Source: an uncultured Gemmatimonadales bacterium (lineage in GTDB: Bacteria; Gemmatimonadota; Gemmatimonadetes; Gemmatimonadales; GWC2-71-9). From it: a stretch of DNA of 64,000 bases. Location of the stretch: positions 1,070,133 to 1,134,132 of the forward strand of contig CAWFGP010000001.1 of the NCBI GenBank assembly GCA_963815515.1, in the 5' to 3' direction. The position numbers and the translations under genes are program-made. Each line of letters starts with the position of its first letter. Within the stretch, counting starts at the first letter, position 1. Under the pieces are notes generated by a model. The model had not been told where the DNA came from. It ran no database searches and saw only the letters and a program-made list of their open reading frames with translations. Of this stretch, positions 1 to 64,000 are shown piece by piece.

Positions 1-1176
1 GGTGTCGCCCCACAGGTGCTTCTCGGATCCCGGCTCGACCAGGTGCACCACGATCCGCACCCGCTGCCCGGCCTTCCGCACGCTGCCTTCCAGGATGGCC
101 CCCACGCCGAGCTCCTGCGCGATCGACGTGATCTTCTTGGTCGTCTTCTTGTACTGCATGGAGGACGTCCGGGAGATCACCTTGAGCGCGCTGATCTTGG
201 AGAGCTGGGCGATGATGTCGTCGGTGATCCCGTCGCTGAAGTACTCGTTCTCCGGGTCGGTGCTCATGTTCTCGAACGGGAGGACCGCCACCGACTTCGC
301 GGCGACGACCTCCTTGACCATGGCCTGTGCCGCCCCCACCGCGATGTCGACGGTCGCCGGCGTGCCCAGCGCTTCGGCGAACTGGGCAGCCGAGGTGTAA
401 CGATCGGCCGGCAGGGTGGCCATCGCCTTTCTCACCGCCGCGTCCACCGCTTCGGGCACCAGCTCGCGGAAGGCGCGTGGTGACGGCACGGGTCCGCTCA
501 ACCGGTTGGCGATGACGGCCATCACCGTCGACCCCCGGAAGGGTGGCTCCCCCACCAGCATTTCGAAGAGGACGCCGCCCAGGCTGTAGATGTCGCTGCG
601 GCCGTCGAGGTGCTCGAGACCTTCGACTTGCTCGGGGCTCATGTACGTGGGCGTGCCGACGATGTGCCCGGTCGAGGACTCTCCGGCGCCCATGGCGCGC
701 GCGATGCCGAAATCCGCCACGAGTGCGTGCCCCGCATCCAGCAGGATGTTGGCCGGCTTGATATCCCGATGCACCACGTTGCAGCTGTGCGCGTAGCTGA
801 GGGCGTCGGCCACCTCGCGCGCGATCCGGAGCGCGTCGCCAACGGGGAGCTGGCGTTCCCGGGTGAGGCGGTGGCGCAGGGTCTCGCCCTCGATGTAGGG
901 CATGACGTAGTAGACCAGCCCATCGGTCTGGTCCGAATCGTACAGCGGCAGGATATGGGGATGGTGGAGCCGGGCGGCGATTTGAATCTCACGCAGGAAC
1001 CGCGCTGGTCCAACCTCCGCGGCCAGCTCGGGGCGAAGCACCTTCACGGCCACTGCGCGCTCGTACTTGAGGTCGTGGGCCAGGAAGACTCTCGCCATCC
1101 CGCCCTGCCCCAGTTCCCGCTGGATCCTGTAGCGGGCGGCGAGCGCGCCGCTGAGGCGTTCGAGCAGCTCCACCAT
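1..1176 (-). CDS. Hanks-type Ser/Thr protein kinase with TolB-like C-terminal domain (runs off window start)
   Basis: Manual translation from ATG at 1176: MVELLERLSGALAARYRIQRELGQGGMA, VAVKVL, HRDIKPANILL, DFGIARA, GTPTYMSPEQ, then SVAVLPFENMS..EYFSDGITDDII. GGAG lies upstream. Absent from the ORF track because it is truncated. Confidence 0.93.
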   Translation of the reverse strand, partial: MVELLERLSGALAARYRIQRELGQGGMARVFLAHDLKYERAVAVKVLRPELAAEVGPARFLREIQIAARLHHPHILPLYDSDQTDGLVYYVMPYIEGETLRHRLTRERQLPVGDALRIAREVADALSYAHSCNVVHRDIKPANILLDAGHALVADFGIARAMGAGESSTGHIVGTPTYMSPEQVEGLEHLDGRSDIYSLGGVLFEMLVGEPPFRGSTVMAVIANRLSGPVPSPRAFRELVPEAVDAAVRKAMATLPADRYTSAAQFAEALGTPATVDIAVGAAQAMVKEVVAAKSVAVLPFENMSTDPENEYFSDGITDDIIAQLSKISALKVISRTSSMQYKKTTKKITSIAQELGVGAILEGSVRKAGQRVRIVVHLVEPGSEKHLWGDT

Positions 1177-1415
1177 GATCGCCCAACTCCACCAGGCGCC
1201 GATAGCCTGGCCAGTTGCGAGGTGACTCCGCCGCGCCGGTCAAACTGAGCCAAGGCCATGCACGGCCGACAATCCGGGCTCCGCCGTTTTATCGGGTATG
1301 TGGCCAATATAGGGGCAATCCTGAGTGTCGCCAGATCGACGTCCGCGGCGGATCGGCCGCGCGAGGTGCCAACGTCGATTTGCAACGCTCGCCCGAGGCG
1401 GATCTCGCCGGCCCT

Positions 1416-1751
1416 CTAGCTCGCCACCGTGCTGGCTGGCGGCTGGGTGGCCGCCGGGCTCGCCGCCGGCTCCGGCTTGCGCCGCGCATCCACCAGCCCC
1501 TCCAGCCGGGTGACCTCGGCCACGAGATCATCCAGGCGGACGAACAGCGCGTCGATCCGGCGCGGCTCGACCTCGCCGCCGCGCTCCCGGCGATAGACCA
1601 GCAGCCCGAGATCCCGGGCGGCATTGTCGCGCCGCTTGCGCGCGCGCATGAGCTCGATCTGCAGCTTGCCCTCGTCGAGGGCGGCCTGCGCCTTCTTGCC
1701 AATCGCCTCGAGCTCGTGGTTGAGGCGGTCGAACAGCGTGGAATTGGACAT
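1416..1751 (-). CDS. hypothetical helical/coiled-coil protein
   Basis: ORF 1416..1814; likely start MSNSTLFDRL at 1751 after GGAGG; amphipathic helical sequence. Confidence 0.7.
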   Translation of the reverse strand: MSNSTLFDRLNHELEAIGKKAQAALDEGKLQIELMRARKRRDNAARDLGLLVYRRERGGEVEPRRIDALFVRLDDLVAEVTRLEGLVDARRKPEPAASPAATQPPASTVAS

Positions 1752-1816
1752 CGAGTCCTCCGGAGAGTCGTGGAACCGCCCGGCGCAGAGGCCGGACCTC
1801 CGTGAATCATACACGC

Positions 1817-1850
1817 AAAAAAGCGGGGCGTGGCTCTCGCCACGCCCCGC
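1817..1850 (-). terminator. intrinsic terminator of rplU-rpmA
   Basis: Perfect 12-bp stem GCGGGGCGTGGC/GCCACGCCCCGC, 4-nt loop, then T6 on the minus strand, 20 nt after the rpmA stop. Confidence 0.9.
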
Positions 1851-1870
1851 GCGCCAATGCTTCGAGCGGA

Positions 1871-2143
1871 TCAGCCCGCCGCGACCTCGACGACCGGGTA
1901 CACCGACACCTTCTGCCGGTCCTTGTCCTTGAACTCGAACTTCACGACGCCGTCGACGAGCGCGAACAGCGTGTCGTCGTTGGCTCGCCGAACGTTCTTG
2001 CCGGCATGGAACCTGGTGCCGCGCTGCCGCACCAGGATGTTCCCCGCCACCACCTGCTCGCCACCGTACCGCTTGATGCCGAGATACTGGGGGTTGCTGG
2101 TCCGGCCGTTCCGGCTGGAGCCTACGCCCTTCTTGTGTGCCAT
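1871..2143 (-). CDS. rpmA: 50S ribosomal protein L27
   Basis: [33 protein letters not shown]. Confidence 0.98.
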
Positions 2144-2150
2144 GTGCGCC

Positions 2151-2465
2151 TCAGCCGAGCTTGACGTCGGTGATGCGGACTTCGGTGAACTTCTGCCGAT
2201 GCCCGGTCTTGCGGCGGTAGTTCTTCCGCCGCTTGAACTTGAACACGTAGATCTTGGGCTCCTTGCCCACGCCCACGACCTCCGCCTCGACGCTGGCGCC
2301 GGCCACGAGCGGCGTGCCGGCGCGGATGGTCTCTCCGTCCGAGGAGAGCAGCACCTCGTCGAAGGTGACCTTGGCGCCCGCCTCGGCGTGCATGAGGGGA
2401 AGGCGGAGGGTCTTGCCCTTCTCGGCCCGGAACTGCTTGCCCAAGGCCCGGAAAATCGCGTACAT
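2151..2465 (-). CDS. rplU: 50S ribosomal protein L21
   Basis: [32 protein letters not shown]; directly upstream of rpmA. Confidence 0.97.
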
Positions 2466-2506
2466 GAGGTGCCTGTGTCCTAGGTTAGCCACGATGTTAG
2501 CCTGTA

Positions 2507-2535
2507 AACATAGGCTGTGGTTGCGGTTGAGGCAA
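2507..2535 (-). promoter_or_regulatory. putative sigma-70 promoter of rplU-rpmA
   Basis: TTGCCT-17 nt-TATGTT on the minus strand, about 40 nt upstream of the rplU ATG. Confidence 0.55.
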
Positions 2536-2540
2536 GGGGC

Positions 2541-2591
2541 GGACGGTCGGACGGTCGGATGGTCGGACGGTCGGATGGTCGGACGGTCGGA
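2541..2591. repeat. tandem octamer array (GGAYGGTC)x6
   Basis: Read directly: ggacggtc ggacggtc ggatggtc ggacggtc ggatggtc ggacggtc gga. Confidence 0.95.
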
Positions 2592-2624
2592 ACGTAAGCC
2601 AGCCGGGTGCTCCAGCCGCGCGGT

Positions 2625-2692
2625 CGTCACCCTGAGCGCAGCGAAGGGGGCATGCGTCGGCTCGTGCCCCCTTCGCTGCGCTCAGGGTGACG
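2625..2692. repeat. CGTC-tagged REP-like palindrome
   Basis: 28-bp perfect inverted repeat CGTCACCCTGAGCGCAGCGAAGGGGGCA...TGCCCCCTTCGCTGCGCTCAGGGTGACG; related copies at 40113, 46224 and 50047. Confidence 0.9.
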
Positions 2693-2720
2693 CGCTCTAA
2701 CACTCGCGAACCTTCCAACT

Positions 2721-2816
2721 GACCGTCTGACCGTCTGACCGTCTGACCGTCTGACCGTCTGACCGTCCGACCGTCCGACCGTCCGACCGTCCGACCGTCC
2801 GACCGTCCGACCGTCC
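2721..2816. repeat. tandem octamer array (GACCGTCT)x5(GACCGTCC)x7, inverted relative to 2541-2591
   Basis: Read directly; abuts the ribonuclease stop codon at 2817. Confidence 0.95.
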
Positions 2817-4529
2817 TCACGCCACCGCGTACAGCTCCGTCACGTCCCTGCCCGCCGGCCGGCTCATCAGGCGGAATTCGTCGAGCCGCATCATGGGGTC
2901 GTCGCGGAGCTCGAGGTCGAGGCTGGTCAGTTTGGAGAGGGTTTGCAGAAGCTTGGGCTCCTCCTCTAGCAGGTAGAGCGCCACCTCCGGATGAAGCCGG
3001 ACGGTCAGCTGCCGTTCCCGGTGCTCGTGGCCTGCCCGCTTGAGGGCCCGCTCCAGCCGCCGCGCCACCACCTCGGGGGTGAAGACGCGGCCGGTCGCCC
3101 CGCAGGTGGGACAGTCGGTGGTCATCGAGTGCCACAGCGACGGTCGTACCCGCTGCCGGGTCATCTCCACCAAGCCGAGCTCGGAGACGGCCAGGGCCTT
3201 GGTCCGGGCCCGGTCGCGGCCGAGATGGGTGCGCAGCTCCTGGAGCACCTTGTCGCGGTTGGAGCGGGTCTCCATGTCGATGAAGTCGCACACGATGATG
3301 CCACCGATGTCCCGCAGCCGGATCTGCCGGGCGATCTCGCGCGCGGCCTCCAGGTTGGTGCGGAGGATGGTCTTCTCCGGATCCTTCTTCCCGGTGTAAC
3401 GGCCGGTGTTGACGTCGATGCTGACGAGCGCCTCGGTCGGCTGGACGATCAGCGAGCCTCCCGTGGGCAGCTCCACCCGGGCCTTGAACAGCTCCCGGAT
3501 CTCGGACTCGATGTCGAACTTGTCGAACAGCGGGGTGGGCTCGGTGTACATGTGCACGCGGCCGATGAGCTCGGGATCGATCTGGCTGAGGTACTGCTCG
3601 ATCTCGTTGTAGAGCTCGCGCGAGTCGACGTGGAGCGCGTCCACCTTCGCGCTGAACAGGTCGCGGATGATGCCTCGCGTCAGGCTGGTCTCGCGCTGCA
3701 ACAGCGCCGGCGCCCGCCGGACGAAGGTCTTCTTCCGGTTGATCTTCCGCCAGAGCGCGAGGAGCGAGTCGATCTCCCGCTGGAAGTGCTCCTCGGTGAC
3801 GCCTTCGGCCACCGTGCGCACGATGACGCCGCCCGAGTCCTTGGGCAGGATCTTGGTGACCATCTCGCGCAGCTTGGACCGCTGCTCGCGGCTTTCGATC
3901 TTCCGGCTGACCCCCACCTTCGAGGCGTAGGGCATATAGACCAGGAAGCGGCCCGGGAGGGAGATCTGGGCGGTGACCCGGCAGCCCTTGGTGCTGATCG
4001 GCTCCTTGGTGACCTGGACGGGGAGGGTCTGGCCCTTCTTGAGGATGTCCTGAATGTTCGGGACGGCGCGTCGCGGGGAGATCTCTCGCTGGCGAGCCTC
4101 GCCCGCGTTGGGGGCGCGCTCGGTGGCCGCCGCGCCGCCAATGGGCCGCCCGCGGCGGCGGCGGTCACGCCCCCGCCATCCGCTCTTGCGCTCGCCTTGT
4201 CCCTCTTCGGCCGGCGCCGCCTCGGATGCCTCGGCCGAGGGAGGATCGGCCTCGGCTTCATCGTCGGCCTCGGCGTCCTCGCCGGGATCCTCGTCCTCGT
4301 CAGGCTCGAGGAGGTCGGAGGCGTGCAGGAAGGCGCTCTTCTCGAGGCCGATGTCGACGAACGCCGCCTGGATGCCCGGCAACACCGCCTCGACCCGTCC
4401 GAGGTAGATGTCGCCGACCGTGCGGCGATGGTCGGGGCGGTCGACGAGAAGCTCGACAAGGCGGTCGTCTTCGAGGATCGCCACGCGGGTTTCCCGCTGG
4501 CTTCCGTTGATCAGGATCTCGCGCTTCAA
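2817..4529 (-). CDS. rng: Rne/Rng family ribonuclease (RNase E/G)
   Basis: VGDIYLGRVEAVLPGIQAAFVDIG (S1), QVTKEPISTKG, IDVNTG, LRDIGGIIVCDFIDM, CPTC zinc link; TTG start. Confidence 0.93.
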   Translation of the reverse strand: MKREILINGSQRETRVAILEDDRLVELLVDRPDHRRTVGDIYLGRVEAVLPGIQAAFVDIGLEKSAFLHASDLLEPDEDEDPGEDAEADDEAEADPPSAEASEAAPAEEGQGERKSGWRGRDRRRRGRPIGGAAATERAPNAGEARQREISPRRAVPNIQDILKKGQTLPVQVTKEPISTKGCRVTAQISLPGRFLVYMPYASKVGVSRKIESREQRSKLREMVTKILPKDSGGVIVRTVAEGVTEEHFQREIDSLLALWRKINRKKTFVRRAPALLQRETSLTRGIIRDLFSAKVDALHVDSRELYNEIEQYLSQIDPELIGRVHMYTEPTPLFDKFDIESEIRELFKARVELPTGGSLIVQPTEALVSIDVNTGRYTGKKDPEKTILRTNLEAAREIARQIRLRDIGGIIVCDFIDMETRSNRDKVLQELRTHLGRDRARTKALAVSELGLVEMTRQRVRPSLWHSMTTDCPTCGATGRVFTPEVVARRLERALKRAGHEHRERQLTVRLHPEVALYLLEEEPKLLQTLSKLTSLDLELRDDPMMRLDEFRLMSRPAGRDVTELYAVA

Positions 4530-4688
4530 GTGATGACCTCAGCCACGGAGGGGCGCCGTGAATGCGCTCCCGAAACCGCTTGCCGCGGCATGCCTGGGAA
4601 TGGACTTCGGTCTTGCAGCAACGCGCCGACCCGGGGGCGCGCCCGGAATCTGCCGGGCCCGCGAGACGGCGCGTCAGCACTCGTGCCA

Positions 4689-4717
4689 ATTATATGTCGC
4701 GTCGAAGCTTAGGGCAA
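4689..4717 (-). promoter_or_regulatory. sigma-70 promoter of the rne/rng gene
   Basis: TTGCCC-17 nt-TATAAT on the minus strand; implies a leader of about 150 nt. Confidence 0.7.
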
Positions 4718-4718
4718 C

Positions 4719-5936
4719 TCAATCCACCACCTGGCCGAGGATCTGCCGGGCGATGACCAACCGCTGGATCTCGCTCGTCCCCTCCCCGATCTCGCAGACC
4801 TTGGCGTCCCGCATCATCCGCTCGACCGGATAGTCGGTGGTGTAACCATATCCGCCGAAGATCTGGACCGCCTTGGTGGTGCTCCGCATGGCCAGCTCGG
4901 AACAGAAGAGCTTGGCCATGGCCGCCTCCTTCTTGAACGGCTTGCCGTTCTGCTTGAGCCAGGCGGCGTGATACAGGAGGTGGGTGCCGGCCTCGATCTC
5001 CATGGCCATATCGGCCAGCTGGAAATTGACCCCCTGAAAGCTGCCGATGAGGCGGCCGAACTGCTTCCGGACGCCGGCGTAGCGGAGCGCCTCCTCGTAG
5101 GCGCCCTCCGCGATGCCGAGCGAGAGCGCCGCGATCCCGATGCGCCCCCCATCGAGCGTCTTGAGAAAGTTGATGAACCCATAGCCCAGCTGTCCGAGCA
5201 CGTTCTCCTTGGGGACCACCGCGTCCTCGAAGATGAGCTCGCGGGTGTCGCTCGCGCGCCAGCCCATCTTGTCTTCCTTCTTCCCGGCGCGGACACCGGA
5301 CGTCTTGGGCAGGTCCGCGGCATGGCCCACGCCGAGCCGGCCGGCCTCCGCGAGGTCCACCGTGTCCTTGGTCACGATGAAGCTGGTGATTCCCTTGTTG
5401 CCGCGGCCGCCCTCGGTCCGGGCGGTGACCGAGAAGATCTCGCCAACGCCGGCGTGGGTGATGAAGATCTTCGAGCCGTTGAGCAGGTAGTGATCGCCCT
5501 TGTCGACGGCGGTCGTGGCGGTGCCGCCGGCATCGCTGCCCGCGCCCGGCTCGGTGAGCCCGAAGCCGCCGAGCACGCGCCCGCCCGCGAGCAGCGGCAC
5601 GTAGCGCCGCTTCTGCTCCTCGGTGCCGAACTCGACGATCGGCGAAGTGCCGAGGTTGGTGTGGGCGCTGATGGTGAGCGCGTGGCTCGCGTCCACCTTG
5701 GCCATCTCGTGGATGGTGATGTAGTACGAGAGCTGGTCCATCCCGGCGCCGCCGAGCTCATCGCTCCAGGGCACGCCCAGCAGGCCCAGCTCGCCCATCG
5801 CCTTGATGTTGTCCCAGGGAAAGGTCGAGGTGCGGTCCAGCTCGCGGGCGACCGGCGCGATCTGCGTCCGCGAAAACTCGCGAACCATCTCTCGGACCTG
5901 GTGATGGTGCTCGGTGAAGTAGAGCGAATCGTCCAT
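4719..5936 (-). CDS. acyl-CoA dehydrogenase (short/branched-chain type)
   Basis: [59 protein letters not shown]; start MDDSLYF. Confidence 0.93.
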
Positions 5937-5980
5937 GGAAGCGACCGGGAGAGTATGAGGTGACGAATATAGGCCGGCGG

Positions 5981-7867
5981 TCAGCGCTCGGCGTCGGTCA
6001 GCGTGTGCAGAAGATAATGGTCGGGCGGGTGGGCCGCGATCAACCTGAGAAGCGCCTCGCCGTGCTTGGCGAGGGTACGGGGGCCGAGACCCGGCATTGC
6101 GGCGAGGGCACGACCATCCCGCAGGTCGCAGGTGGCGAGCGCGTCGAGGGTGGCGTTTCGGAGCACGACGTAGCCGGGCACTCCAAGACCGCTGGCGACG
6201 CCGTCGCGCCAGCGCTCCAGGGCCTGTCGGCGAGAGCCTTCCTGCGTGCGGCGCGCGGTCCGCATCGAGACGCCGGGCGCGCCAGGGGTCGCCCCGTGCA
6301 GCGCCCCGAGAATCGCCCCGCCCCAACGCTCCGCGAGCGCGCTCCCGACCCCTGGCACGTCGGCCAGCGCGCCCGGGTCGGCCGGGGGCTGCCGGGCAAG
6401 CGCGACCATGACCTCGGGCTCCAGAATGGCCGCGCCCCACGGACCGGGCCTCGATGCGACCACCGCGCGCAGCCGGGTCAGTCGCGCCGACACCTCCGGC
6501 TCGGCCGGCACCGGCACGGACCGGCGGCCGCAGCGGTCGCAGCCGGAGCAGCGCTCGAGCCGCTCCCCGAAGTACTCGAGCAGCGCCCGCCGCCGGCACC
6601 CTCGTCCCCTCGCGTATTCCTCCACCGCCCCGATCCGCCGCTCGGCGCGGCGGCGGCGGTCGGCGACCACCGACCAATCCACGGCGCCGCGCTCCGGCTT
6701 GAGCTCATGCCGCAGGCGTTCCGCGGAAGCGCGCACGTTGGCGGCGACGCCCGGGCAGCGCTCGCCGTCCCGCCAGAGGCGCTCGAGCAGGGCGCGCGGC
6801 GGGAACGTGACGTCGAGCTGACGCCGGTGGAGCACGGCGTCCCCGGCGCGCCAGAGCAGGACGCAGCGGGCGAACTCGCCATCGCGTCCGGCGCGGCCCG
6901 CTTCCTGGTAATACGCCTCGGGTGTGGGCGGCAACGTCCAGTGAACCACCAGTCGGATCCGGGGCTTGTCGATGCCCATGCCGAAGGCGCAGGTGGCGAT
7001 GATGACGTCCAGCCGGTCGTCGAGGAAGGCCTCGAGCGTCCGGCTCCGCCGCTCCCGCGTGAGGCCGGCGTGGTAGGGCGCGGCGCGGTGCCCGGCCTGC
7101 GCGAGCGCCCGCGCGATGGCCTCGGTGACGCTCCTGGTCGGGGCGTAGACGATTGCCATCCGGTCGTCGCCGGCGAGCAGGCGCACCAGCGCCTCCAGCC
7201 GCGCCCGCTCGCTGGCCACGGGGACGACGCCGAACCAGAGGTTGGCGCGATCGAACGAGCCGAGATGCTCGTCGAAGCGGCCGGGCCGAAAGCGGAGCGC
7301 GTGAGCGATGTCGCGGCGGACCTCGGGGGTGGCGCTCCCCGTCAGGGCGACGGCCGGCGGCCGGCCGAGCCGGTAGCGCGCCGCGCCCAGCGCTCGGTAG
7401 CTCGGCCGGAAATCGTGGCCCCACTCGGCGATGCAGTGCGCCTCGTCTACGGCGAGCAGGGCGAGGGTGATGCCCCGATCCTGGAGCTCGGGAGCCAACC
7501 GCGTGAGCCGCTCAGGCGAGACGTAGAGCAGCCGGAGGGACCCATCGGTGAGCCGGCGCCAGATGGCGTCCCGCTCCGCGTCTCCCACACTGCTGTGCAG
7601 CGCCGCGGCCGGGATGCCGCGGGCGGCCGCGGCCGCGACCTGATCCTGCATGAGGGCAATAAGCGGTGAGACGACGAGCGTGAGCCCGCCCGTCACCAGC
7701 GCCGGCACCTGGAAGCAGACCGATTTCCCTCCGCCCGTCGGCAGCACCGCAAGTGTATCCCGCCCGGCGAGCACCGAGGCGATGACCGGCCGCTGGGCCG
7801 GCCGGAAGTCGCCGTGGCCGAAATGGTGGCGCAGGAGGCGGCGGGCCTCGTCCATGGACGCGGACAT
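5981..7867 (-). CDS. recQ: RecQ family ATP-dependent DNA helicase with HRDC-like C-terminus
   Basis: [51 protein letters not shown]; start uncertain (7867 or 7855). Confidence 0.9.
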
Positions 7868-7986
7868 GGGGCGCCAAGATGCCCTGTCGCGTCGAGGTTG
7901 CCGCATCCCGGTGCCGCAGCGCGGATCCCGAACACGCATCGGCCGCCCCGCGGAGGCGAGGCGGCCGGTCGAACGGATATCGACGG

Positions 7987-8538
7987 TCAGTGGCCGCCGA
8001 AGCGCAGGCCGACAGTGATGGGGATGAACTTGATGCTGTTGCCCGAAGTGAACACGTCGTGGAAGCGGCCCTCGACGAACAGGCCTGTGCTGCCAGCCTT
8101 TATGTCGAAACCCGCGCCCGCGTTGATGCCGAATTTGGTCTGGGAGTCGTCGGTGCCTGGGAGGAGTCCGTCGCCCTTCGGCTTGAAGTTGTACACCCCA
8201 CCGCCGCCGATCAGGTACGGATGGAACCGGCTCTCCTCGGCGGTCTTGAACTTGTAGACGATGTTGGCGGTACCATAGATGAACTGATACTTGATATCTC
8301 GCGTATCATCCTTGAACTGTGAGTAGTTGCCATCGACCTGAATCCCAACCGGCCAGCTGGCCGGGACCACTGACACACCCGCGAGTCCGTGGAACCCGAG
8401 CTTCGCTGCGTCATCGAAGTCGCCCAGCGGGAGGTCCACTCCACCCCCGAGGGAGAACTCCGCGCCTTGAGCGTGCAGGGCCGACGTACTCACGAGCATC
8501 CCAAGGGCCATCGCCGCCACGGCCTTCGGTACCCACAT
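7987..8538 (-). CDS. outer-membrane beta-barrel protein
   Basis: AGGAGG RBS, signal peptide ending ALHA-Q, alternating beta strands, C-terminal ITVGLRF. Confidence 0.85.
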   Translation of the reverse strand: MWVPKAVAAMALGMLVSTSALHAQGAEFSLGGGVDLPLGDFDDAAKLGFHGLAGVSVVPASWPVGIQVDGNYSQFKDDTRDIKYQFIYGTANIVYKFKTAEESRFHPYLIGGGGVYNFKPKGDGLLPGTDDSQTKFGINAGAGFDIKAGSTGLFVEGRFHDVFTSGNSIKFIPITVGLRFGGH

Positions 8539-8702
8539 ACCGCTCCTCCTTGAGCCGGATTTCCGTGAAGCGGCGCATCGGGACCGATGCCCGCTGGGTT
8601 GCCCGTCAAGCCGGCGGGCCGTGGCAAAGTAGCGGAGATGGGGACCGAGCCATGTGAGGCGCGTCACAGCCGGGGAGCGGCCGTGGCGGACGCCGCGCGG
8701 GC

Positions 8703-8909
8703 TCACTCCTCCGGGGCGTTGCCGTCCTCCGCCGAGGCCTCCTCCGAACGTGCCCGCCGCTCGATCACTCGCACCAGCAGCGAGCCCGCGAGCAACGCGA
8801 TCGCACCCCACCCGAGCCGCTCGTCTTCGAACGCGACGGCGAGCAGCGCCACCGCGAACCCTCCCAGGGCCAGGCCGAGCCGCAAGTAGGTGACCGCGTG
8901 CCTGGCCAC
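8703..8909 (-). CDS. small two-TM hypothetical membrane protein
   Basis: 68-aa ORF with two hydrophobic stretches, 8 nt after the hydratase stop. Confidence 0.6.
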   Translation of the reverse strand: MARHAVTYLRLGLALGGFAVALLAVAFEDERLGWGAIALLAGSLLVRVIERRARSEEASAEDGNAPEE

Positions 8910-8917
8910 ACCTGGTC

Positions 8918-9685
8918 TCAGCGCTCGAGGAACTGCGTGATGGCCGCCCGGAAGTCGGGCGTCTGCCGGGCGAGCGCGTTGATCCGCGCGCCAAGCGCCA
9001 CGCCCTCGTCCACCGACCGGCCGTCCAACTGGTAGAAGAGCTGCTTGGTGAGGGCGATGGCTGAGGGGCTGGCGGCGGCGAGCGCATTGGCGAGCGTCGC
9101 CGCCTGCCGTTCGAGCTCGGCGTCGGGCACGACGCGGGCGACCAGGCCGGTGACGCGTGCCTCCTCGGCGCCGAGCAGGCGCCCGGTGAGGACGAGGTCC
9201 AGTGCGGCCTTCTCGCCCGCCGCGCGGCGCAGCAGGGTCATGACCATCGCGGGCACGAACCCGCGCAGGATCTCGGGGTAGCCGAGCTGCGCGCCCGCCC
9301 CTGCGACCGCAATGTCGCAGGCGGTGACCAGTCCGGCTCCGCCCGCGAGCGCACGGCCGTGTACCACCGCGACGACCGGTTTGGGCAGCGTCCGCATCCG
9401 CCCGAACAGGGCGCCCAGCCTGCGCGCCGTCGCCTCGTTCTCCGCCAGCGTCAGGTCGGCCGAAGCGAGCAGTTCGTCGAGGTCGGCACCGGCGCAGAAG
9501 TCCTTGCCCGCTCCGCGCAGCATGACGACTCGCACGTCCGCATCGAGGTCGGCCTGGTCCAGTGCGGCGTGCAGCGCCTCCACCATCGCCGCGCTGAGCG
9601 CGTTGCGCTTGTCCGGGCGGTCGAGCGTGAGGGTGAGCACCCCGTCCATCAGCGCCGACTGGAGGGGGACGGTGCCCTCGGTCAT
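8918..9685 (-). CDS. enoyl-CoA hydratase (methylglutaconyl-CoA hydratase-like)
   Basis: LDRPDKRNAL, FCAGADL, ALAGGAGL, PEILRG crotonase motifs. Confidence 0.9.
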   Translation of the reverse strand: MTEGTVPLQSALMDGVLTLTLDRPDKRNALSAAMVEALHAALDQADLDADVRVVMLRGAGKDFCAGADLDELLASADLTLAENEATARRLGALFGRMRTLPKPVVAVVHGRALAGGAGLVTACDIAVAGAGAQLGYPEILRGFVPAMVMTLLRRAAGEKAALDLVLTGRLLGAEEARVTGLVARVVPDAELERQAATLANALAAASPSAIALTKQLFYQLDGRSVDEGVALGARINALARQTPDFRAAITQFLER

Positions 9686-10092
9686 GCCCGGACCAGCCGG
9701 CGGGCGAGTGCCACCGGCACCGGGATCTCCATCCGGAGCAGCGCGGTCGAATAGACCTTGCCCTGGGCGTCGGTCTTGAGCGAGATCGTGCCGCCTCCGT
9801 CGAGCGCCTCGTGCAGCAGGAAATTGAGCGCGTGCAGATTGGGCAGCTCGAACCGATCGACGCCGTTCACCATGCCCTTGAAATGGCGGGCCACCCGCGA
9901 CACCGTCACCTCGCGTACCAGGATGGGGTAGAGCTCGGGCTCGAGCGCGATCAGGCCGACGTTGGCCGTGTTGCCCTTGTCGCCCGAGCGCGCATGGGCC
10001 AGGTAGCGTAGCTGGAGCGGACGAACGGCGCCGGAACGCGCACGCTTGGCGGCGGACCCGGCGGGGCGCTTGACGGATTTGGCCACGGTCAT
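9682..10092 (-). CDS. AtuA-related C-terminal domain protein
   Basis: [35 protein letters not shown]; ATGA overlaps at both ends. Confidence 0.85.
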
Positions 10093-11474
10093 GCCTCCAG
10101 GATCTCGACCCGGACGTGCGGCTCGATCTCGCGGCGGTCGATCAGCGCCGGCCAGTAGGCCACGACCTCCTCGACCGCCGGGCGGCCTCCGGCGAAGCCC
10201 GTCACGCTCGGCGGCCCGGTGAGGACCAGTGGCGCGATCTCGCGGGTGAACCGCTCGACCGGCGCCTTCTCCCGCGCCCGCACGCCCACCCGGAGCTGCA
10301 CCTCGGGCAGATCGGGATGCGGTGGCCCGCTCAACCGGCCGTGCGCGGCGTCGACGCCGACGAACTCGGTGAGGATCTGGTCGAACGCCAGGCCGAGGTC
10401 GGCGAGGCGCTGGCGGAGGACGCGGTCGGCCGCCCTGGCCTTGTCGTAGGCTTCCGGCCACGCATAGACCAGCGTGCCGACCGCCTTGTACCCCCAGAAG
10501 TAGGCGATGGAGACCTTGAGCATGGCGGTGCGCGGCCCGCCGCGGATGCCGCTCACCCGCACCCGGTCCCGCCCGGCGGGCCGGAGCTGAATGGTCGTGA
10601 AGTCGGCGACGCCGTCAGGCGTGATGTAGCTCCGCGGGTCGCCCATCTCGTACACCAGCTGTTCCGTGACCGACGCAACGGAAACGACGCCGCCCGTCCC
10701 CGGATGCTTGGTGATGACGAACGAGCCGTCCGGCGACGCCTCGGCGATGGGAAACCCGGGGTTGGCGAGGCCCTTCACGCCGCGCCAGCCCTTGAGCAGG
10801 TTGCCGCCCGAGGCCTGTGCGCCGCATTCGATGATGTGCCCCGCCACCGTCCCCGCGGCCACCTTGTCCCAGTCGTCCGGCGACCAGCCGAATTCGTGGA
10901 AGATCGGGCCCAGCGTGAGCCCGGTGTCGGTGACTCGTCCCGTGACGACGACGTCTGCCCCGCCCTTGAGCGCCTCGACGATCGGCGCCATGCCCAGGTA
11001 GGCATTGGCGCTGAGCACCCGATCGCGGATGTCGGCGAGCGGGCGGCCGGTTTCCATATCGCTCAACGGGTGCCCGCGGCCGATCAGCTCGTCGAGCCGG
11101 CCGAGGATGTCGTCGCCCGAGACCAGCCCGACCCGGAGCTTTCGCGGAAGCCCCAGGCGGCGCGCGACCGCCAGCACCGCCTCGGCGCAGCCCCGCGGGT
11201 TGACTCCGCCCGCATTCGAGGTGACGCGGACCCCGCGCTCGACGAGGTCGGGCAGGATCCGCTCCATGAGCGGCACGAAGTCGCGCGCGTAGCCGGCGGA
11301 CGGATCGCGCGACTTCTGCTTCTGCATGATGGACATCGTCACTTCGGCGAGGTAGTCCATCATCAGGTAGTCGATCGGGCCGCCGCGCACCTGGCGCACC
11401 GGCGCTTCGAGCCAGTCGCCCCAGAACCCCTGCCCCGCGGCGATGCGGACGGTGCGGCCGTCGCGCATCGTCAT
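10089..11474 (-). CDS. acyclic terpene utilization AtuA family protein (DUF1446)
   Basis: [51 protein letters not shown]. Confidence 0.9.
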
Positions 11475-14383
11475 GGGACGAGGGCCGTGCCCGGGGGGGA
11501 GAGCTCGATCTCCCGGGTCCAACTCCGGTCATCCGCGCGCGCCACCAGGAGCCCGAGCGGGATGAACTTGGGGCCGAGCGGCCAGGGCGAGGCGGGAAGC
11601 GCGAAGTCGGCGGTGGCCGTGGCGTGCGGCGCGATGCGCTGGGTACCGGTATCGGCCCGCGCCAGCACGACGGACGTGTCGGCGTAGATCCGGATCGAGG
11701 CGCGGAGGCTCCATCGCTGGTCGCCGGCCGGGTCGGCGAAGCCGGGGAAGAGCCCGAGCGTCACCGGTACGTCGCCATGGCCTTCGGGCAGCTCCACCTG
11801 CAGGCGGCCGAAGTCGTAGTTGAGCGGCTGCTTGCCGAGCTGCTGGCCGAGCGAATCGAACAGCGTTACGCCGAAGTCGGTGAACCTGCCCCACTGCGCG
11901 CGGTCCATCGTGATGTCGATCACGACGCCGCGGGACCAGCTGGGCACGACGAAGGGAATCTTCTGCGCGGCCGAGCCGCTCGCGGTCACCGTCTCGAGCC
12001 GGGCCGCGCCGCCCAGGTGCATTCCGACCAGCGCCTCGACCGGCGCGCCGGTGAGGTTGGTGAAGCTCGCGTGTACCGATTCCCCCCGCCGCTCGGCCTT
12101 GAGCGCGAGCGGCGACTGGCTCACCGACACGGTGGCGCTCAGTGCCTCGCCCGGCGGCACCACGACGACCGACTCGTATGCCCCCGGCAGCACGTCGCGC
12201 GAGTCCGCCTCGTACTCCGCGCTCTGCGGACCGAAGCCCGCCGACCGCGCGCCCTCGTCGCGGAACGGCATGCCGTCCGGCTCGTGCAGGAACGACAGGG
12301 CGCGCTCGGCGCGGCCGTTGGTCTCGACGACCAGCGCGAACGGGCGGGCGCTGTCGGCCTGGAAGAAGGTGCGGAGCGTGCCGCCGCCGGGCAGCGCGGC
12401 CTTGTCGCGGAGCGTCCGGGTGCCGGGGGCCACCGGCGCCGCGGCAACCACCGTAACGACCAGGCGGAACGCGGGACCGGCCAGCGTGTCGGTACCCCAC
12501 GCCGTGATCGTCCCGACCGCGACATCCGGGGGGGCGATGGCCTTTCGGCCGACCTTGAGCTGAAGGGTCGTGCGCGTCCCCTTGAGCGTCACCGAGGCAG
12601 GGCCGGTGAGCCAGGGCGCGTCGCTTCGGAGCGCGTACGTCGCCGGGGTGGCACTCGCCGGCCGGACCAGCTCGAAGCTCTGCACGGTGTCGGGCAAGCT
12701 GCCCACTCCGCGGAGCAGCGCGGCGGTGGCATCGCCCGGTCCCACCGCCCGGACGCCCACCTCGGCCACGGTGGGCGCCGACGAGAGCCAGCGCCAGGCC
12801 CGGTCGACGTCGGCCAGCCCGCTGCCCTCGTCGACGAAGGTGGCACCCGGGGTGGGCTGCGCCGTCGCCATCAGCGCCTGCCGCACATCGCGTGCGGTGA
12901 CCGGACGCCGTGCCCTGCTGGCGGCCGATTCGAGCAGCGCCGCGAGGCCGGCGGCATGCGGCGCCGCCATGCTGGTGCCCTGCTCGACCTCGTCCCCGGC
13001 GTTCCAGAGCGGCACCGTGCTGTAGGCCACGCCCGGGGTCACGATGTCCGGCCGCGCGACCTCGCCGCCGCGTGAGCTGAAATACGCCAGCAGGTCCGGC
13101 GAGGGCGCGCCGTTCGGGCCCGGGGGCAGGAAACTCGATGGAAGCGTGGCCCCCACGCTGATGGCGCGGCTCGCGCTGCCCGGGAAGCCGATCGTCGAGA
13201 GTCCTGGGCCGTCGTTGCCGGCGCTGATCGCGAGCACCACGTCCGGATGGGCGGCGAGCACCGAGTCGACGATGCCGTCGATTCGCGCCTTGCCCTCGAG
13301 CTCGTTGCCCACCCCGAAGCTCATGTTGAGCACCAGCGGAAGGTGCCGCGCTTCGGCGAGGGTGATGGCGTAGTCCATTGCGCGGAGCATGCTGCCGGTG
13401 GTCGAGATGCCGCCCTGCGCGCTGTTTGCGATCTTGAGGCCGAGCAGCTGCGCCCCGGGCGCCACGCCATCGAAGCCCGGCACGCCGTACAGCTCGTGAC
13501 CCGCGGCGATGCCGGAGACGTGCGTCCCATGTCCGCCGGTGTCGAAGAAGAGATCGAGCTCCGGCATGGCGGGGTCGGCGCCGAAGTTGGCCGCGACGTT
13601 CACGCGGGGGTGGCCGCCCTTCGGGGCCCAGCCGAAGCTCTCTCGGCCCGCGAGGTAGTCGTGGATCGGCCGCTCGCCCGCGAGCGAGCCGTCGCCGTCG
13701 GTGTCGGCCAGAAGCACCCAGCCGTCGGTGGCACGCACCACGACGATCGGCAGCGTGTCGCGCACGGCCCCGTTGCCGTTGAGATCGGCCGCCGGCGGCG
13801 GGCCGAGCGGCAGCTCGGCGATGGTGCCGGCGTAGTATGGCCCGGCGGTACTGAGCGCCATCACGCGCCCGAACCCGCCGAGCCGCCGGCCGCCGACCTC
13901 GACCGAGTCACCCGCCGGCGTCACCCGCGCGAGCGGCACCGCGCCTTCGCCGGAGAAGTCGCGCAGGTCGAGGATCTTCGGGCCGCCGGTGGAGGTGGTG
14001 AGCAGCCCGGGCACGCCCGGGTCGATGCCGGTGTCCAGAATCCCGATCAGCACGCCGCGGCCGTCGGCCTCAGGCTGGGCGCGCAGGAACCGATCCACGC
14101 CGGTGCTCGAGAGTGGCATCCAGCCGTGGGCATGCGCCACCTCGGGCGGCGCCACGCGGCGCACCAAGTCGGCGGACGGCGTGGCCGGAGAGGTTCCCGG
14201 GGCCGGGGCGCCCGCCACACCCGCACGGCCAGTGTCCGGCGACGTCACGCCCGGGGGCGCCACGCCGGCGCTGTCCCGCTTTGCCGTCGGTGCGGGGCCC
14301 GATGCCGCCGGCCGGCCGGAAGCACAGGCGAGCGCGGCGGCGAGGGCCGGGGCGATCAGAGCGGTGAGCAGCGACGGACGCAT
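11471..14383 (-). CDS. S8 serine peptidase, tripeptidyl-peptidase-II-like, probable lipoprotein
   Basis: Signal peptide with lipobox ALAC; [42 protein letters not shown] catalytic motifs. Confidence 0.88.
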
Positions 14384-14390
14384 GCGGGTC

Positions 14391-16010
14391 CTAGCGGGAG
14401 GTGGCCGCGTCGAGCGGCGGGAGCACGAAGGGGCCGAGATGCGGCCCGGCGTAGTTGGCGGCGATCCGGAGCGTGAAGGCGAGCTGGTCGCGCGTCTCTT
14501 CGGGAGTGAGGATGGCGTCCACCTGCCCGCGCGCGGCCGCGTAGCGCGCGTCGAGCTGGGCCTCGTAGTCGGCGCGCATCGAGGCCACGGACGCCTGCAC
14601 GTCGGCGGTGAGCTCGCGCCGCTCGCGCTGCGCCCGATCGAGCTCGGTCCCATGCACGGCCATGACCGCAGCCTCGCCCTCCATCACGCCCATGCGGCCC
14701 GTCGGCCAGGACAGGATGAAGTCGGGATCGAAGCCCTGGCCCGCCATGGCATAGTAGCCGGCGCCGGAGGCGTGGTTGACCGTGAGCACGATCTTGGGCA
14801 CGGCGGCGGTGGCCATCGCCTCGACGAAGTGGGCGCCGGCGCGGATGATGCCGCTCTGCTCGGCCTCGGGGCCGACCATGAACCCGCTCACGTCTTGCAC
14901 GAACAGGATCGGCAAGCGCTCGCGGCTGGCGGTTTCGATGAAATAGGCCACCTTCTCGGCGCTGCCGGTGTAGACGATGCCCCCGAACCGGGGCCGCTCG
15001 TCGGGCCGGCCCTTGATGATGCCACGCTGGTTGGCGATCACCGCCACCGGCCACCCCTCGATGTGCGCGTGCCCGCAGAGCATCTCGCGCGCCACGCCGG
15101 GCTGGAACTCGTCCAGGGCGCCGCCGTCGAGCAGTGCGTCGAGCACGTGGCGCATGTCGTACGAGAGCCGGTGGTCCTGCGGCAGGAGGTCGTACAGCGC
15201 CTCGGGTGGCCGTGCCGGCGGCATCGGCGGCCGCACCTGATGGCGGATGCCGTCGAGCCGAGGGAGCCGCGCGACGTAGGCCCGGATCCGGACCAGGCAC
15301 TCCGCGTCGTTGGCGGCACGGTAGTGCGCGACGGCGCTCACGTCGGTGTGGGTGACGGCGCCGCCGAGCGTCTCGGCGTCGATGGTCTGCCCGGTCGCGC
15401 CCTTCACGAGGTTGGGGCCGCCGAGGCCCATGAAGCTGGTGCCCTCGACCATGAAGATCACGTCGGACAGCGCCGGCAGGTACGCGCCCCCGGCGATGCA
15501 GCTCCCCATCACCGCGCTGATCTGCGGGACGTGAAGATACCGGCGCATGATCGAGTTGTAGTAGAAGATGCGGGCGGCGCCGTACTGACCGGGGAAGACG
15601 CCGCCCTGATACGGCAGGTTCACGCCCGCGCTGTCGACCAGATAGATGATCGGGATCCGCTGGCGCATGGCGACTTCCTGCGCGCGGAGGATCTTGCGGA
15701 TGGTCTCGGGCCACCAGGAGCCGGCCTTCACCGTGGCGTCGTTCGCAACCACTACCACCTCACGACCCTCGACCACGCCGACGCCGGTGATGACGCCGGC
15801 ACCGGGCGCCTGCCCATCGTACTGATCGTAGGCCACGAGCAGGCCGAGCTCGAGCCAGGGTGTGTCCGGATCGAGCAGCTTCGCCACCCGCTCCCGGGGC
15901 GCCAGCTTCCCCTGCTGGTGCATCTTGGCGACGCGCGCCGCGCCGCCCCCCGCGCGCAAGCGCTCGGCGAGCTGCCGGTATTCGTCGGTGAGCGCCCGGA
16001 GGCGGCTTAC
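14391..16010 (-). CDS. acyl-CoA carboxylase carboxyltransferase subunit (methylcrotonyl-CoA carboxylase beta-like)
   Basis: [61 protein letters not shown]; start codon uncertain. Confidence 0.9.
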
Positions 16011-16456
16011 CGCTCCAGGTGTTCGGACGCCCACGAGGTGATGTAGGTAATGAGATCGGAGGTGGGCGTCCCCGGGCCGAACAGCTGTCCGATGCCCTGC
16101 GCACGGAGCGCGTCCATGTCCTCGGCAGGGATGATGCCGCCGCCGGTCACCAGCACGTCGGGGCGCCCCATCGCGTCGAGCAGCTGGCGGACCCGGGGGA
16201 AGAGGGTCATGTGGGCGCCCGAGAGGATCGAGAGCCCGACCACGTCGACATCCTCCTGGACCGCCGCGGTCGCGATCATCTCGGGCGTCTGGTGCAGCCC
16301 GGTATAGACGACCTCCATCCCCGCATCGCGCAGCGCCGCGGCGACGACCTTGGCGCCCCGGTCGTGGCCGTCGAGCCCCGGCTTGGCGACGAGCACCCGG
16401 ATCGGGCGGGGCAGTGGCCGCGAGGCTCCGGAGCCGTACGAGGGTGCAGCCGTCAT
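16007..16456 (-). CDS. acyl-CoA mutase small (cobalamin-binding) subunit
   Basis: [11 protein letters not shown] (DxHxxG), [14 protein letters not shown]. Confidence 0.93.
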
Positions 16457-17157
16457 GAGGCGAGTCTCTCCTTAAGCAGGTCGTCGGCGAGCTCCCCGAG
16501 CGAGCCGACGGCGGCACATCCCGCGGGCCGCGGGGCGCCGGGCGGCACGAGCAGCACCGCCGGAATGCCGGCGGCGTTCGCCCCGAGGACGTCCACGTCG
16601 AACAGGTCGCCCAGGTACAGCGCCTCGGCCGGCGGCACGTCGAGCACGTCGAGCGCGGCCCGGAAGATAGCGGGGTCGGGCTTCTCGACGCCGATCAGAG
16701 CCGAATCCACCACCACGTCGAAGTATCCGCGGAGTCCCGCGGCCTCGAGCGCTTCCGCGACCCGGCCGTCGCTGTTCGACACCACACCGAGCTTGAGACC
16801 GGCGCCCCGGAGGCGCTCGAGGGCGTCGTGCGTATCGCCCGCGGTGCCGCTCCAGAGATGCCGCTCCAGGTGCAGCCGTGCCAGGCAGTCCCTCACCTCG
16901 GGCAGCCGTTCGGCGGGCACGCCCGCCTCGAGGAAGAGTGCCTCCAGGTAGGCCGTGGCGCGCGCGCGATCGTCGACCCGCGGCCCTTCCATGGCGCGGC
17001 TCGCGGCGGCACCGCCCGCCGCCAGCACCGCGCCGGTGAGCGGCATGCCCAGCGCCGCTCCGACCGCCGCGGCCATGCGCGGGTGATCGAGAAAGAGGAG
17101 CGTGTTGCCGGCATCGAACAGGACCGCGCGGAGCGGCACGTCGTGCTCGACGATCAC
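16453..17157 (-). CDS. HAD family hydrolase
   Basis: [31 protein letters not shown]. Confidence 0.9.
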
Positions 17158-17161
17158 GGGC

Positions 17162-18295
17162 TCAGCGGAATCGGAGCAGCGCCGCCAGCCCGTCCACCGA
17201 GTCGCGCGCCTCGGGCTCGTACACCACGTTGAGGTCGACCCCCTGCCGAAGCGCCTCTTCGATCGCGTCGTCGACGACGTCGAGCACCGGGACCGGCTCG
17301 CCCTCGCCCCGGCACTCGCGCTCGGTGCGGGCCAGGCGGCCGGACGCGCAGCGGAAGCCGGGCTCGCTGGCGTCGGCGTGGACGAGGAGCGTGCGCACCT
17401 GCCCCCGCGAGAGTGCGTGGAGCGTGGGATCCATCCCGTTCAGGCTCCACCCGCTGCCCAGGCCTTCGAGCATTTCGCCCACCTGGGTCCGCTCCTCCTC
17501 GCGCTCCCACGCCTCGCGGACGGCGAGCGTGGCGGCGTGGACGGCCGGGGGCGTCGCCTCCTTGGGATTCAGCCGGGCGGTGCCGATGACGCGCTCCACC
17601 AGATAGTTGTGCAGGAACGGCTCCACGGCGCCGGCGTCCGTTCCCGTCCCCGCGATCACGATGCCGTGCGCCGGTTGCCGGCGGTCCAGCGTGAACAGCT
17701 CGCGCGCGATGGCCTCGTAGTGGCGCTGTTTCTCGGTGCGGATCCGGTTGTGGTAGGTGTGCTCGCCCCAGCCCGGGCCGCTCTGGTCGCCGTGGAACCG
17801 CCCGCCCCGCGTGCTGTCGGCCCGGAGGCCCGACAGTTCCCGGGTGTCGTAGGCCGTCACCTCGAAGAACCGGGCGCCCATCCGGTCCAGCACCACCGTG
17901 AGCAGGCGGCCGAACTCGTCCTCGACCGACGCGAGCTCGCGGATGAGCGGCGTCGCGTCCACGGCCAGGCGCGAGCGGTGGACCATCGGCAGGGGCAGCG
18001 CTTCGAACAAGCCGATGGCCTCGCAGGCGAACAGCGCGATACCCTGCGACGACGGCAGATTCGCGGGCACCCGGAGAAACTGCTGGATTCGCTCGAGGTC
18101 CCGGACGATCGCCTCCTGCACGCCTCGCGGCAGGCCGAGCCGCGGCAGCGCCTGGGTCACCTCCCGCACGCGATTCTTGACCTTGATGAGGTACTTCCCA
18201 CGGCTCCGGTCCCGCGGCTCAAGCTTCAGGTAGCAGCTGACCACCCGGTGCGCGCCCGGGCGCACCGCGGCGAGCCGCGCCAGCCGCTCGGCCAC
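17162..18295 (-). CDS. bacterial eRF1/aRF1-like protein (baeRF type)
   Basis: VVSCYL..GIALFAC N-domain, RNase-H-fold middle domain (LTVVLDRMGARFF), L7Ae-like end (TLHALSRGQVRTLLV..GLAALLRF); start uncertain. Confidence 0.7.
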   Translation of the reverse strand: MAERLARLAAVRPGAHRVVSCYLKLEPRDRSRGKYLIKVKNRVREVTQALPRLGLPRGVQEAIVRDLERIQQFLRVPANLPSSQGIALFACEAIGLFEALPLPMVHRSRLAVDATPLIRELASVEDEFGRLLTVVLDRMGARFFEVTAYDTRELSGLRADSTRGGRFHGDQSGPGWGEHTYHNRIRTEKQRHYEAIARELFTLDRRQPAHGIVIAGTGTDAGAVEPFLHNYLVERVIGTARLNPKEATPPAVHAATLAVREAWEREEERTQVGEMLEGLGSGWSLNGMDPTLHALSRGQVRTLLVHADASEPGFRCASGRLARTERECRGEGEPVPVLDVVDDAIEEALRQGVDLNVVYEPEARDSVDGLAALLRFR

Positions 18296-18374
18296 CTCCG
18301 GTACCAGCTCGCGCGCCCGCCCGCGTCCGTTGCCCGACGGCCGTGCCCTCGTCCGCCCCGCCGTCCGTCTGCCG

Positions 18375-20087
18375 TCAATAGAAGATCGGCTCCCGATAAC
18401 TGCCATAGATGTCCTCGAGCACATGCCGGATCTCGTACAGCGTGCAGTAGGCACGCGCGCAGTCGAGCATGGCTGGAATGATGTTTCGGTCTTCGGCGGC
18501 GGCGCGCCGCAGCTCCCCGAGGCGCGACTCGACCAGCGCCGAGTCCCGCTCCGCCCGCACGCGGGCCAGCCGCACGCGCTGGATCTGCTCGGCCGCGTCC
18601 CCGACCTTGAGGATCTCGACCGGCGCCTCCGCCTCCTCCACGAAATCGTTCAACCCGACAACCGTCCTGACTCCCCGCTCCACTTCGGCCTGGAAACGCA
18701 TCGAGCTGGCGGCGATCTGCCGCTGGAACCAGCCGGACTCGATCGCTCGGACCACGCCGCCCTGGGCCTCGATCTCGGCGAACAGGCCCTCCGCCTCCCG
18801 CTCCAGTCCGTCAGTGAGCGCCTCGACGTAGTACGATCCGCCCAGCGGATCGGCCACGTTCGGCACCCCGGTTTCGTACGCCAGGATCTGCTGCGTCCGG
18901 AGCGCGATGCGGACCGACTCCTCGGTGGGCAACGCGAGGGTCTCGTCGAGTGCGTTGGTGTGGAGCGACTGGGTGCCGCCGAGCACCGCCGCGAGCGCCT
19001 GGTACGACACCCGCACCACGTTGTTGTGCGGCTGCTGGGCCGTGAGCGTCACGCCGGCGGTCTGGCAGTGGAAGCGCATCCGCCAGCTCCGCGCGTCGCG
19101 CGCCCCGTAGCGCTGGCGCATGTGCCGGGCCCAGATGCGGCGCGCGGCGCGAAGCTTGGCGATCTCCTCGAAGAAATCGTTGTGGATATCCCAGAAGAAC
19201 GACAGACGGGGCGCGAACGCGTCGACAGCGAGTCCGCGGGCCAGCCCGTGCTCCACGTAGCAGAACCCGTTGGCCAGGGTGAACGCGAGCTCCTGCGCGG
19301 CGGTGGACCCGGCCTCGCGGATGTGATAGCCCGAGATGGAGATCGTGTTCCACTTGGGCGTGTGCTCCGCCGCCCACTCGAACAGGTCGACGATGATCTT
19401 GAGCGCGGGCTCCGCGGGGAAGATCCAGGCGTGCTGCGCCATGTATTCCTTGAGAATGTCGTTCTGAATCGTGCCCTGGAGCTGCGCGATCGGCACGCCC
19501 TGGCGCTCGGCGGCGGCGACGTAGAAGCAGAACAGCATCGCGGCCGGGCCATTGATCGTCATCGAGGTCGAGACCCGGTCCAGCGGAATCCCGTCGAACA
19601 ACGTCTCCATGTCGGCCAGGCTCGAAATGGCGACACCGCACTTGCCCACCTCGCCTTCCGACCGCGGATGGTCGGCGTCGTAACCCATCAGGGTCGGAAA
19701 ATCGAACGCGACCGAGAGACCGGTCTGCCCGCGCTCCAGCAGGAACTTGTACCGCTCGTTGGTGTCGTCGGCGGTGCCGAAGCCCGCGAACTGGCGCATC
19801 GTCCAGAGCCGGCCACGGTACATCGTCGGGTGGATCCCGCGGGTGAACGGATACTCGCCCGGCATCCCGGCGGCCTCGTGCAGGCCCGGCTGCAGGTCCA
19901 ACGGCGTATATACCGGCTCCACCGCGCGGCCGGAGACCGACGTGAAATCGCTGTCCGTGCGGGTGGGGAGTCCGGACGCGGCCGCCCGCCAGACCGCGAC
20001 TTCCGCGCGGAGCCGCGCGAGCTCGCGCTCCTGCTCGGCCAGGCGCCGGGAGACCTCGGCATCGTGTTCGGTGCTCCACGTCGTCAT
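18375..20087 (-). CDS. B12-dependent acyl-CoA mutase large subunit (isobutyryl-CoA mutase-like)
   Basis: [52 protein letters not shown]. Confidence 0.92.
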
Positions 20088-21178
20088 ATGCGCTCGCCCT
20101 GTTTGAGGCCGTCCAGCACCTCCGCGGCCACCTCGTACGGACTCACCCGCCCCGCCACGATCTCGTCGAGCCGCTCGGCGATCCGCTCGTCCGCCCGGGT
20201 CTCATCCCAGATCCAGCGCCGGGTGGCCCGCTCCACGACCTCTCGCGTCCGGTCGAGCAGACGCCGGCGGCGGCGCGCGTCGAGCGTCCCGCTCGCCGCG
20301 AGCCACGCGTGGTGGCGGTCGAGGGCCTCGATCAGCTCGGTGACGCCGTCGCCCTTGGCGGCGACGGTGAGGAGGACGGGGGGGGACCAGGTCGGGCGGT
20401 CAGGCGGGCGGGCGGGCAGGCGGGCGGTTGCTTCCGAACCGTCCGACGGTCCGACTGCCTGACCTCCTGCCCGCCCGCCCGCCTGACCGCCTGGCCGACC
20501 TCCATGATGTCCCGCCATGCCCCGAAACGCGCTCCCCTGCCGGATGCCGAGCGTGATCTCGATCTCCTGCCGCAGCTTCTCCGCGCCGGCGCGATCCGCC
20601 TTGTTGACCACGAAGAGGTCGGCGATCTCCATGACCCCCGACTTGAGCGCCTGGATCCCGTCGCCCGACTCGGGCACCAGCACGAGCACGGTCGAATCGG
20701 CCATCCGGGCGACGTCGAGCTCCGACTGCCCGACGCCGACCGTCTCCACGAGAATCAGGTCGAAGCCGGCGGCATCGAGGAGATCGCAGACCTCACGGGT
20801 CGTCGTGGCGAGGCCGCCGAGGGAGCCGCGGCTACCCATGGAACGGATATAGACGCCGTGGTCGAGGGCCACGGATTCCATCCGGATACGGTCGCCGAGC
20901 AGCGCGCCGCCGGTGAACGGGCTGGTGGGATCCACGGCCACCACGGCCACGCGGAGTCCGGCCTGCCGATAGCTGATGACGAGGCGTTCGACCAGGGTGG
21001 ATTTTCCGGCGCCCGGCGGCCCCGTGATCCCCACGCGGCGGGCCCGGCCGAGGAGCGGATGAACGTCGGCGAGCAGCCGCTCGAAGCCCGCCCGTCCATT
21101 CTCGACCACCGAGATCGCGCGGGCCAGGGCTGCCGTATTGCCGGCCCGCAGTCCCGCGAGGAGGAGGTCGGGATCCAT
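20084..21178 (-). CDS. meaB: MeaB/ArgK mutase-associated GTPase
   Basis: [44 protein letters not shown]. Confidence 0.93.
20395..20491. repeat. intragenic inverted repeat of octamer-like units inside meaB
   Basis: 26-bp perfect arms at 20395-20420 and 20466-20491; the loop contains ACCGTCCGACGGTCCG. Confidence 0.85.
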
Positions 21179-21254
21179 GACGGAAAAGTCGCCTGAGGGA
21201 GGGGTGGAGGCAAGGCGAACTGCTAGCCGTTGCACCTCAGGCGGCCCCCGAGCC

Positions 21255-21833
21255 TCACGTTGCATCTTCCTCGTCGATATGGAGCTCCTTCTTCGCCGTC
21301 CAGTGGATGACGAACACCAGCACCGCACCGACCAGCACCGCCCCCAGGAGCCAGAGCTCCACCCGCCGCACGCGCCCCAGCAGGACCGTCGCGCTCCCGC
21401 TCACGGCGTAGCCCAGCCCGGTGAAGACCAGCGATCCGACCACACATCCGACCGCGTCCACCAGCACGAAGCGTGGCAGTGACATCCCGTGGAGGCCCCA
21501 GAACAGCATGCTCGCGGCCTTGGTGCCGTAGACGAAGCGGGACGCGATGAGCTCGGCCGGCCCGAGCCTGCGAGCGAGCATCTCGATCCGATGGCCGACA
21601 CGCCGGTAGAGACGGCCGGCCCGGAACCGGGGGCCGCGCAGCCGGCCCAGCATGTACCAGGCAAGGTCCCCGAGAAATCCGCCCACGACGCTCGCAGCGA
21701 CCGCGGTGGGAAAGGCGAAGTAGCCGAGATGCGCCGCCACGCCCGCCAGAATGAGGGTGAGGTCGCCCTCGACGGCCGCGCCGACGAAGACCGCGGCGAG
21801 GCCGTAGCGCAGAATGAGATGCTCGAAGCTCAC
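21255..21833 (-). CDS. DedA family membrane protein
   Basis: YGLAAVFVGAAVEG, LGDLAWYMLGR, SRFVYG. Confidence 0.88.
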   Translation of the reverse strand: MSFEHLILRYGLAAVFVGAAVEGDLTLILAGVAAHLGYFAFPTAVAASVVGGFLGDLAWYMLGRLRGPRFRAGRLYRRVGHRIEMLARRLGPAELIASRFVYGTKAASMLFWGLHGMSLPRFVLVDAVGCVVGSLVFTGLGYAVSGSATVLLGRVRRVELWLLGAVLVGAVLVFVIHWTAKKELHIDEEDAT

Positions 21834-21843
21834 GCGGGTGGCC

Positions 21844-22983
21844 TCAGCGAAGTAACGCGCCGGCGAGCGCGCCGCCCGCCACGAGCCACGAGGAATTTAC
21901 CCCGGCCCGGAGCAGGAGCACGCTGGCCGCGGCCAGGGCTCCCAGCCAGGGCGAGGTGAGCGCGTGCCGCCCCAGCTCCCAGGTGACGACGGCCATGAGG
22001 GCGACGGAACCGGCATTCACGCCGTCGAGGAAGGCGCGCGCCGGCGGCGAGCGGCGGAGCCAGGGGATGATCGCCCCGCTCACCCCGACGAGCAGGAACG
22101 CGGGGAAGAATATCCCGGCCGTAGCCACGAGGCCGCCAGGGACGCCGTGCAGCAGATACCCGATGAACGTGGCCGTCGTGAAAACCGGCCCCGGCGTGAC
22201 CTGACCCGCCGCCACCGCGTCGAGCAGCTGCGCCTCGGTGAGCCAGCCCCCGCGCTCCACCAGGCCGCCGCGGAGAAACGAGAGCAGGACGTACCCGCTG
22301 CCGTAGAGCACCGCGCCGGTCTTGAAGAAGAAGAGGAAGAGCCAGCCGAGGCCGGGAACGGCGGCGGCGGCCGGGGAGGTGGCCGGGAGCCAGGGCACGA
22401 GTGCCGTCGCACCGGCCGCCGCACCGCGCGTCCACGAGGGCATCCGGATGGCGAGCACCATGAACCCCCCGGCCAGGAGCACGACCAGCTCGTGTACACC
22501 CAGCGCCGCCAACAGCAGCGCGAGGAGTCCGACCACGAGCGCGGAGGTTGTCCGGAGCGCGGTGCGGGCGAACCCCGCCAGTGCCGTCGCCACCACCGCC
22601 ACGACGACCGGTTGGGCGCCGGCCCACGCGCCGAGCACCGCGGGAAGTCGCCCGTAGCGGACGTACGCCCAGGCGCAGGCGAGGACCAGCGCCATCGGCG
22701 GCAGGATGAAGCAGGCGCCCGCCACCAGCAGCCCCCTGGTGCCTGCCTGTCGCCGCCCGATGTGGAGCGCAAGCTCGGTCGAGTTCGGACCCGGCAGGAG
22801 ATTCAGCGCGCCGACCGCGTCCATGAGCTCTTCGTCGCTCATCCACCCGCGCCGCCGGACGACCTCATCACGCATCATCGCGATATGGGCCGCCGGTCCG
22901 CCGAAGCCCACCAGGCCCAGCTTGAGGAACAGGCGCGCGAGGTCGCGCAGATCCGACGCGCGTGATTCGATGATGGACCTCAC
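21844..22983 (-). CDS. chrA: chromate efflux transporter (long-chain CHR)
   Basis: KLGLVGFGGPAAHI, LLPGPNS, YGSGYVL, GQVTPGPVFTTATFIGY. Confidence 0.92.
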   Translation of the reverse strand: MRSIIESRASDLRDLARLFLKLGLVGFGGPAAHIAMMRDEVVRRRGWMSDEELMDAVGALNLLPGPNSTELALHIGRRQAGTRGLLVAGACFILPPMALVLACAWAYVRYGRLPAVLGAWAGAQPVVVAVVATALAGFARTALRTTSALVVGLLALLLAALGVHELVVLLAGGFMVLAIRMPSWTRGAAAGATALVPWLPATSPAAAAVPGLGWLFLFFFKTGAVLYGSGYVLLSFLRGGLVERGGWLTEAQLLDAVAAGQVTPGPVFTTATFIGYLLHGVPGGLVATAGIFFPAFLLVGVSGAIIPWLRRSPPARAFLDGVNAGSVALMAVVTWELGRHALTSPWLGALAAASVLLLRAGVNSSWLVAGGALAGALLR

Positions 22984-22984
22984 A

Positions 22985-23031
22985 GGACAGAATGGCTTGC
23001 GGACGCCGAGGCGCGGGACAGAACGTCCCGC
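22985..23031. promoter_or_regulatory. putative enhancer (UAS) pair for a sigma-54 activator
   Basis: GGACAGAATGGCT (22985-22997) and GGGACAGAACGTCCC (23015-23029); the same motif recurs at 27070-27099. Confidence 0.55.
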
Positions 23032-23081
23032 GCCACCACCGGAACGCGCGAAATCTGCCGACGGACTCGGCCTTTGACCAT

Positions 23082-23096
23082 TGGCCGTATTCTTGC
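23082..23096 (+). promoter_or_regulatory. sigma-54 (-24/-12) promoter
   Basis: TGGCCGTATTCTTGC with GG-N10-GC spacing. Confidence 0.65.
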
Positions 23097-23254
23097 CCCC
23101 TGCCCGCGCATGCCCAGATCCCGTGAGGCCCGAGACCTTCGGCCACGGCTAGATTCCGGCATTGCCGGCCGACCGCCAAGCCGCTGCCCGGCCTCACGGA
23201 GGACTGCCGTACGATGGGTTACGAACCTCGACTGCCCGACGGCCACGACCGCGC

Positions 23255-24175
23255 GTGACGCGCCCTCGATGGCTGCAGCGCCCCCGATGGTTGTGGATCG
23301 TCGTCCTGGTCCTGGTCATCGCGGCGCTGCACTATGCAGCGCGGTTTCCCTGGCTCGTCACCTGGAACACGCTCGCCGGGGCGGACTGGGCACTCCTGGC
23401 CGCCGCCGGCGCGATCAACCTGTTGTCTCTCGCGGTCAAGGCCTGGGCCTGGCAGTTGCTCGTGCGGCCGTTCGGCCCGCTCACCTTCCGGACCGCGCAG
23501 GCCGCCACCTTCGCGGGTGCGGCGATCAACGCGATCGGCGTCGCGATGAGCGGTGAGGCCGGCCGCATCCACCTCGCGTCGAGCCGGGACGGTGTCACCG
23601 CCGGACTCGCGATGCGCTCGGTCGTGGCCAGCCGCATCGTCGAGGCCGCAGCGCTCGGCATCTTCCTGCTCGGGGTGGTCGCGGGCGTTGCCTCGGAGCA
23701 CGGCTGGCGTCTCCTCGGCGGGGGCGTGCTGCTCATCGGGGGCGCCCTCGCGCTGCTGCGCTGGATCCCGTGGCTCCGGCCCGGACGCGGCGAGGGCGCG
23801 GCGCCGGGCTGGACCACGGCACAGCTCGCGGCGCCGCTCGCACTCAACGTCGGCTCGTGGGGACTGCAGTGGGCCACGTATCACTGGTCGATCGTCGCCA
23901 CCGGCGCGATGGTCACGCCCGCCCTGTCGGTCCTCGCGCTGGTGCTCTCCAACGTCGGCGGCATCCTCCGTCTCACCCCGGGCAACGTGGGCGTGGTGCA
24001 GGGCGCGGTGGTCCTCGGACTCCGGCCGGCGGGCATCGAGGCCTCGCGCGCGGTGGCCGCGGGGGTGGCGCTCCAGGCCGTCCAGGTCCTGCCCGTGCTG
24101 GTGGTGGGCGTGGGCCTGCTGGGACGCCACGGGATGCGCGAGATGGCTCGGCGCCGGGCGGTGGAGCCGGTCTGA
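23255..24175 (+). CDS. lysylphosphatidylglycerol synthase TM domain (flippase-like) protein
   Basis: Multi-TM; KAWAWQLL, GEAGRI, SRIVE, LTPGNVGVVQ; GTG start assumed. Confidence 0.8.
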   Translation: MTRPRWLQRPRWLWIVVLVLVIAALHYAARFPWLVTWNTLAGADWALLAAAGAINLLSLAVKAWAWQLLVRPFGPLTFRTAQAATFAGAAINAIGVAMSGEAGRIHLASSRDGVTAGLAMRSVVASRIVEAAALGIFLLGVVAGVASEHGWRLLGGGVLLIGGALALLRWIPWLRPGRGEGAAPGWTTAQLAAPLALNVGSWGLQWATYHWSIVATGAMVTPALSVLALVLSNVGGILRLTPGNVGVVQGAVVLGLRPAGIEASRAVAAGVALQAVQVLPVLVVGVGLLGRHGMREMARRRAVEPV

Positions 24176-25629
24176 TGCCGATGGGCCTGCCTCGCCGGCT
24201 GGCGGTGCTCACGGCCGCGATGGCGATCGTGCTCGTCACCGGCGCCACCGAGATCGCGCTGTGGTGGTCGGCGCGCACCCGGCTCGAAGATTTCCGGCTG
24301 GAGACGGTGACCCTCGCCAACACGCTCGCCACGCTGCTGGTCCGCAGCGCGCCGCACGGCGAGGCCACGGGCCTCACGCAGGGGATCGAGGGATGGTCGC
24401 GCCACCGGGGCACCGAGTCCCAGGCCATGGTCTACGTGTTCCGCGGCTCGCGGCTGGCGCCCGCGGCGGCAAGCGGTCTCCCGGACTCGACCCCGGCCGG
24501 ACGCTGGGCCTACGCCGCCTTCACCCGCCGCGCGCCGGAGGTGCACCTGCACCGGGGGTCAGCGCCGGCATGGGAGGTGGTGCTGCCGCTCGGAATGCCG
24601 CGGCCCTTTGGAGTGCTCGACGTGCGGGTCTCGACCCGCCGCCTGCAGGACTGGGCGCGGCTCGAGCGCCAGCGGGCCTATCTGCTCGCCCTGTTGTCGG
24701 CCCTGCTCGTCGCGCTGTTCGTGGCGGTGATGACGGCGCGCTGGGTCGGGCGGCCGCTGGCGGCCCTGGGGACGGCCATGGCCGCCGCGCACGGCGGCGC
24801 CACCGGGGCGCCCGCCGCGCCGGAGATCGGTCCGCCGGAATTTCGCGAGCTCACGCGCCGGTACAACCGGATGCGCGAGGCCCTGGCCGCGCGCGAGCGG
24901 GAGAGCGCCGCGCGCGCGATGCTGCTCACGCTCGAGGAGCGCGCCCGCGGGCTCGACCGGCTCGCGCTCATGCACGAGACGGCGGCGGTCTTCGCCCACG
25001 AGATCGGGACGCCGCTCAACACGGTCAGCGGCCACCTGCAGCTGCTCCGGGACGACCTCGAGGCCCAGCATGATCCCAGGGGCATCGAGCGCGCGCGGCT
25101 GCTGCTCGCGCAGGTGGATCGGGTCGCGGGGATCGTCCGCGCGGGACTCGACCGCGGGCCCTGGCCCACACCGCTGCGGCAGCGGGAGGACCTCAACGCC
25201 ATCGCGCTCCGGATGACCCGGTTTCTCGAGCCGTCGCTCAGCGACGCGCGCGTCCGGACGCACTTCCTCCAGGACGGCGGCCAGCCGGTGCTCGCCACCT
25301 GCGATCCGGCCATGGTCGAGCAGATCCTGCTCAACCTCCTCAAGAACGCCCTCGAGGCGCTGCCCGGCGGGGGGACGGTCACGATCGCCACCGGCCGCGC
25401 CGACCACCAGGCCTACATCGACATCCAGGACGACGGCCCCGGCCTCGACGCCGAAGCGGCCTCCAATCTGTTCCGGCCGTTCTCGACCACGAAGGGGCCG
25501 CTGGGCACCGGACTGGGCCTCGCGGTCAGCCGGCGCCTGGCCCGGATGCTCGGCGGAGATCTGGTCCACGTGCCCAGCGCGCGAGGCGTGCGCTGGCGGC
25601 TCACTCTCCCGCTCGAGGAGACCGCATGA
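24175..25629 (+). CDS. membrane sensor histidine kinase
   Basis: Two TMs, HAMP, FAHEIGTPLN (H box), QILLNLLKNA, DDGPG, GTGLGL. Confidence 0.93.
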   Translation: MPMGLPRRLAVLTAAMAIVLVTGATEIALWWSARTRLEDFRLETVTLANTLATLLVRSAPHGEATGLTQGIEGWSRHRGTESQAMVYVFRGSRLAPAAASGLPDSTPAGRWAYAAFTRRAPEVHLHRGSAPAWEVVLPLGMPRPFGVLDVRVSTRRLQDWARLERQRAYLLALLSALLVALFVAVMTARWVGRPLAALGTAMAAAHGGATGAPAAPEIGPPEFRELTRRYNRMREALAARERESAARAMLLTLEERARGLDRLALMHETAAVFAHEIGTPLNTVSGHLQLLRDDLEAQHDPRGIERARLLLAQVDRVAGIVRAGLDRGPWPTPLRQREDLNAIALRMTRFLEPSLSDARVRTHFLQDGGQPVLATCDPAMVEQILLNLLKNALEALPGGGTVTIATGRADHQAYIDIQDDGPGLDAEAASNLFRPFSTTKGPLGTGLGLAVSRRLARMLGGDLVHVPSARGVRWRLTLPLEETA

Positions 25630-27068
25630 CGACCCTGCCGTCACCGCGCCACGCCCGGCTGCTGCTGGTGGACGACGACGAAGAGGCCTGCCGGCTGCTC
25701 GCCGAGGTGCTGGAGCGCGAGGCGTACGAGGTCGTTCCGGCTCTCTCCGCCGACGAGGCGCTGGCCAAGGTCGAGGCGGCGGGACCGTTCGACGCCGTGC
25801 TGACCGATCTGCGCATGCCCGAGAAGAGCGGCCTCGACCTGCTCCGGGTGCTGCGGGAGCGGGACCCGGGGGCTCTGGTGCTGGTATTGACCGCCTTCGG
25901 GGATGCGACCGCCGCGGGCGAGGCCATCCGTGCGGGAGCGTACGACTTCATCAGCAAGCCGTACGATCTGGCTGCGCTGCGGGAGACCCTCGCCCGCTCG
26001 CTCGAACGCCGGAAGATGGCCGGGCTGCGCCGGGATGGCGGCACCGGGCCCGCCTCCCCCGGCGGCCCGGCCGGGGGTCCGGCGCTCGTCGGCCACAGTC
26101 CGGCGATCATCGAGGTGATGAAGACGCTGGCGCGCGTGGCGCCCTCCCAGGCCACCGTGCTGGTCTTCGGCGAGACCGGCACGGGCAAGGAGCTGGTGGC
26201 CCGGACGCTCCACCGCTTTTCCGCCCGGGCGGATCAGCGCTTCGTCGCGGTCAACTGCTCCGCCCTCGCGGAAGGGCTGCTGGAGAGCGAGCTGTTCGGC
26301 CACGTGCGTGGCGCATTCACCGGCGCCGCCACCGCTCGGCCCGGGCTCTTCCGCGAGGCGGACCGCGGCACCCTGTTCCTGGATGAGATCGGCGACATCT
26401 CTCCGGCGCTCCAGGCGCGGCTGCTGCGCGCCCTCCAGGAGCACGAGATCGTGCCGGTGGGCTCGGAAGCCGCGGTGCGGGTGGACGTGCGGGTGCTGGC
26501 GGCCACGCACCGGGACCTGCCGGACCTGGTCCGGCAGGGACGCTTCCGTGAGGATCTCTACTACCGGCTCAACGTCGTGACGCTCACGCTGCCGCCGCTC
26601 CGCGCGCGGCGGCAGGACATCCCGCTCCTGATCGACCATTTCCTGCGCGAGCTGACGTCGCGCCATGGCCGCGGACCGGTCGCGGTGGATCCCGAGGCGC
26701 AGCGCCGGCTGCTGGCGTACGAATGGCCGGGAAACATCCGCGAGCTGCAGAACGTGCTCGAGCGCGCCATGCTGCTCGCGGAGCAGGACGTCATCGGTCC
26801 GGAGCACCTGACACCGATGGTGCGCGGCGCCGCCGCATCGGCGCCCGATGCGCTGCAGGCGCGGCCCGCGGGCGTCGATCTCGATCTCGAAGCACCAGAT
26901 GGGGAGGAGCCACTCCAGTCGCTGGACGAGGTCGACCGCCGGCACGTACTGCACGTGCTGACGGTCCTGCGGGGCAACCGCGACGAGACCTCCCGGGTCC
27001 TCGGCATCAGCCGGCGCACGTTGAGCCGCATGATCCAACGCTGGGACCTGCCCCGCCGCTTCGACTGA
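25626..27068 (+). CDS. NtrC-family sigma-54-dependent response regulator
   Basis: Receiver domain (VDDD..TDLRMP), GETGTGKE, GAFTGA, LFLDEI, WPGNIREL, Fis-type HTH. Confidence 0.95.
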   Translation: MTTLPSPRHARLLLVDDDEEACRLLAEVLEREAYEVVPALSADEALAKVEAAGPFDAVLTDLRMPEKSGLDLLRVLRERDPGALVLVLTAFGDATAAGEAIRAGAYDFISKPYDLAALRETLARSLERRKMAGLRRDGGTGPASPGGPAGGPALVGHSPAIIEVMKTLARVAPSQATVLVFGETGTGKELVARTLHRFSARADQRFVAVNCSALAEGLLESELFGHVRGAFTGAATARPGLFREADRGTLFLDEIGDISPALQARLLRALQEHEIVPVGSEAAVRVDVRVLAATHRDLPDLVRQGRFREDLYYRLNVVTLTLPPLRARRQDIPLLIDHFLRELTSRHGRGPVAVDPEAQRRLLAYEWPGNIRELQNVLERAMLLAEQDVIGPEHLTPMVRGAAASAPDALQARPAGVDLDLEAPDGEEPLQSLDEVDRRHVLHVLTVLRGNRDETSRVLGISRRTLSRMIQRWDLPRRFD

Positions 27069-27069
27069 A

Positions 27070-27099
27070 GCCACTCTGTCCCGCGCAGGACAGAGTGGC
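27070..27099. promoter_or_regulatory. inverted repeat, putative enhancer (UAS)
   Basis: GCCACTCTGTCC-6 nt-GGACAGAGTGGC; no U tract; 55-85 bp upstream of a -24 element. Confidence 0.55.
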
Positions 27100-27152
27100 G
27101 CGCCATCGCTCGCGCTCCCTCCTCGAGGCACCGTCGCCGGCGTGATCCCCGC

Positions 27153-27167
27153 TGGCATGTGGATTGC
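27153..27167 (+). promoter_or_regulatory. sigma-54 (-24/-12) promoter
   Basis: TGGCATGTGGATTGC, near-consensus TGGCAC-N5-TTGC. Confidence 0.75.
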
Positions 27168-27232
27168 CCTTTCTCCGGACGTCCACGCAGCCGCCCACAC
27201 CGGACGGTCGCCGTACTCCAGAGGAGGACCTC

Positions 27233-27610
27233 ATGCTTCGATCACTCGCCCTTGCTTCCGCCCTCGCCCTGGCCACCCTCTCCGCGAGCGCGCTCGCGGC
27301 CCAGACTTCCGCGGCCCCGACCAAGCCGTCGGCGTCACCCACGAGTCCTGCTCCCACCGTTCACGCGAAGCTCGACTCGACCAGCACCTCCGCGATGAAC
27401 AAGTCGGCGACCAAGTCCATGACGTGGACCACCGATCAGATCAAGGAGGCCCAGGAGGGTCTCGCCAAGGCCGGGCTCTACAAGGGCAAGCCCACGGGCC
27501 AGTTCAACGCCGATACCCGGAAGGCGCTCAAGAAGTACCAGAAGGAAAACAAGCTGCCGGTGACCGGCCGGCTGGACAACCGAGTGCTCGCCAAGCTCAA
27601 GTCCGCCTGA
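27233..27610 (+). CDS. secreted peptidoglycan-binding domain protein
   Basis: GAGGAGG RBS, signal peptide ending ALA-A, IKEAQEGLAKAGLY..TRKALKKYQKENKLPVTGRLD (PG_binding_1-like). Confidence 0.88.
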   Translation: MLRSLALASALALATLSASALAAQTSAAPTKPSASPTSPAPTVHAKLDSTSTSAMNKSATKSMTWTTDQIKEAQEGLAKAGLYKGKPTGQFNADTRKALKKYQKENKLPVTGRLDNRVLAKLKSA

Positions 27611-27637
27611 ACCGATCGACGTTCCGCGCTCCCCTGA

Positions 27638-27659
27638 CGCCCCTCCGCGAGGAGGGGCG
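27638..27659. terminator. hairpin between convergent genes
   Basis: CGCCCCTCC-GCGA-GGAGGGGCG, GNRA loop, no U tract. Confidence 0.5.
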
Positions 27660-27660
27660 C

Positions 27661-29298
27661 TCAGCGAGCCGGCCAGCGTCGCCGGAATCGAAGCGGGTTC
27701 TGGAAGAGGTGGGTCGGGAGGAGGAAGATGACGAGGAACATGCCGAAGGCGACGAGCAATCCGAGGACCAGCACCTCGAGCCGCCGCGTCGCCAGATAGA
27801 CGACGCTCGCGATGACGGCCACGGTGAACGCGAACAGCGCCAGCAGCGCCCGCCGCACCTGCTGGGCCAGGAACCGCTGGAGCTCGAGGGTGTCGCGCGG
27901 ATGCCAGCGGACCCGCAGCTCGTCCCGCTCGACCCGGCGAACGAGGTCGCGAAGGGTCCGCGCGAGCGTGAACGCCTCCTGGGTCCAGTCGGTGACCCGG
28001 GTGCGCGGGTCCTGCTCCAGCACTCCCTGAATCAGCCGCTTGGCCGAGCGCGCGAGCACCGGCCGTGCCATCGCGAGCACGTTGAAGTTGGGATCGTAGC
28101 GGAGCCCGATCCCCTCGACCAGCACGCCCGCCCGGCCGAAGTAGACCAGGTTGGACGGCAGCATGAGCGGCCACTCGTAGAACGTGTCCAGCACCTGCTC
28201 GACCAGCCGCTGGATCTGCCGCGGCGAGGTGTCGTCCCTGAGGGAGACCGCCATGAGGCTCTGCGCGGCGTCGCGCACGGTGCCGCGGTCCACGTCGGGG
28301 TCGAGGATGCCGAGCTCGTAGAAGCCGTTGATGACCCCGTCCACGTCCTGGCGCGCGGCGGCGAGCACCGTTTCGACCAGCCGCCGCCGGGTGTCGCGCT
28401 CCACCTGCAGCACCATGCCGAAGTCGAGCAGGACGAGACGCCCCTGCGGGTCGACCAGCAGGTTGCCGGCGTGGGGATCGGCGTGGAAGACACCGTCCTC
28501 GAGCATCATCTTGATGTAGGCGTCGACCACGGTCTCGACCAGCCGCTGGAGGTCGAGCTCGCCCGCGGCCAGCCGCTCGTGCAGCCGGTCGATCCGGGTG
28601 CCCTCCACGTACTCCAGGACCAGCACGCGGCGGGTCACCAGCTCGGCCACCACCTCCGGCACCACTACCCGCGGCTCGTTCTGGAAGTTCCGGCGCAGCA
28701 GGCCCGCGTTGCGGGCCTCCTCCCGAAAATCGAGCTCGTCGCGGATGCGCTTGGAGAACTCGCTCACGATCGCGGTGATCGCGCGCGTGTGGTGGTTGGG
28801 AAACAGCAGGTTGAGCAGGAACAGAATCCGGAACGAGACGTCGAGGTCCTCCGCGACGAGCTCCTCGACGCCCGGGCGGAGAACCTTCACCACGACCTCG
28901 CGGCCGGCATACGACGCCCGGTGCACCTGGCCCAGCGAGGCCGCCGCGAGCGGCTCCGGCTCGAACCGCCCGAACACCTGGTCCACGTCGCGCCCCAGCT
29001 CCTCGCGCACCACCCGCTCGGCCACGCCCGGCGGCAGCGGCGGAACCTGGTCGGTGAGGGTGGCGATGGCGCTGAGATACGGCTCGGGCAGGATGTCCGC
29101 CCGGGTGGCGAACACCTGGGCCAGCTTGATGAAGGTGGGGCCGAGCTCGGCGAGCGTGCTGGTCAGGCGCTCGGCGCGGAGCCGGTGGCGCTCGGCGTCC
29201 CGGCGCCGGGGCCGCCCGAGCACGAGGAAGCGGCGCCGGTCCCACATGAACGCCAAGACGAACGGAAGCAGCCGGCCGAAGATGACGAGGGCGCGCAC
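27661..29298 (-). CDS. AarF/UbiB/ABC1 family atypical kinase
   Basis: LGPTFIKLAQ, AAASLGQVH, VKVLRP, FHADPHAGN, LDFGM. Confidence 0.92.
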   Translation of the reverse strand: MRALVIFGRLLPFVLAFMWDRRRFLVLGRPRRRDAERHRLRAERLTSTLAELGPTFIKLAQVFATRADILPEPYLSAIATLTDQVPPLPPGVAERVVREELGRDVDQVFGRFEPEPLAAASLGQVHRASYAGREVVVKVLRPGVEELVAEDLDVSFRILFLLNLLFPNHHTRAITAIVSEFSKRIRDELDFREEARNAGLLRRNFQNEPRVVVPEVVAELVTRRVLVLEYVEGTRIDRLHERLAAGELDLQRLVETVVDAYIKMMLEDGVFHADPHAGNLLVDPQGRLVLLDFGMVLQVERDTRRRLVETVLAAARQDVDGVINGFYELGILDPDVDRGTVRDAAQSLMAVSLRDDTSPRQIQRLVEQVLDTFYEWPLMLPSNLVYFGRAGVLVEGIGLRYDPNFNVLAMARPVLARSAKRLIQGVLEQDPRTRVTDWTQEAFTLARTLRDLVRRVERDELRVRWHPRDTLELQRFLAQQVRRALLALFAFTVAVIASVVYLATRRLEVLVLGLLVAFGMFLVIFLLPTHLFQNPLRFRRRWPAR

Positions 29299-29309
29299 CT
29301 AGCGCGGCC

Positions 29310-30650
29310 TCACAGCAGCAGCCATCCCGCCAATCCCAGCAGGAGGAGAAAGCCGCAGACGTCGGTAAAGGTGGTGACGAAGATCGAGGAGGCGATGGCC
29401 GGGTCGATCCGGTAGCGCTCGAGCACGACCGGGATGAACCCGCCCGCGAACCCGGCCACCAGGAGATTCCCCGACATGGCGAGGAAGACCACGATGCCGA
29501 GGCGGCTCTGGTCGTTGCCCATCAGCATCGCGACCAGGCCCACCACCCCGCCGATGGCGAGTCCGTTCACCATCCCCACCAGCACTTCCTTGCCGACCAC
29601 GCGGGCAAACACGTGGCTCGGTATCTGCCCCAGCGCGAGCCGGCGCACCGTGACCGCCAGCGCCTGGGTGCCCGCGTTCCCGCCCATCCCCGCGATGATC
29701 GGCATCCAGACCGCGAGCGCCACCGTGCGCTGCACCGTATCCTGGAAGACGTAGACCACGCCGCCCGCCAGGAACGCGGTGAGCAGATTGACATAGAGCC
29801 ACGGGAGCCGGCTCCGCACCGCTTCCCGCCAGCCTGCGGCCAGCAGCTCGCTCGCCGGCACGCCGCCGAACTTGAGGAGGTCCTCGGTCGTCTCGGCCTC
29901 CACGACGTCGATGACGTCGTCGAAGGTGATGCGGCCGAGCAGCCGGCCATGGTCGTCGACCACCGCGACGCTCGGCAGGTTGTAGCGCGCGAGGATCCGG
30001 GCCACGTCCTCCTGGTCGGCCTCGGGCGAGACCGAGACGTCGGCGGGCGCCATGAAGTCGCGCACCCGGCGATCGGGACGGCTGATCACCAGGTCCTTGA
30101 ATGGCAGCGTTCCAATGAGGCGCCGGTCGCTGTCGACCACGAACACCTGGTAGAAGTCCTCGGCTTCCGCCGCCTGGCGACGGATCTCTTCCAGCGCCTC
30201 CGCCACGGTGGCCGTGTCGCGCACGGTCACCGTCTGGGACGTCATCCGGCCGCCGGCGGTCTCCTCGTCGTACCGCAGCAGCCGGTCGACGACGGCCCGG
30301 TGCTCGAGCGTCGAGAGGATCCGCTCCTGGTCCGCCGGCGGAAGCTCGCCGAGGATGTCGGCCGCATCGTCGTCGTCCAGCTCGTCGACGATCTCCGCCG
30401 CCTGCTCCGGGGCCAGGGCCGCGAGCGTGGTCTCGGCGTGCTCCTCTTCGGGCATCTCGGCCAGCGCCTGGCTCGAGAGCTCGGCCGGCAGGGCCTTCAC
30501 GACCGTCAGCCGGTCCCGCTCGTCCAGGGCGGAGAGGACGTCGGCGAGGTCGGCGGGCTCGAACTCGTGGGCACGGCGGACGAACGTCGCGAGCTCGCCG
30601 GTTCGCACCAGGTCGACCATCCGCCCGACCTTATCGTCGGGCGCGGTCAC
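29310..30650 (-). CDS. mgtE: magnesium transporter MgtE
   Basis: YDEETAGGRM, CBS pair, RLPWL, GMGGNAGTQ, DPAIASSIFVTTFTD. Confidence 0.95.
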   Translation of the reverse strand: MTAPDDKVGRMVDLVRTGELATFVRRAHEFEPADLADVLSALDERDRLTVVKALPAELSSQALAEMPEEEHAETTLAALAPEQAAEIVDELDDDDAADILGELPPADQERILSTLEHRAVVDRLLRYDEETAGGRMTSQTVTVRDTATVAEALEEIRRQAAEAEDFYQVFVVDSDRRLIGTLPFKDLVISRPDRRVRDFMAPADVSVSPEADQEDVARILARYNLPSVAVVDDHGRLLGRITFDDVIDVVEAETTEDLLKFGGVPASELLAAGWREAVRSRLPWLYVNLLTAFLAGGVVYVFQDTVQRTVALAVWMPIIAGMGGNAGTQALAVTVRRLALGQIPSHVFARVVGKEVLVGMVNGLAIGGVVGLVAMLMGNDQSRLGIVVFLAMSGNLLVAGFAGGFIPVVLERYRIDPAIASSIFVTTFTDVCGFLLLLGLAGWLLL

Positions 30651-31837
30651 GAGGCGCCCGGCAGGAGCGTCACGGCGGGGGTGGCGCCCGAGCGGATGAG
30701 CAGGCGCTCGATGCGGGTGGGCGAGGCCTCGAGGACGTCGAACTCGAGCCCGCGGATGGTGAATCGCTCGCCGGCGTTGGGGATCCGCCCCGCCCACTCG
30801 GCGAGGAGCCCGGCCACCGTCGTGGACCGGCCCTCGGGGAGCGACACGCCGAAGCGCTCCTCGATCGCCTCGGGCGAAACGTTCCCGTCGGTCTCGAACA
30901 GCGCGGGCCCGGACGCGGGGGTCGCTCGCACCTCGTCGTCGTGTTCGTCGAAGATCTCGCCGACCAGCTCCTCGAGCAGGTCCTCGAGGGTGGCGATGCC
31001 GAGGGTCCCGCCGAACTCGTCGAGCACGACGGCCAGGTGGCGGCGCTCGCGCTGCATGTCGAGCAACAGGTCCCCGCAGCTCCGGCTGGCCGGCGTCACG
31101 GCGACCGGGCGCACCGGCAGCGGGTCCCCCGGCTGCAGCCGGAACAGATCGAACGCGTGCAGCATCCCGATGATGTCGTCGAGCGTCTCGCGGAAGACGG
31201 GGATGCGGCTGTAGCCGCTCTGGGCGAACACCATGCGGATGTCGTCGAGCGCCGCGTGCTCGTCGATGGCCACGATGTCGGTTCGCGGCGTCATGACCTC
31301 GCGGACCGGCCGGACGCTGAACGCCATGACCCCGCCGACGAGCTGGAGCTCATCGTCCGCGCGGAGTCCGACCGCGGCGCCCTCGCGCCAGATGGAGCGC
31401 AGGTCCGTGGGCCGGGTCGCGGTTCGCGCTGGCAGCAGCAGCCCGACCACGCGGGACCACAGCCGGAGCGGCGGGATGACCCGGTCGGCCACGGTTTCGG
31501 CGCGCGGTTGCGTGAGCCAGCGGGGCACCAGGTAAGCCGCGAACAGCACGAGGGGGACGCCGAGCACCGCGAGCGCCACCACCAGGCGGGGTGCGCCCGA
31601 TCCGGCCAGGCCGGGCAACGCGGCGCCCACGATCAGCACACCCAGCGAGGTCGTGGCCGACGCGCTCGTGAGGTAGTAGTCGACCTGCGTGAGCCAGACG
31701 AGCGACGGCGTGCCGCCGCGGAGCCGCCGGCTCACCGCGCGCGTGAGCTCCGCGCGGCTCACGGTGATGAGCGCCGCGCCGGCGGTAGCGCCGAAGGCCG
31801 CCACCGCGAGCCCGACGGCGATGGCCAGCCAGATCAT
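30647..31837 (-). CDS. CNNM/CorC (hemolysin family) CBS-domain protein
   Basis: N-terminal TMs, VREVMTPRTDI, GYSRIPV, DEFGGTLGIATLEDLLEELVGEI. Confidence 0.9.
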   Translation of the reverse strand: MIWLAIAVGLAVAAFGATAGAALITVSRAELTRAVSRRLRGGTPSLVWLTQVDYYLTSASATTSLGVLIVGAALPGLAGSGAPRLVVALAVLGVPLVLFAAYLVPRWLTQPRAETVADRVIPPLRLWSRVVGLLLPARTATRPTDLRSIWREGAAVGLRADDELQLVGGVMAFSVRPVREVMTPRTDIVAIDEHAALDDIRMVFAQSGYSRIPVFRETLDDIIGMLHAFDLFRLQPGDPLPVRPVAVTPASRSCGDLLLDMQRERRHLAVVLDEFGGTLGIATLEDLLEELVGEIFDEHDDEVRATPASGPALFETDGNVSPEAIEERFGVSLPEGRSTTVAGLLAEWAGRIPNAGERFTIRGLEFDVLEASPTRIERLLIRSGATPAVTLLPGAS

Positions 31838-33030
31838 GGCAGCACCCGCTCTGCGCCCCCGAGCGGGGCCTCGACGGCCGGCCGGTAGACCGCGACCCGG
31901 CGCACCCGGCGCCGGACGACCTGCTCCACCACGAGGCGGTACCCGTGGAGATCGATCGACTCGCCGGAGCGGGGCACCCGGCCGAACTCGGCGAGCACCA
32001 GCCCGCCGACCGTGCTCACGTCCTCGCGGTCGAAGCTGTGCCCCAGCACGCCCTCCAGCTCGGACAGCGCCACGCCGCCTTCGACCCGGAGCTGGTCCTC
32101 GGAAACCACCTGGATCGGCGCGACCTCGTCGGTGTCGCGCTCGTCCTGGATCTCGCCCACGATCTGCTCGAGGATGTCCTCGAGCGTGACGATGCCCGCC
32201 GTGCCGCCGAACTCGTCCACCACGACCGCCAGGTGGCTCGGCCCCCGCTGGAAGTCGCGCAGCTGCCGGTCGAGCTGCTTGCCCTCCGGCACGAACGCGG
32301 AGGGCCGGATGAGTGTCTGCCAGGGCGCGCCGTCGTCGCCGCTGGCGGCCAGGACGTCCTTCGCGTAGATCACGCCCGCGACGGCGTCGGGATGCCCATC
32401 GTAGACCAGGAGCCGGGCGTGCTCGGAGCTCCGGAGGGTCGCCGTGACCTCCTCGCGGTCCGCCGACGAATCGACCGCGACGATGTCGATGCGGGGCGTC
32501 ATCACCTCGGCCACGGTGGTGTCGGCCAGCGAGAACACGCCCAGCAGCATGTCGCGCTCGGCGGCGCCGGCGTGGTGCGGAGCGATCCTGGAGGCCGGTG
32601 AGCGCGCGCGGGCGTCGGCCCAGGCCGCCAGGCGGAGCAGGAGCCGGAACGGCGCCAGGGTGGCCGCCGCCGCCCGCCGCGCCGGGCCGGTGAGCTCCGG
32701 CGCCACGGCGGCGAGCAGCCGCGGCAGCAGGTCGCCGAGCACCCAGACCAGGCCGACCGCGAGCATCAGCCGGATCAGCCCCGCCGAGGGCGAGCGCGCC
32801 CACCACGCCACGGCGCCACCGGCCGCGGCGCCCGCGAGCACGAGCAGCGCGAGATGGGCCACGTGCAGGTTGCGCGACAACGTACCGGCGCCGGATTCAT
32901 TGGAGAACTCGCCGCCGAGGGCGCGCGGCAGGTCCGCGTCCGATTCGGCGGCGAGCGCCAGCCACGCCGACCAGAGCGTCAGCGCCGCGGCCACCAGCGG
33001 CGCGATGAAGAGCTGCAGCATGGCCATCAT
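31834..33030 (-). CDS. CNNM/CorC (hemolysin family) CBS-domain protein
   Basis: VAEVMTPRIDI, VVDEFGGTAGIVTLEDILEQIVGEI, CorC_HlyC tail. Confidence 0.9.
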   Translation of the reverse strand: MMAMLQLFIAPLVAAALTLWSAWLALAAESDADLPRALGGEFSNESGAGTLSRNLHVAHLALLVLAGAAAGGAVAWWARSPSAGLIRLMLAVGLVWVLGDLLPRLLAAVAPELTGPARRAAAATLAPFRLLLRLAAWADARARSPASRIAPHHAGAAERDMLLGVFSLADTTVAEVMTPRIDIVAVDSSADREEVTATLRSSEHARLLVYDGHPDAVAGVIYAKDVLAASGDDGAPWQTLIRPSAFVPEGKQLDRQLRDFQRGPSHLAVVVDEFGGTAGIVTLEDILEQIVGEIQDERDTDEVAPIQVVSEDQLRVEGGVALSELEGVLGHSFDREDVSTVGGLVLAEFGRVPRSGESIDLHGYRLVVEQVVRRRVRRVAVYRPAVEAPLGGAERVLP

Positions 33031-33040
33031 GAACGGGCGC

Positions 33041-33445
33041 TCACGCGAGAGCCTCCACGTATCGCTCCTGGCGCCGCCACATGGGCGACGACGTCCGCCG
33101 CTCGTCCTCGGGATGCTCCCGGCCGAGGGCGTGCAGCGTCCCATGCACCACCAGGCGCACGAGCTCCTCGCGGACCGGGATGCGGCGGGCCCGCGCCTCG
33201 CGCTCGGCCACCCACGCGCAGACGTACACGTCACCGACCGCCCGCCCTGCTGCGTCGGCCAGGGCGAAACTCAGGACGTCGGTCGGCCGATCATGGCCTT
33301 TGTGCTCGGCGTTGAGCCGGCGCATCGCGTCGCGGCCGATGAAGGTGACCGAGATCGAGGCGCGCCGGCGCTCGCCGCGCAGCACGGCCTCGACGACCCG
33401 GCGCACGAGAGCGGCCGGCAGCGGCACGCGGCGGCCGTTCACCAC
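33041..33445 (-). CDS. ybeY: rRNA maturation endoribonuclease YbeY
   Basis: LNAEHKGHDRPTDVLSF, HGTLHALGREH; start uncertain. Confidence 0.92.
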   Translation of the reverse strand: MVNGRRVPLPAALVRRVVEAVLRGERRRASISVTFIGRDAMRRLNAEHKGHDRPTDVLSFALADAAGRAVGDVYVCAWVAEREARARRIPVREELVRLVVHGTLHALGREHPEDERRTSSPMWRRQERYVEALA

Positions 33446-33449
33446 GACA

Positions 33450-35648
33450 TCACTGCCGCTCGGCAGTCTGGAATTCCGGGGTGATGCCGCCGCTGGCACG
33501 GGGATATCCGATGCGCTTGTGGTAGGTGCCCGACATGACGCGGGCGAACTCCCGCTTCACCCGGTCGAGATCGCGCAGGGTGAGCGGGGCATCGTCGAGC
33601 TGGCCGGAGGCGAGCTTCTGCTGGACCAGCAGCTCGATGGCCTCGCGCACCTTGTCCGGCGTCTGCTCCGGCAGCACGCGAATCGCCGCTTCGGCCGAAT
33701 CCGCGAGCATGGCCACCGCGGTCTCGGCGCTCTGCGGGCGCGGGCCCGGGTAGCGATAATCGGCCGGATTGGGGGACGTGGTGGCGAGATTCCGTCGGGC
33801 CCGCATGAGAAAGTACGTAATCTCTGTGGTGCCGTGGTGCTCCGGGATGAACGCCCGCACCACCCGGGGAAGCGCGGCCGCCTCGGCGAGCGCGATACCG
33901 TCGAGCACGTGCTGCCGGATGATGCGTGCCGAGTCCATCGGCGGCAACTGGTCGTGCGGGTTGGGGCCGCCGCCCTGATTCTCGACGAAGAAGCCGGGCG
34001 CGCTCAGCTTCCCGATATCGTGGTAGTAGCACCCGACGCGCGCCAGCAGGCCGTTCGCGCCGATGATGTTGCAGGCCGACTCGCAGAGGTTGGCCATGGC
34101 GAGGCTGTGGGCCCACGTGCCCGGGGCTTCGAGCGCCAGGCGCCGGAGCAGCGGCCGCCCCAGGTCGGAGAGCTCGAGCAGCGTCAGGTCGGTCGTGATG
34201 CGGGTGGCCGATTCGGCGAGCGGCATGACCAGCATCGCCAGCGCCGCGCTGGCGAGCGCCATGAGCGAGCCGAGCAGGGCGCTCGCCACGATCGTGATCG
34301 TGGCCCAGCCCTGGAGCAGGCCCACCGTGATCGACGCCAGGATGCTCGCCGCCGCCACGACCGCCACCGTGACGTAGAGGTGCCGGCGCCGCCGGACCGC
34401 CCGGATGCCGATGGCGCCGGCCACCCCGCCGACCAGGCCGAAGAACAGGATGCCGCTCTCCCCGAGCGACCACTGCCCGTCGAGCAGCACGGCGAGCGTC
34501 AGCGCCGCGAACACGCCGATGCGCCCGTTGTAGAGCAGCGTCACCAGGATGGCGGCGAAGGGGATGGGCACCATCTCGGGCCGGATGGGGAGGAGCTGCG
34601 TGGTGCCGGCCGTGATCAGCACGACCAGCGAGAAAAGCGCCCCGAAGAAGGCCATCTCGCGCAGCTCGACATAGGTCTCCCGTCGGTAGAACACCATCAG
34701 CAGCCAGAAGACGCCCAGCACCATCGTATTGTAGAGCAGCGCGCCCACCACCCCGGGCGTCCAGTAGCCGCCGGCGCCCCGCCGCTGCAGCTCCTGCCGC
34801 AAGGCGACCATCTTGGCCCGCATCTCTTCGGTCACCGGCTGTCCCGCGGCGGCGATCTGTTCGCCCGCGCGTACTCCGTAGCGTATCGGGTCGACGCTGG
34901 CGCGGAGCTGCTCGCGGCGCGCGCTCGTGAGCGTGGCGTCGGGCACGATGGTGGGATGATAGAACGCGCCCACGACGCGCCGCAGCGTGCGCTGGCCCGC
35001 CGGATCTTCCACCACGATGCCCGCGGCCTCCGCCTGCTCCATCAGGTCGGCGAAGGTGAGGATCGAGTCGCGGGCCACGACCCGCTCGTTGTCGTTCCGC
35101 CGGAGCGTGATCTGGCGGCTGGCCTCACCGCGGACCACACCGGCGTCGGCGACGCCGCGCGAGAGGATGTCGCCGAGGAAGTGGGTCACCAGGTCGCTCA
35201 TCTCGCGCCGGTGCGCCGGATCGGCGAGGTAGCGGGTCTCCTCGGGGCCCAGGTGTGCCTGGGTGGAGGCGACCGCGCGCATGAGCTCGGGGCCCTGCGC
35301 GCTCGCGCGCTCGAGATCGGCGAAGAAGTCGCGCGCGGCGGCGAGCGACGAGTCGTAGGCGGTGGGGCTGAAGCGGTAGACGGGCTGCGCGGTCAGGGCC
35401 CGCGATTCACCCTCGCGCGCGATCTCGTCGGTGGTCTTCCGCACCTGGTACGGAAAGGGCGCCACGACGGTGCGCTCGGAGCGCTGCCCGACATCGGGGA
35501 TCCGGGCCCCGATGCCGGCCGGCGGCGGAAACAGCAGGTAGGTCAGAACCGCGGTGACGAGCAGGGGAACCCACCGGACAAGGTGGAACTTGATCCGGTC
35601 GGACGGTGTGTCCCCAAACGGGCTTCGAGGCACCTCCCCGGGAGCCAT
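33450..35648 (-). CDS. 7TM-HD membrane phosphohydrolase (PgpH-like)
   Basis: Extracellular domain plus 7 TMs, EAPGTWAHS, YYHDIGK, EHHGT, MLADSAEAA. Confidence 0.9.
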   Translation of the reverse strand: MAPGEVPRSPFGDTPSDRIKFHLVRWVPLLVTAVLTYLLFPPPAGIGARIPDVGQRSERTVVAPFPYQVRKTTDEIAREGESRALTAQPVYRFSPTAYDSSLAAARDFFADLERASAQGPELMRAVASTQAHLGPEETRYLADPAHRREMSDLVTHFLGDILSRGVADAGVVRGEASRQITLRRNDNERVVARDSILTFADLMEQAEAAGIVVEDPAGQRTLRRVVGAFYHPTIVPDATLTSARREQLRASVDPIRYGVRAGEQIAAAGQPVTEEMRAKMVALRQELQRRGAGGYWTPGVVGALLYNTMVLGVFWLLMVFYRRETYVELREMAFFGALFSLVVLITAGTTQLLPIRPEMVPIPFAAILVTLLYNGRIGVFAALTLAVLLDGQWSLGESGILFFGLVGGVAGAIGIRAVRRRRHLYVTVAVVAAASILASITVGLLQGWATITIVASALLGSLMALASAALAMLVMPLAESATRITTDLTLLELSDLGRPLLRRLALEAPGTWAHSLAMANLCESACNIIGANGLLARVGCYYHDIGKLSAPGFFVENQGGGPNPHDQLPPMDSARIIRQHVLDGIALAEAAALPRVVRAFIPEHHGTTEITYFLMRARRNLATTSPNPADYRYPGPRPQSAETAVAMLADSAEAAIRVLPEQTPDKVREAIELLVQQKLASGQLDDAPLTLRDLDRVKREFARVMSGTYHKRIGYPRASGGITPEFQTAERQ

Positions 35649-36601
35649 CAGCCGTTCTGATCCTCCGCGTAGGCCAGGATGATCTCGCGCACCAGCCGGT
35701 GCCGCACGACGTCCGCCTCGTGCAGATACTGGAAGGCGATGCCGTCGATCCCGGGTAGAATCCGCTCGACCTGCACCAGCCCGCTGTCCTCGCGCCGGGG
35801 CAGGTCGACCTGCGTCTTGTCGCCGGTGACCACCGTCTTGCTGTTCACGCCCAGGCGGGTGAGGAACATCTTCATCTGAGCGCCCGTGGCGTTCTGGGCC
35901 TCGTCGAGGATGATGAACGCGTCGGCCAGCGTGCGCCCGCGCATGTATGCCAGGGGCGCGATCTCGATCGTGCGGGTCTCGAGCGCGCGCTGCACCCGGT
36001 CGTGCGGCATCATGTCCTCGAGCGCATCGTACAGCGGGCGGAGGTACGGGTCGACCTTGGCCTGGATATCGCCCGGCAGGAAGCCCAGCGACTCGCCGGC
36101 CTCGACCGCCGGGCGCGCCAGGATGATGCGCTTGACCCGCTTCCGCGCGAGCGCCTCCACCGCCTTGGCCACCGCCAGGTACGTCTTGCCGGTGCCGGCG
36201 GGGCCGATCCCGATCACGATATCGTGGTTGCTTATGGCCTGCAGGTAGTCGCGCTGGCCCTGGGTCTTGGGGACGATGGCGCGCCGGAGCCCCGGGAGCA
36301 CGATCTTGCCGTCGCTGGTCTGGGCCGGCAGCTCGCTCGGCGGCCCTTCCGACGCCAGCCGGAGGACGTCGTCCGGTGAGACCGGCTCGCCCATCCGGGC
36401 CAGGTCCAGCAGTCCCTGGACGATGGGTGTGGCGCGCTCGAGCTGCTCGGCGGTGCCGGCCAGGCTCACGTCGTCGCCGCGGAACGAGACCCGGATGCCG
36501 AGGCTGCGCTGCAGCTCCATCAGGTTCGCGTCGTTGACCCCGGCGAACAGCAGCGGGTCGGCACCTTCGGCCGAGAGCCGATGATGGTGGTCGTCGGCCA
36601 T
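35648..36601 (-). CDS. phoH: PhoH family ATPase
   Basis: GPAGTGKTYLA, RPAVEAGESLGFLPG, YMRGRTL, LDEAQN. Confidence 0.95.
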   Translation of the reverse strand: MADDHHHRLSAEGADPLLFAGVNDANLMELQRSLGIRVSFRGDDVSLAGTAEQLERATPIVQGLLDLARMGEPVSPDDVLRLASEGPPSELPAQTSDGKIVLPGLRRAIVPKTQGQRDYLQAISNHDIVIGIGPAGTGKTYLAVAKAVEALARKRVKRIILARPAVEAGESLGFLPGDIQAKVDPYLRPLYDALEDMMPHDRVQRALETRTIEIAPLAYMRGRTLADAFIILDEAQNATGAQMKMFLTRLGVNSKTVVTGDKTQVDLPRREDSGLVQVERILPGIDGIAFQYLHEADVVRHRLVREIILAYAEDQNG

Positions 36602-36604
36602 TGG

Positions 36605-38386
<1,782 letters not shown>

Positions 38387-38408
38387 GGGAGAGGCGGAGC
38401 GCACCAGA

Positions 38409-38864
38409 TCAATGCGCTTCGGCGTCGAGGAGGACGTGGTAGAACTCATCAGCGGTGGTGGCCTCGAGCAGTTGCTGGCGCACCGCATCGCGGCGGACCA
38501 GGCGGGCGATGCGACTCAGGATCTTGACGTGCAGGCCGGCCGACGCCTCCGGCCCCACGATGAGAAAAACCAGCCGCACCGGCTCCCCATCGATGGCATC
38601 GAACGGCACCGGGGCCGGGGTCACGCCGGCAACCATCGTCAGGTCGTGCACCGCGGCGCACCGCCCGTGCGGTATGGCCACCCCGAAGCCGATGCCCGTG
38701 CTCTGCACCGACTCGCGTTCCAGCACCGCCGCGAGGACGTCGTTGTATTCAGCGTTCGCCAGGTTCGCAAGCTTTCGCGTGAGCGCCGCGATGGCCGTGT
38801 GCCGATCACCGGCGCTGAGCGGAACCACCACCCGGTCCGGCGAGAGCAGCTCGGTCAGGAGCAC
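38409..38864 (-). CDS. PTS IIA (Ntr/fructose-type) domain protein
   Basis: VLERESVQSTGIGFGVAIPHGR, FDAIDGEPV, HVKILSRIARL. Confidence 0.9.
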   Translation of the reverse strand: MLLTELLSPDRVVVPLSAGDRHTAIAALTRKLANLANAEYNDVLAAVLERESVQSTGIGFGVAIPHGRCAAVHDLTMVAGVTPAPVPFDAIDGEPVRLVFLIVGPEASAGLHVKILSRIARLVRRDAVRQQLLEATTADEFYHVLLDAEAH

Positions 38865-38979
38865 GGCACGGCCTGGCGGTGCATGGGACAAACGTAACCG
38901 TCGGCGGGGGGGCGGGCAATGCGAGAACGCGGCGGGAAAGGCCACGCCGATCGGGGCTATCCGATTAGATTCCAACACG

Positions 38980-40077
38980 ATGAGCCACCACCCCGTCACC
39001 GCCCCCAGTCGCCCGGTCAACCTGCTGGACCGCACGCCGGCGGCCGCCCGCGAGCTGCTGGCCGCCTGGGTGGCCGAGCACGGGCTGCCCGCCTACCGCG
39101 CCGGCCAGATCCTGCGCCGGCTCTGGCAGGCGCCGGTGCCGGCCTGGACCGACGCCACCGAGCTGCCGCTCGCCCTCCGGGCCGAGCTGGATGCCGCGTT
39201 TCCGCTCCTCCGGCTGACGGCGGAAGTGGAGCAGCTGTCGGCCGATGGCACCCGGAAGTTCCTCTGGCGCCTGGCGGACGGCGAGGCCATCGAATCGGTG
39301 CTGATCCCGTCGGGCGGCCGCCGGACACTCTGCCTCAGCTCCCAGGCCGGGTGCGCCCTCAAGTGCGCCTTCTGCGCCACGGGGCAGATGGGCTACCGGC
39401 GGAACCTCAGCGCCTTCGAGATCGCGGGCCAGGTGCGCGAGATCGCGCTCCGCGATCCGGCGGACTTGCCGACCAACGTCGTCTTCATGGGCATGGGAGA
39501 GCCGCTGCTCAACTGGCCGGCCGTCGACACCGCGCTGACCATCCTCAACGCACCCGACGGTCTCGGGATCGGCGCGCGCCATATCACTGTGTCGACCGTG
39601 GGCATCCTGCCGGGCATGCAGGCGTTGGCCCGGCGGCCGGAGCAGTTCCGGCTCGCCATCTCCCTGCATGCGACGACGTCGGCGCAGCGCCTGGGCATCA
39701 TGCCGATCGAGAAGAAATACGACCTGGAGGCGGTGCTCGCCGCGGCAGCGGCATTCCGGAAGCGCGTCACCTTCGAATACGTCATGATCGGCGGCGTGAA
39801 CGACCAGAACGCGGATGCCGACCGGCTGGCGCGGCTGGCGCGCCGGCTGGGCGCCCTGGTCAACATTCTGCCGCTGCATCCGGGCGGTGCGCCCGGTCTC
39901 ATCCCGACGACCAGCGAGCGGATCCGGGCGTTCGCGGGGCGGCTTCGGAATCAGGGCATCGAGGCCACGGTGCGGCGGAGCCGGGGGCTGGACATCGACG
40001 CGGCGTGCGGGCAGCTGCGGGTGGCTACGGAGCGGAAGCGGAGGGCTCGAGTGGGGGCGGCAGAGGGCGGCGGGTAA
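38980..40077 (+). CDS. rlmN: 23S rRNA m2A2503 methyltransferase RlmN
   Basis: CALKCAFC radical SAM motif, MGMGEPL, ISLH, IDAACGQL. Confidence 0.95.
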   Translation: MSHHPVTAPSRPVNLLDRTPAAARELLAAWVAEHGLPAYRAGQILRRLWQAPVPAWTDATELPLALRAELDAAFPLLRLTAEVEQLSADGTRKFLWRLADGEAIESVLIPSGGRRTLCLSSQAGCALKCAFCATGQMGYRRNLSAFEIAGQVREIALRDPADLPTNVVFMGMGEPLLNWPAVDTALTILNAPDGLGIGARHITVSTVGILPGMQALARRPEQFRLAISLHATTSAQRLGIMPIEKKYDLEAVLAAAAAFRKRVTFEYVMIGGVNDQNADADRLARLARRLGALVNILPLHPGGAPGLIPTTSERIRAFAGRLRNQGIEATVRRSRGLDIDAACGQLRVATERKRRARVGAAEGGG

Positions 40078-40112
40078 GCCCATCACCAGGAGATGGTCCG
40101 CAGGAGAGCTCC

Positions 40113-40324
40113 GTCATCCCGAGCGAAGCGAGGGACCATGCGCGGGAATGGCTCGGAACGCCCCCACCGCACCAGCCGGTTCACCACGGAACCACGGAAA
40201 ACACGGAAACAGCAACAGCGATACTGATGGTTTGCTCCGTACAGCTTCCGTGTTTCCGTGGTGAACTACTGGTCCTGCCTCGAGGCATTCCCGCGCAAGG
40301 TCCCTCGCTTCGCTCAGGGATGAC
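40113..40324. repeat. nested composite palindrome: REP-like outer arms around a TTCACCACGG...CCGTGGTGAA inner element
   Basis: Outer arms 40113-40155 and 40281-40324 (about 43 bp, 2 mismatches, 1 indel); inner arms 40179-40200 and 40245-40266. Confidence 0.9.
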
Positions 40325-40345
40325 TAGCGCTCTGTGCCGTCCCCC

Positions 40346-43117
40346 CTACCCCGTCGCCCCGAACCCCGTCGCGATACAGTTGATCGACAGCAGCAGCGCC
40401 GACAGCAGCTCTTCCTGCGACTTGTCGCTGCCGCTCTCCCGGAACCGGCGCAGCAGCTCGATCTGCTGGCGGGAGATCTGATTCAGAATCGGCATCCGGC
40501 GCGCGAGCTTGCGCCGGAACCTCGGGAACCGCTCGGCCAGCGCCGTTCCGCCGCTGATTCTCAAGACCGCCTCGACCGTCCGATGATACTCCTCCTCGAT
40601 CAGCGGGAGCACGGCCGCCCGCACCCGCTCCTCCGGTACCAGCTCCGCATACTCCCGCGCCATCGCCAGGTCGACATAGGACAGCGTCTTCTCGACCTCG
40701 TCCACGATGAGCCGGAAGAGGCGCGAGTCATTGAACATCCGCTGAATGAGCGCGGCCCCGCGCTGGCCCCGCACCTGGAGGAACGTCAGCACCCCGCTGC
40801 CGACCCCGAACCAGCCGGGCACGAAATGCCGGTTCTGCGACCAGGCGAACACCCACGGGATCGCGCGCAGGTCGCTGAGCGAGCGCGCCCCGAACCGCCG
40901 CGCCGGCCGGGAGCCGAGATTGAGGAAGGAAATCTCCTCGAGCGGGCTCGCCGTCTGGTAGTAGGGGAGCAGGTCGGGATGGTCGACCAGCTTCCGATAG
41001 GCGGCCTGGGCCGCGCCCGAGAGCGCCTCCATCGCCTCGTCGAACTCGGCCGTCGGCACCAGCGCCTCCTCGCGCTCGGACTTGAGCGTGTGCTCCACGA
41101 CGCTCGCTGCGAGCAGCTCGATCTGGTACTGTGCCGTGCCCCGGTTGGCGTACTTGAAGGAGACCACCTCGCCCTGTTCGGTGATGCGCATCCGCCCCTG
41201 GATCGAGCCGGCTGGCTGCGCGGCGATGGCGCGCCCGGTCGGCGCCCCGCCCCGGCTCACCGATCCACCGCGTCCGTGGAAGAAGGCGATGGGCACCCCC
41301 ATCTCCTTCCCCACCCGCGTGAGCTTGATCTGGGCCTTGTACAGCTCCCAGTTCGAGGTCAGGAAGCCGCCGTCCTTGTTCGAGTCCGAGTAGCCGATCA
41401 TCACTTCCTGCACCCCGCCCTGCGCGCGCACGCTGCGCTTGACCAGGGGCACGCCGAGGAGCTCGCGCATGATGGCCGGCGCGCGCTGCAGGTCCTCGAT
41501 GGTCTCGAACAGCGGCACGATCGGGAGGGTGCAGCTCTCGACGCCCGCCGTATCGCCGAACAGCCCGCCGACCTTGGCCAGCTGGTAGGCGCCGAGCACG
41601 TCGCTCACGCTCTGCGTCATGCTGAGCACGAACGCGCCGAAGGCCTCGCGGTCGATCTCCTCGCGCAGCCGGCGCACCAGCTGGAACATGCCGAAGGTTT
41701 CCGCGAACTCCGCCGACGGCACGGGAGCGGCCGCGCCCGGGGTGAGCGGCCGGGCCAGCTCGGCCGCCAGCCAGGCGCGCCAGGCCTCCGTGCCGGGCTC
41801 CGGCGCCTCGCCGGTGCCGCCGCCGATCCGCCACAGGTCGGCCAGCGCGGCGTTGAGCTTGGTGGTGTTCTCCCGGACGTCGAGCCGCACCGTGCTGAAG
41901 CGGAACGACTCGACCTCGCGGCGCACCGGACGGACCAGCGCGCTGGCCAGCTCGGGCCGGCCGGCCTCCACCAGCTCGTCCTCCATCAGCCTGAGGTCGG
42001 CCAGCAGCGCGTCGGCCGAAGCATAGCCCCCGGGATCGGGCCGCGTGTCGCCGCGCTCGGTGCGCTCGATCATCAGCTGGATGCGGCGGAGCATGCAGGC
42101 GAGGTACTGGCGGAACACCTCGCCCGGATTGCGGCTGGCGATCTCCTCGGCCTGTCCGGTCGCCGCCAGCTCGCGCTCGAGCGCCGCGCGGAAGCGGTCG
42201 GTGATCGGGACGGCCTTCTCGGTGATGCTGAGGGCGCGGACCAGCTCGTCGAGCCGGCGCCGGTAACGGCGAAGCCCCGTCAGCCGGTTCTCGAGCAGCG
42301 TGCCGTGGGTGACGTCATTGGTGACGAACGGATTGCCGTCCCGGTCGCCGCCGATCCACGAGCCGAACTGGAAGAACGGCGGCACCAGCCAGCGCTCGCC
42401 CGGATAGAACTGCGCCAGCACCCGCTCGACCTTCTCCAGCAGGTCGGGCACCGCCTCGAACAGGGTCTCGTTGAAGAAGTGCAGGCCCCAGAAGACCTCC
42501 TGGGGCACGGTCGGCTTCTGCAGGCGCAGCTCGCCCGTGAGCCAGAGGAGCTCGATCTCGTTTCGAAGCCCGTCGATGAGTCCCTGGCGCTCGCGCGGCG
42601 TCCACCGGGGCGACTCGAGGTCGACCAGCCGCCGGTAGATGCGCCGATGCTTCTCGAGCACCGTGACCCGTTTGGCTTCGGTGGGATGGGCCGTGATGAC
42701 CGGGCGGACACGCAGCTGGTCGAGCAGCGTCCGGATCTCGGACGCCGGCACCTTGGCGGCCGCCGCATCCGAGAACACCCGCGCGAACGTGCCTCGGAGG
42801 AGCTCGTACCCGCGCTCGGCCTCGATCTGCCGCCGGCGGCGCATGGCCGCGTTCTGCTCCGCGATGTTGAGCAGCTGGAACCAGATCCCCTGCACCTGGA
42901 GCGTGCGGGCCAGCAGCTCCGCGCTCAGCCCGTGCGGCGCCCGCTCGCCGCGCAACACCGGCTCGACCTCCGGATCGCGCTTCCGCACCAGGGTGAGCAT
43001 GAGCTCGCTCAGGAGCTCGAGCACCTCGTTGGCGTAGTGGGCCGCGCTGGCGGCCACGGGGTCGGGCGACTCGGGCAGCTCGGTGGCAGAGAACGGTTCC
43101 AGCGCCACCCCGCTCAC
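40346..43117 (-). CDS. ppc: phosphoenolpyruvate carboxylase
   Basis: VITAHPTE, SWIGGDRDGNP, VPLFET, QEVMIGYSDSNKDGG, FHGRGGSVSRGG, LRAIPWVFAW; GTGA overlap with the upstream gene. Confidence 0.96.
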   Translation of the reverse strand: MSGVALEPFSATELPESPDPVAASAAHYANEVLELLSELMLTLVRKRDPEVEPVLRGERAPHGLSAELLARTLQVQGIWFQLLNIAEQNAAMRRRRQIEAERGYELLRGTFARVFSDAAAAKVPASEIRTLLDQLRVRPVITAHPTEAKRVTVLEKHRRIYRRLVDLESPRWTPRERQGLIDGLRNEIELLWLTGELRLQKPTVPQEVFWGLHFFNETLFEAVPDLLEKVERVLAQFYPGERWLVPPFFQFGSWIGGDRDGNPFVTNDVTHGTLLENRLTGLRRYRRRLDELVRALSITEKAVPITDRFRAALERELAATGQAEEIASRNPGEVFRQYLACMLRRIQLMIERTERGDTRPDPGGYASADALLADLRLMEDELVEAGRPELASALVRPVRREVESFRFSTVRLDVRENTTKLNAALADLWRIGGGTGEAPEPGTEAWRAWLAAELARPLTPGAAAPVPSAEFAETFGMFQLVRRLREEIDREAFGAFVLSMTQSVSDVLGAYQLAKVGGLFGDTAGVESCTLPIVPLFETIEDLQRAPAIMRELLGVPLVKRSVRAQGGVQEVMIGYSDSNKDGGFLTSNWELYKAQIKLTRVGKEMGVPIAFFHGRGGSVSRGGAPTGRAIAAQPAGSIQGRMRITEQGEVVSFKYANRGTAQYQIELLAASVVEHTLKSEREEALVPTAEFDEAMEALSGAAQAAYRKLVDHPDLLPYYQTASPLEEISFLNLGSRPARRFGARSLSDLRAIPWVFAWSQNRHFVPGWFGVGSGVLTFLQVRGQRGAALIQRMFNDSRLFRLIVDEVEKTLSYVDLAMAREYAELVPEERVRAAVLPLIEEEYHRTVEAVLRISGGTALAERFPRFRRKLARRMPILNQISRQQIELLRRFRESGSDKSQEELLSALLLSINCIATGFGATG

Positions 43118-44088
43118 ACGACGCGATCCCGGAGCGGCTTTCCGCTGAAGAAGAGCTGGAGGTTCTCGAACGCCCGCAGGCCCATGGCCACGCGGGTCTC
43201 CTTGGTGGCGCTGCCGAGATGCGGGAGCAGGACGACGTTCTCCATGGCGATCAGCGCCGGCGTCACCTGCGGCTCCTTCTCGTACACGTCGAGCCCCGCG
43301 CCGGCGATCCGCCTGGACTGGAGCGCCTCCACCAGCGCCGCCTCGTCCACCACGTCGCCCCGCGCGGTGTTGATGAGGAACGCTTCGGGCCGCATCAGCG
43401 CCAGGCGCTCGCGGTTCATCAGGTGCCGGGTCTCGGGCGTGGCCGGACAGTGCAGCGAGACGAAGTGCGCCTCCCGCAGGACGTCCTCGAGGCTGTCCCG
43501 AGGCTCCGCGCCGAGCGCCGTGGCCACGTCGGGCGCGGGCGGGAAGGGATCGTGGAAGATCACCTTCATCCCGAACCCGTGATGGGCGCGCTGCGCCACC
43601 GCCCGGGCGATCCGGCCCATGCCGATCAACCCGAGCGTCTTGCCCGTGACGTGCGTGCCGAGCATGTGGGTGGGCCGCCAGCCGGTCCACTGCCCGGCCC
43701 GCAGATGGCGCTCGCCCTCGCCGGTGCGGCGGGCGGCCATGAGCAGGAGCGTCACCGCGAGATCGGCCGTCGCGTCGGTAAGCACGTCCGGCGTGTTGGA
43801 GACGACAATCCCGCGAGCCTTGGCGGCCTCGACGTCGATGTTGTTGAAGCCGACGCCGAAATTGGCCACCAGCTTCGCCCGGCGTGGCTCGGTGGCGAGC
43901 ACCTCGTCGGTCACCTTGTCGGTGACGGTGGTGAGCACGGCGTCCGCGTTTCGCAGGGCTTCCTTCAGTCCGTCCACCGTGAGCGGCCGGTCCTCCGGAT
44001 TGAGGCGCGCGTCGAACTCGCGGGCGAGCGCCTCGTGCACCGGCTCGGGGAGCCGGCGGGTCACCACCACGACCGGGCGCGCGCTCAC
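43114..44088 (-). CDS. hprA: D-glycerate dehydrogenase / hydroxypyruvate-glyoxylate reductase
   Basis: [41 protein letters not shown]; function inferred from operon context. Confidence 0.8.
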
Positions 44089-44996
44089 GTGCCGACCGTC
44101 ACGCGCTTCGACATGCCGCCCAGCACCTGCGCGGCGGTGCTGCCGAGATCGGCCGGGCTCGACACCACGGTGATCCCCGCGCCGCGCATGATCTCGACCT
44201 TCTCGGCCGCGCTCTCGCCGAAGGCGCGGATGATCGCGCCCGCATGGCCCATCCGGCGGCCTTTGGGGGCCGTGAGGCCGGCGACGTACCCGATCACCGG
44301 CTTCTTCATGTGCTCCTTGGCATGCAGCGCGGCCTCGGCTTCCTGCGGGCCGCCGATCTCGCCGATCATCATGACCGCTTCGGTTTCGGGGTCCTCCTCG
44401 AAGCGCTGCAGGATGTCCACGAACGAGCTGCCGTTGATCGGGTCGCCGCCGATGCCGACGCTGGTCGTGATGCCGATGCCGAGCGCCTTCATCTGCGACG
44501 CGGCCTCGTAGCCGAGGGTACCCGAGCGGGTCACCAGGCCCACGGTGCCGCGCTGGTAGATGTGTCCCGGCATGATGCCGATCATGGCCTTGCCGGGACT
44601 GATGATGCCGGCGCAGTTGGGACCGATGAGCGTGGAGCGCTTCTCCCTGGGATACCGGCGCTGGTAGCGCTTCACCGTGATCATGTCCTGCGCCGGGATG
44701 CCGTCCGTGATGGCGCAGATCAGCCGGATGCCCGCGTCGGCCGCCTCCATGATGGAGTCCGCGCAGAACGCCGCCGGGACGAAGATGATGGAGGCCTCGG
44801 CGCCGGCCTGCTTCACCGCTTCCTTGACCGTGTTGAACACCGGCAGGTCGAGATGCCGCTTGCCGCCTTTGCCGGGGGTCACACCGCCTACGAGGTTGGT
44901 GCCGTAGGCCCGCATCTCCTTGCTGTGGAACGTTCCTTTGTCCCCGGTGAAGCCCTGGACGATGACGCGGGTCCGTTCGTCGATGAGGATGCTCAT
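44085..44996 (-). CDS. mtkB: malate--CoA ligase alpha subunit (SucD-like)
   Basis: [36 protein letters not shown]; coupled to mtkA. Confidence 0.88.
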
Positions 44997-46186
44997 GGCT
45001 TTCCATTCCCGGCCGTGCTGCCCGAGGCCTTGAGGACGGCCACGACCTTCTCGGCCGCCTCGGTGAGGGTATCCGCCGTGGCCAGCTCGAGCCCGCTCTC
45101 CCGCAGGATCCGCCGGCCCTCCTCGACATTGGTGCCGGCCAGCCGCACCACCAGCGGGACCGTGGGTTTGAGCTCCTTGACGGCGTTCACCACGCCCTGG
45201 GCGACCCAGTCGCAGCGGTTGATGCCGGCGAAGATGTTGACCAGGATCGCGCGCACCTTGGGATCGGCGAGGACCAGCCGGAAGGCATTGCAGACCTTCT
45301 CGGGCGAAGCGCCACCGCCCACGTCGAGGAAGTTGGCCGGCGAGCTCCCGGCGTGCTTGATGAGATCCATCGTGCCCATCGCCAGCCCGGCGCCGTTCAC
45401 GATGCAGCCGATCTCGCCGTCGAGCGCGACGTAGTTGATCCCGTACTCCGCCGCCTGCGACTCCCGGGGATCCTCCTCGGCGTAGTCCCTGAGCTCGCTC
45501 ACGTTGGGCCGGCGGAAGAGCGCGTTGTCGTCGAAGGTCATCTTGCAGTCGAGCGCCAGCAGCTGGCCGTCGGTCGTGGCCACCAGCGGGTTGATCTCCA
45601 CCATGGTGGCGTCGAGGTCGCGGAAGGCCCGGTAGCAGCCGAGCAGCGTCGTCACCGCCCGGGTCACCTGCGCCGCGTCGAGCCCCAGCGCGAACGCGAT
45701 CTCGCGCGCCTGGAACGCGGTGAGCCCCACCGCGGGCTCGACCGTCGAGCGGATGATCGCCTCGGGGGACTTCTCCGAGATCTCCTCGATCTCCATGCCG
45801 CCCTGCGCGGAGGCGACGATCATCACGCGCTCGCTCTTCCGGTCGAGCACGAAGCCGAGATAGATCTCGCGCTCGATGGGGACCGCCGCCTCCACATAGA
45901 GCCGGTGAACGGTGCGGCCCTCGGGACCGGTCTGATGGGTGACGAGGCGCCTACCCAGGAGCGCCTTGGATGCCGTCCGCACTTCGTCCTCGTTCGAGCA
46001 GAGCTTGATGCCACCGGCCTTGCCGCGCGCGCCGGAGTGGATCTGCGCCTTCACGGCCCAGCGGACGCCGCCGATCTCGGAGGCGCGATAGACGGCCTGC
46101 TCCGGGCTGTACGCCACCCCGCCCCGCGGGATCGCGACGCCGAAGCCGGCGAGCAGCTCTTTGGCCTGGTATTCGTGGATGTCCAC
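44993..46186 (-). CDS. mtkA: malate--CoA ligase beta subunit
   Basis: [38 protein letters not shown]; [11 protein letters not shown] as recalled for MtkA (SucC has NIFGGIxRCD); next to mcl. Confidence 0.88.
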
Positions 46187-46223
46187 GCTCAGCCTCCGTC
46201 GACTTCGTGATGCCGGTGAATTA

Positions 46224-46290
46224 CGTCATCCTGAGCGCAGCGAAGGAGCCATGACCAGAGGCATGCCTCCTTCGCTCCGCTCAGAATGAC
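46224..46290. repeat. CGTC-tagged REP-like palindrome
   Basis: GTCATCCTGAGCGCAGCGAAGGAG...CTCCTTCGCTCCGCTCAGAATGAC, 24-bp arms with 2 mismatches. Confidence 0.9.
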
Positions 46291-46305
46291 ACGAGCGATC
46301 CAAGC

Positions 46306-47271
46306 CTATTGCGCTCCGACGACCGTCTTCCCGCTCTGACCGTCGATCGCCGCCGCCATGTTCACCACGTTCTGCGCCATCCGCGCCGACGCCGCATCGA
46401 TCATCCGCCCGTCGAGCTGCGCTGCGCCGCGGCCTTCGCGCGCCGCGTCCTCCAGCGCCGCCAGGATCCGCCTGGCCCGGTCCACCTCCGCGGGCGGCGG
46501 GCTGAACACCTCGTTGGCGAGCGCGATCTGCGACGGGTGGATGGCCCACTTGCCCTCGACCCCGAGCGCGGCGGCGCGCCGCGCGGCGAGCCGGTAGCCC
46601 TCCGGATCCTTGAAATCGCCGAACGGACCGTCGATCGGCCGGAGACCGTAGGCCCGGCACGCCACGATCATGCGCGAGAGCGCCGCGTGCCACTGGTCGC
46701 CCGGATAGTCGGGGTTGAGGCCGCCGATCACGACGGTACGGGCCCGGCAGCTCGCCGCGTAGTCCGCCACGCCGAAGTGCATCGCCTCGAGGCGGCGGCT
46801 GGATTGCGCGATCGCCTCGACGTTCGCCATGCCGAGCGCCGTCTCGATCAGCACGTCGATCCCCAGGCGGTGCGGGATCCCCTTGGCCTCCTCGATCTGG
46901 GAGACCATGGCGTCGACCATGTAGACGTCCGCCGGGACGCCCACCTTGGGAATCAGAATGGTATCCAGCCGGTGGCCGGCCTGCTCCACCACGTCGACCA
47001 CGTCCCGGTACATGTAATGGGTGTCGATGCCGTTGATGCGCACCGAGATCGTCTTGCCGCGCCCGCGCCAGTCGAGCTCGAGCAGTGCCTGGATGACGTT
47101 GGTCCGGGCCCGCTCCTTGTCGCCCGGCGCGACCGCGTCCTCGAGATCGAGGAAGATGTAGTCGGCCTCGCCGTCGAGGGCCTTCTGGAACATCGCCGGG
47201 TTCGAGCCCGGCACCGCCAGCTCGCTGCGCTGCAGCCGCTGGCGGGCGGGCTCGAAGCGCGTGTGGCTCAT
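46306..47271 (-). CDS. mcl: malyl-CoA lyase
   Basis: RSELAVPGSNP, FLDLEDAVAP, RINGIDTHYMYRDVVD, IETALGMANVEAIA, CRAYGLRPIDGPFGD, GKWAIHPSQI. Confidence 0.92.
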   Translation of the reverse strand: MSHTRFEPARQRLQRSELAVPGSNPAMFQKALDGEADYIFLDLEDAVAPGDKERARTNVIQALLELDWRGRGKTISVRINGIDTHYMYRDVVDVVEQAGHRLDTILIPKVGVPADVYMVDAMVSQIEEAKGIPHRLGIDVLIETALGMANVEAIAQSSRRLEAMHFGVADYAASCRARTVVIGGLNPDYPGDQWHAALSRMIVACRAYGLRPIDGPFGDFKDPEGYRLAARRAAALGVEGKWAIHPSQIALANEVFSPPPAEVDRARRILAALEDAAREGRGAAQLDGRMIDAASARMAQNVVNMAAAIDGQSGKTVVGAQ

Positions 47272-48524
47272 CGAGCGGCGCCCGCGGTGGCCTTCTCCTT
47301 CGCGGCCGCCGGCTGGGCGTCGGGCGCGCGCGGCGGCAGCTCTCGCGACTCGAGGGGCTTGGCGGTGCTCCGCCAGTATTCCTCCGCCGCGCCGACGCCG
47401 CTGCCCGCCGTGAGCTTCACGCCCGCGTCGCGCATCGCCATTTCGGCGCCGGCGATGCCGCCGAGGAGCATGCATTCGTTCAGGTCGCCCAGGTGGCCGA
47501 TGCGGAACAGCCTCCCCGCCATGCGCGCGAGCCCCGCGCCGAGCGCCAGGTTGTAGCGGCGGTAGGCGATGTCGATCACTTCGGCGGCGTTGATGCCGGC
47601 CGGCACCATGATGGCGCTGACCGTGTCCGAATACCACTTGGGCTGCCGGGCGCAGAGCTCGAGGCCCCATGCCTTGACCGCCGCGCGGGTGCCCTCGGCG
47701 AGCCGGTGGTGCCGGGCGAGCACGTTCTCCAGCCCTTCCTCGAAGATCACGTTCAGCGCTTCCCGGAGTCCGTACAGCAGCGGCAGCGACGGCGTGTAGG
47801 GGAAGTAGCCGGTGGCGTTGGCCTTCTTCATGTCGCCGAAGTCGAAGAACACCCGCGGCAGCTTGGCGGAGTCATAGAGTGCCGCGGCCTTCGGGCTCAC
47901 CGCCACGATGCCCAGGCCGGCCGGGAGCATGAGCCCCTTCTGCGAGCCGGTCACGGCGCAGTCGACGCCCCATTCATCCATGCGGAAGTCGATGCTGCCG
48001 ATCGAGCTCACCCCGTCCACCATCAGCAGCGCGGGATGCCTGGTGTCGTTCAGCGCCTTCCGGATCCCGGCGACGTCGCTGGTGACGCCGGTGGCGGTCT
48101 CGTTGTGGGTGAAGAGCACCGCCTTGATCTCGTGCGCCTTGTCGGCCGCGAGCGCCTCCTGGTACCGCTCGATGGGAGCGCCCTCGCCCCACTCGGTGTC
48201 GAGCACGTCCACCCGGAGCCCCAGCCGCTGGGCCATGTCGATCCAGAGGTGGCTGAACATGCCGAAGCGCGCCGCGAGGACCCGGTCGCCCGGACTCAGG
48301 GTGTTGGAGAGCGAGGCCTCCCAGGCGCCCGTCCCGCTCGCCGGGAAGATGTATGCCTGGCCCGTGGTGGTCTTGAAGATCTTCTTGAGGTCCTGCAGCA
48401 CCGGGGCCGCGAGCTTCGGGAAATCGGACGACCGGTGATCCTCCATCGCGACATGCATGGCGCGGAGAATACGGTCGGGCGTATTCGTGGGACCCGGGAC
48501 GAAGAGGAAGTTGCGGCCGGCCAT
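47268..48524 (-). CDS. sgaA: serine--glyoxylate aminotransferase (class V PLP)
   Basis: GRNFLFVPGPTN..EDHRS, SGTGAWEA, HNETATGV, DGVSS, GSQKG, YFPYTP, FRIGHLGDLN. Confidence 0.92.
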   Translation of the reverse strand: MAGRNFLFVPGPTNTPDRILRAMHVAMEDHRSSDFPKLAAPVLQDLKKIFKTTTGQAYIFPASGTGAWEASLSNTLSPGDRVLAARFGMFSHLWIDMAQRLGLRVDVLDTEWGEGAPIERYQEALAADKAHEIKAVLFTHNETATGVTSDVAGIRKALNDTRHPALLMVDGVSSIGSIDFRMDEWGVDCAVTGSQKGLMLPAGLGIVAVSPKAAALYDSAKLPRVFFDFGDMKKANATGYFPYTPSLPLLYGLREALNVIFEEGLENVLARHHRLAEGTRAAVKAWGLELCARQPKWYSDTVSAIMVPAGINAAEVIDIAYRRYNLALGAGLARMAGRLFRIGHLGDLNECMLLGGIAGAEMAMRDAGVKLTAGSGVGAAEEYWRSTAKPLESRELPPRAPDAQPAAAKEKATAGAAR

Positions 48525-48646
48525 GCGGGGACCCTCGCGACTGAAAGAAAAGGACTGGGCGGAGACGAGACGCCTCCGCCGGATCTGACTACATTAGCAG
48601 GCGCCGCGGCCCGGGCCACCCACTGTATTTTTATACGTCCAGCCCC

Positions 48647-48676
48647 ATGTATAGCACTTTGTGCTTTTTTTCACAA
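48647..48676 (-). promoter_or_regulatory. putative sga promoter overlapped by a Rex-like operator
   Basis: TTGTGCTTTTTTTCACAA at 48659-48676; the minus strand reads TTGTGA-17 nt-TATACA with TG at the extended -10 position. Confidence 0.6.
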
Positions 48677-48686
48677 GGCTGAGATC

Positions 48687-50030
48687 TTGTCCCTCCCGAC
48701 CGCCCATCCCCACGCGAATGCACCCGTCCGCGAGCTCCTGACGGAGCTCTATCGCGTTGCCACAGCAGCCGTTGACCCGGCCCCGGCCGTGGCCAGCCGG
48801 CTCGACCGGCTCCAGCGCGAGCCCGGACGCCGCCGCTGGATCCTGGCCCTCGGCAAGGCGGCTATCCCGATGGCCAGGGCCGCGGTGGAGACCCTCGCGG
48901 GATGGGGAGACTCGCCGGCCGGCGGCGTCGTGGTGGCCCCGGAGCTCCAGCGGGCACTGCATCCAAGGCTCCCCGTCGTCGCCGGTGACCATCCGGAGCC
49001 CGGCCCCGGGTCGCTGGCGGCCGCGGAGGCGCTGGGCCGGGCGGCCGCCGCGGTCGCGCCGGAGGACGAGGTCTGGGTGCTGCTTTCGGGCGGCGCCTCG
49101 AGCCTGCTCGCTGCGCCCGTCGAGGGCGTGTCGCCCCAGGAGCTGACCACCCTCTACCGCCTGCTGCTCGGCTCCGGCCTCGACATCACCGCCATGAACC
49201 GGATCCGGAAGCGCTTCTCCCGCTGGGCGGCGGGCCGACTGGCTCAGGCGCTGGCGCCCGCCCGGGTGCGGGTCTTCGTCGTCTCCGACGTCATCGGCGA
49301 CGATCTGCCCTCCATCGGTTCCGGCCCCTGCGTCCCCGACGCCACCACCGGCGCCGAGGTCCGGCGAATGCTGGAGGACGCCGGGCTCTGGGATCGTATC
49401 CCCGCCGCCGCGCGGCGCGTCGTCATGGCGTCGGAGTCGGGGGAAACGGCGGAAACGCCAAAGCCGGGAGATGCGGCCTTCGCGCGGGTGACCCTCGAGC
49501 TGATCGCCAGTAACCGGTTGGCCCTCGAAGCTGCGGCCAAGCGTGCGGCAGAGTTGGGCCTCGCTCCCATCGTGGCGGAGACGCCGCTCGCCGGGGAGGC
49601 GTCGGCAACCGGGGCGAGTGTAGCCGCTTCTATTCTACAAAATTGCGGCCGGTTGGAGATCCCGCAACCAGCCGCACCGAGGCGTTGCTACATCTGGGGC
49701 GGCGAGACGACCGTCACCCTGGGCGACGCGCCCCCGGGGCTCGGCGGCCGTTGCCAGGAGCTGGCGTTGGCGGCGGCACGGGTGCTGGCCGGCGCGCGGC
49801 CGGGTATCGCGCTGCTTGCCGCGGGCACCGATGGCCGCGATGGACCGACCGACGCCGCCGGCGCGATCGTCGACGGCGGCACCTGGCGCGCGGCAGCCGC
49901 CGCGGGGCGGGATCCTGCGCGCGATCTGGCCGCGCATGACGCCTATCGGGCGCTCGACGCGGCGGGGGCGCTGCTCAAGGTGGGGCTGACGGGGACGAAC
50001 GTGATGGATGTGGTGATCGGGGTGGGGTAG
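48687..50030 (+). CDS. gck: glycerate 2-kinase (TtuD/MOFRL, DUF4147)
   Basis: LGKAAIPMA, GDHPEP, LLSGGASSL, SDVIGDD..IGSGP, GGETTV, GGRCQELAL, GTDGRDG, TGTNVMD; TTG start assumed. Confidence 0.9.
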   Translation: MSLPTAHPHANAPVRELLTELYRVATAAVDPAPAVASRLDRLQREPGRRRWILALGKAAIPMARAAVETLAGWGDSPAGGVVVAPELQRALHPRLPVVAGDHPEPGPGSLAAAEALGRAAAAVAPEDEVWVLLSGGASSLLAAPVEGVSPQELTTLYRLLLGSGLDITAMNRIRKRFSRWAAGRLAQALAPARVRVFVVSDVIGDDLPSIGSGPCVPDATTGAEVRRMLEDAGLWDRIPAAARRVVMASESGETAETPKPGDAAFARVTLELIASNRLALEAAAKRAAELGLAPIVAETPLAGEASATGASVAASILQNCGRLEIPQPAAPRRCYIWGGETTVTLGDAPPGLGGRCQELALAAARVLAGARPGIALLAAGTDGRDGPTDAAGAIVDGGTWRAAAAAGRDPARDLAAHDAYRALDAAGALLKVGLTGTNVMDVVIGVG

Positions 50031-50046
50031 GCGCTACAATCGGGGC

Positions 50047-50246
50047 CGTCATCTCGAGCGGAGTGAGGGACCTTGCCCGGGAATGCCTCGAGCCATTCCC
50101 CGCACAAGCCATTCACCACGGAAACACGGAAGGCACGGAAAACAGCAACAGCAAAGTCTAGTGGTTTGCTGAATGCGCCCTTCGGTTTCCTCCGTGCGGC
50201 CGTGCAGCTTCCGTGTCTTCCGTGTCTTCTGGGTTTCCGTGGTGAA
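50047..50246. repeat. second composite element: one REP-like arm plus TTCACCACGG...CCGTGGTGAA inner palindrome
   Basis: CGTCATCTCGAGCGGAGTGAGGGACCTTGCCCGGGAATGCCTCG matches the 40113 arm; inner element 50112-50246 shares ACAGCAACAGC and TGGTTTGCT with the 40179-40266 copy. Confidence 0.88.
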
Positions 50247-50266
50247 ACCGGTGACACGACCGCCCG

Positions 50267-50692
50267 CTACGGCCTGAGCGGCAGCCGGGGCCGCCAGTCG
50301 CTCCCGATCAACACGCTGACATCCACGCGCCGAAGTGTGTCCGGCTGGATCACCACCCGCCCGACCCCGAGCGCTTCGGCCACGTCCCGCCCCTGCCCCG
50401 GATCGCCCCGCCGCACGTAGATCCGCGTGCTGTCCGAGATCGGCCCCGTCCCGAAGAAGACGACGTCGAGCCCTTGCTGGCGGAGCGCGCGCGTCGCGAT
50501 CCGGGCAAGGCCCGGCCGCCGCGTGCCGTTCAGCACTTCCACCCGGATCCGGCGCCCAGGCGACGGAATGGGATAGGCGTGTCCGGCGATGTGCTCGCGC
50601 TCGGGGGGCAGCATGAGCGCCACCGCCCCCGCGATGGCCACCGCGAGCGCGGCGATCAGCGCGAGCCGGAGGGCGCGACGAGGCTGTTCCAG
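50267..50692 (-). CDS. LytR C-terminal domain membrane protein
   Basis: One TM, then IRVEVLNGTRRPGLA..DVSVLIGSDW; start uncertain. Confidence 0.8.
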   Translation of the reverse strand: MEQPRRALRLALIAALAVAIAGAVALMLPPEREHIAGHAYPIPSPGRRIRVEVLNGTRRPGLARIATRALRQQGLDVVFFGTGPISDSTRIYVRRGDPGQGRDVAEALGVGRVVIQPDTLRRVDVSVLIGSDWRPRLPLRP

Positions 50693-51213
50693 AAACGCAC
50701 CGTGGGGTCGATGAGCGGCCGCCCCGAGCCGATGAGGCGCGCCAGCCGGTCGCCGGCCACCGCGAGCAGGACGCCGGCGGAATCGTGGGGATATCGATCG
50801 GCCAGCTCGGCCCGCCACTCGCGCCTGAAGGCGCGCCCGGGCTCGAGGTAGTCCGCGCAGTACAGCACCCGGCCGACCATGTCCCAGTCCGCCCAGCCCA
50901 CCGAATGGTAGCGCACGGCGTCGAGGATCCCCCGGTCGGTCTCACCCTCCGCCGCCGCCCGCGCCGCGCTGGCCGGTCCGTGCCGAACGGACCCCGGCCA
51001 CGGCGCGTCCGCGGCCCAGCGCTCGAGCGTGGCCGGGGCCGCGTCGCGAAACGCGTCGTGCAGCCACGCCGCCCGGAGCCACCGCTCCCGCTCGGCCGCC
51101 GAGATGCGCATCCGCTCGGCCCAGCCGTCGGCGAGCGCCACGACCCGCTCGATGTGCGCCGCCCGCTCGGGCGAGACCTCCGCCCACGAGGGCAACCCGC
51201 TCTGACCGGTCAC
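50656..51213 (-). CDS. HD-domain hydrolase (YqeK-like)
   Basis: RAAHIERV, AAWLHDA, HGPASA, AVRYHS, YCADYLEPGR. Confidence 0.85.
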   Translation of the reverse strand: MTGQSGLPSWAEVSPERAAHIERVVALADGWAERMRISAAERERWLRAAWLHDAFRDAAPATLERWAADAPWPGSVRHGPASAARAAAEGETDRGILDAVRYHSVGWADWDMVGRVLYCADYLEPGRAFRREWRAELADRYPHDSAGVLLAVAGDRLARLIGSGRPLIDPTVRFWNSLVAPSGSR

Positions 51214-52067
51214 CCGTCGAGGCCCTGGCCGAGGATGATGTTGTCGATCAGCCGCGTCCGCCCGAGGCGGGCGGCCAGCGCCACTACCGTGTCGGCGCCG
51301 ACCGTCTCTACCGGCGCGAGCGTGGCGGGCTCCGCGATGGCGACGTACTCCACCTGCACCGCGGGCTCGGCGGCGAGCACGCGGCGCATGGTGGCCTGCA
51401 GCGCTGCCGCATCGCGCTCGCCCGACCGGAACGCATCGTGGGCGGCACGGAGCGCGACGCTCAACACCACCGCCCGCGTCCGGTGGTCGGCGTCGAGATA
51501 GGCGTTCCGGCTGCTGAGCGCGAGGCCGTCGGGCTCCCGCACGGTCGGCACGACGACGATCTCCAACCGCCAGTCCAGGTCGCGCACCATCTGCCGCACC
51601 AGCGTCGCCTGCTGGATGTCCTTCCGACCGAAGCACGCCACGTCCGGCTCGACCAGATGGAAGAGCTTCGCGACCACCGTCAGCACACCTTCGAAGTGGC
51701 CGGGCCGCGCCGCACCCTCCCACCGGGCCGCCGTCGCGCCGGGCACCACGCGGATCTCCGACCCGGGGGGATACATGACACGCTCGCTCGGCACGAACAG
51801 CACATCGGTCCCGCGCGCCTCGGCCAGGGCGCGGTCGCGCGGCAGGTCGCGAGGATAGCGAGCGAGATCCTCGGTCGGCCCGAACTGCAGCGGGTTGACG
51901 AAAATGCTCATGATGACGCGATCGGCTCGCCGGCGCGCCTCGTCGACCAGGCGGAGGTGCCCTTCGTGGAGGAAGCCCATCGTGGGCACGAGACCGATGC
52001 GCCGGCCTGCCGCGCGCTCGTCGCGCACCCAGCGGCGCAGGTCGGCAATGGAGCTGAGCTCGATCAT
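51210..52067 (-). CDS. panC: pantoate--beta-alanine ligase
   Basis: VPTMGFLHEGH, FVNPLQF, RPGHFEGV, GLALSSRN, RLIDN. Confidence 0.96.
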   Translation of the reverse strand: MIELSSIADLRRWVRDERAAGRRIGLVPTMGFLHEGHLRLVDEARRRADRVIMSIFVNPLQFGPTEDLARYPRDLPRDRALAEARGTDVLFVPSERVMYPPGSEIRVVPGATAARWEGAARPGHFEGVLTVVAKLFHLVEPDVACFGRKDIQQATLVRQMVRDLDWRLEIVVVPTVREPDGLALSSRNAYLDADHRTRAVVLSVALRAAHDAFRSGERDAAALQATMRRVLAAEPAVQVEYVAIAEPATLAPVETVGADTVVALAARLGRTRLIDNIILGQGLDG

Positions 52068-52086
52068 GGACTCGGAGGCAGGAGGA

Positions 52087-52899
52087 TCAGTCGAAGCTGT
52101 GCTCCGGCCCGGGGTAGGTGCCATCGCGCACCTCGGCGGCATAGGACCGGACGGCGGTGCGTACCGCCTCCCCCAGCTCGGCGTAGCGCTTGAGGAACTT
52201 GGGATTGAACATCTCGTTGAGGCCGAGCATGTCGTGCAGCACCAGCACCTGCCCGTCGCAGTGCACTCCGGCGCCGATCCCGATCGTGGGAATCGTGAGC
52301 GCGGCGGTGATCCGCTTGGCGAGCGCCGCCGGCAGCAGCTCGAGGACGATGGCGCAGGCCCCCGCCTCCTCGAGCGCACGCGCGTCGGCCAGGAGCCGCT
52401 CAGCGGCCGAGGCCTCTCTCCCCTGCACCCGGTAGCCGCCGAGCGCATGCACGGACTGGGGGGTGAGGCCGAGATGCCCGATCACGGGAATGCCGCGGTC
52501 CACCAGCGCCCGGACCGTCTCCGCCATCGGCCGGCCACCCTCGAGCTTCACACCGTGGGCGCCGCTCTCCTGCAGCACGCGGCCGGCGTTCCGGATCGCG
52601 TCGGTGGGTGACACCTGATAGGTGAGGAACGGGAGATCCACGAAGACCAGCGCGCGGCGCGCGCCCCGCCGAACGGAGGCGGCGTGGTAGATCATCTGGT
52701 CCAGCGTGGCGCTGAGGGTCGTCTCCTGCCCCGCCAGCACCTGATTGACCGAGTCGCCGACCAGCAGGACGTCGACCTCCGCCTGTTCCAGCAGCCGCGC
52801 GAACGCGGCGTCGTAGCAGGTGAGCATCACGATCCGGCGTCCCGCCGCCTTCATCGCGAGCAGATCGGGCACCGTCATCGGCCGTGCGTCAGCGTTCAT
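52087..52899 (-). CDS. panB: 3-methyl-2-oxobutanoate hydroxymethyltransferase
   Basis: MLTCYD, LLVGDS, VKLEGG, GHLGLTPQ, IGIGAG..DGQVLV. Confidence 0.96.
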   Translation of the reverse strand: MNADARPMTVPDLLAMKAAGRRIVMLTCYDAAFARLLEQAEVDVLLVGDSVNQVLAGQETTLSATLDQMIYHAASVRRGARRALVFVDLPFLTYQVSPTDAIRNAGRVLQESGAHGVKLEGGRPMAETVRALVDRGIPVIGHLGLTPQSVHALGGYRVQGREASAAERLLADARALEEAGACAIVLELLPAALAKRITAALTIPTIGIGAGVHCDGQVLVLHDMLGLNEMFNPKFLKRYAELGEAVRTAVRSYAAEVRDGTYPGPEHSFD

Positions 52900-53308
52900 G
52901 GGCTTGCAGCTCCGCCAGCTCTCGCAGCCAGAAGTCGCGGTTGGGCAGCTCGGGATGGGGAATGATAAGGTCGGCCTCCGTCACGCGCCGCTGCCCATAG
53001 CGCACGATGTCCACATCGATGGTCCGAGGGCCCCATCGCTCGCCGCGGACCCGGCCCCGCGCGCGCTCAATCTCGTGGCAGGCCTCGAGCAGCTCACGCG
53101 GGGTGAGCCGCGTCTCGAGCAGGACCATCTGGTTGAGGTACGGCGGCTGCGTCATGCCGGCGAGCGGGGCCGTCTCCTCGACGGCCGACGCAGCCACGAG
53201 CTTGGTGTCGGGCAGCTTCGCCAGCGCGTCGCGGGCGGCAGCGAGGTGTCCGGCCCGGTCGCCGAGATTGCTGCCGAGCGCCAGGTACGCGCGTTCGGCG
53301 GCGGCCAT
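52889..53308 (-). CDS. folK: 2-amino-4-hydroxy-6-hydroxymethyldihydropteridine diphosphokinase
   Basis: YLALGSNLG, YLNQ, WGPRTIDVDI, IPHP. Confidence 0.95.
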   Translation of the reverse strand: MAAAERAYLALGSNLGDRAGHLAAARDALAKLPDTKLVAASAVEETAPLAGMTQPPYLNQMVLLETRLTPRELLEACHEIERARGRVRGERWGPRTIDVDIVRYGQRRVTEADLIIPHPELPNRDFWLRELAELQAHER

Positions 53309-53310
53309 GA

Positions 53311-55398
53311 TCAGGTCTCCACCACGAAGTGCTTCGCGATACGCTGGAGGTCGGCGGCCACGTCGCCCAGCTGGCGGATGGCCCGTTCGAGATCGGCCTG
53401 CCCGTTGGCGGCCTCGGTGGCATGCCGCGCCAGCGCTTCGGTCTCGCTCAGGGTGCGCGCCGAGCTCGCCGCGACCTGCCGGATCTGCCCCGTGAGCCCG
53501 TCGACCGCCCGGAGCTGGTCCGCGGCCGTGGTGGCGATGGCCCGCGCATGCTGTCCGGCCTCTCCCGTCGTGCCGACGATGGCGTCGAGCGCCATCGCGG
53601 CATCCGCGCTCAGCTCCTCCACGCCCGCCACCGCCTGCCGCCCACGCTCCATCTGCCCGCTGACCGCCGAGACCTGGTCGGTGATCTCCTCGAGGAGGTG
53701 GCGCGCTTCGCCCGCCGCGTGGAGGCTCTGGGCGGCGAGATCCCGCACCTCGTCGGCAACCACCGCGAACCCGCGCCCCTCGGCGCCGGCGCGCGCGGCC
53801 TCGATGGCCGCGTTGAGGGCGATCAGATTGGTCAGATCGGCGATCTCACGGATCGTCCCGATGAAGCCCTCGATCCGGGAGGTCATCGCGCCGAGGCCGG
53901 CGACCTGGTCGGCGCTGGCGGACACGAAACCCTTGAGCCCGACCAGCCGGTCGATCGCCTCGCCGATGACCACGCGGTTCTTGCTGGCGACCTCCGCCGC
54001 GGTGCCGCTGGCCGCGGCGGCCTGCGAGCCCTGGTCCGCCATCGCGCGGGTGGCGGTGCCGAGCGAGTCGGTGGCCTCGAGGCCGCCGGCTACGAAGGTC
54101 TCCAGCTCGCCCGCGCCCTGCGCGCATGCCCTGCGACGCGTCGGCCAGGGCGAGCGCCGAGGCGCGGAGCGAATCGGTGACGCGGGCGAGCGCCGTGACC
54201 TGCTGGCCGATCTGCTCGACGGTGCCGAGCAGGGGCCGGCGCAGCTCGGCGATGTGGATCGCCGTCGCGATCTGGTTGCCCAGCGTGCTGAGGGCGGTGA
54301 GATCCTTGGGCCCGTAGGCGTGCCGCTTGGGGTGGTCCACCTCGACCGTCCCGAGCAGGTCGTCGCCGAAACGGATCGGGTGGACCACGAGGCTTCCGCA
54401 CCTGCTCCATCGGGACCGACCACGCGCGGATCGGACCGGGCATCTTTGACCCCGACCACCTGGTTGCGTCGCGATGCCTCGGCGCGGAACGGCGCGGCGC
54501 CGGCGGGCGCCTCGCCGCGGTCGGGCCGCCCGAGCGCGCCGCGATAGGCCAGCGTCGCCGACGCCGTCGGCACCCGATAGATCCGGAAGTCGCCCCAGTC
54601 GAGCAGCCGGTAGGCCAGCTGCTCGATCTGGTCGAAGGAGCCCTTCAGCGTGCGATTGCTGGCGATCGTCACCTCCATGAGGTGGACCTTGTTCAGGTCC
54701 TCGGCGCCGATCGCTTCCTCGAGGATCCGGCGCGGTCAGCGCGCCCAGCACCCCGATGGCCAGCGCCACCGCCAGCCAGCCCACCGGCGGGAGCGACCGC
54801 AGCGCGGCGACCGTCATGCCGCGCGATGAGGGTCAGCATGTAGGAAAGGACCTCCTAGCGAAGAATCATGACCCTCTCGTGACTCTCGAGCTTGTCCCGC
54901 ATCAGCAGGGTGAAGTAGAAGAGGGCCCGCGTGGCGAAGAAGTACAGTCCTGACCAGGGTCGGCGGCGGCCGGCAGCAAGTCCAGGGAGAGCTCGGATGG
55001 GCTCGCGAACCTCATGCAGCCGCGGCGTAGACCCATAGGCCACCATGAAGCCGAGCACCTCCCGGCTGGCGTTGACCAGGCCGGCCCGCAGGAGCTTGCG
55101 GAGCCAGAAGACGTCGGACGCGAAAACGCCGAGCCAGAGGGCAAGTCACCACCGCCGGGCCCAGGGTCGATCGCACCCACCAGCGCCACGACCCGATCTG
55201 GGACAGGTAGGAGAACTTGCTCAGAGCGGACTGGCACTGCTCGCAGCACGCGACCAGGGCCCGACCAGGAGAGGGTGGCCATCGGCTGGTCGAGATCCAG
55301 CGGTGTCGAGCGGCCAGGGCGGCGAGCCGAAGAGAATGCCGCCGAGCGATAGCGCGGGCGTACGGTCAGTGAGGAGATTGCGTGGGGACCACGCTCAC
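53311..55398 (-). CDS. methyl-accepting chemotaxis-like protein with multi-TM and GAF regions (frameshifted in this sequence)
   Basis: [33 protein letters not shown] signature; upstream GAF-like ([14 protein letters not shown]) and TM segments are split across frames; 5' end approximate. Confidence 0.75.
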
Positions 55399-56160
55399 GC
55401 TGCACCCTCCCCGGCGGCTTCATCCAGGGCCCGGCGCAATTCGCCGAGGAACCGACCGGCGGCGGCCGGACCTTCGCGGCCGAGCGGTCGACGAGCGCAC
55501 TGCCGACCACGACGCCGTCGGCCAGTCCGGCGCAGCGTCCGGCCTGCGCCGGCGTGGAGATCCCGAAGCCGACGGCGATCGGCAGTGGCGTCGCCCGCCG
55601 GACCCGGGCGATCTACTCGCCCAGGCCGCTGCCGCCAGTGAGGCGCTGGCGCCGGTGACTCCGAGCCGGGCGACCAGATAGAGAAACCCTGCGCGCCCCG
55701 CGACCGGGCGGCGAGCCGGGGACCGGTCGTCGGGGCGACCAGGCGGATCAGGTCGAGGGGGCTCGCCCGGACCGACTGCTCGAGCTGGCATCGCTCCCCG
55801 CCGGGAGATCGGTGAGCAGGAGCCCGCCACGCCGAGCTCGCCCGCGTCGCGCAGGAAACGCTCGAGTCCATAGTGCAGGACCGGGTTGAGGTAGCTGAAG
55901 ACGACCACCGGCCAGGCCAACCGGGCTCGTCGATCAACTCGAGAGTGCCGGCCAGGGTCATCCCCTGCCCAGGGCGTCGAAGGTCGAGCGCTGGATCGTG
56001 GGGCCGTCGGCGAGGGGATCGCTGAAGGCCACGCCGACCTCGATGATGTCGGCCACCGCGCCGCCACGCGGAGGGCGTCGAGGCTGGCCGCGACGGTCGG
56101 ATGACCGGCGGTGAGGTAGGGATCAGGGCGGTCCGTTCCGGCGCGGAGAACCGACCATGC
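55395..56160 (-). CDS. trpA: tryptophan synthase alpha chain (frameshifted, probable sequencing errors)
   Basis: Fragments [52 protein letters not shown] in different frames; ends approximate. Confidence 0.85.
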
Positions 56161-56176
56161 CGGGGTCAGCCTGGAG

Positions 56177-57647
56177 TCAGACGAAGTAGTCGCCGACCAC
56201 GAGCCCATAGCGGTCGGGGTTGGTCACCTTCACGATGGAGCGATGGAACCCGCCGCTCTCGTCCTGTCCGGCGAGACTCCACCAGCGTCCCGGCGGCGGC
56301 ACCGGCGCGCCGTTCGGCGTCGATCGCGATCCGGACCATGGGCCGGTTGAGCTGCTGGCCTCGGGATTGGGCGCCGCCACGAGGCCACCTCGAAGGTGTC
56401 GAGAATCACGCAGGTGCCCACGGGGTAGATGCCGATCAGGTTGATCAGCGCCTTCACCAGTATCGGTCGTAGCCGCGGCCGGGATTGTACCACATCTCGC
56501 GCAGCACCGCGTCCGGCTGGATCGGGACGGTCTGATAGCTCCGCCGCGTCGTGGCGGCGTCGTAGCCGTCGGCCACGGCCACGAGCCGGGAGAAGATCCC
56601 CAGCGTGCGGGGCCGGATCGGCTTGGGATAGCCGGTCAGGTCGATCTTCATGTGGTGCTCGTGCGCGACCAGGATCGCGCGATACGGCAGTCTCGCCATC
56701 CGCGCATGGCTGAACAGGGTCAGCATGCCGAGCCAGGATGGGCCTGCATCATGCGCCATTCGTCCTCGTCGAGACCGGTCGTCTTGTTGAGCAGCTCCAC
56801 CGGGATCCGGGCCTTGCCGACGTCGTGCAGCAGCGCCGCCAGGCCCGAGATCGTAGAGCTGCAGCCGGGTCGAAGCCCAGCTTCTTGCCCGAGCGCCACC
56901 GAGAAGATGCAGACGTTGACGCGAATGGGTGAAGGTGTACTCGTCGTAGTCCCGGATCGTGGTCAGCCCGATCAGGGAGGTCTCGTTGTTGAGCACCTGG
57001 TCCACGATCAGCTGGACCGCCCGCTTCACTTGCGACGGTGGTGGTGCGACCCATCCGCACCCTGTTGATCACGTCCTTGGTGACCGCCACGCCATGCGCG
57101 TAGGTGCGCTTGGCCTGCCTCCTTGGGCTTTCGGCGTCGGGATCGTGCTCCTGCACGACCGCGCGGTTCGAGCTGAGGCCGCTTGACGTCGGCCGCGGCC
57201 AGGCGCGCGACCAACTCCTCGGAGGGTTCGTCGGGATCTCCCCGGTCGAACAAGCGCTGCAGCAGGCGCAGGAAGATCTGCCATTCGCGACGATTCCGAC
57301 TCGTGCACGCGAAGCGCGCCCGACCGCGAACGCCCGCAGCATCGACAGGACTGGCTGAACGAGGCATAGTTGTCCAGTTCCAGCCGGAACCGGGTGGGCG
57401 TTCACGAAGATAAAATCGCCGGCCAGGCGGATCTCCAGGTCGGCCTCGAGGGCCCCAGGAGCGCGCGGCGGTGTCGAGATCGTCGAGCGCCTTCTGGACG
57501 GTCGCGTTCTCCAGTGGGTAGAGCTTGAGGCTTTACGGGGGAGGCGCCGTATAGAAGGCGCGAGCAGCAGCGCCCGCCCGCCGCTGGCGGAGGGCGGCCC
57601 TCCGAGGCGCACCGCTCCGCCGTCGGTTCGGAACCCGGCGTGGTCAT
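56177..57647 (-). CDS. HD-GYP domain protein (frameshifted)
   Basis: RDYDEYTFTHS, LHDVGK, HEHHMKIDLTGYP, VADGYDAATTRRSY, GIYPVGT. Confidence 0.8.
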
Positions 57648-57649
57648 GT

Positions 57650-59338
57650 AAGGCCTGTCTCCCTCCAACGCCCGACTCACGGCATTGCGCACCACAGGAT
57701 TCCTTGTCGTCGGCGGCCCGCTGAGGAGAATCTCCCACGCTCGGGGGTCCGGATCTTAACCCCCAGCGCGATCGCCGCGCGCAGGCGCGGGGTCTTCGGA
57801 GGGCCTCCTTCATCCGGAGCAGGCCCCGCGGCAGCAGCAGCGCGCTCATCGGGCTTGATGCCCGGCCGCGCCCGCGATGGACCCGTAGGCCTCGAAGCAG
57901 GGCCATCTTCTCGGTGAGGTCCATGTCCTTGAGCCGACTTCCCGGAGAAGCACGAGGCCCTCGACGCGCTTCTGCGCGCCCACTCTGTAGCCGCGGCTCC
58001 CGACCGCAGCTCGGATGGCGGCCAGGCGCACAGCCCGGTCGTCGTCTTCCATGCGTCTTCTCGATGAACGTCATCGCGGGAGTTCCCCCAGCTCGCGCCA
58101 GCGCCTGCACCGGAGGCGAGCCGGCGCGGCTGCGTCCTCCGTGAGCGATGGTCTCGCCGAGCCCGGGCACCGTCTTCGCGGGTGGAGGCTTGGCAGGCGG
58201 CCGCAGAGCGCCACCACGGCCGCGAGCGCTTCCGACTCGGGCAATCAGAGGGATGCAGGAGCACCTCCATCAGGATGGGGGCCTGTGCGAGCCGGGTCGG
58301 CCACTTCCTCGAGCACTTCCTGAGCACGGGCGAGGCCAGGGTCGGGATCCAGGGTGAGGATGGGGCTCGAGTGCCGTGGCGCGGAGCTCGCCCAGGACAC
58401 TCGCCGAGCCGTGGGCTCGCCGGCGAGCGCGGGCACCTCGTCGATCGACTGCAGCGAGCTGGCTCGAGAGTGGCCGGCTCGCTGAGGCGGGGGCCACGAA
58501 GGCCGTCGCAGCCGCGCCGCCTGGGCGGGCGCCAGGCCGGGCGCCCGCGGTGGTGAGCAGGGCGGCACTCGCGGGGAGGAATGGGTGGCCGCGGTCCGCG
58601 GAAATAGCCGCGGTTCAGCAGAGTGCGGGAAACGGCGACTCGAGCGTGGCGGAGGATCTCACCGCGGGTGGCCTCGCTCGACCTGGTTCTCGGGAGAGAT
58701 CGAACAGGATGTTGAGCGGGGGGGCCATGCGCGCGTCCCGGCGGTGAGCTCCGTCCTCGACCGCCGCGGCCACCTAGTGCTAGATCTCTTTCTCCGCCTT
58801 GAGGAAGTAGAGCGTACCGTCGAACTCCTCCAGGTTCGATGACGCCCTTCGGCCGCGGCGGCGCCTCCTGAGCGGCCGCCGCCCGTGCGGTCGCGCGCGG
58901 CGGCCTCCGCGTCCTGACCGCTCACCGCATAGGTGCCGGCCTGCTCCGGCAGCCCGGCCCCGGTGTCGCCGATGAACTCTATGAAATTGTACTGGATGAA
59001 CTCGAACTCCTCCTCCCCCAGAGGAGCGTCGGGGAGTAGTCGCCCGCGTCCGTGGGAGGAACCGGCGCACGGTTGATCGTCTCGAGGAACCAGGCATCCT
59101 CCAGCTCCGCGCCGCGGCGGATCGTCAGCGTTGCGCATCCCGTCCTTGAACAGCCCCCACGCGAGATGAACTCTCCGCCTTGTTGAGCTGATGGTAGACC
59201 GCCTGCTTCTTCCAAGCGAGAGTCGGTCTCCGCGACGGTGAGCACCAGCTCGTCGAGGCACCGCCCAGGATCGGCTGGAACGCGATCCGGAGGGGTTTTC
59301 GCTCGCCCGCTGGTAGACCGGGTTGTTGGGCAGATCAT
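57650..59338 (-). CDS. probable HEAT-repeat protein (heavily frameshifted)
   Basis: Helical fragments (EFEFIQYNFIEF, LEEFDGTLYFL, MDLTEKMA, AAIALG) between trpB and the HD-GYP gene. Confidence 0.5.
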
Positions 59339-60630
59339 GTGATAGGCGCGCAGCGCCTTGCGCCAGGCCGTTGTATCAGCTCGGTGACCTGCGGACGCGG
59401 GGAGGATGTTGCCCGTCGGCGACCGGGCCGCTCGTCAACACCGGCGCCCCGAGCAGGCTCGCCACTTGCGCGACGTCCTTGTCGCCGCGGCCACTGACGC
59501 AGATCAGCACGGGCGCATCGGATGCCCACCGACCGGCCTGCGCCGCCACCCACGCGACCGCGTGCGCGGTCTCGAGCGCGGGATGATGCCCTCGAGCCGA
59601 CTCCGAGCCTGGAACGCCGCGAGCGCCTCGTCGTCCTGGCCGTGTACCTCGCGCGGCCCGTGTCCTTCAGATAAGCTGTGCTCGGGCCCCACGCCCGGGT
59701 AGTCGAGTCCGGCGGACACCGAGTGCGCCGGCTCACCTGCCCGTCTCGTCCTGCAGGAGGTAGCTGAGCGATCCCGTGCAGCACGCCGGGCGTGCCGCGC
59801 GGTGAGCGACGCCGCGTGGCGCCCGGCGCGAGCCCCCGCCGGCGGCCTCCACGCCGACGAGCTCGCACGCCCGCGTCCTCGATGAACCGGCGTGAAGATG
59901 CCCATCGCGTTCGAGCCGCCGCCGACGCACGCCACGACCGCGTCGGGCAGCCGCCCGTCGCGCTCCAGCATCTGCTCCTGCGCCTCCCGCCCGATCACCG
60001 ACTGGAAGTCGCGCACGATCCGCGGGAACGGGTGCCGGGCCGACCACCGAGCCGATGATGTAATGGTGTCGTCGCGACGTTCGTCGACCCAGTCGCGCAT
60101 CGCCTCGTTGGTCGCGTCCTTGAGCGTCCGCGTGCCCGACTCGACCGGCACGACCTCGGCGCCGAGCAGCTGCATGCGGAAGACGTTCAGCGCCTGCCGC
60201 CGCATGTCCTCCGCGCCCATGTAGACCACGCATCGCAGCCCGAAGCGCGCGCAGACGGTGGCCGTGGCGACGCCGTGCTGTCCCGCGCCGGTCTCGGCGA
60301 TGATCCGCTGCTTGCCCATGCGCCTGGCGAGCAGCGCCTGGCCGATGGTGTTGTTGATCTTGTGCGCGCCGGTGTGGTTCAGATCCTCGCGCTTGAGCTA
60401 GATCGTCGGCCGGCTTGGCGCCGAGTCCGCGGTCGCTTCCGGCGAACCGGCAGGGCCGGCCCACGAACTCGCGACAGGTACCTCGTACTCCGCCCAGAAG
60501 TCGCGGTCGCCGTGGCCGCCGTCATATAAGCGCCGCAAGATCGTCGAGTGCGGCGACGAGCGTCTCGGCACGACTGCCGCCGCCGAGGGTCGGGCCGAAG
60601 CGCCCCGACGGCCCGCTCAGCTGGATTCAC
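59335..60630 (-). CDS. trpB: tryptophan synthase beta chain (frameshifted)
   Basis: [57 protein letters not shown]; ends approximate. Confidence 0.92.
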
Positions 60631-60990
60631 GCTGCTGGCCAACGACCACCTCCAGAAAACGCGCGATTTTGTTCGGGTGCCCTTGATGCCCGGCAGGCGC
60701 TCCACCCCTGAACTTACATCCACGATGTACGGTCCAACGAGGGCCACGGCCGCTGCGACGGTCGCGGGCGAGAGCCCGCCGGCGAGCACCATCGCGCGCG
60801 CGGTGCGAGGCGCGCCCGGGCCTCACCCGCGAGCACCAGGTCCAACGCGACGCCGCGGTTCCCGCCCATGACGTGCGCCACCCGTCAGCTTTGACCAGGA
60901 CGGCGTCCGCGTCCATCGCGGCCTGGGACCGGCCGCCTCCGCAAGCCGGCACGGCCGCGCCGCCGCACGCCGTACACAACGCGAAGGCGC
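60617..60990 (-). CDS. trpF: phosphoribosylanthranilate isomerase, 3' part (degraded, truncated)
   Basis: VLAGGLSPATV..VDVSSGVE..PGIK, directly upstream of trpB. Confidence 0.75.
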
Positions 60991-60999
60991 GCCAGGGGG

Positions 61000-63900
61000 G
61001 GGGGGGGCCCTGTTCTGTCTACTGCCTCGCCGGACCCGTCTTCCCCCCCCCGCGCCCAACCAGCAAACACACTCCACACAGTCGAGCGTGTACAATGAAC
61101 TCCAACGGAAGGCGATTCAGGAACGAATGGCGCACCATCAGCAAGAGCAACAGCAGGCGTTCAATACTCTCCCACCTTTGAGACGAGCATTACCGGCCGC
61201 TGCGATTCAACTGCACCGTGATCCCGCAGTTGAGGGAATCCAAGCTCCCAGAGGACCCAACACTGCGAATTTTCGCACTAGTGGCTCGCGGGCACCTGAT
61301 CATGCTGCAGGTGTGCAGGAACTGCGTACAAGTGAAGGAAGGAAGAGGTCACACGATGGTGTTCCTGTCAAACAGGAATTGATTTAGTAAATCAGAGGGT
61401 TTTTCTCGGTAGAGGTCAACATCTTTGTAGCAACTGTATGAATTAACTTTTTCGTCGGCCCTGAGACGTTTGATGTCAATGGTATGCAGTGGGCCGACGC
61501 TTGGTCTGTATATGAAATGAACAAATTTCGTTTCCTTGTTCTCTATCGTCTAGGAACGTTCAGTAATCCGTGAATCAAATTCGTTCGCCGCCATCAATCA
61601 AACTGGATCTTGTCAGGATGGCTACTCGTGCGGGTCGGGACGGTTTCAAGGCTTCGCCTGACACGAACACGACATTCCCCGGGTGTCAAAGAGCTCATGC
61701 CCGAGTCCGACACGATATGTCTCGGGTCGAACTCATGAAGTGTCCGAACCCGATCATGTTCAAGATAGATTGTGTCCGAACATGACTCGGGTCCGATGAA
61801 TCGGACAAATAGTCGTGTCCGAACCCAATCAACAGCTAAAATTGAGACAAGCCTGGGTTGTGTCATCGGAATTACCCGCACGAGTCACTATCTTGGATCT
61901 TATACACTTTGTCATTTTCCTACTCTACATTATTTTTTTTCATCAGTGAACCCCTCTTGATGGAATGTAGAGATTGTTGTCGATTTTGATAATAAAAGAA
62001 AGTGGAGAATTAAAAATGCATCTCAGTTATAACACAACTCTAATTATATAATAGTTTTATATTATATTAATAAAATGTCTTTCAAGATAGAAAAAGGCAT
62101 TGAAATATACAATGTGAATACAAGTTCACTTCTTCTATTGGAATTTAATTCATTTGATGATAACGAATATATTCTTTTTAACTGGTTCATTGTAATTAAA
62201 ATAGATATAATTTTTATTTTTTTTTGTAAATTAATTAAACAAAGTACTTTCAATATATCAAAAATTATTAAAGACAATATCATCATGACCCTTACAAAAG
62301 TATTAAATAATGTCAAATTTTTTATTGAAATCTATTACGAAGTCAGACCTGTTGGACCTTTTTTCTAATATATAAAATATTATATATATGAAATCAAAAA
62401 CAGAAACAAAGAATTATATTATTATATTATAATAATCATATAAACTTATAAAAAACTTTCACTAATCAAAGCTTCTGTTACAAAACTTATTAAATCATAA
62501 ATTGAAATTGTCAAAGTATAATTTTCATAAGAACAAATACTGTCCATTTGAAATGACTTATGATAAATACAAGTACATATTGACTATTTATTTAAATAGG
62601 TAAATAATAATCTGAAAATATAATTAGAGCTAGAAAAATAGCTGCAAATAGTTGTAAATAGTTTTGTTTCTATTAATTTTGATTGTTAATAACTTTTTCA
62701 ATATTTATACTATTATAATAATAAAAATATATATTTAAAGTATTTTTTTTTAATATTTTTTTGATTTCTTTTATAAAATAAAAATATTTTGAAAACTAAT
62801 AAAAGTATTGATTAAACTATACTTTAATTATATACTTTTGGAGTTTTTTTTATTAATAATTTTAATGACAATATATTAATTTTGTAATATTAATTTGATG
62901 TAAACGTATTCTTTAATATAAAAATATGTCATTCATATATAATTATATTTTTATATATTATTGAAAAGTATAATTATATATATAAATTTATTTCATTTCA
63001 TATAAAATAAATGAAAATTGAATAAATTATAGCTATTTTTATTTTTGAAAATTAGTTAGCAAAAAAGTCTCTAACCAAATGATATGTCCATATCAAATAT
63101 AATACAAATCCTCAAAAATGTCAAGAACAAATGGGATTATAGTTGTTACAGGATGCGCTAACTATTTTCCCCTGGTCCAAATCAAAATCGTCCGCAATTT
63201 AGTATGGTGAGGAATGTTAGAATGCTGGTTTGTTGAGTAAGAAGGAATTGTAGTACTGAGTGGAAACTTTAATAGAAGTTGGAGAAAACTGACCGCTATT
63301 ATTTTCAGAAATATGCCCAGATCTCTGAGTTAAATCGGGGATTTTTTGGTATCAGATTTCTGACACCAGATTTCTACACATATTATATATCGTGGACACA
63401 AGTTGGTTCTAACTATCAAGTTTTAATCTTCATCAAAATTCTATTAGGGGTGAAGAAATCGTTTGCAAAAAGGCAGCAATTAAAGTGGTAAAAATACAAT
63501 GACATTGGTTTTAGGTAATTTTAATGTATATAATGCACTGAAACTTGTGACTTGTAGATTGAATTTAAATTAATGAAGTTATTCCCAATCTCATAAATTC
63601 CCCCACTTATACCATAGTCAGGACCATATTTCACACATCTCATCCACAAATACCTCCATTTACTTCACACCAAAACCTCAATCCTTCACCTATGCCTCTA
63701 CTCCAACTTCTATTAAACTTTCCTCCTCATACACCCACTCTTTCCTCCTTCATTTCCTCCTCAACTTTCCCTCACACTGGAATTTTCACTGTCGTAGGAA
63801 ACTTCAACCCATATCTCACCAACCACTACCTCAATTCATATCAAAACAAGCCTCCAAACATCTACCTGTCTCTCTCCTCTAACTTCTATTAAAGTTCCCT

Positions 63901-64000
63901 GCCCATAGCTACACTCCCTGGTGCTCCATTCCCTCCTCAACTTTTCCCTACAACAGAATTTTTACTGTGCGGGAAATATTCACCCCATATCTCACCACCC
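61000..64000. other. foreign, eukaryote-like / AT-rich DNA joined to the bacterial sequence
   Basis: Abrupt loss of high GC after G13 (60995-61007) and C9 tracts; extremely AT-rich at about 62000-63100; no bacterial gene signals. Confidence 0.85.
63620..64000. repeat. degenerate tandem repeat with about 176-bp period
   Basis: AACTTCTATTAAA at 63705 and 63881, each followed by CCTCCTCAACTTT, GAATTTT and CCCATATCTCACC. Confidence 0.75.

Follow-up and report, generated by a model that had tools for sequence, protein, structure and literature searches.

A serine-cycle gene cluster in Gemmatimonadales

Positions 40346-50030 of the window (the whole 64,000-nucleotide stretch of DNA that was analysed) are a genuine, tightly packed serine-cycle gene set of a soil-type Gemmatimonadales bacterium, and its six dedicated serine-cycle enzymes, phosphoenolpyruvate carboxylase (Ppc) among them, are encoded as one unit that probably serves a route from methanol to biomass. 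The serine cycle is the biomass-building route of many methanol-eating bacteria. As had been claimed from the letters alone, sga, mcl, mtkA, mtkB, hpr and ppc form a co-oriented, mostly overlapping run, all on the minus strand, with gck divergent on the plus strand, and all seven genes were found where that prediction had placed them:

40346-43117, minus strand: ppc, phosphoenolpyruvate carboxylase, 923 aa (Pfam PEPcase, 813 bits)
43114-44088, minus strand: hpr, predicted D-2-hydroxyacid dehydrogenase (hydroxypyruvate/glyoxylate reductase type), 324 aa (Pfam 2-Hacid_dh_C, 210 bits)
44085-44996, minus strand: mtkB, malate--CoA ligase alpha subunit, 303 aa (CoA_binding/Ligase_CoA)
44993-46186, minus strand: mtkA, malate--CoA ligase beta subunit, 397 aa (NF010647)
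46306-47271, minus strand: mcl, predicted L-malyl-CoA lyase, 321 aa (Pfam HpcH_HpaI; PDB 5ugr)
47268-48524, minus strand: sga, predicted serine--glyoxylate aminotransferase, 418 aa (class-V aminotransferase; PDB 6pk1)
48558-48580, minus strand: terminator-like site in the leader of sga: a hairpin rich in G+C that lies 34-56 nt ahead of the start codon, then a T-rich run
48660-48675, no strand assigned: palindrome TGTGC-N6-TCACA, read from the sequence of the spacer between the divergent gck and sga
48687-50030, plus strand: gck, predicted glycerate 2-kinase (DUF4147/MOFRL family), 447 aa (Pfam DUF4147 and MOFRL)

Four junctions of the minus-strand run (ppc/hpr, hpr/mtkB, mtkB/mtkA and mcl/sga) are 4-bp overlaps, mtkB being translationally coupled to mtkA, and the only gapped junction is that of 119 bp between mtkA and mcl. 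The ppc start was picked by third-position GC and is a GTG lying in the overlap with the hpr stop; the length of gck is counted from a TTG start that is uncertain. The divergent spacer between sga and gck is 162 bp long and has no gene inside. Assignment of the host to Gemmatimonadota, also predicted, was confirmed by the syntenic flanks aspS, rlmN, yqeK and panC and by the best MtkA match (93%), found in Gemmatimonadales MAGs.

Assignment of the encoded enzymes

The original prediction held that the ligase is of the MtkA type and probably not the SucCD of the TCA cycle. Indeed, MtkA scored 697 bits against the malate--CoA ligase beta model NF010647 (cut-off 604) and 554.5 bits against the SucC model, and the second ligase beta copy of the genome scored 388 bits on the malate--CoA ligase model. 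The 11-residue MtkA-type motif quoted in the prediction was present in MtkA; the genome's SucC reads NIFGGITRTDD there. A search for a separate sucCD and an MtkA versus SucC tree had been proposed as checks. The former located such a pair at C1:937625-939606, its beta and alpha subunits 45% and 52% identical to MtkAB, which is thus not the only ligase of the genome. In the latter, the window MtkA grouped with MtkA of Gemmatimonadota and of methylotrophic Proteobacteria, within a starred clade of 36 rows (the window, 22 Gemmatimonadota and 13 Pseudomonadota, including Methylibium, Methyloversatilis, Methylocella and Methylovirgula), and the genome's SucC was separated from the MtkA clade by a very long branch. 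Outside the phylum, the closest MtkA come from genera known as methylotrophs; close homologues also occur in many non-methylotrophs, such as roseobacters.

It is extremely improbable that the ligase is instead the succinyl-CoA synthetase of the TCA cycle and the cluster a chance neighbourhood. MtkB did match only succinate--CoA ligase alpha models (436 bits), an NCBIfam profile search returning no match to an MtkB-specific model, and MtkA also passes the SucC cut-off of 370 bits; but the higher score on the malate model, the presence of two ligase loci and the long branch between them led us to reject the SucCD identity. In addition, the cluster layout recurs in 19 of the 80 loci compared, and the seven-gene layout was found again in named Gemmatimonadales MAGs and is therefore not a chance arrangement.

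Ppc supplies the phosphoenolpyruvate (PEP) carboxylase of the serine-cycle set by its Pfam match, its score against NCBIfam NF000584 being 776.6 bits, below the cut-off of 815. The best PDB match of Mcl was the malyl-CoA/beta-methylmalyl-CoA lyase 5ugr (426.5 bits; 4l9y, 320.9 bits), and no NCBIfam model reached its cut-off in the profile search; Mcl is predicted to be the L-malyl-CoA lyase of the set. Sga matched the serine--glyoxylate aminotransferase 6pk1 at 479.5 bits, the next PDB match scoring 164 bits, and would provide that activity, its preference for serine or aspartate as donor not being readable from sequence. The beta-hydroxyaspartate cycle (BhcABCD) was considered and rejected at the level of the locus: Sga scored 621 bits against the NCBIfam BhcA model, below the cut-off of 650, and the neighbours of sga are mcl and gck, not bhcBCD.

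For Hpr, the best NCBIfam matches were the glyoxylate reductase and GhrB models, both below cut-off, and the PDB matches were glyoxylate reductases (268 bits) and the D-glycerate dehydrogenase 1gdh (225.6 bits). Gck matched Pfam DUF4147 (199.5 bits) and MOFRL (117.5 bits), PDB 1x3l (223.7 bits) and 2b8n, a 'glycerate kinase, putative' (210.8 bits), and fell below the cut-offs of the NCBIfam archaeal glycerate 2-kinase models. Both proteins are in the right superfamilies. All their curated equivalog scores are below cut-off, and the names Hpr and Gck rest on context; like that of Mcl, they are predictions by homology below the curated NCBIfam cut-offs.

C1 modules and the proposed pathway

A genome search for C1-oxidation and tetrahydrofolate (H4F) genes, likewise proposed with the prediction, was productive. 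Two XoxF-type PQQ dehydrogenases were found (655 and 630 bits, above the methanol/ethanol family cut-off), whose best PDB matches are the lanthanide XoxF structures 6oc5 (700 bits) and 4mae (709 bits); both read D-Y-D where 6oc5 and 4mae read D-F-D and D-Y-D. Also present were pqqC (308 bits), an H4MPT formaldehyde-oxidation island at C2:182-204 kb (fae, an Mpt_N dehydrogenase, mch, fhcB and two copies each of fhcA, fhcC and fhcD), ftfL, an fch-like FTCD_C gene, folD and glyA. By their family assignments, these genes would supply methylene-H4F from a C1 substrate through methanol/formaldehyde oxidation, FtfL, Fch/FolD and GlyA. The claim that the organism assimilates C1 units was supported by this gene set and by the co-occurrence of MtkA with Fae across the phylum (counts below), except for methane as a substrate: pmoA was not found in a genome search run without a positive control.

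We infer the substrates and the direction of flux as follows. Methanol would be oxidised in the periplasm by the lanthanide-type XoxF, and the H4MPT route (Fae, Mpt_N dehydrogenase, Mch and Fhc) would take the resulting formaldehyde on to formate. Formate would enter the H4F pool via FtfL and then Fch/FolD, and GlyA would join methylene-H4F to glycine to form serine, to be converted to hydroxypyruvate by Sga, to glycerate by Hpr and to 2-phosphoglycerate by Gck. After enolase, Ppc would carboxylate PEP to oxaloacetate; after malate dehydrogenase, MtkAB would convert malate to malyl-CoA, which Mcl would cleave to acetyl-CoA and glyoxylate, the amino acceptor of Sga.

Regeneration of glyoxylate

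A serine cycle without acetyl-CoA assimilation cannot give net C3/C4 compounds. Ccr was not found in the genome by profile search (best score 114 bits, cut-off 378), nor was a canonical isocitrate lyase (ICL); the genome has one short, divergent ICL-family gene, far below the ICL cut-offs, and a malate synthase A (727 bits). The short gene is frameshifted in the present assembly by a single additional base within a run of G, and the assembly has clear error-rich stretches; an intact orthologue scored 174 bits against the ICL cut-off of 562. The protein is about 377 aa long, retains SGW, DxEAGFGG, ARTD and NxSPS, and has NRTCGH in place of the KKCGH of ICL, motifs to which we presumptively assign their roles in the ICL family.

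Close orthologues of this gene occur in 28 of the 201 Gemmatimonadota genomes, and 25 of these 28 carry MtkA. In nine other MtkA genomes the sole ICL is a longer one (35-41% identical), and three lack both kinds. Each of the 11 proteobacterial genomes sharing the operon order has canonical ICL, and none (0/11) has Ccr. Assimilation of acetyl-CoA, we infer, follows an ICL-type ('icl+') route through the short ICL-family protein and malate synthase A. We only tentatively suggest, as somewhat short of an even chance, that this protein replaced canonical ICL in one Gemmatimonadales branch and so closes an 'icl+' serine cycle.

Conservation and origin of the operon

The six genes are intact and their order is kept in 12 Gemmatimonadota loci with conserved flanks. 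Among the 80 loci, a divergent gck beside sga was seen only in 15, all Gemmatimonadota, and the order mtkAB-ppc-mcl in 7, all Beta- or Gammaproteobacteria by label. In six MtkA-negative relatives the same chromosomal site holds hpr and gck as a pair, while sga, mcl and mtkAB are absent from it; the glycerate branch thus exists independently in the family. The operon is closest to proteobacterial operons and occupies this native hpr-gck site, and in the Hpr tree the Hpr of the gammaproteobacterial operons was sister to the Gemmatimonadota cluster Hpr (support 86). It would seem that the operon moved as a block, by acquisition from Proteobacteria or by exchange with them. Linked to the ICL replacement suggested above, the six-gene operon may have come from or been exchanged with Gammaproteobacteria and been inserted at the native site between rlmN and yqeK.

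Alternative roles of the cluster

The cluster could serve the assimilation of glyoxylate, glycolate or glycine (C2) rather than growth on C1 compounds. Sga would then aminate glyoxylate, the glycine cleavage system and GlyA would yield serine, Hpr and Gck would lead to 2-phosphoglycerate, and MtkAB with Mcl would balance malate against glyoxylate and acetyl-CoA. The lone hpr-gck pair of the MtkA-negative relatives, the malate synthase A, the close MtkA homologues in bacteria not known as methylotrophs and the near match of Sga to BhcA, an aspartate--glyoxylate enzyme, are all compatible with such a role. We consider it unlikely, however, given the full methanol-to-formate and H4F gene set of the genome, the methylotroph genera that hold the nearest MtkA outside Gemmatimonadota, and the distribution of Fae. 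MtkA was above cut-off in 37 of the 201 Gemmatimonadota genomes (a tally including the unpublished G057, G097, G156 and G181), from 12 genera, and Fae was present in 43. Counted over related, not independent genomes, Fae occurred in 35 of the 37 MtkA genomes versus 8 of the 164 without MtkA; the exceptions are two MtkA genomes without Fae and eight Fae genomes without full MtkA. Within the neighbourhood of the cluster, no glycolate or glyoxylate supply genes were found.

Less probable still, and quite improbable, is a scenario with no working cycle, in which MtkAB and Mcl chiefly catalyse condensation or offer an ATP-linked substitute for malate synthase, and their co-location with sga, hpr and ppc is left over from the transferred operon. 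The apparent acquisition or exchange of the operon as a block and the frameshift in the ICL-family gene would fit such a history, but the six genes are intact, translationally coupled and kept in order between conserved flanks, the genome already has malate synthase A, and the frameshift is a single base in a G run of an assembly with error-rich stretches. A methanol-to-biomass role through the serine cycle is our preferred reading.

Comparison with known systems

The serine pathway in Gemmatimonadota and the gene order sga-mcl-ligase-hpr are both already published. Methylotrophy genes in uncultured Gemmatimonadota MAGs, mentioned in the original prediction, were indeed reported in 2016 by Butterfield et al., whose available text describes XoxF, the whole H4MPT route and a 'malate-intermediated serine' pathway in Gemmatimonadetes MAGs, with XoxF more abundant than any other protein of a soil proteome (PMC5103831). 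According to the text available for Voutsinos et al. 2024, most XoxF MAGs have the entire serine pathway (PMC10875860). The present genome shares with these MAGs the phylum and the inferred physiology of XoxF, PQQ synthesis, H4MPT and a serine pathway through malate; the accessible parts of both papers state that the pathway is present and describe the surroundings of xoxF/H4MPT, but do not give the arrangement of a serine-cycle operon, which their supplements may show. The complete, conserved serine-cycle operon, together with the XoxF and H4MPT genes, adds weight to the argument, already made in 2016, that part of the phylum assimilates methanol carbon besides oxidising methanol.

The same enzyme set and pathway are found in Methylobacterium extorquens, and 5ugr is the best PDB match of Mcl; the gene order differs, and mtdA and fch lie outside the window cluster, elsewhere in the genome. 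M. extorquens assimilates acetyl-CoA by the ethylmalonyl-CoA pathway, whereas no Ccr was found in the window's genome. Gemmatimonadota are abundant in soils, where methanol is of interest because plants release carbon in this form in large amounts.

The original prediction knew of no characterised operon with such an order. That is outdated: one is published for Aminobacter sp. (Alphaproteobacteria), and the available text gives NyZ550 operon IV as sga, mcl, mtkB, mtkA, hpr, gck (PMC13199381). Going by that text, genes and order sga-mcl-ligase pair-hpr(-ppc) are alike, but gck is divergent and upstream in the window and last in the NyZ550 operon, ppc is inside the window operon, the host is of another phylum, and the inducer there is methylamines, whereas the window's genome points to methanol. 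Loci of Aminobacter, Pseudaminobacter and Mesorhizobium share the operon order at 58-77% protein identity, and their genomes have ICL but lack Ccr. The uncultured gammaproteobacterial MAG loci L043, L045, L047, L066, L083, L093 and L103 have the identical six-gene order (52-81% protein identity); unlike the window, they have no divergent gck beside sga, and they have canonical ICL above cut-off (G204 among them is unpublished).

Candidate regulatory elements

In contrast to the SecR-regulated clusters of types I-IV, as outlined in the accessible text of PMC13199381, no SecR-type regulator gene lies beside sga or elsewhere adjoining the cluster. A SecR candidate from a Roseovarius locus (L077), chosen by position only, gave in tblastn only a 44-residue helix-turn-helix match, at C5:445220. 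The hairpin in the sga leader had no Rfam match; its stem of 7 pairs is conserved across 10 Gemmatimonadales loci, three of the pairs showing changes on both sides in at least one sequence. The spacer palindrome, which we take to resemble CRP/FNR sites, is kept in the nearest relatives, the L031 version being TGTGA-N6-TCACA.

Gene content of the cluster

The window has a G+C content of ~70% and therefore contains many spurious long open reading frames. Frames were selected by third-position G+C and then checked with family scans, and the seven genes recovered in this way agreed exactly with the positions that the original prediction had assigned to them, confirming the cluster itself.

Genes of the serine-cycle cluster (window coordinates, strand, identity)
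ppc, 40346-43117, minus strand: full-length PEP carboxylase (Pfam, 813 bits)
hpr, 43114-44088, minus strand: D-2-hydroxyacid dehydrogenase, nearest to glyoxylate/hydroxypyruvate reductases (D-glycerate dehydrogenase 1gdh, 225.6 bits)
mtkB, 44085-44996, minus strand: matches succinate--CoA ligase alpha models only
mtkA, 44993-46186, minus strand: NCBI malate--CoA ligase beta model, 697 bits (cut-off 604); SucC model, 554.5 bits
mcl, 46306-47271, minus strand: malyl-CoA lyases are the best matches of known structure (5ugr, 426.5 bits; 4l9y, 320.9 bits)
sga, 47268-48524, minus strand: best solved relative is serine--glyoxylate aminotransferase 6pk1 (479.5 bits; next match 164 bits)
gck, 48687-50030, plus strand: DUF4147/MOFRL protein resembling glycerate kinases of known structure (1x3l and 2b8n)

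Four gene junctions of the cluster had a 4-bp overlap, mtkA and mcl were separated by a gap of 119 bp, and sga and gck diverged from a spacer of 162 bp. The ligase had been proposed to be malate--CoA ligase rather than the succinyl-CoA synthetase (SucCD) of the TCA cycle. Indeed, MtkA exceeded the cut-off of the malate--CoA ligase model, and a separate sucCD pair was located elsewhere on the same contig (C1:937625-939606), with 45% and 52% identity to MtkA and MtkB, respectively; its SucC scored 388 bits on the MtkA model. The motif site on which the proposal was based carries [11 protein letters not shown] in MtkA, compared with NIFGGITRTDD in the SucC of the genome. On the BhcA model, Sga scored 621 bits, just below the cut-off of 650, and the adjoining genes are not bhc genes.

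Host and assembly

Among species-representative genomes, MtkA was matched best by MAGs titled Gemmatimonadales or Gemmatimonadaceae, with identities from 93% down to ~70%. The flanks of the cluster were syntenic in those MAGs (57-87% identity): aspS and rlmN bordered the cluster on one side, and the other held a 124-aa gene, yqeK, panC and a gene for a chemoreceptor. These matches and the housekeeping flanks, aspS included, bear out the predicted Gemmatimonadota host. The genome comprises 4.64 Mb in 6 contigs and is 97% complete by tool estimate.

Window positions 48898-60919 duplicate C4:1-11911 of another contig. Identity of the duplicate was 99.5-100% up to ~53.9 kb and beyond that fell to 79-84%, with numerous indels. 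Past a G run at ~60995-61008, the rest of the window consists of AT-rich, foreign-looking DNA (G+C 0.26). On these grounds the end of contig C1 (window 54400-64000) is an unpolished, chimeric assembly artefact. The serine-cycle cluster lies within the good part of the assembly.

One-carbon genes elsewhere in the genome

The original prediction depended on genes for one-carbon oxidation and tetrahydrofolate (H4F) transfer in the rest of the genome, and these were present. Two of the four PQQ dehydrogenases exceeded the methanol/ethanol family cut-off and matched structures of lanthanide-dependent XoxF best (6oc5, 700 bits; 4mae, 709 bits). Both carry D-Y-D where the XoxF proteins of 6oc5 and 4mae have D-F-D and D-Y-D, the second Asp of this site being a lanthanide ligand. 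A pqqC match at C3:424505-425194 (308 bits) contained one internal TGA, attributable to a sequencing error or to disruption of the gene.

An H4MPT island at C2:182000-204100 encodes fae, an Mpt_N dehydrogenase and mch, together with two copies each of fhcA, fhcC and fhcD, fhcB with a weaker second copy, two MptN-like ligases and one H4MPT-linked protein. One XoxF-type gene (C2:167458-169182) lies ~13 kb from this island. The H4F branch was completed by ftfL (852 bits), an FTCD_C/fch-like gene, folD and one glyA. The genes around ftfL (ribF, secDF, tatD, a Rid-family member and murI) were all of the housekeeping type, indicating that there is no second one-carbon island at that site. A search of the genome for pmoA/amoA (PF02461) gave no match, a result that does not demonstrate absence since the control genomes gave none either.

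The distribution of the ligase was compared with that of Fae in 201 Gemmatimonadota genomes including the source genome (G000), in tallies that include the unpublished genomes G057, G097, G156 and G181. MtkA was above cut-off in 37 genomes of 12 genera, all from a single order and, within it, from the two families f1 and f2, and in 16 of 16 genomes of the genus to which the window belongs. Fae was present in 43 genomes, comprising 35 of the 37 with MtkA versus 8 of the 164 others; in G128, one of these eight, MtkA was interrupted at a contig end. Kinship among the genomes makes them non-independent, so this co-occurrence is to be read as a pattern rather than as a statistic. The pattern points to one-carbon use rather than a general role in glyoxylate metabolism, and the serine-cycle interpretation of the cluster is supported.

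Glyoxylate regeneration and a short isocitrate lyase-family protein

The ethylmalonyl-CoA route was not found in the genome, the best match to its marker Ccr scoring 114 bits versus a cut-off of 378. Malate synthase A was present (727 bits), with neighbours uninformative on function. The sole isocitrate lyase (ICL)-family locus of the genome (C4:291282-292413, equivalent to L022:3282-4413) was split over two frames by one additional base in a G run, relative to the orthologue from a congener, which is intact at 377 aa (L106:1501-2634). The error-rich stretches of the assembly make an assembly error plausible; a pseudogene is an equally likely explanation. The neighbouring genes (rmlA, an oxidoreductase and hflX) were likewise uninformative on function.

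The intact short protein scored 174 bits on the ICL equivalog model (cut-off 562) and 87 bits on methylisocitrate lyase, and aligned to solved ICLs over almost its full length. It retains SGW, DxEAGFGG, ARTD and NxSPS, with NRTCGH replacing KKCGH. In public annotation it appears as 'isocitrate lyase/PEP mutase family protein' or 'isocitrate lyase', and its nearest clusters in the atlas were from Gemmatimonadota and Chloroflexota. Close orthologues (at least 66% identity over the matched part) occurred in 28 of the 201 genomes, 25 of which also had MtkA; nine further MtkA genomes had only a longer ICL (35-41% identical), and three had neither. Canonical ICL was above cut-off in all 11 proteobacterial genomes sharing the operon order, and Ccr was found in none of 13 genomes searched (G204 is unpublished). 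The most economical reading would be an ICL-type serine cycle in which the divergent short ICL takes the role of the canonical enzyme in this branch. No description of the short ICL was found in a search of the literature on Gemmatimonadota methylotrophs and isocitrate lyase.

Gene order and origin of the operon

Gene order was compared over the best 80 MtkA loci. The full order sga-mcl-mtkA-mtkB-hpr-ppc was found in 19 of these (12 from Gemmatimonadota and 7 from Gammaproteobacteria MAGs), sga-mcl-mtkAB in 30, including Aminobacter, Pseudaminobacter, Mesorhizobium and Rhizobium, and mtkAB-ppc-mcl in 7. A divergent gck adjoining sga occurred at 15 of the best 80 loci, in Gemmatimonadota only.

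The rlmN site was inspected in 20 relatives. In nine (G046, G126, G039, G114, G141, G016, G059, G040 and, less clearly, G067/G010), the 124-aa gene or yqeK came immediately after rlmN. Six relatives negative for MtkA (G190, G021, G161, G023, G107 and G038; loci L119 and L122-L126) had only a divergent hpr-gck pair between rlmN and yqeK. The full cluster occupied the site in G164, G197, G045 and G122, and that of G114 was sited elsewhere. In a quick tree, Hpr of full clusters formed one group (95*), sister to Hpr of Gammaproteobacteria MAGs (86), and Hpr of the hpr-gck pairs was separate (90). The MtkA tree was rooted on the SucC of this genome; there, Gemmatimonadota shared a starred clade with the genera Methylibium, Methyloversatilis, Methylocella and Methylovirgula, and this clade was nested among Gammaproteobacteria MAGs. 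These placements would fit exchange of the operon with Proteobacteria, in either direction, and its integration beside a native gck. The trees were quick constructions that had one long outgroup at most and covered the best 80 loci only.

The cluster is already known in kind, in the phylum and in gene order. PMC13199381 sorts these serine-cycle cluster layouts into classes, with a cluster of strain NyZ550 among those described. Gemmatimonadetes MAGs with XoxF, PQQ synthesis, a complete H4MPT route and a malate-type serine pathway were reported in PMC5103831, and PMC10875860 adds further MAGs that combine XoxF with 'the entire serine pathway'. A 2026 preprint questions a proposed Gemmatimonadota methanotroph, partly for want of sga and hprA; unlike that candidate, G000 has both. 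No description of the operon in Gemmatimonadota was found in a search of the literature on the phylum and malyl-CoA lyase. The remaining points of interest are only the short ICL-family protein and regulation.

Putative regulatory elements of the sga-gck spacer

No SecR-like gene was found near the cluster, and a sigma-70 promoter scan of 39900-50400 returned 0 sites. The sga-gck spacer had no Rfam match even with E relaxed to 1, and at gathering scores no Rfam family was recognised anywhere in the window. Two candidate elements in the spacer are offered as leads only. A palindrome, TGTGC-N6-TCACA, at 48660-48675 was kept in the nearest relatives and was a perfect TGTGA-N6-TCACA in the related locus L031; it presumably resembles a CRP/FNR-type site. 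In the sga leader, a G+C-rich hairpin (48558-48580, minus strand) precedes a T-rich run. Consensus folding gave no structure over all 17 loci and a structure from the 10 alignable loci only. In 10 Gemmatimonadales loci the stem was kept with compensatory changes, and the hairpin may act in attenuation or stabilise the 5' end of the transcript.
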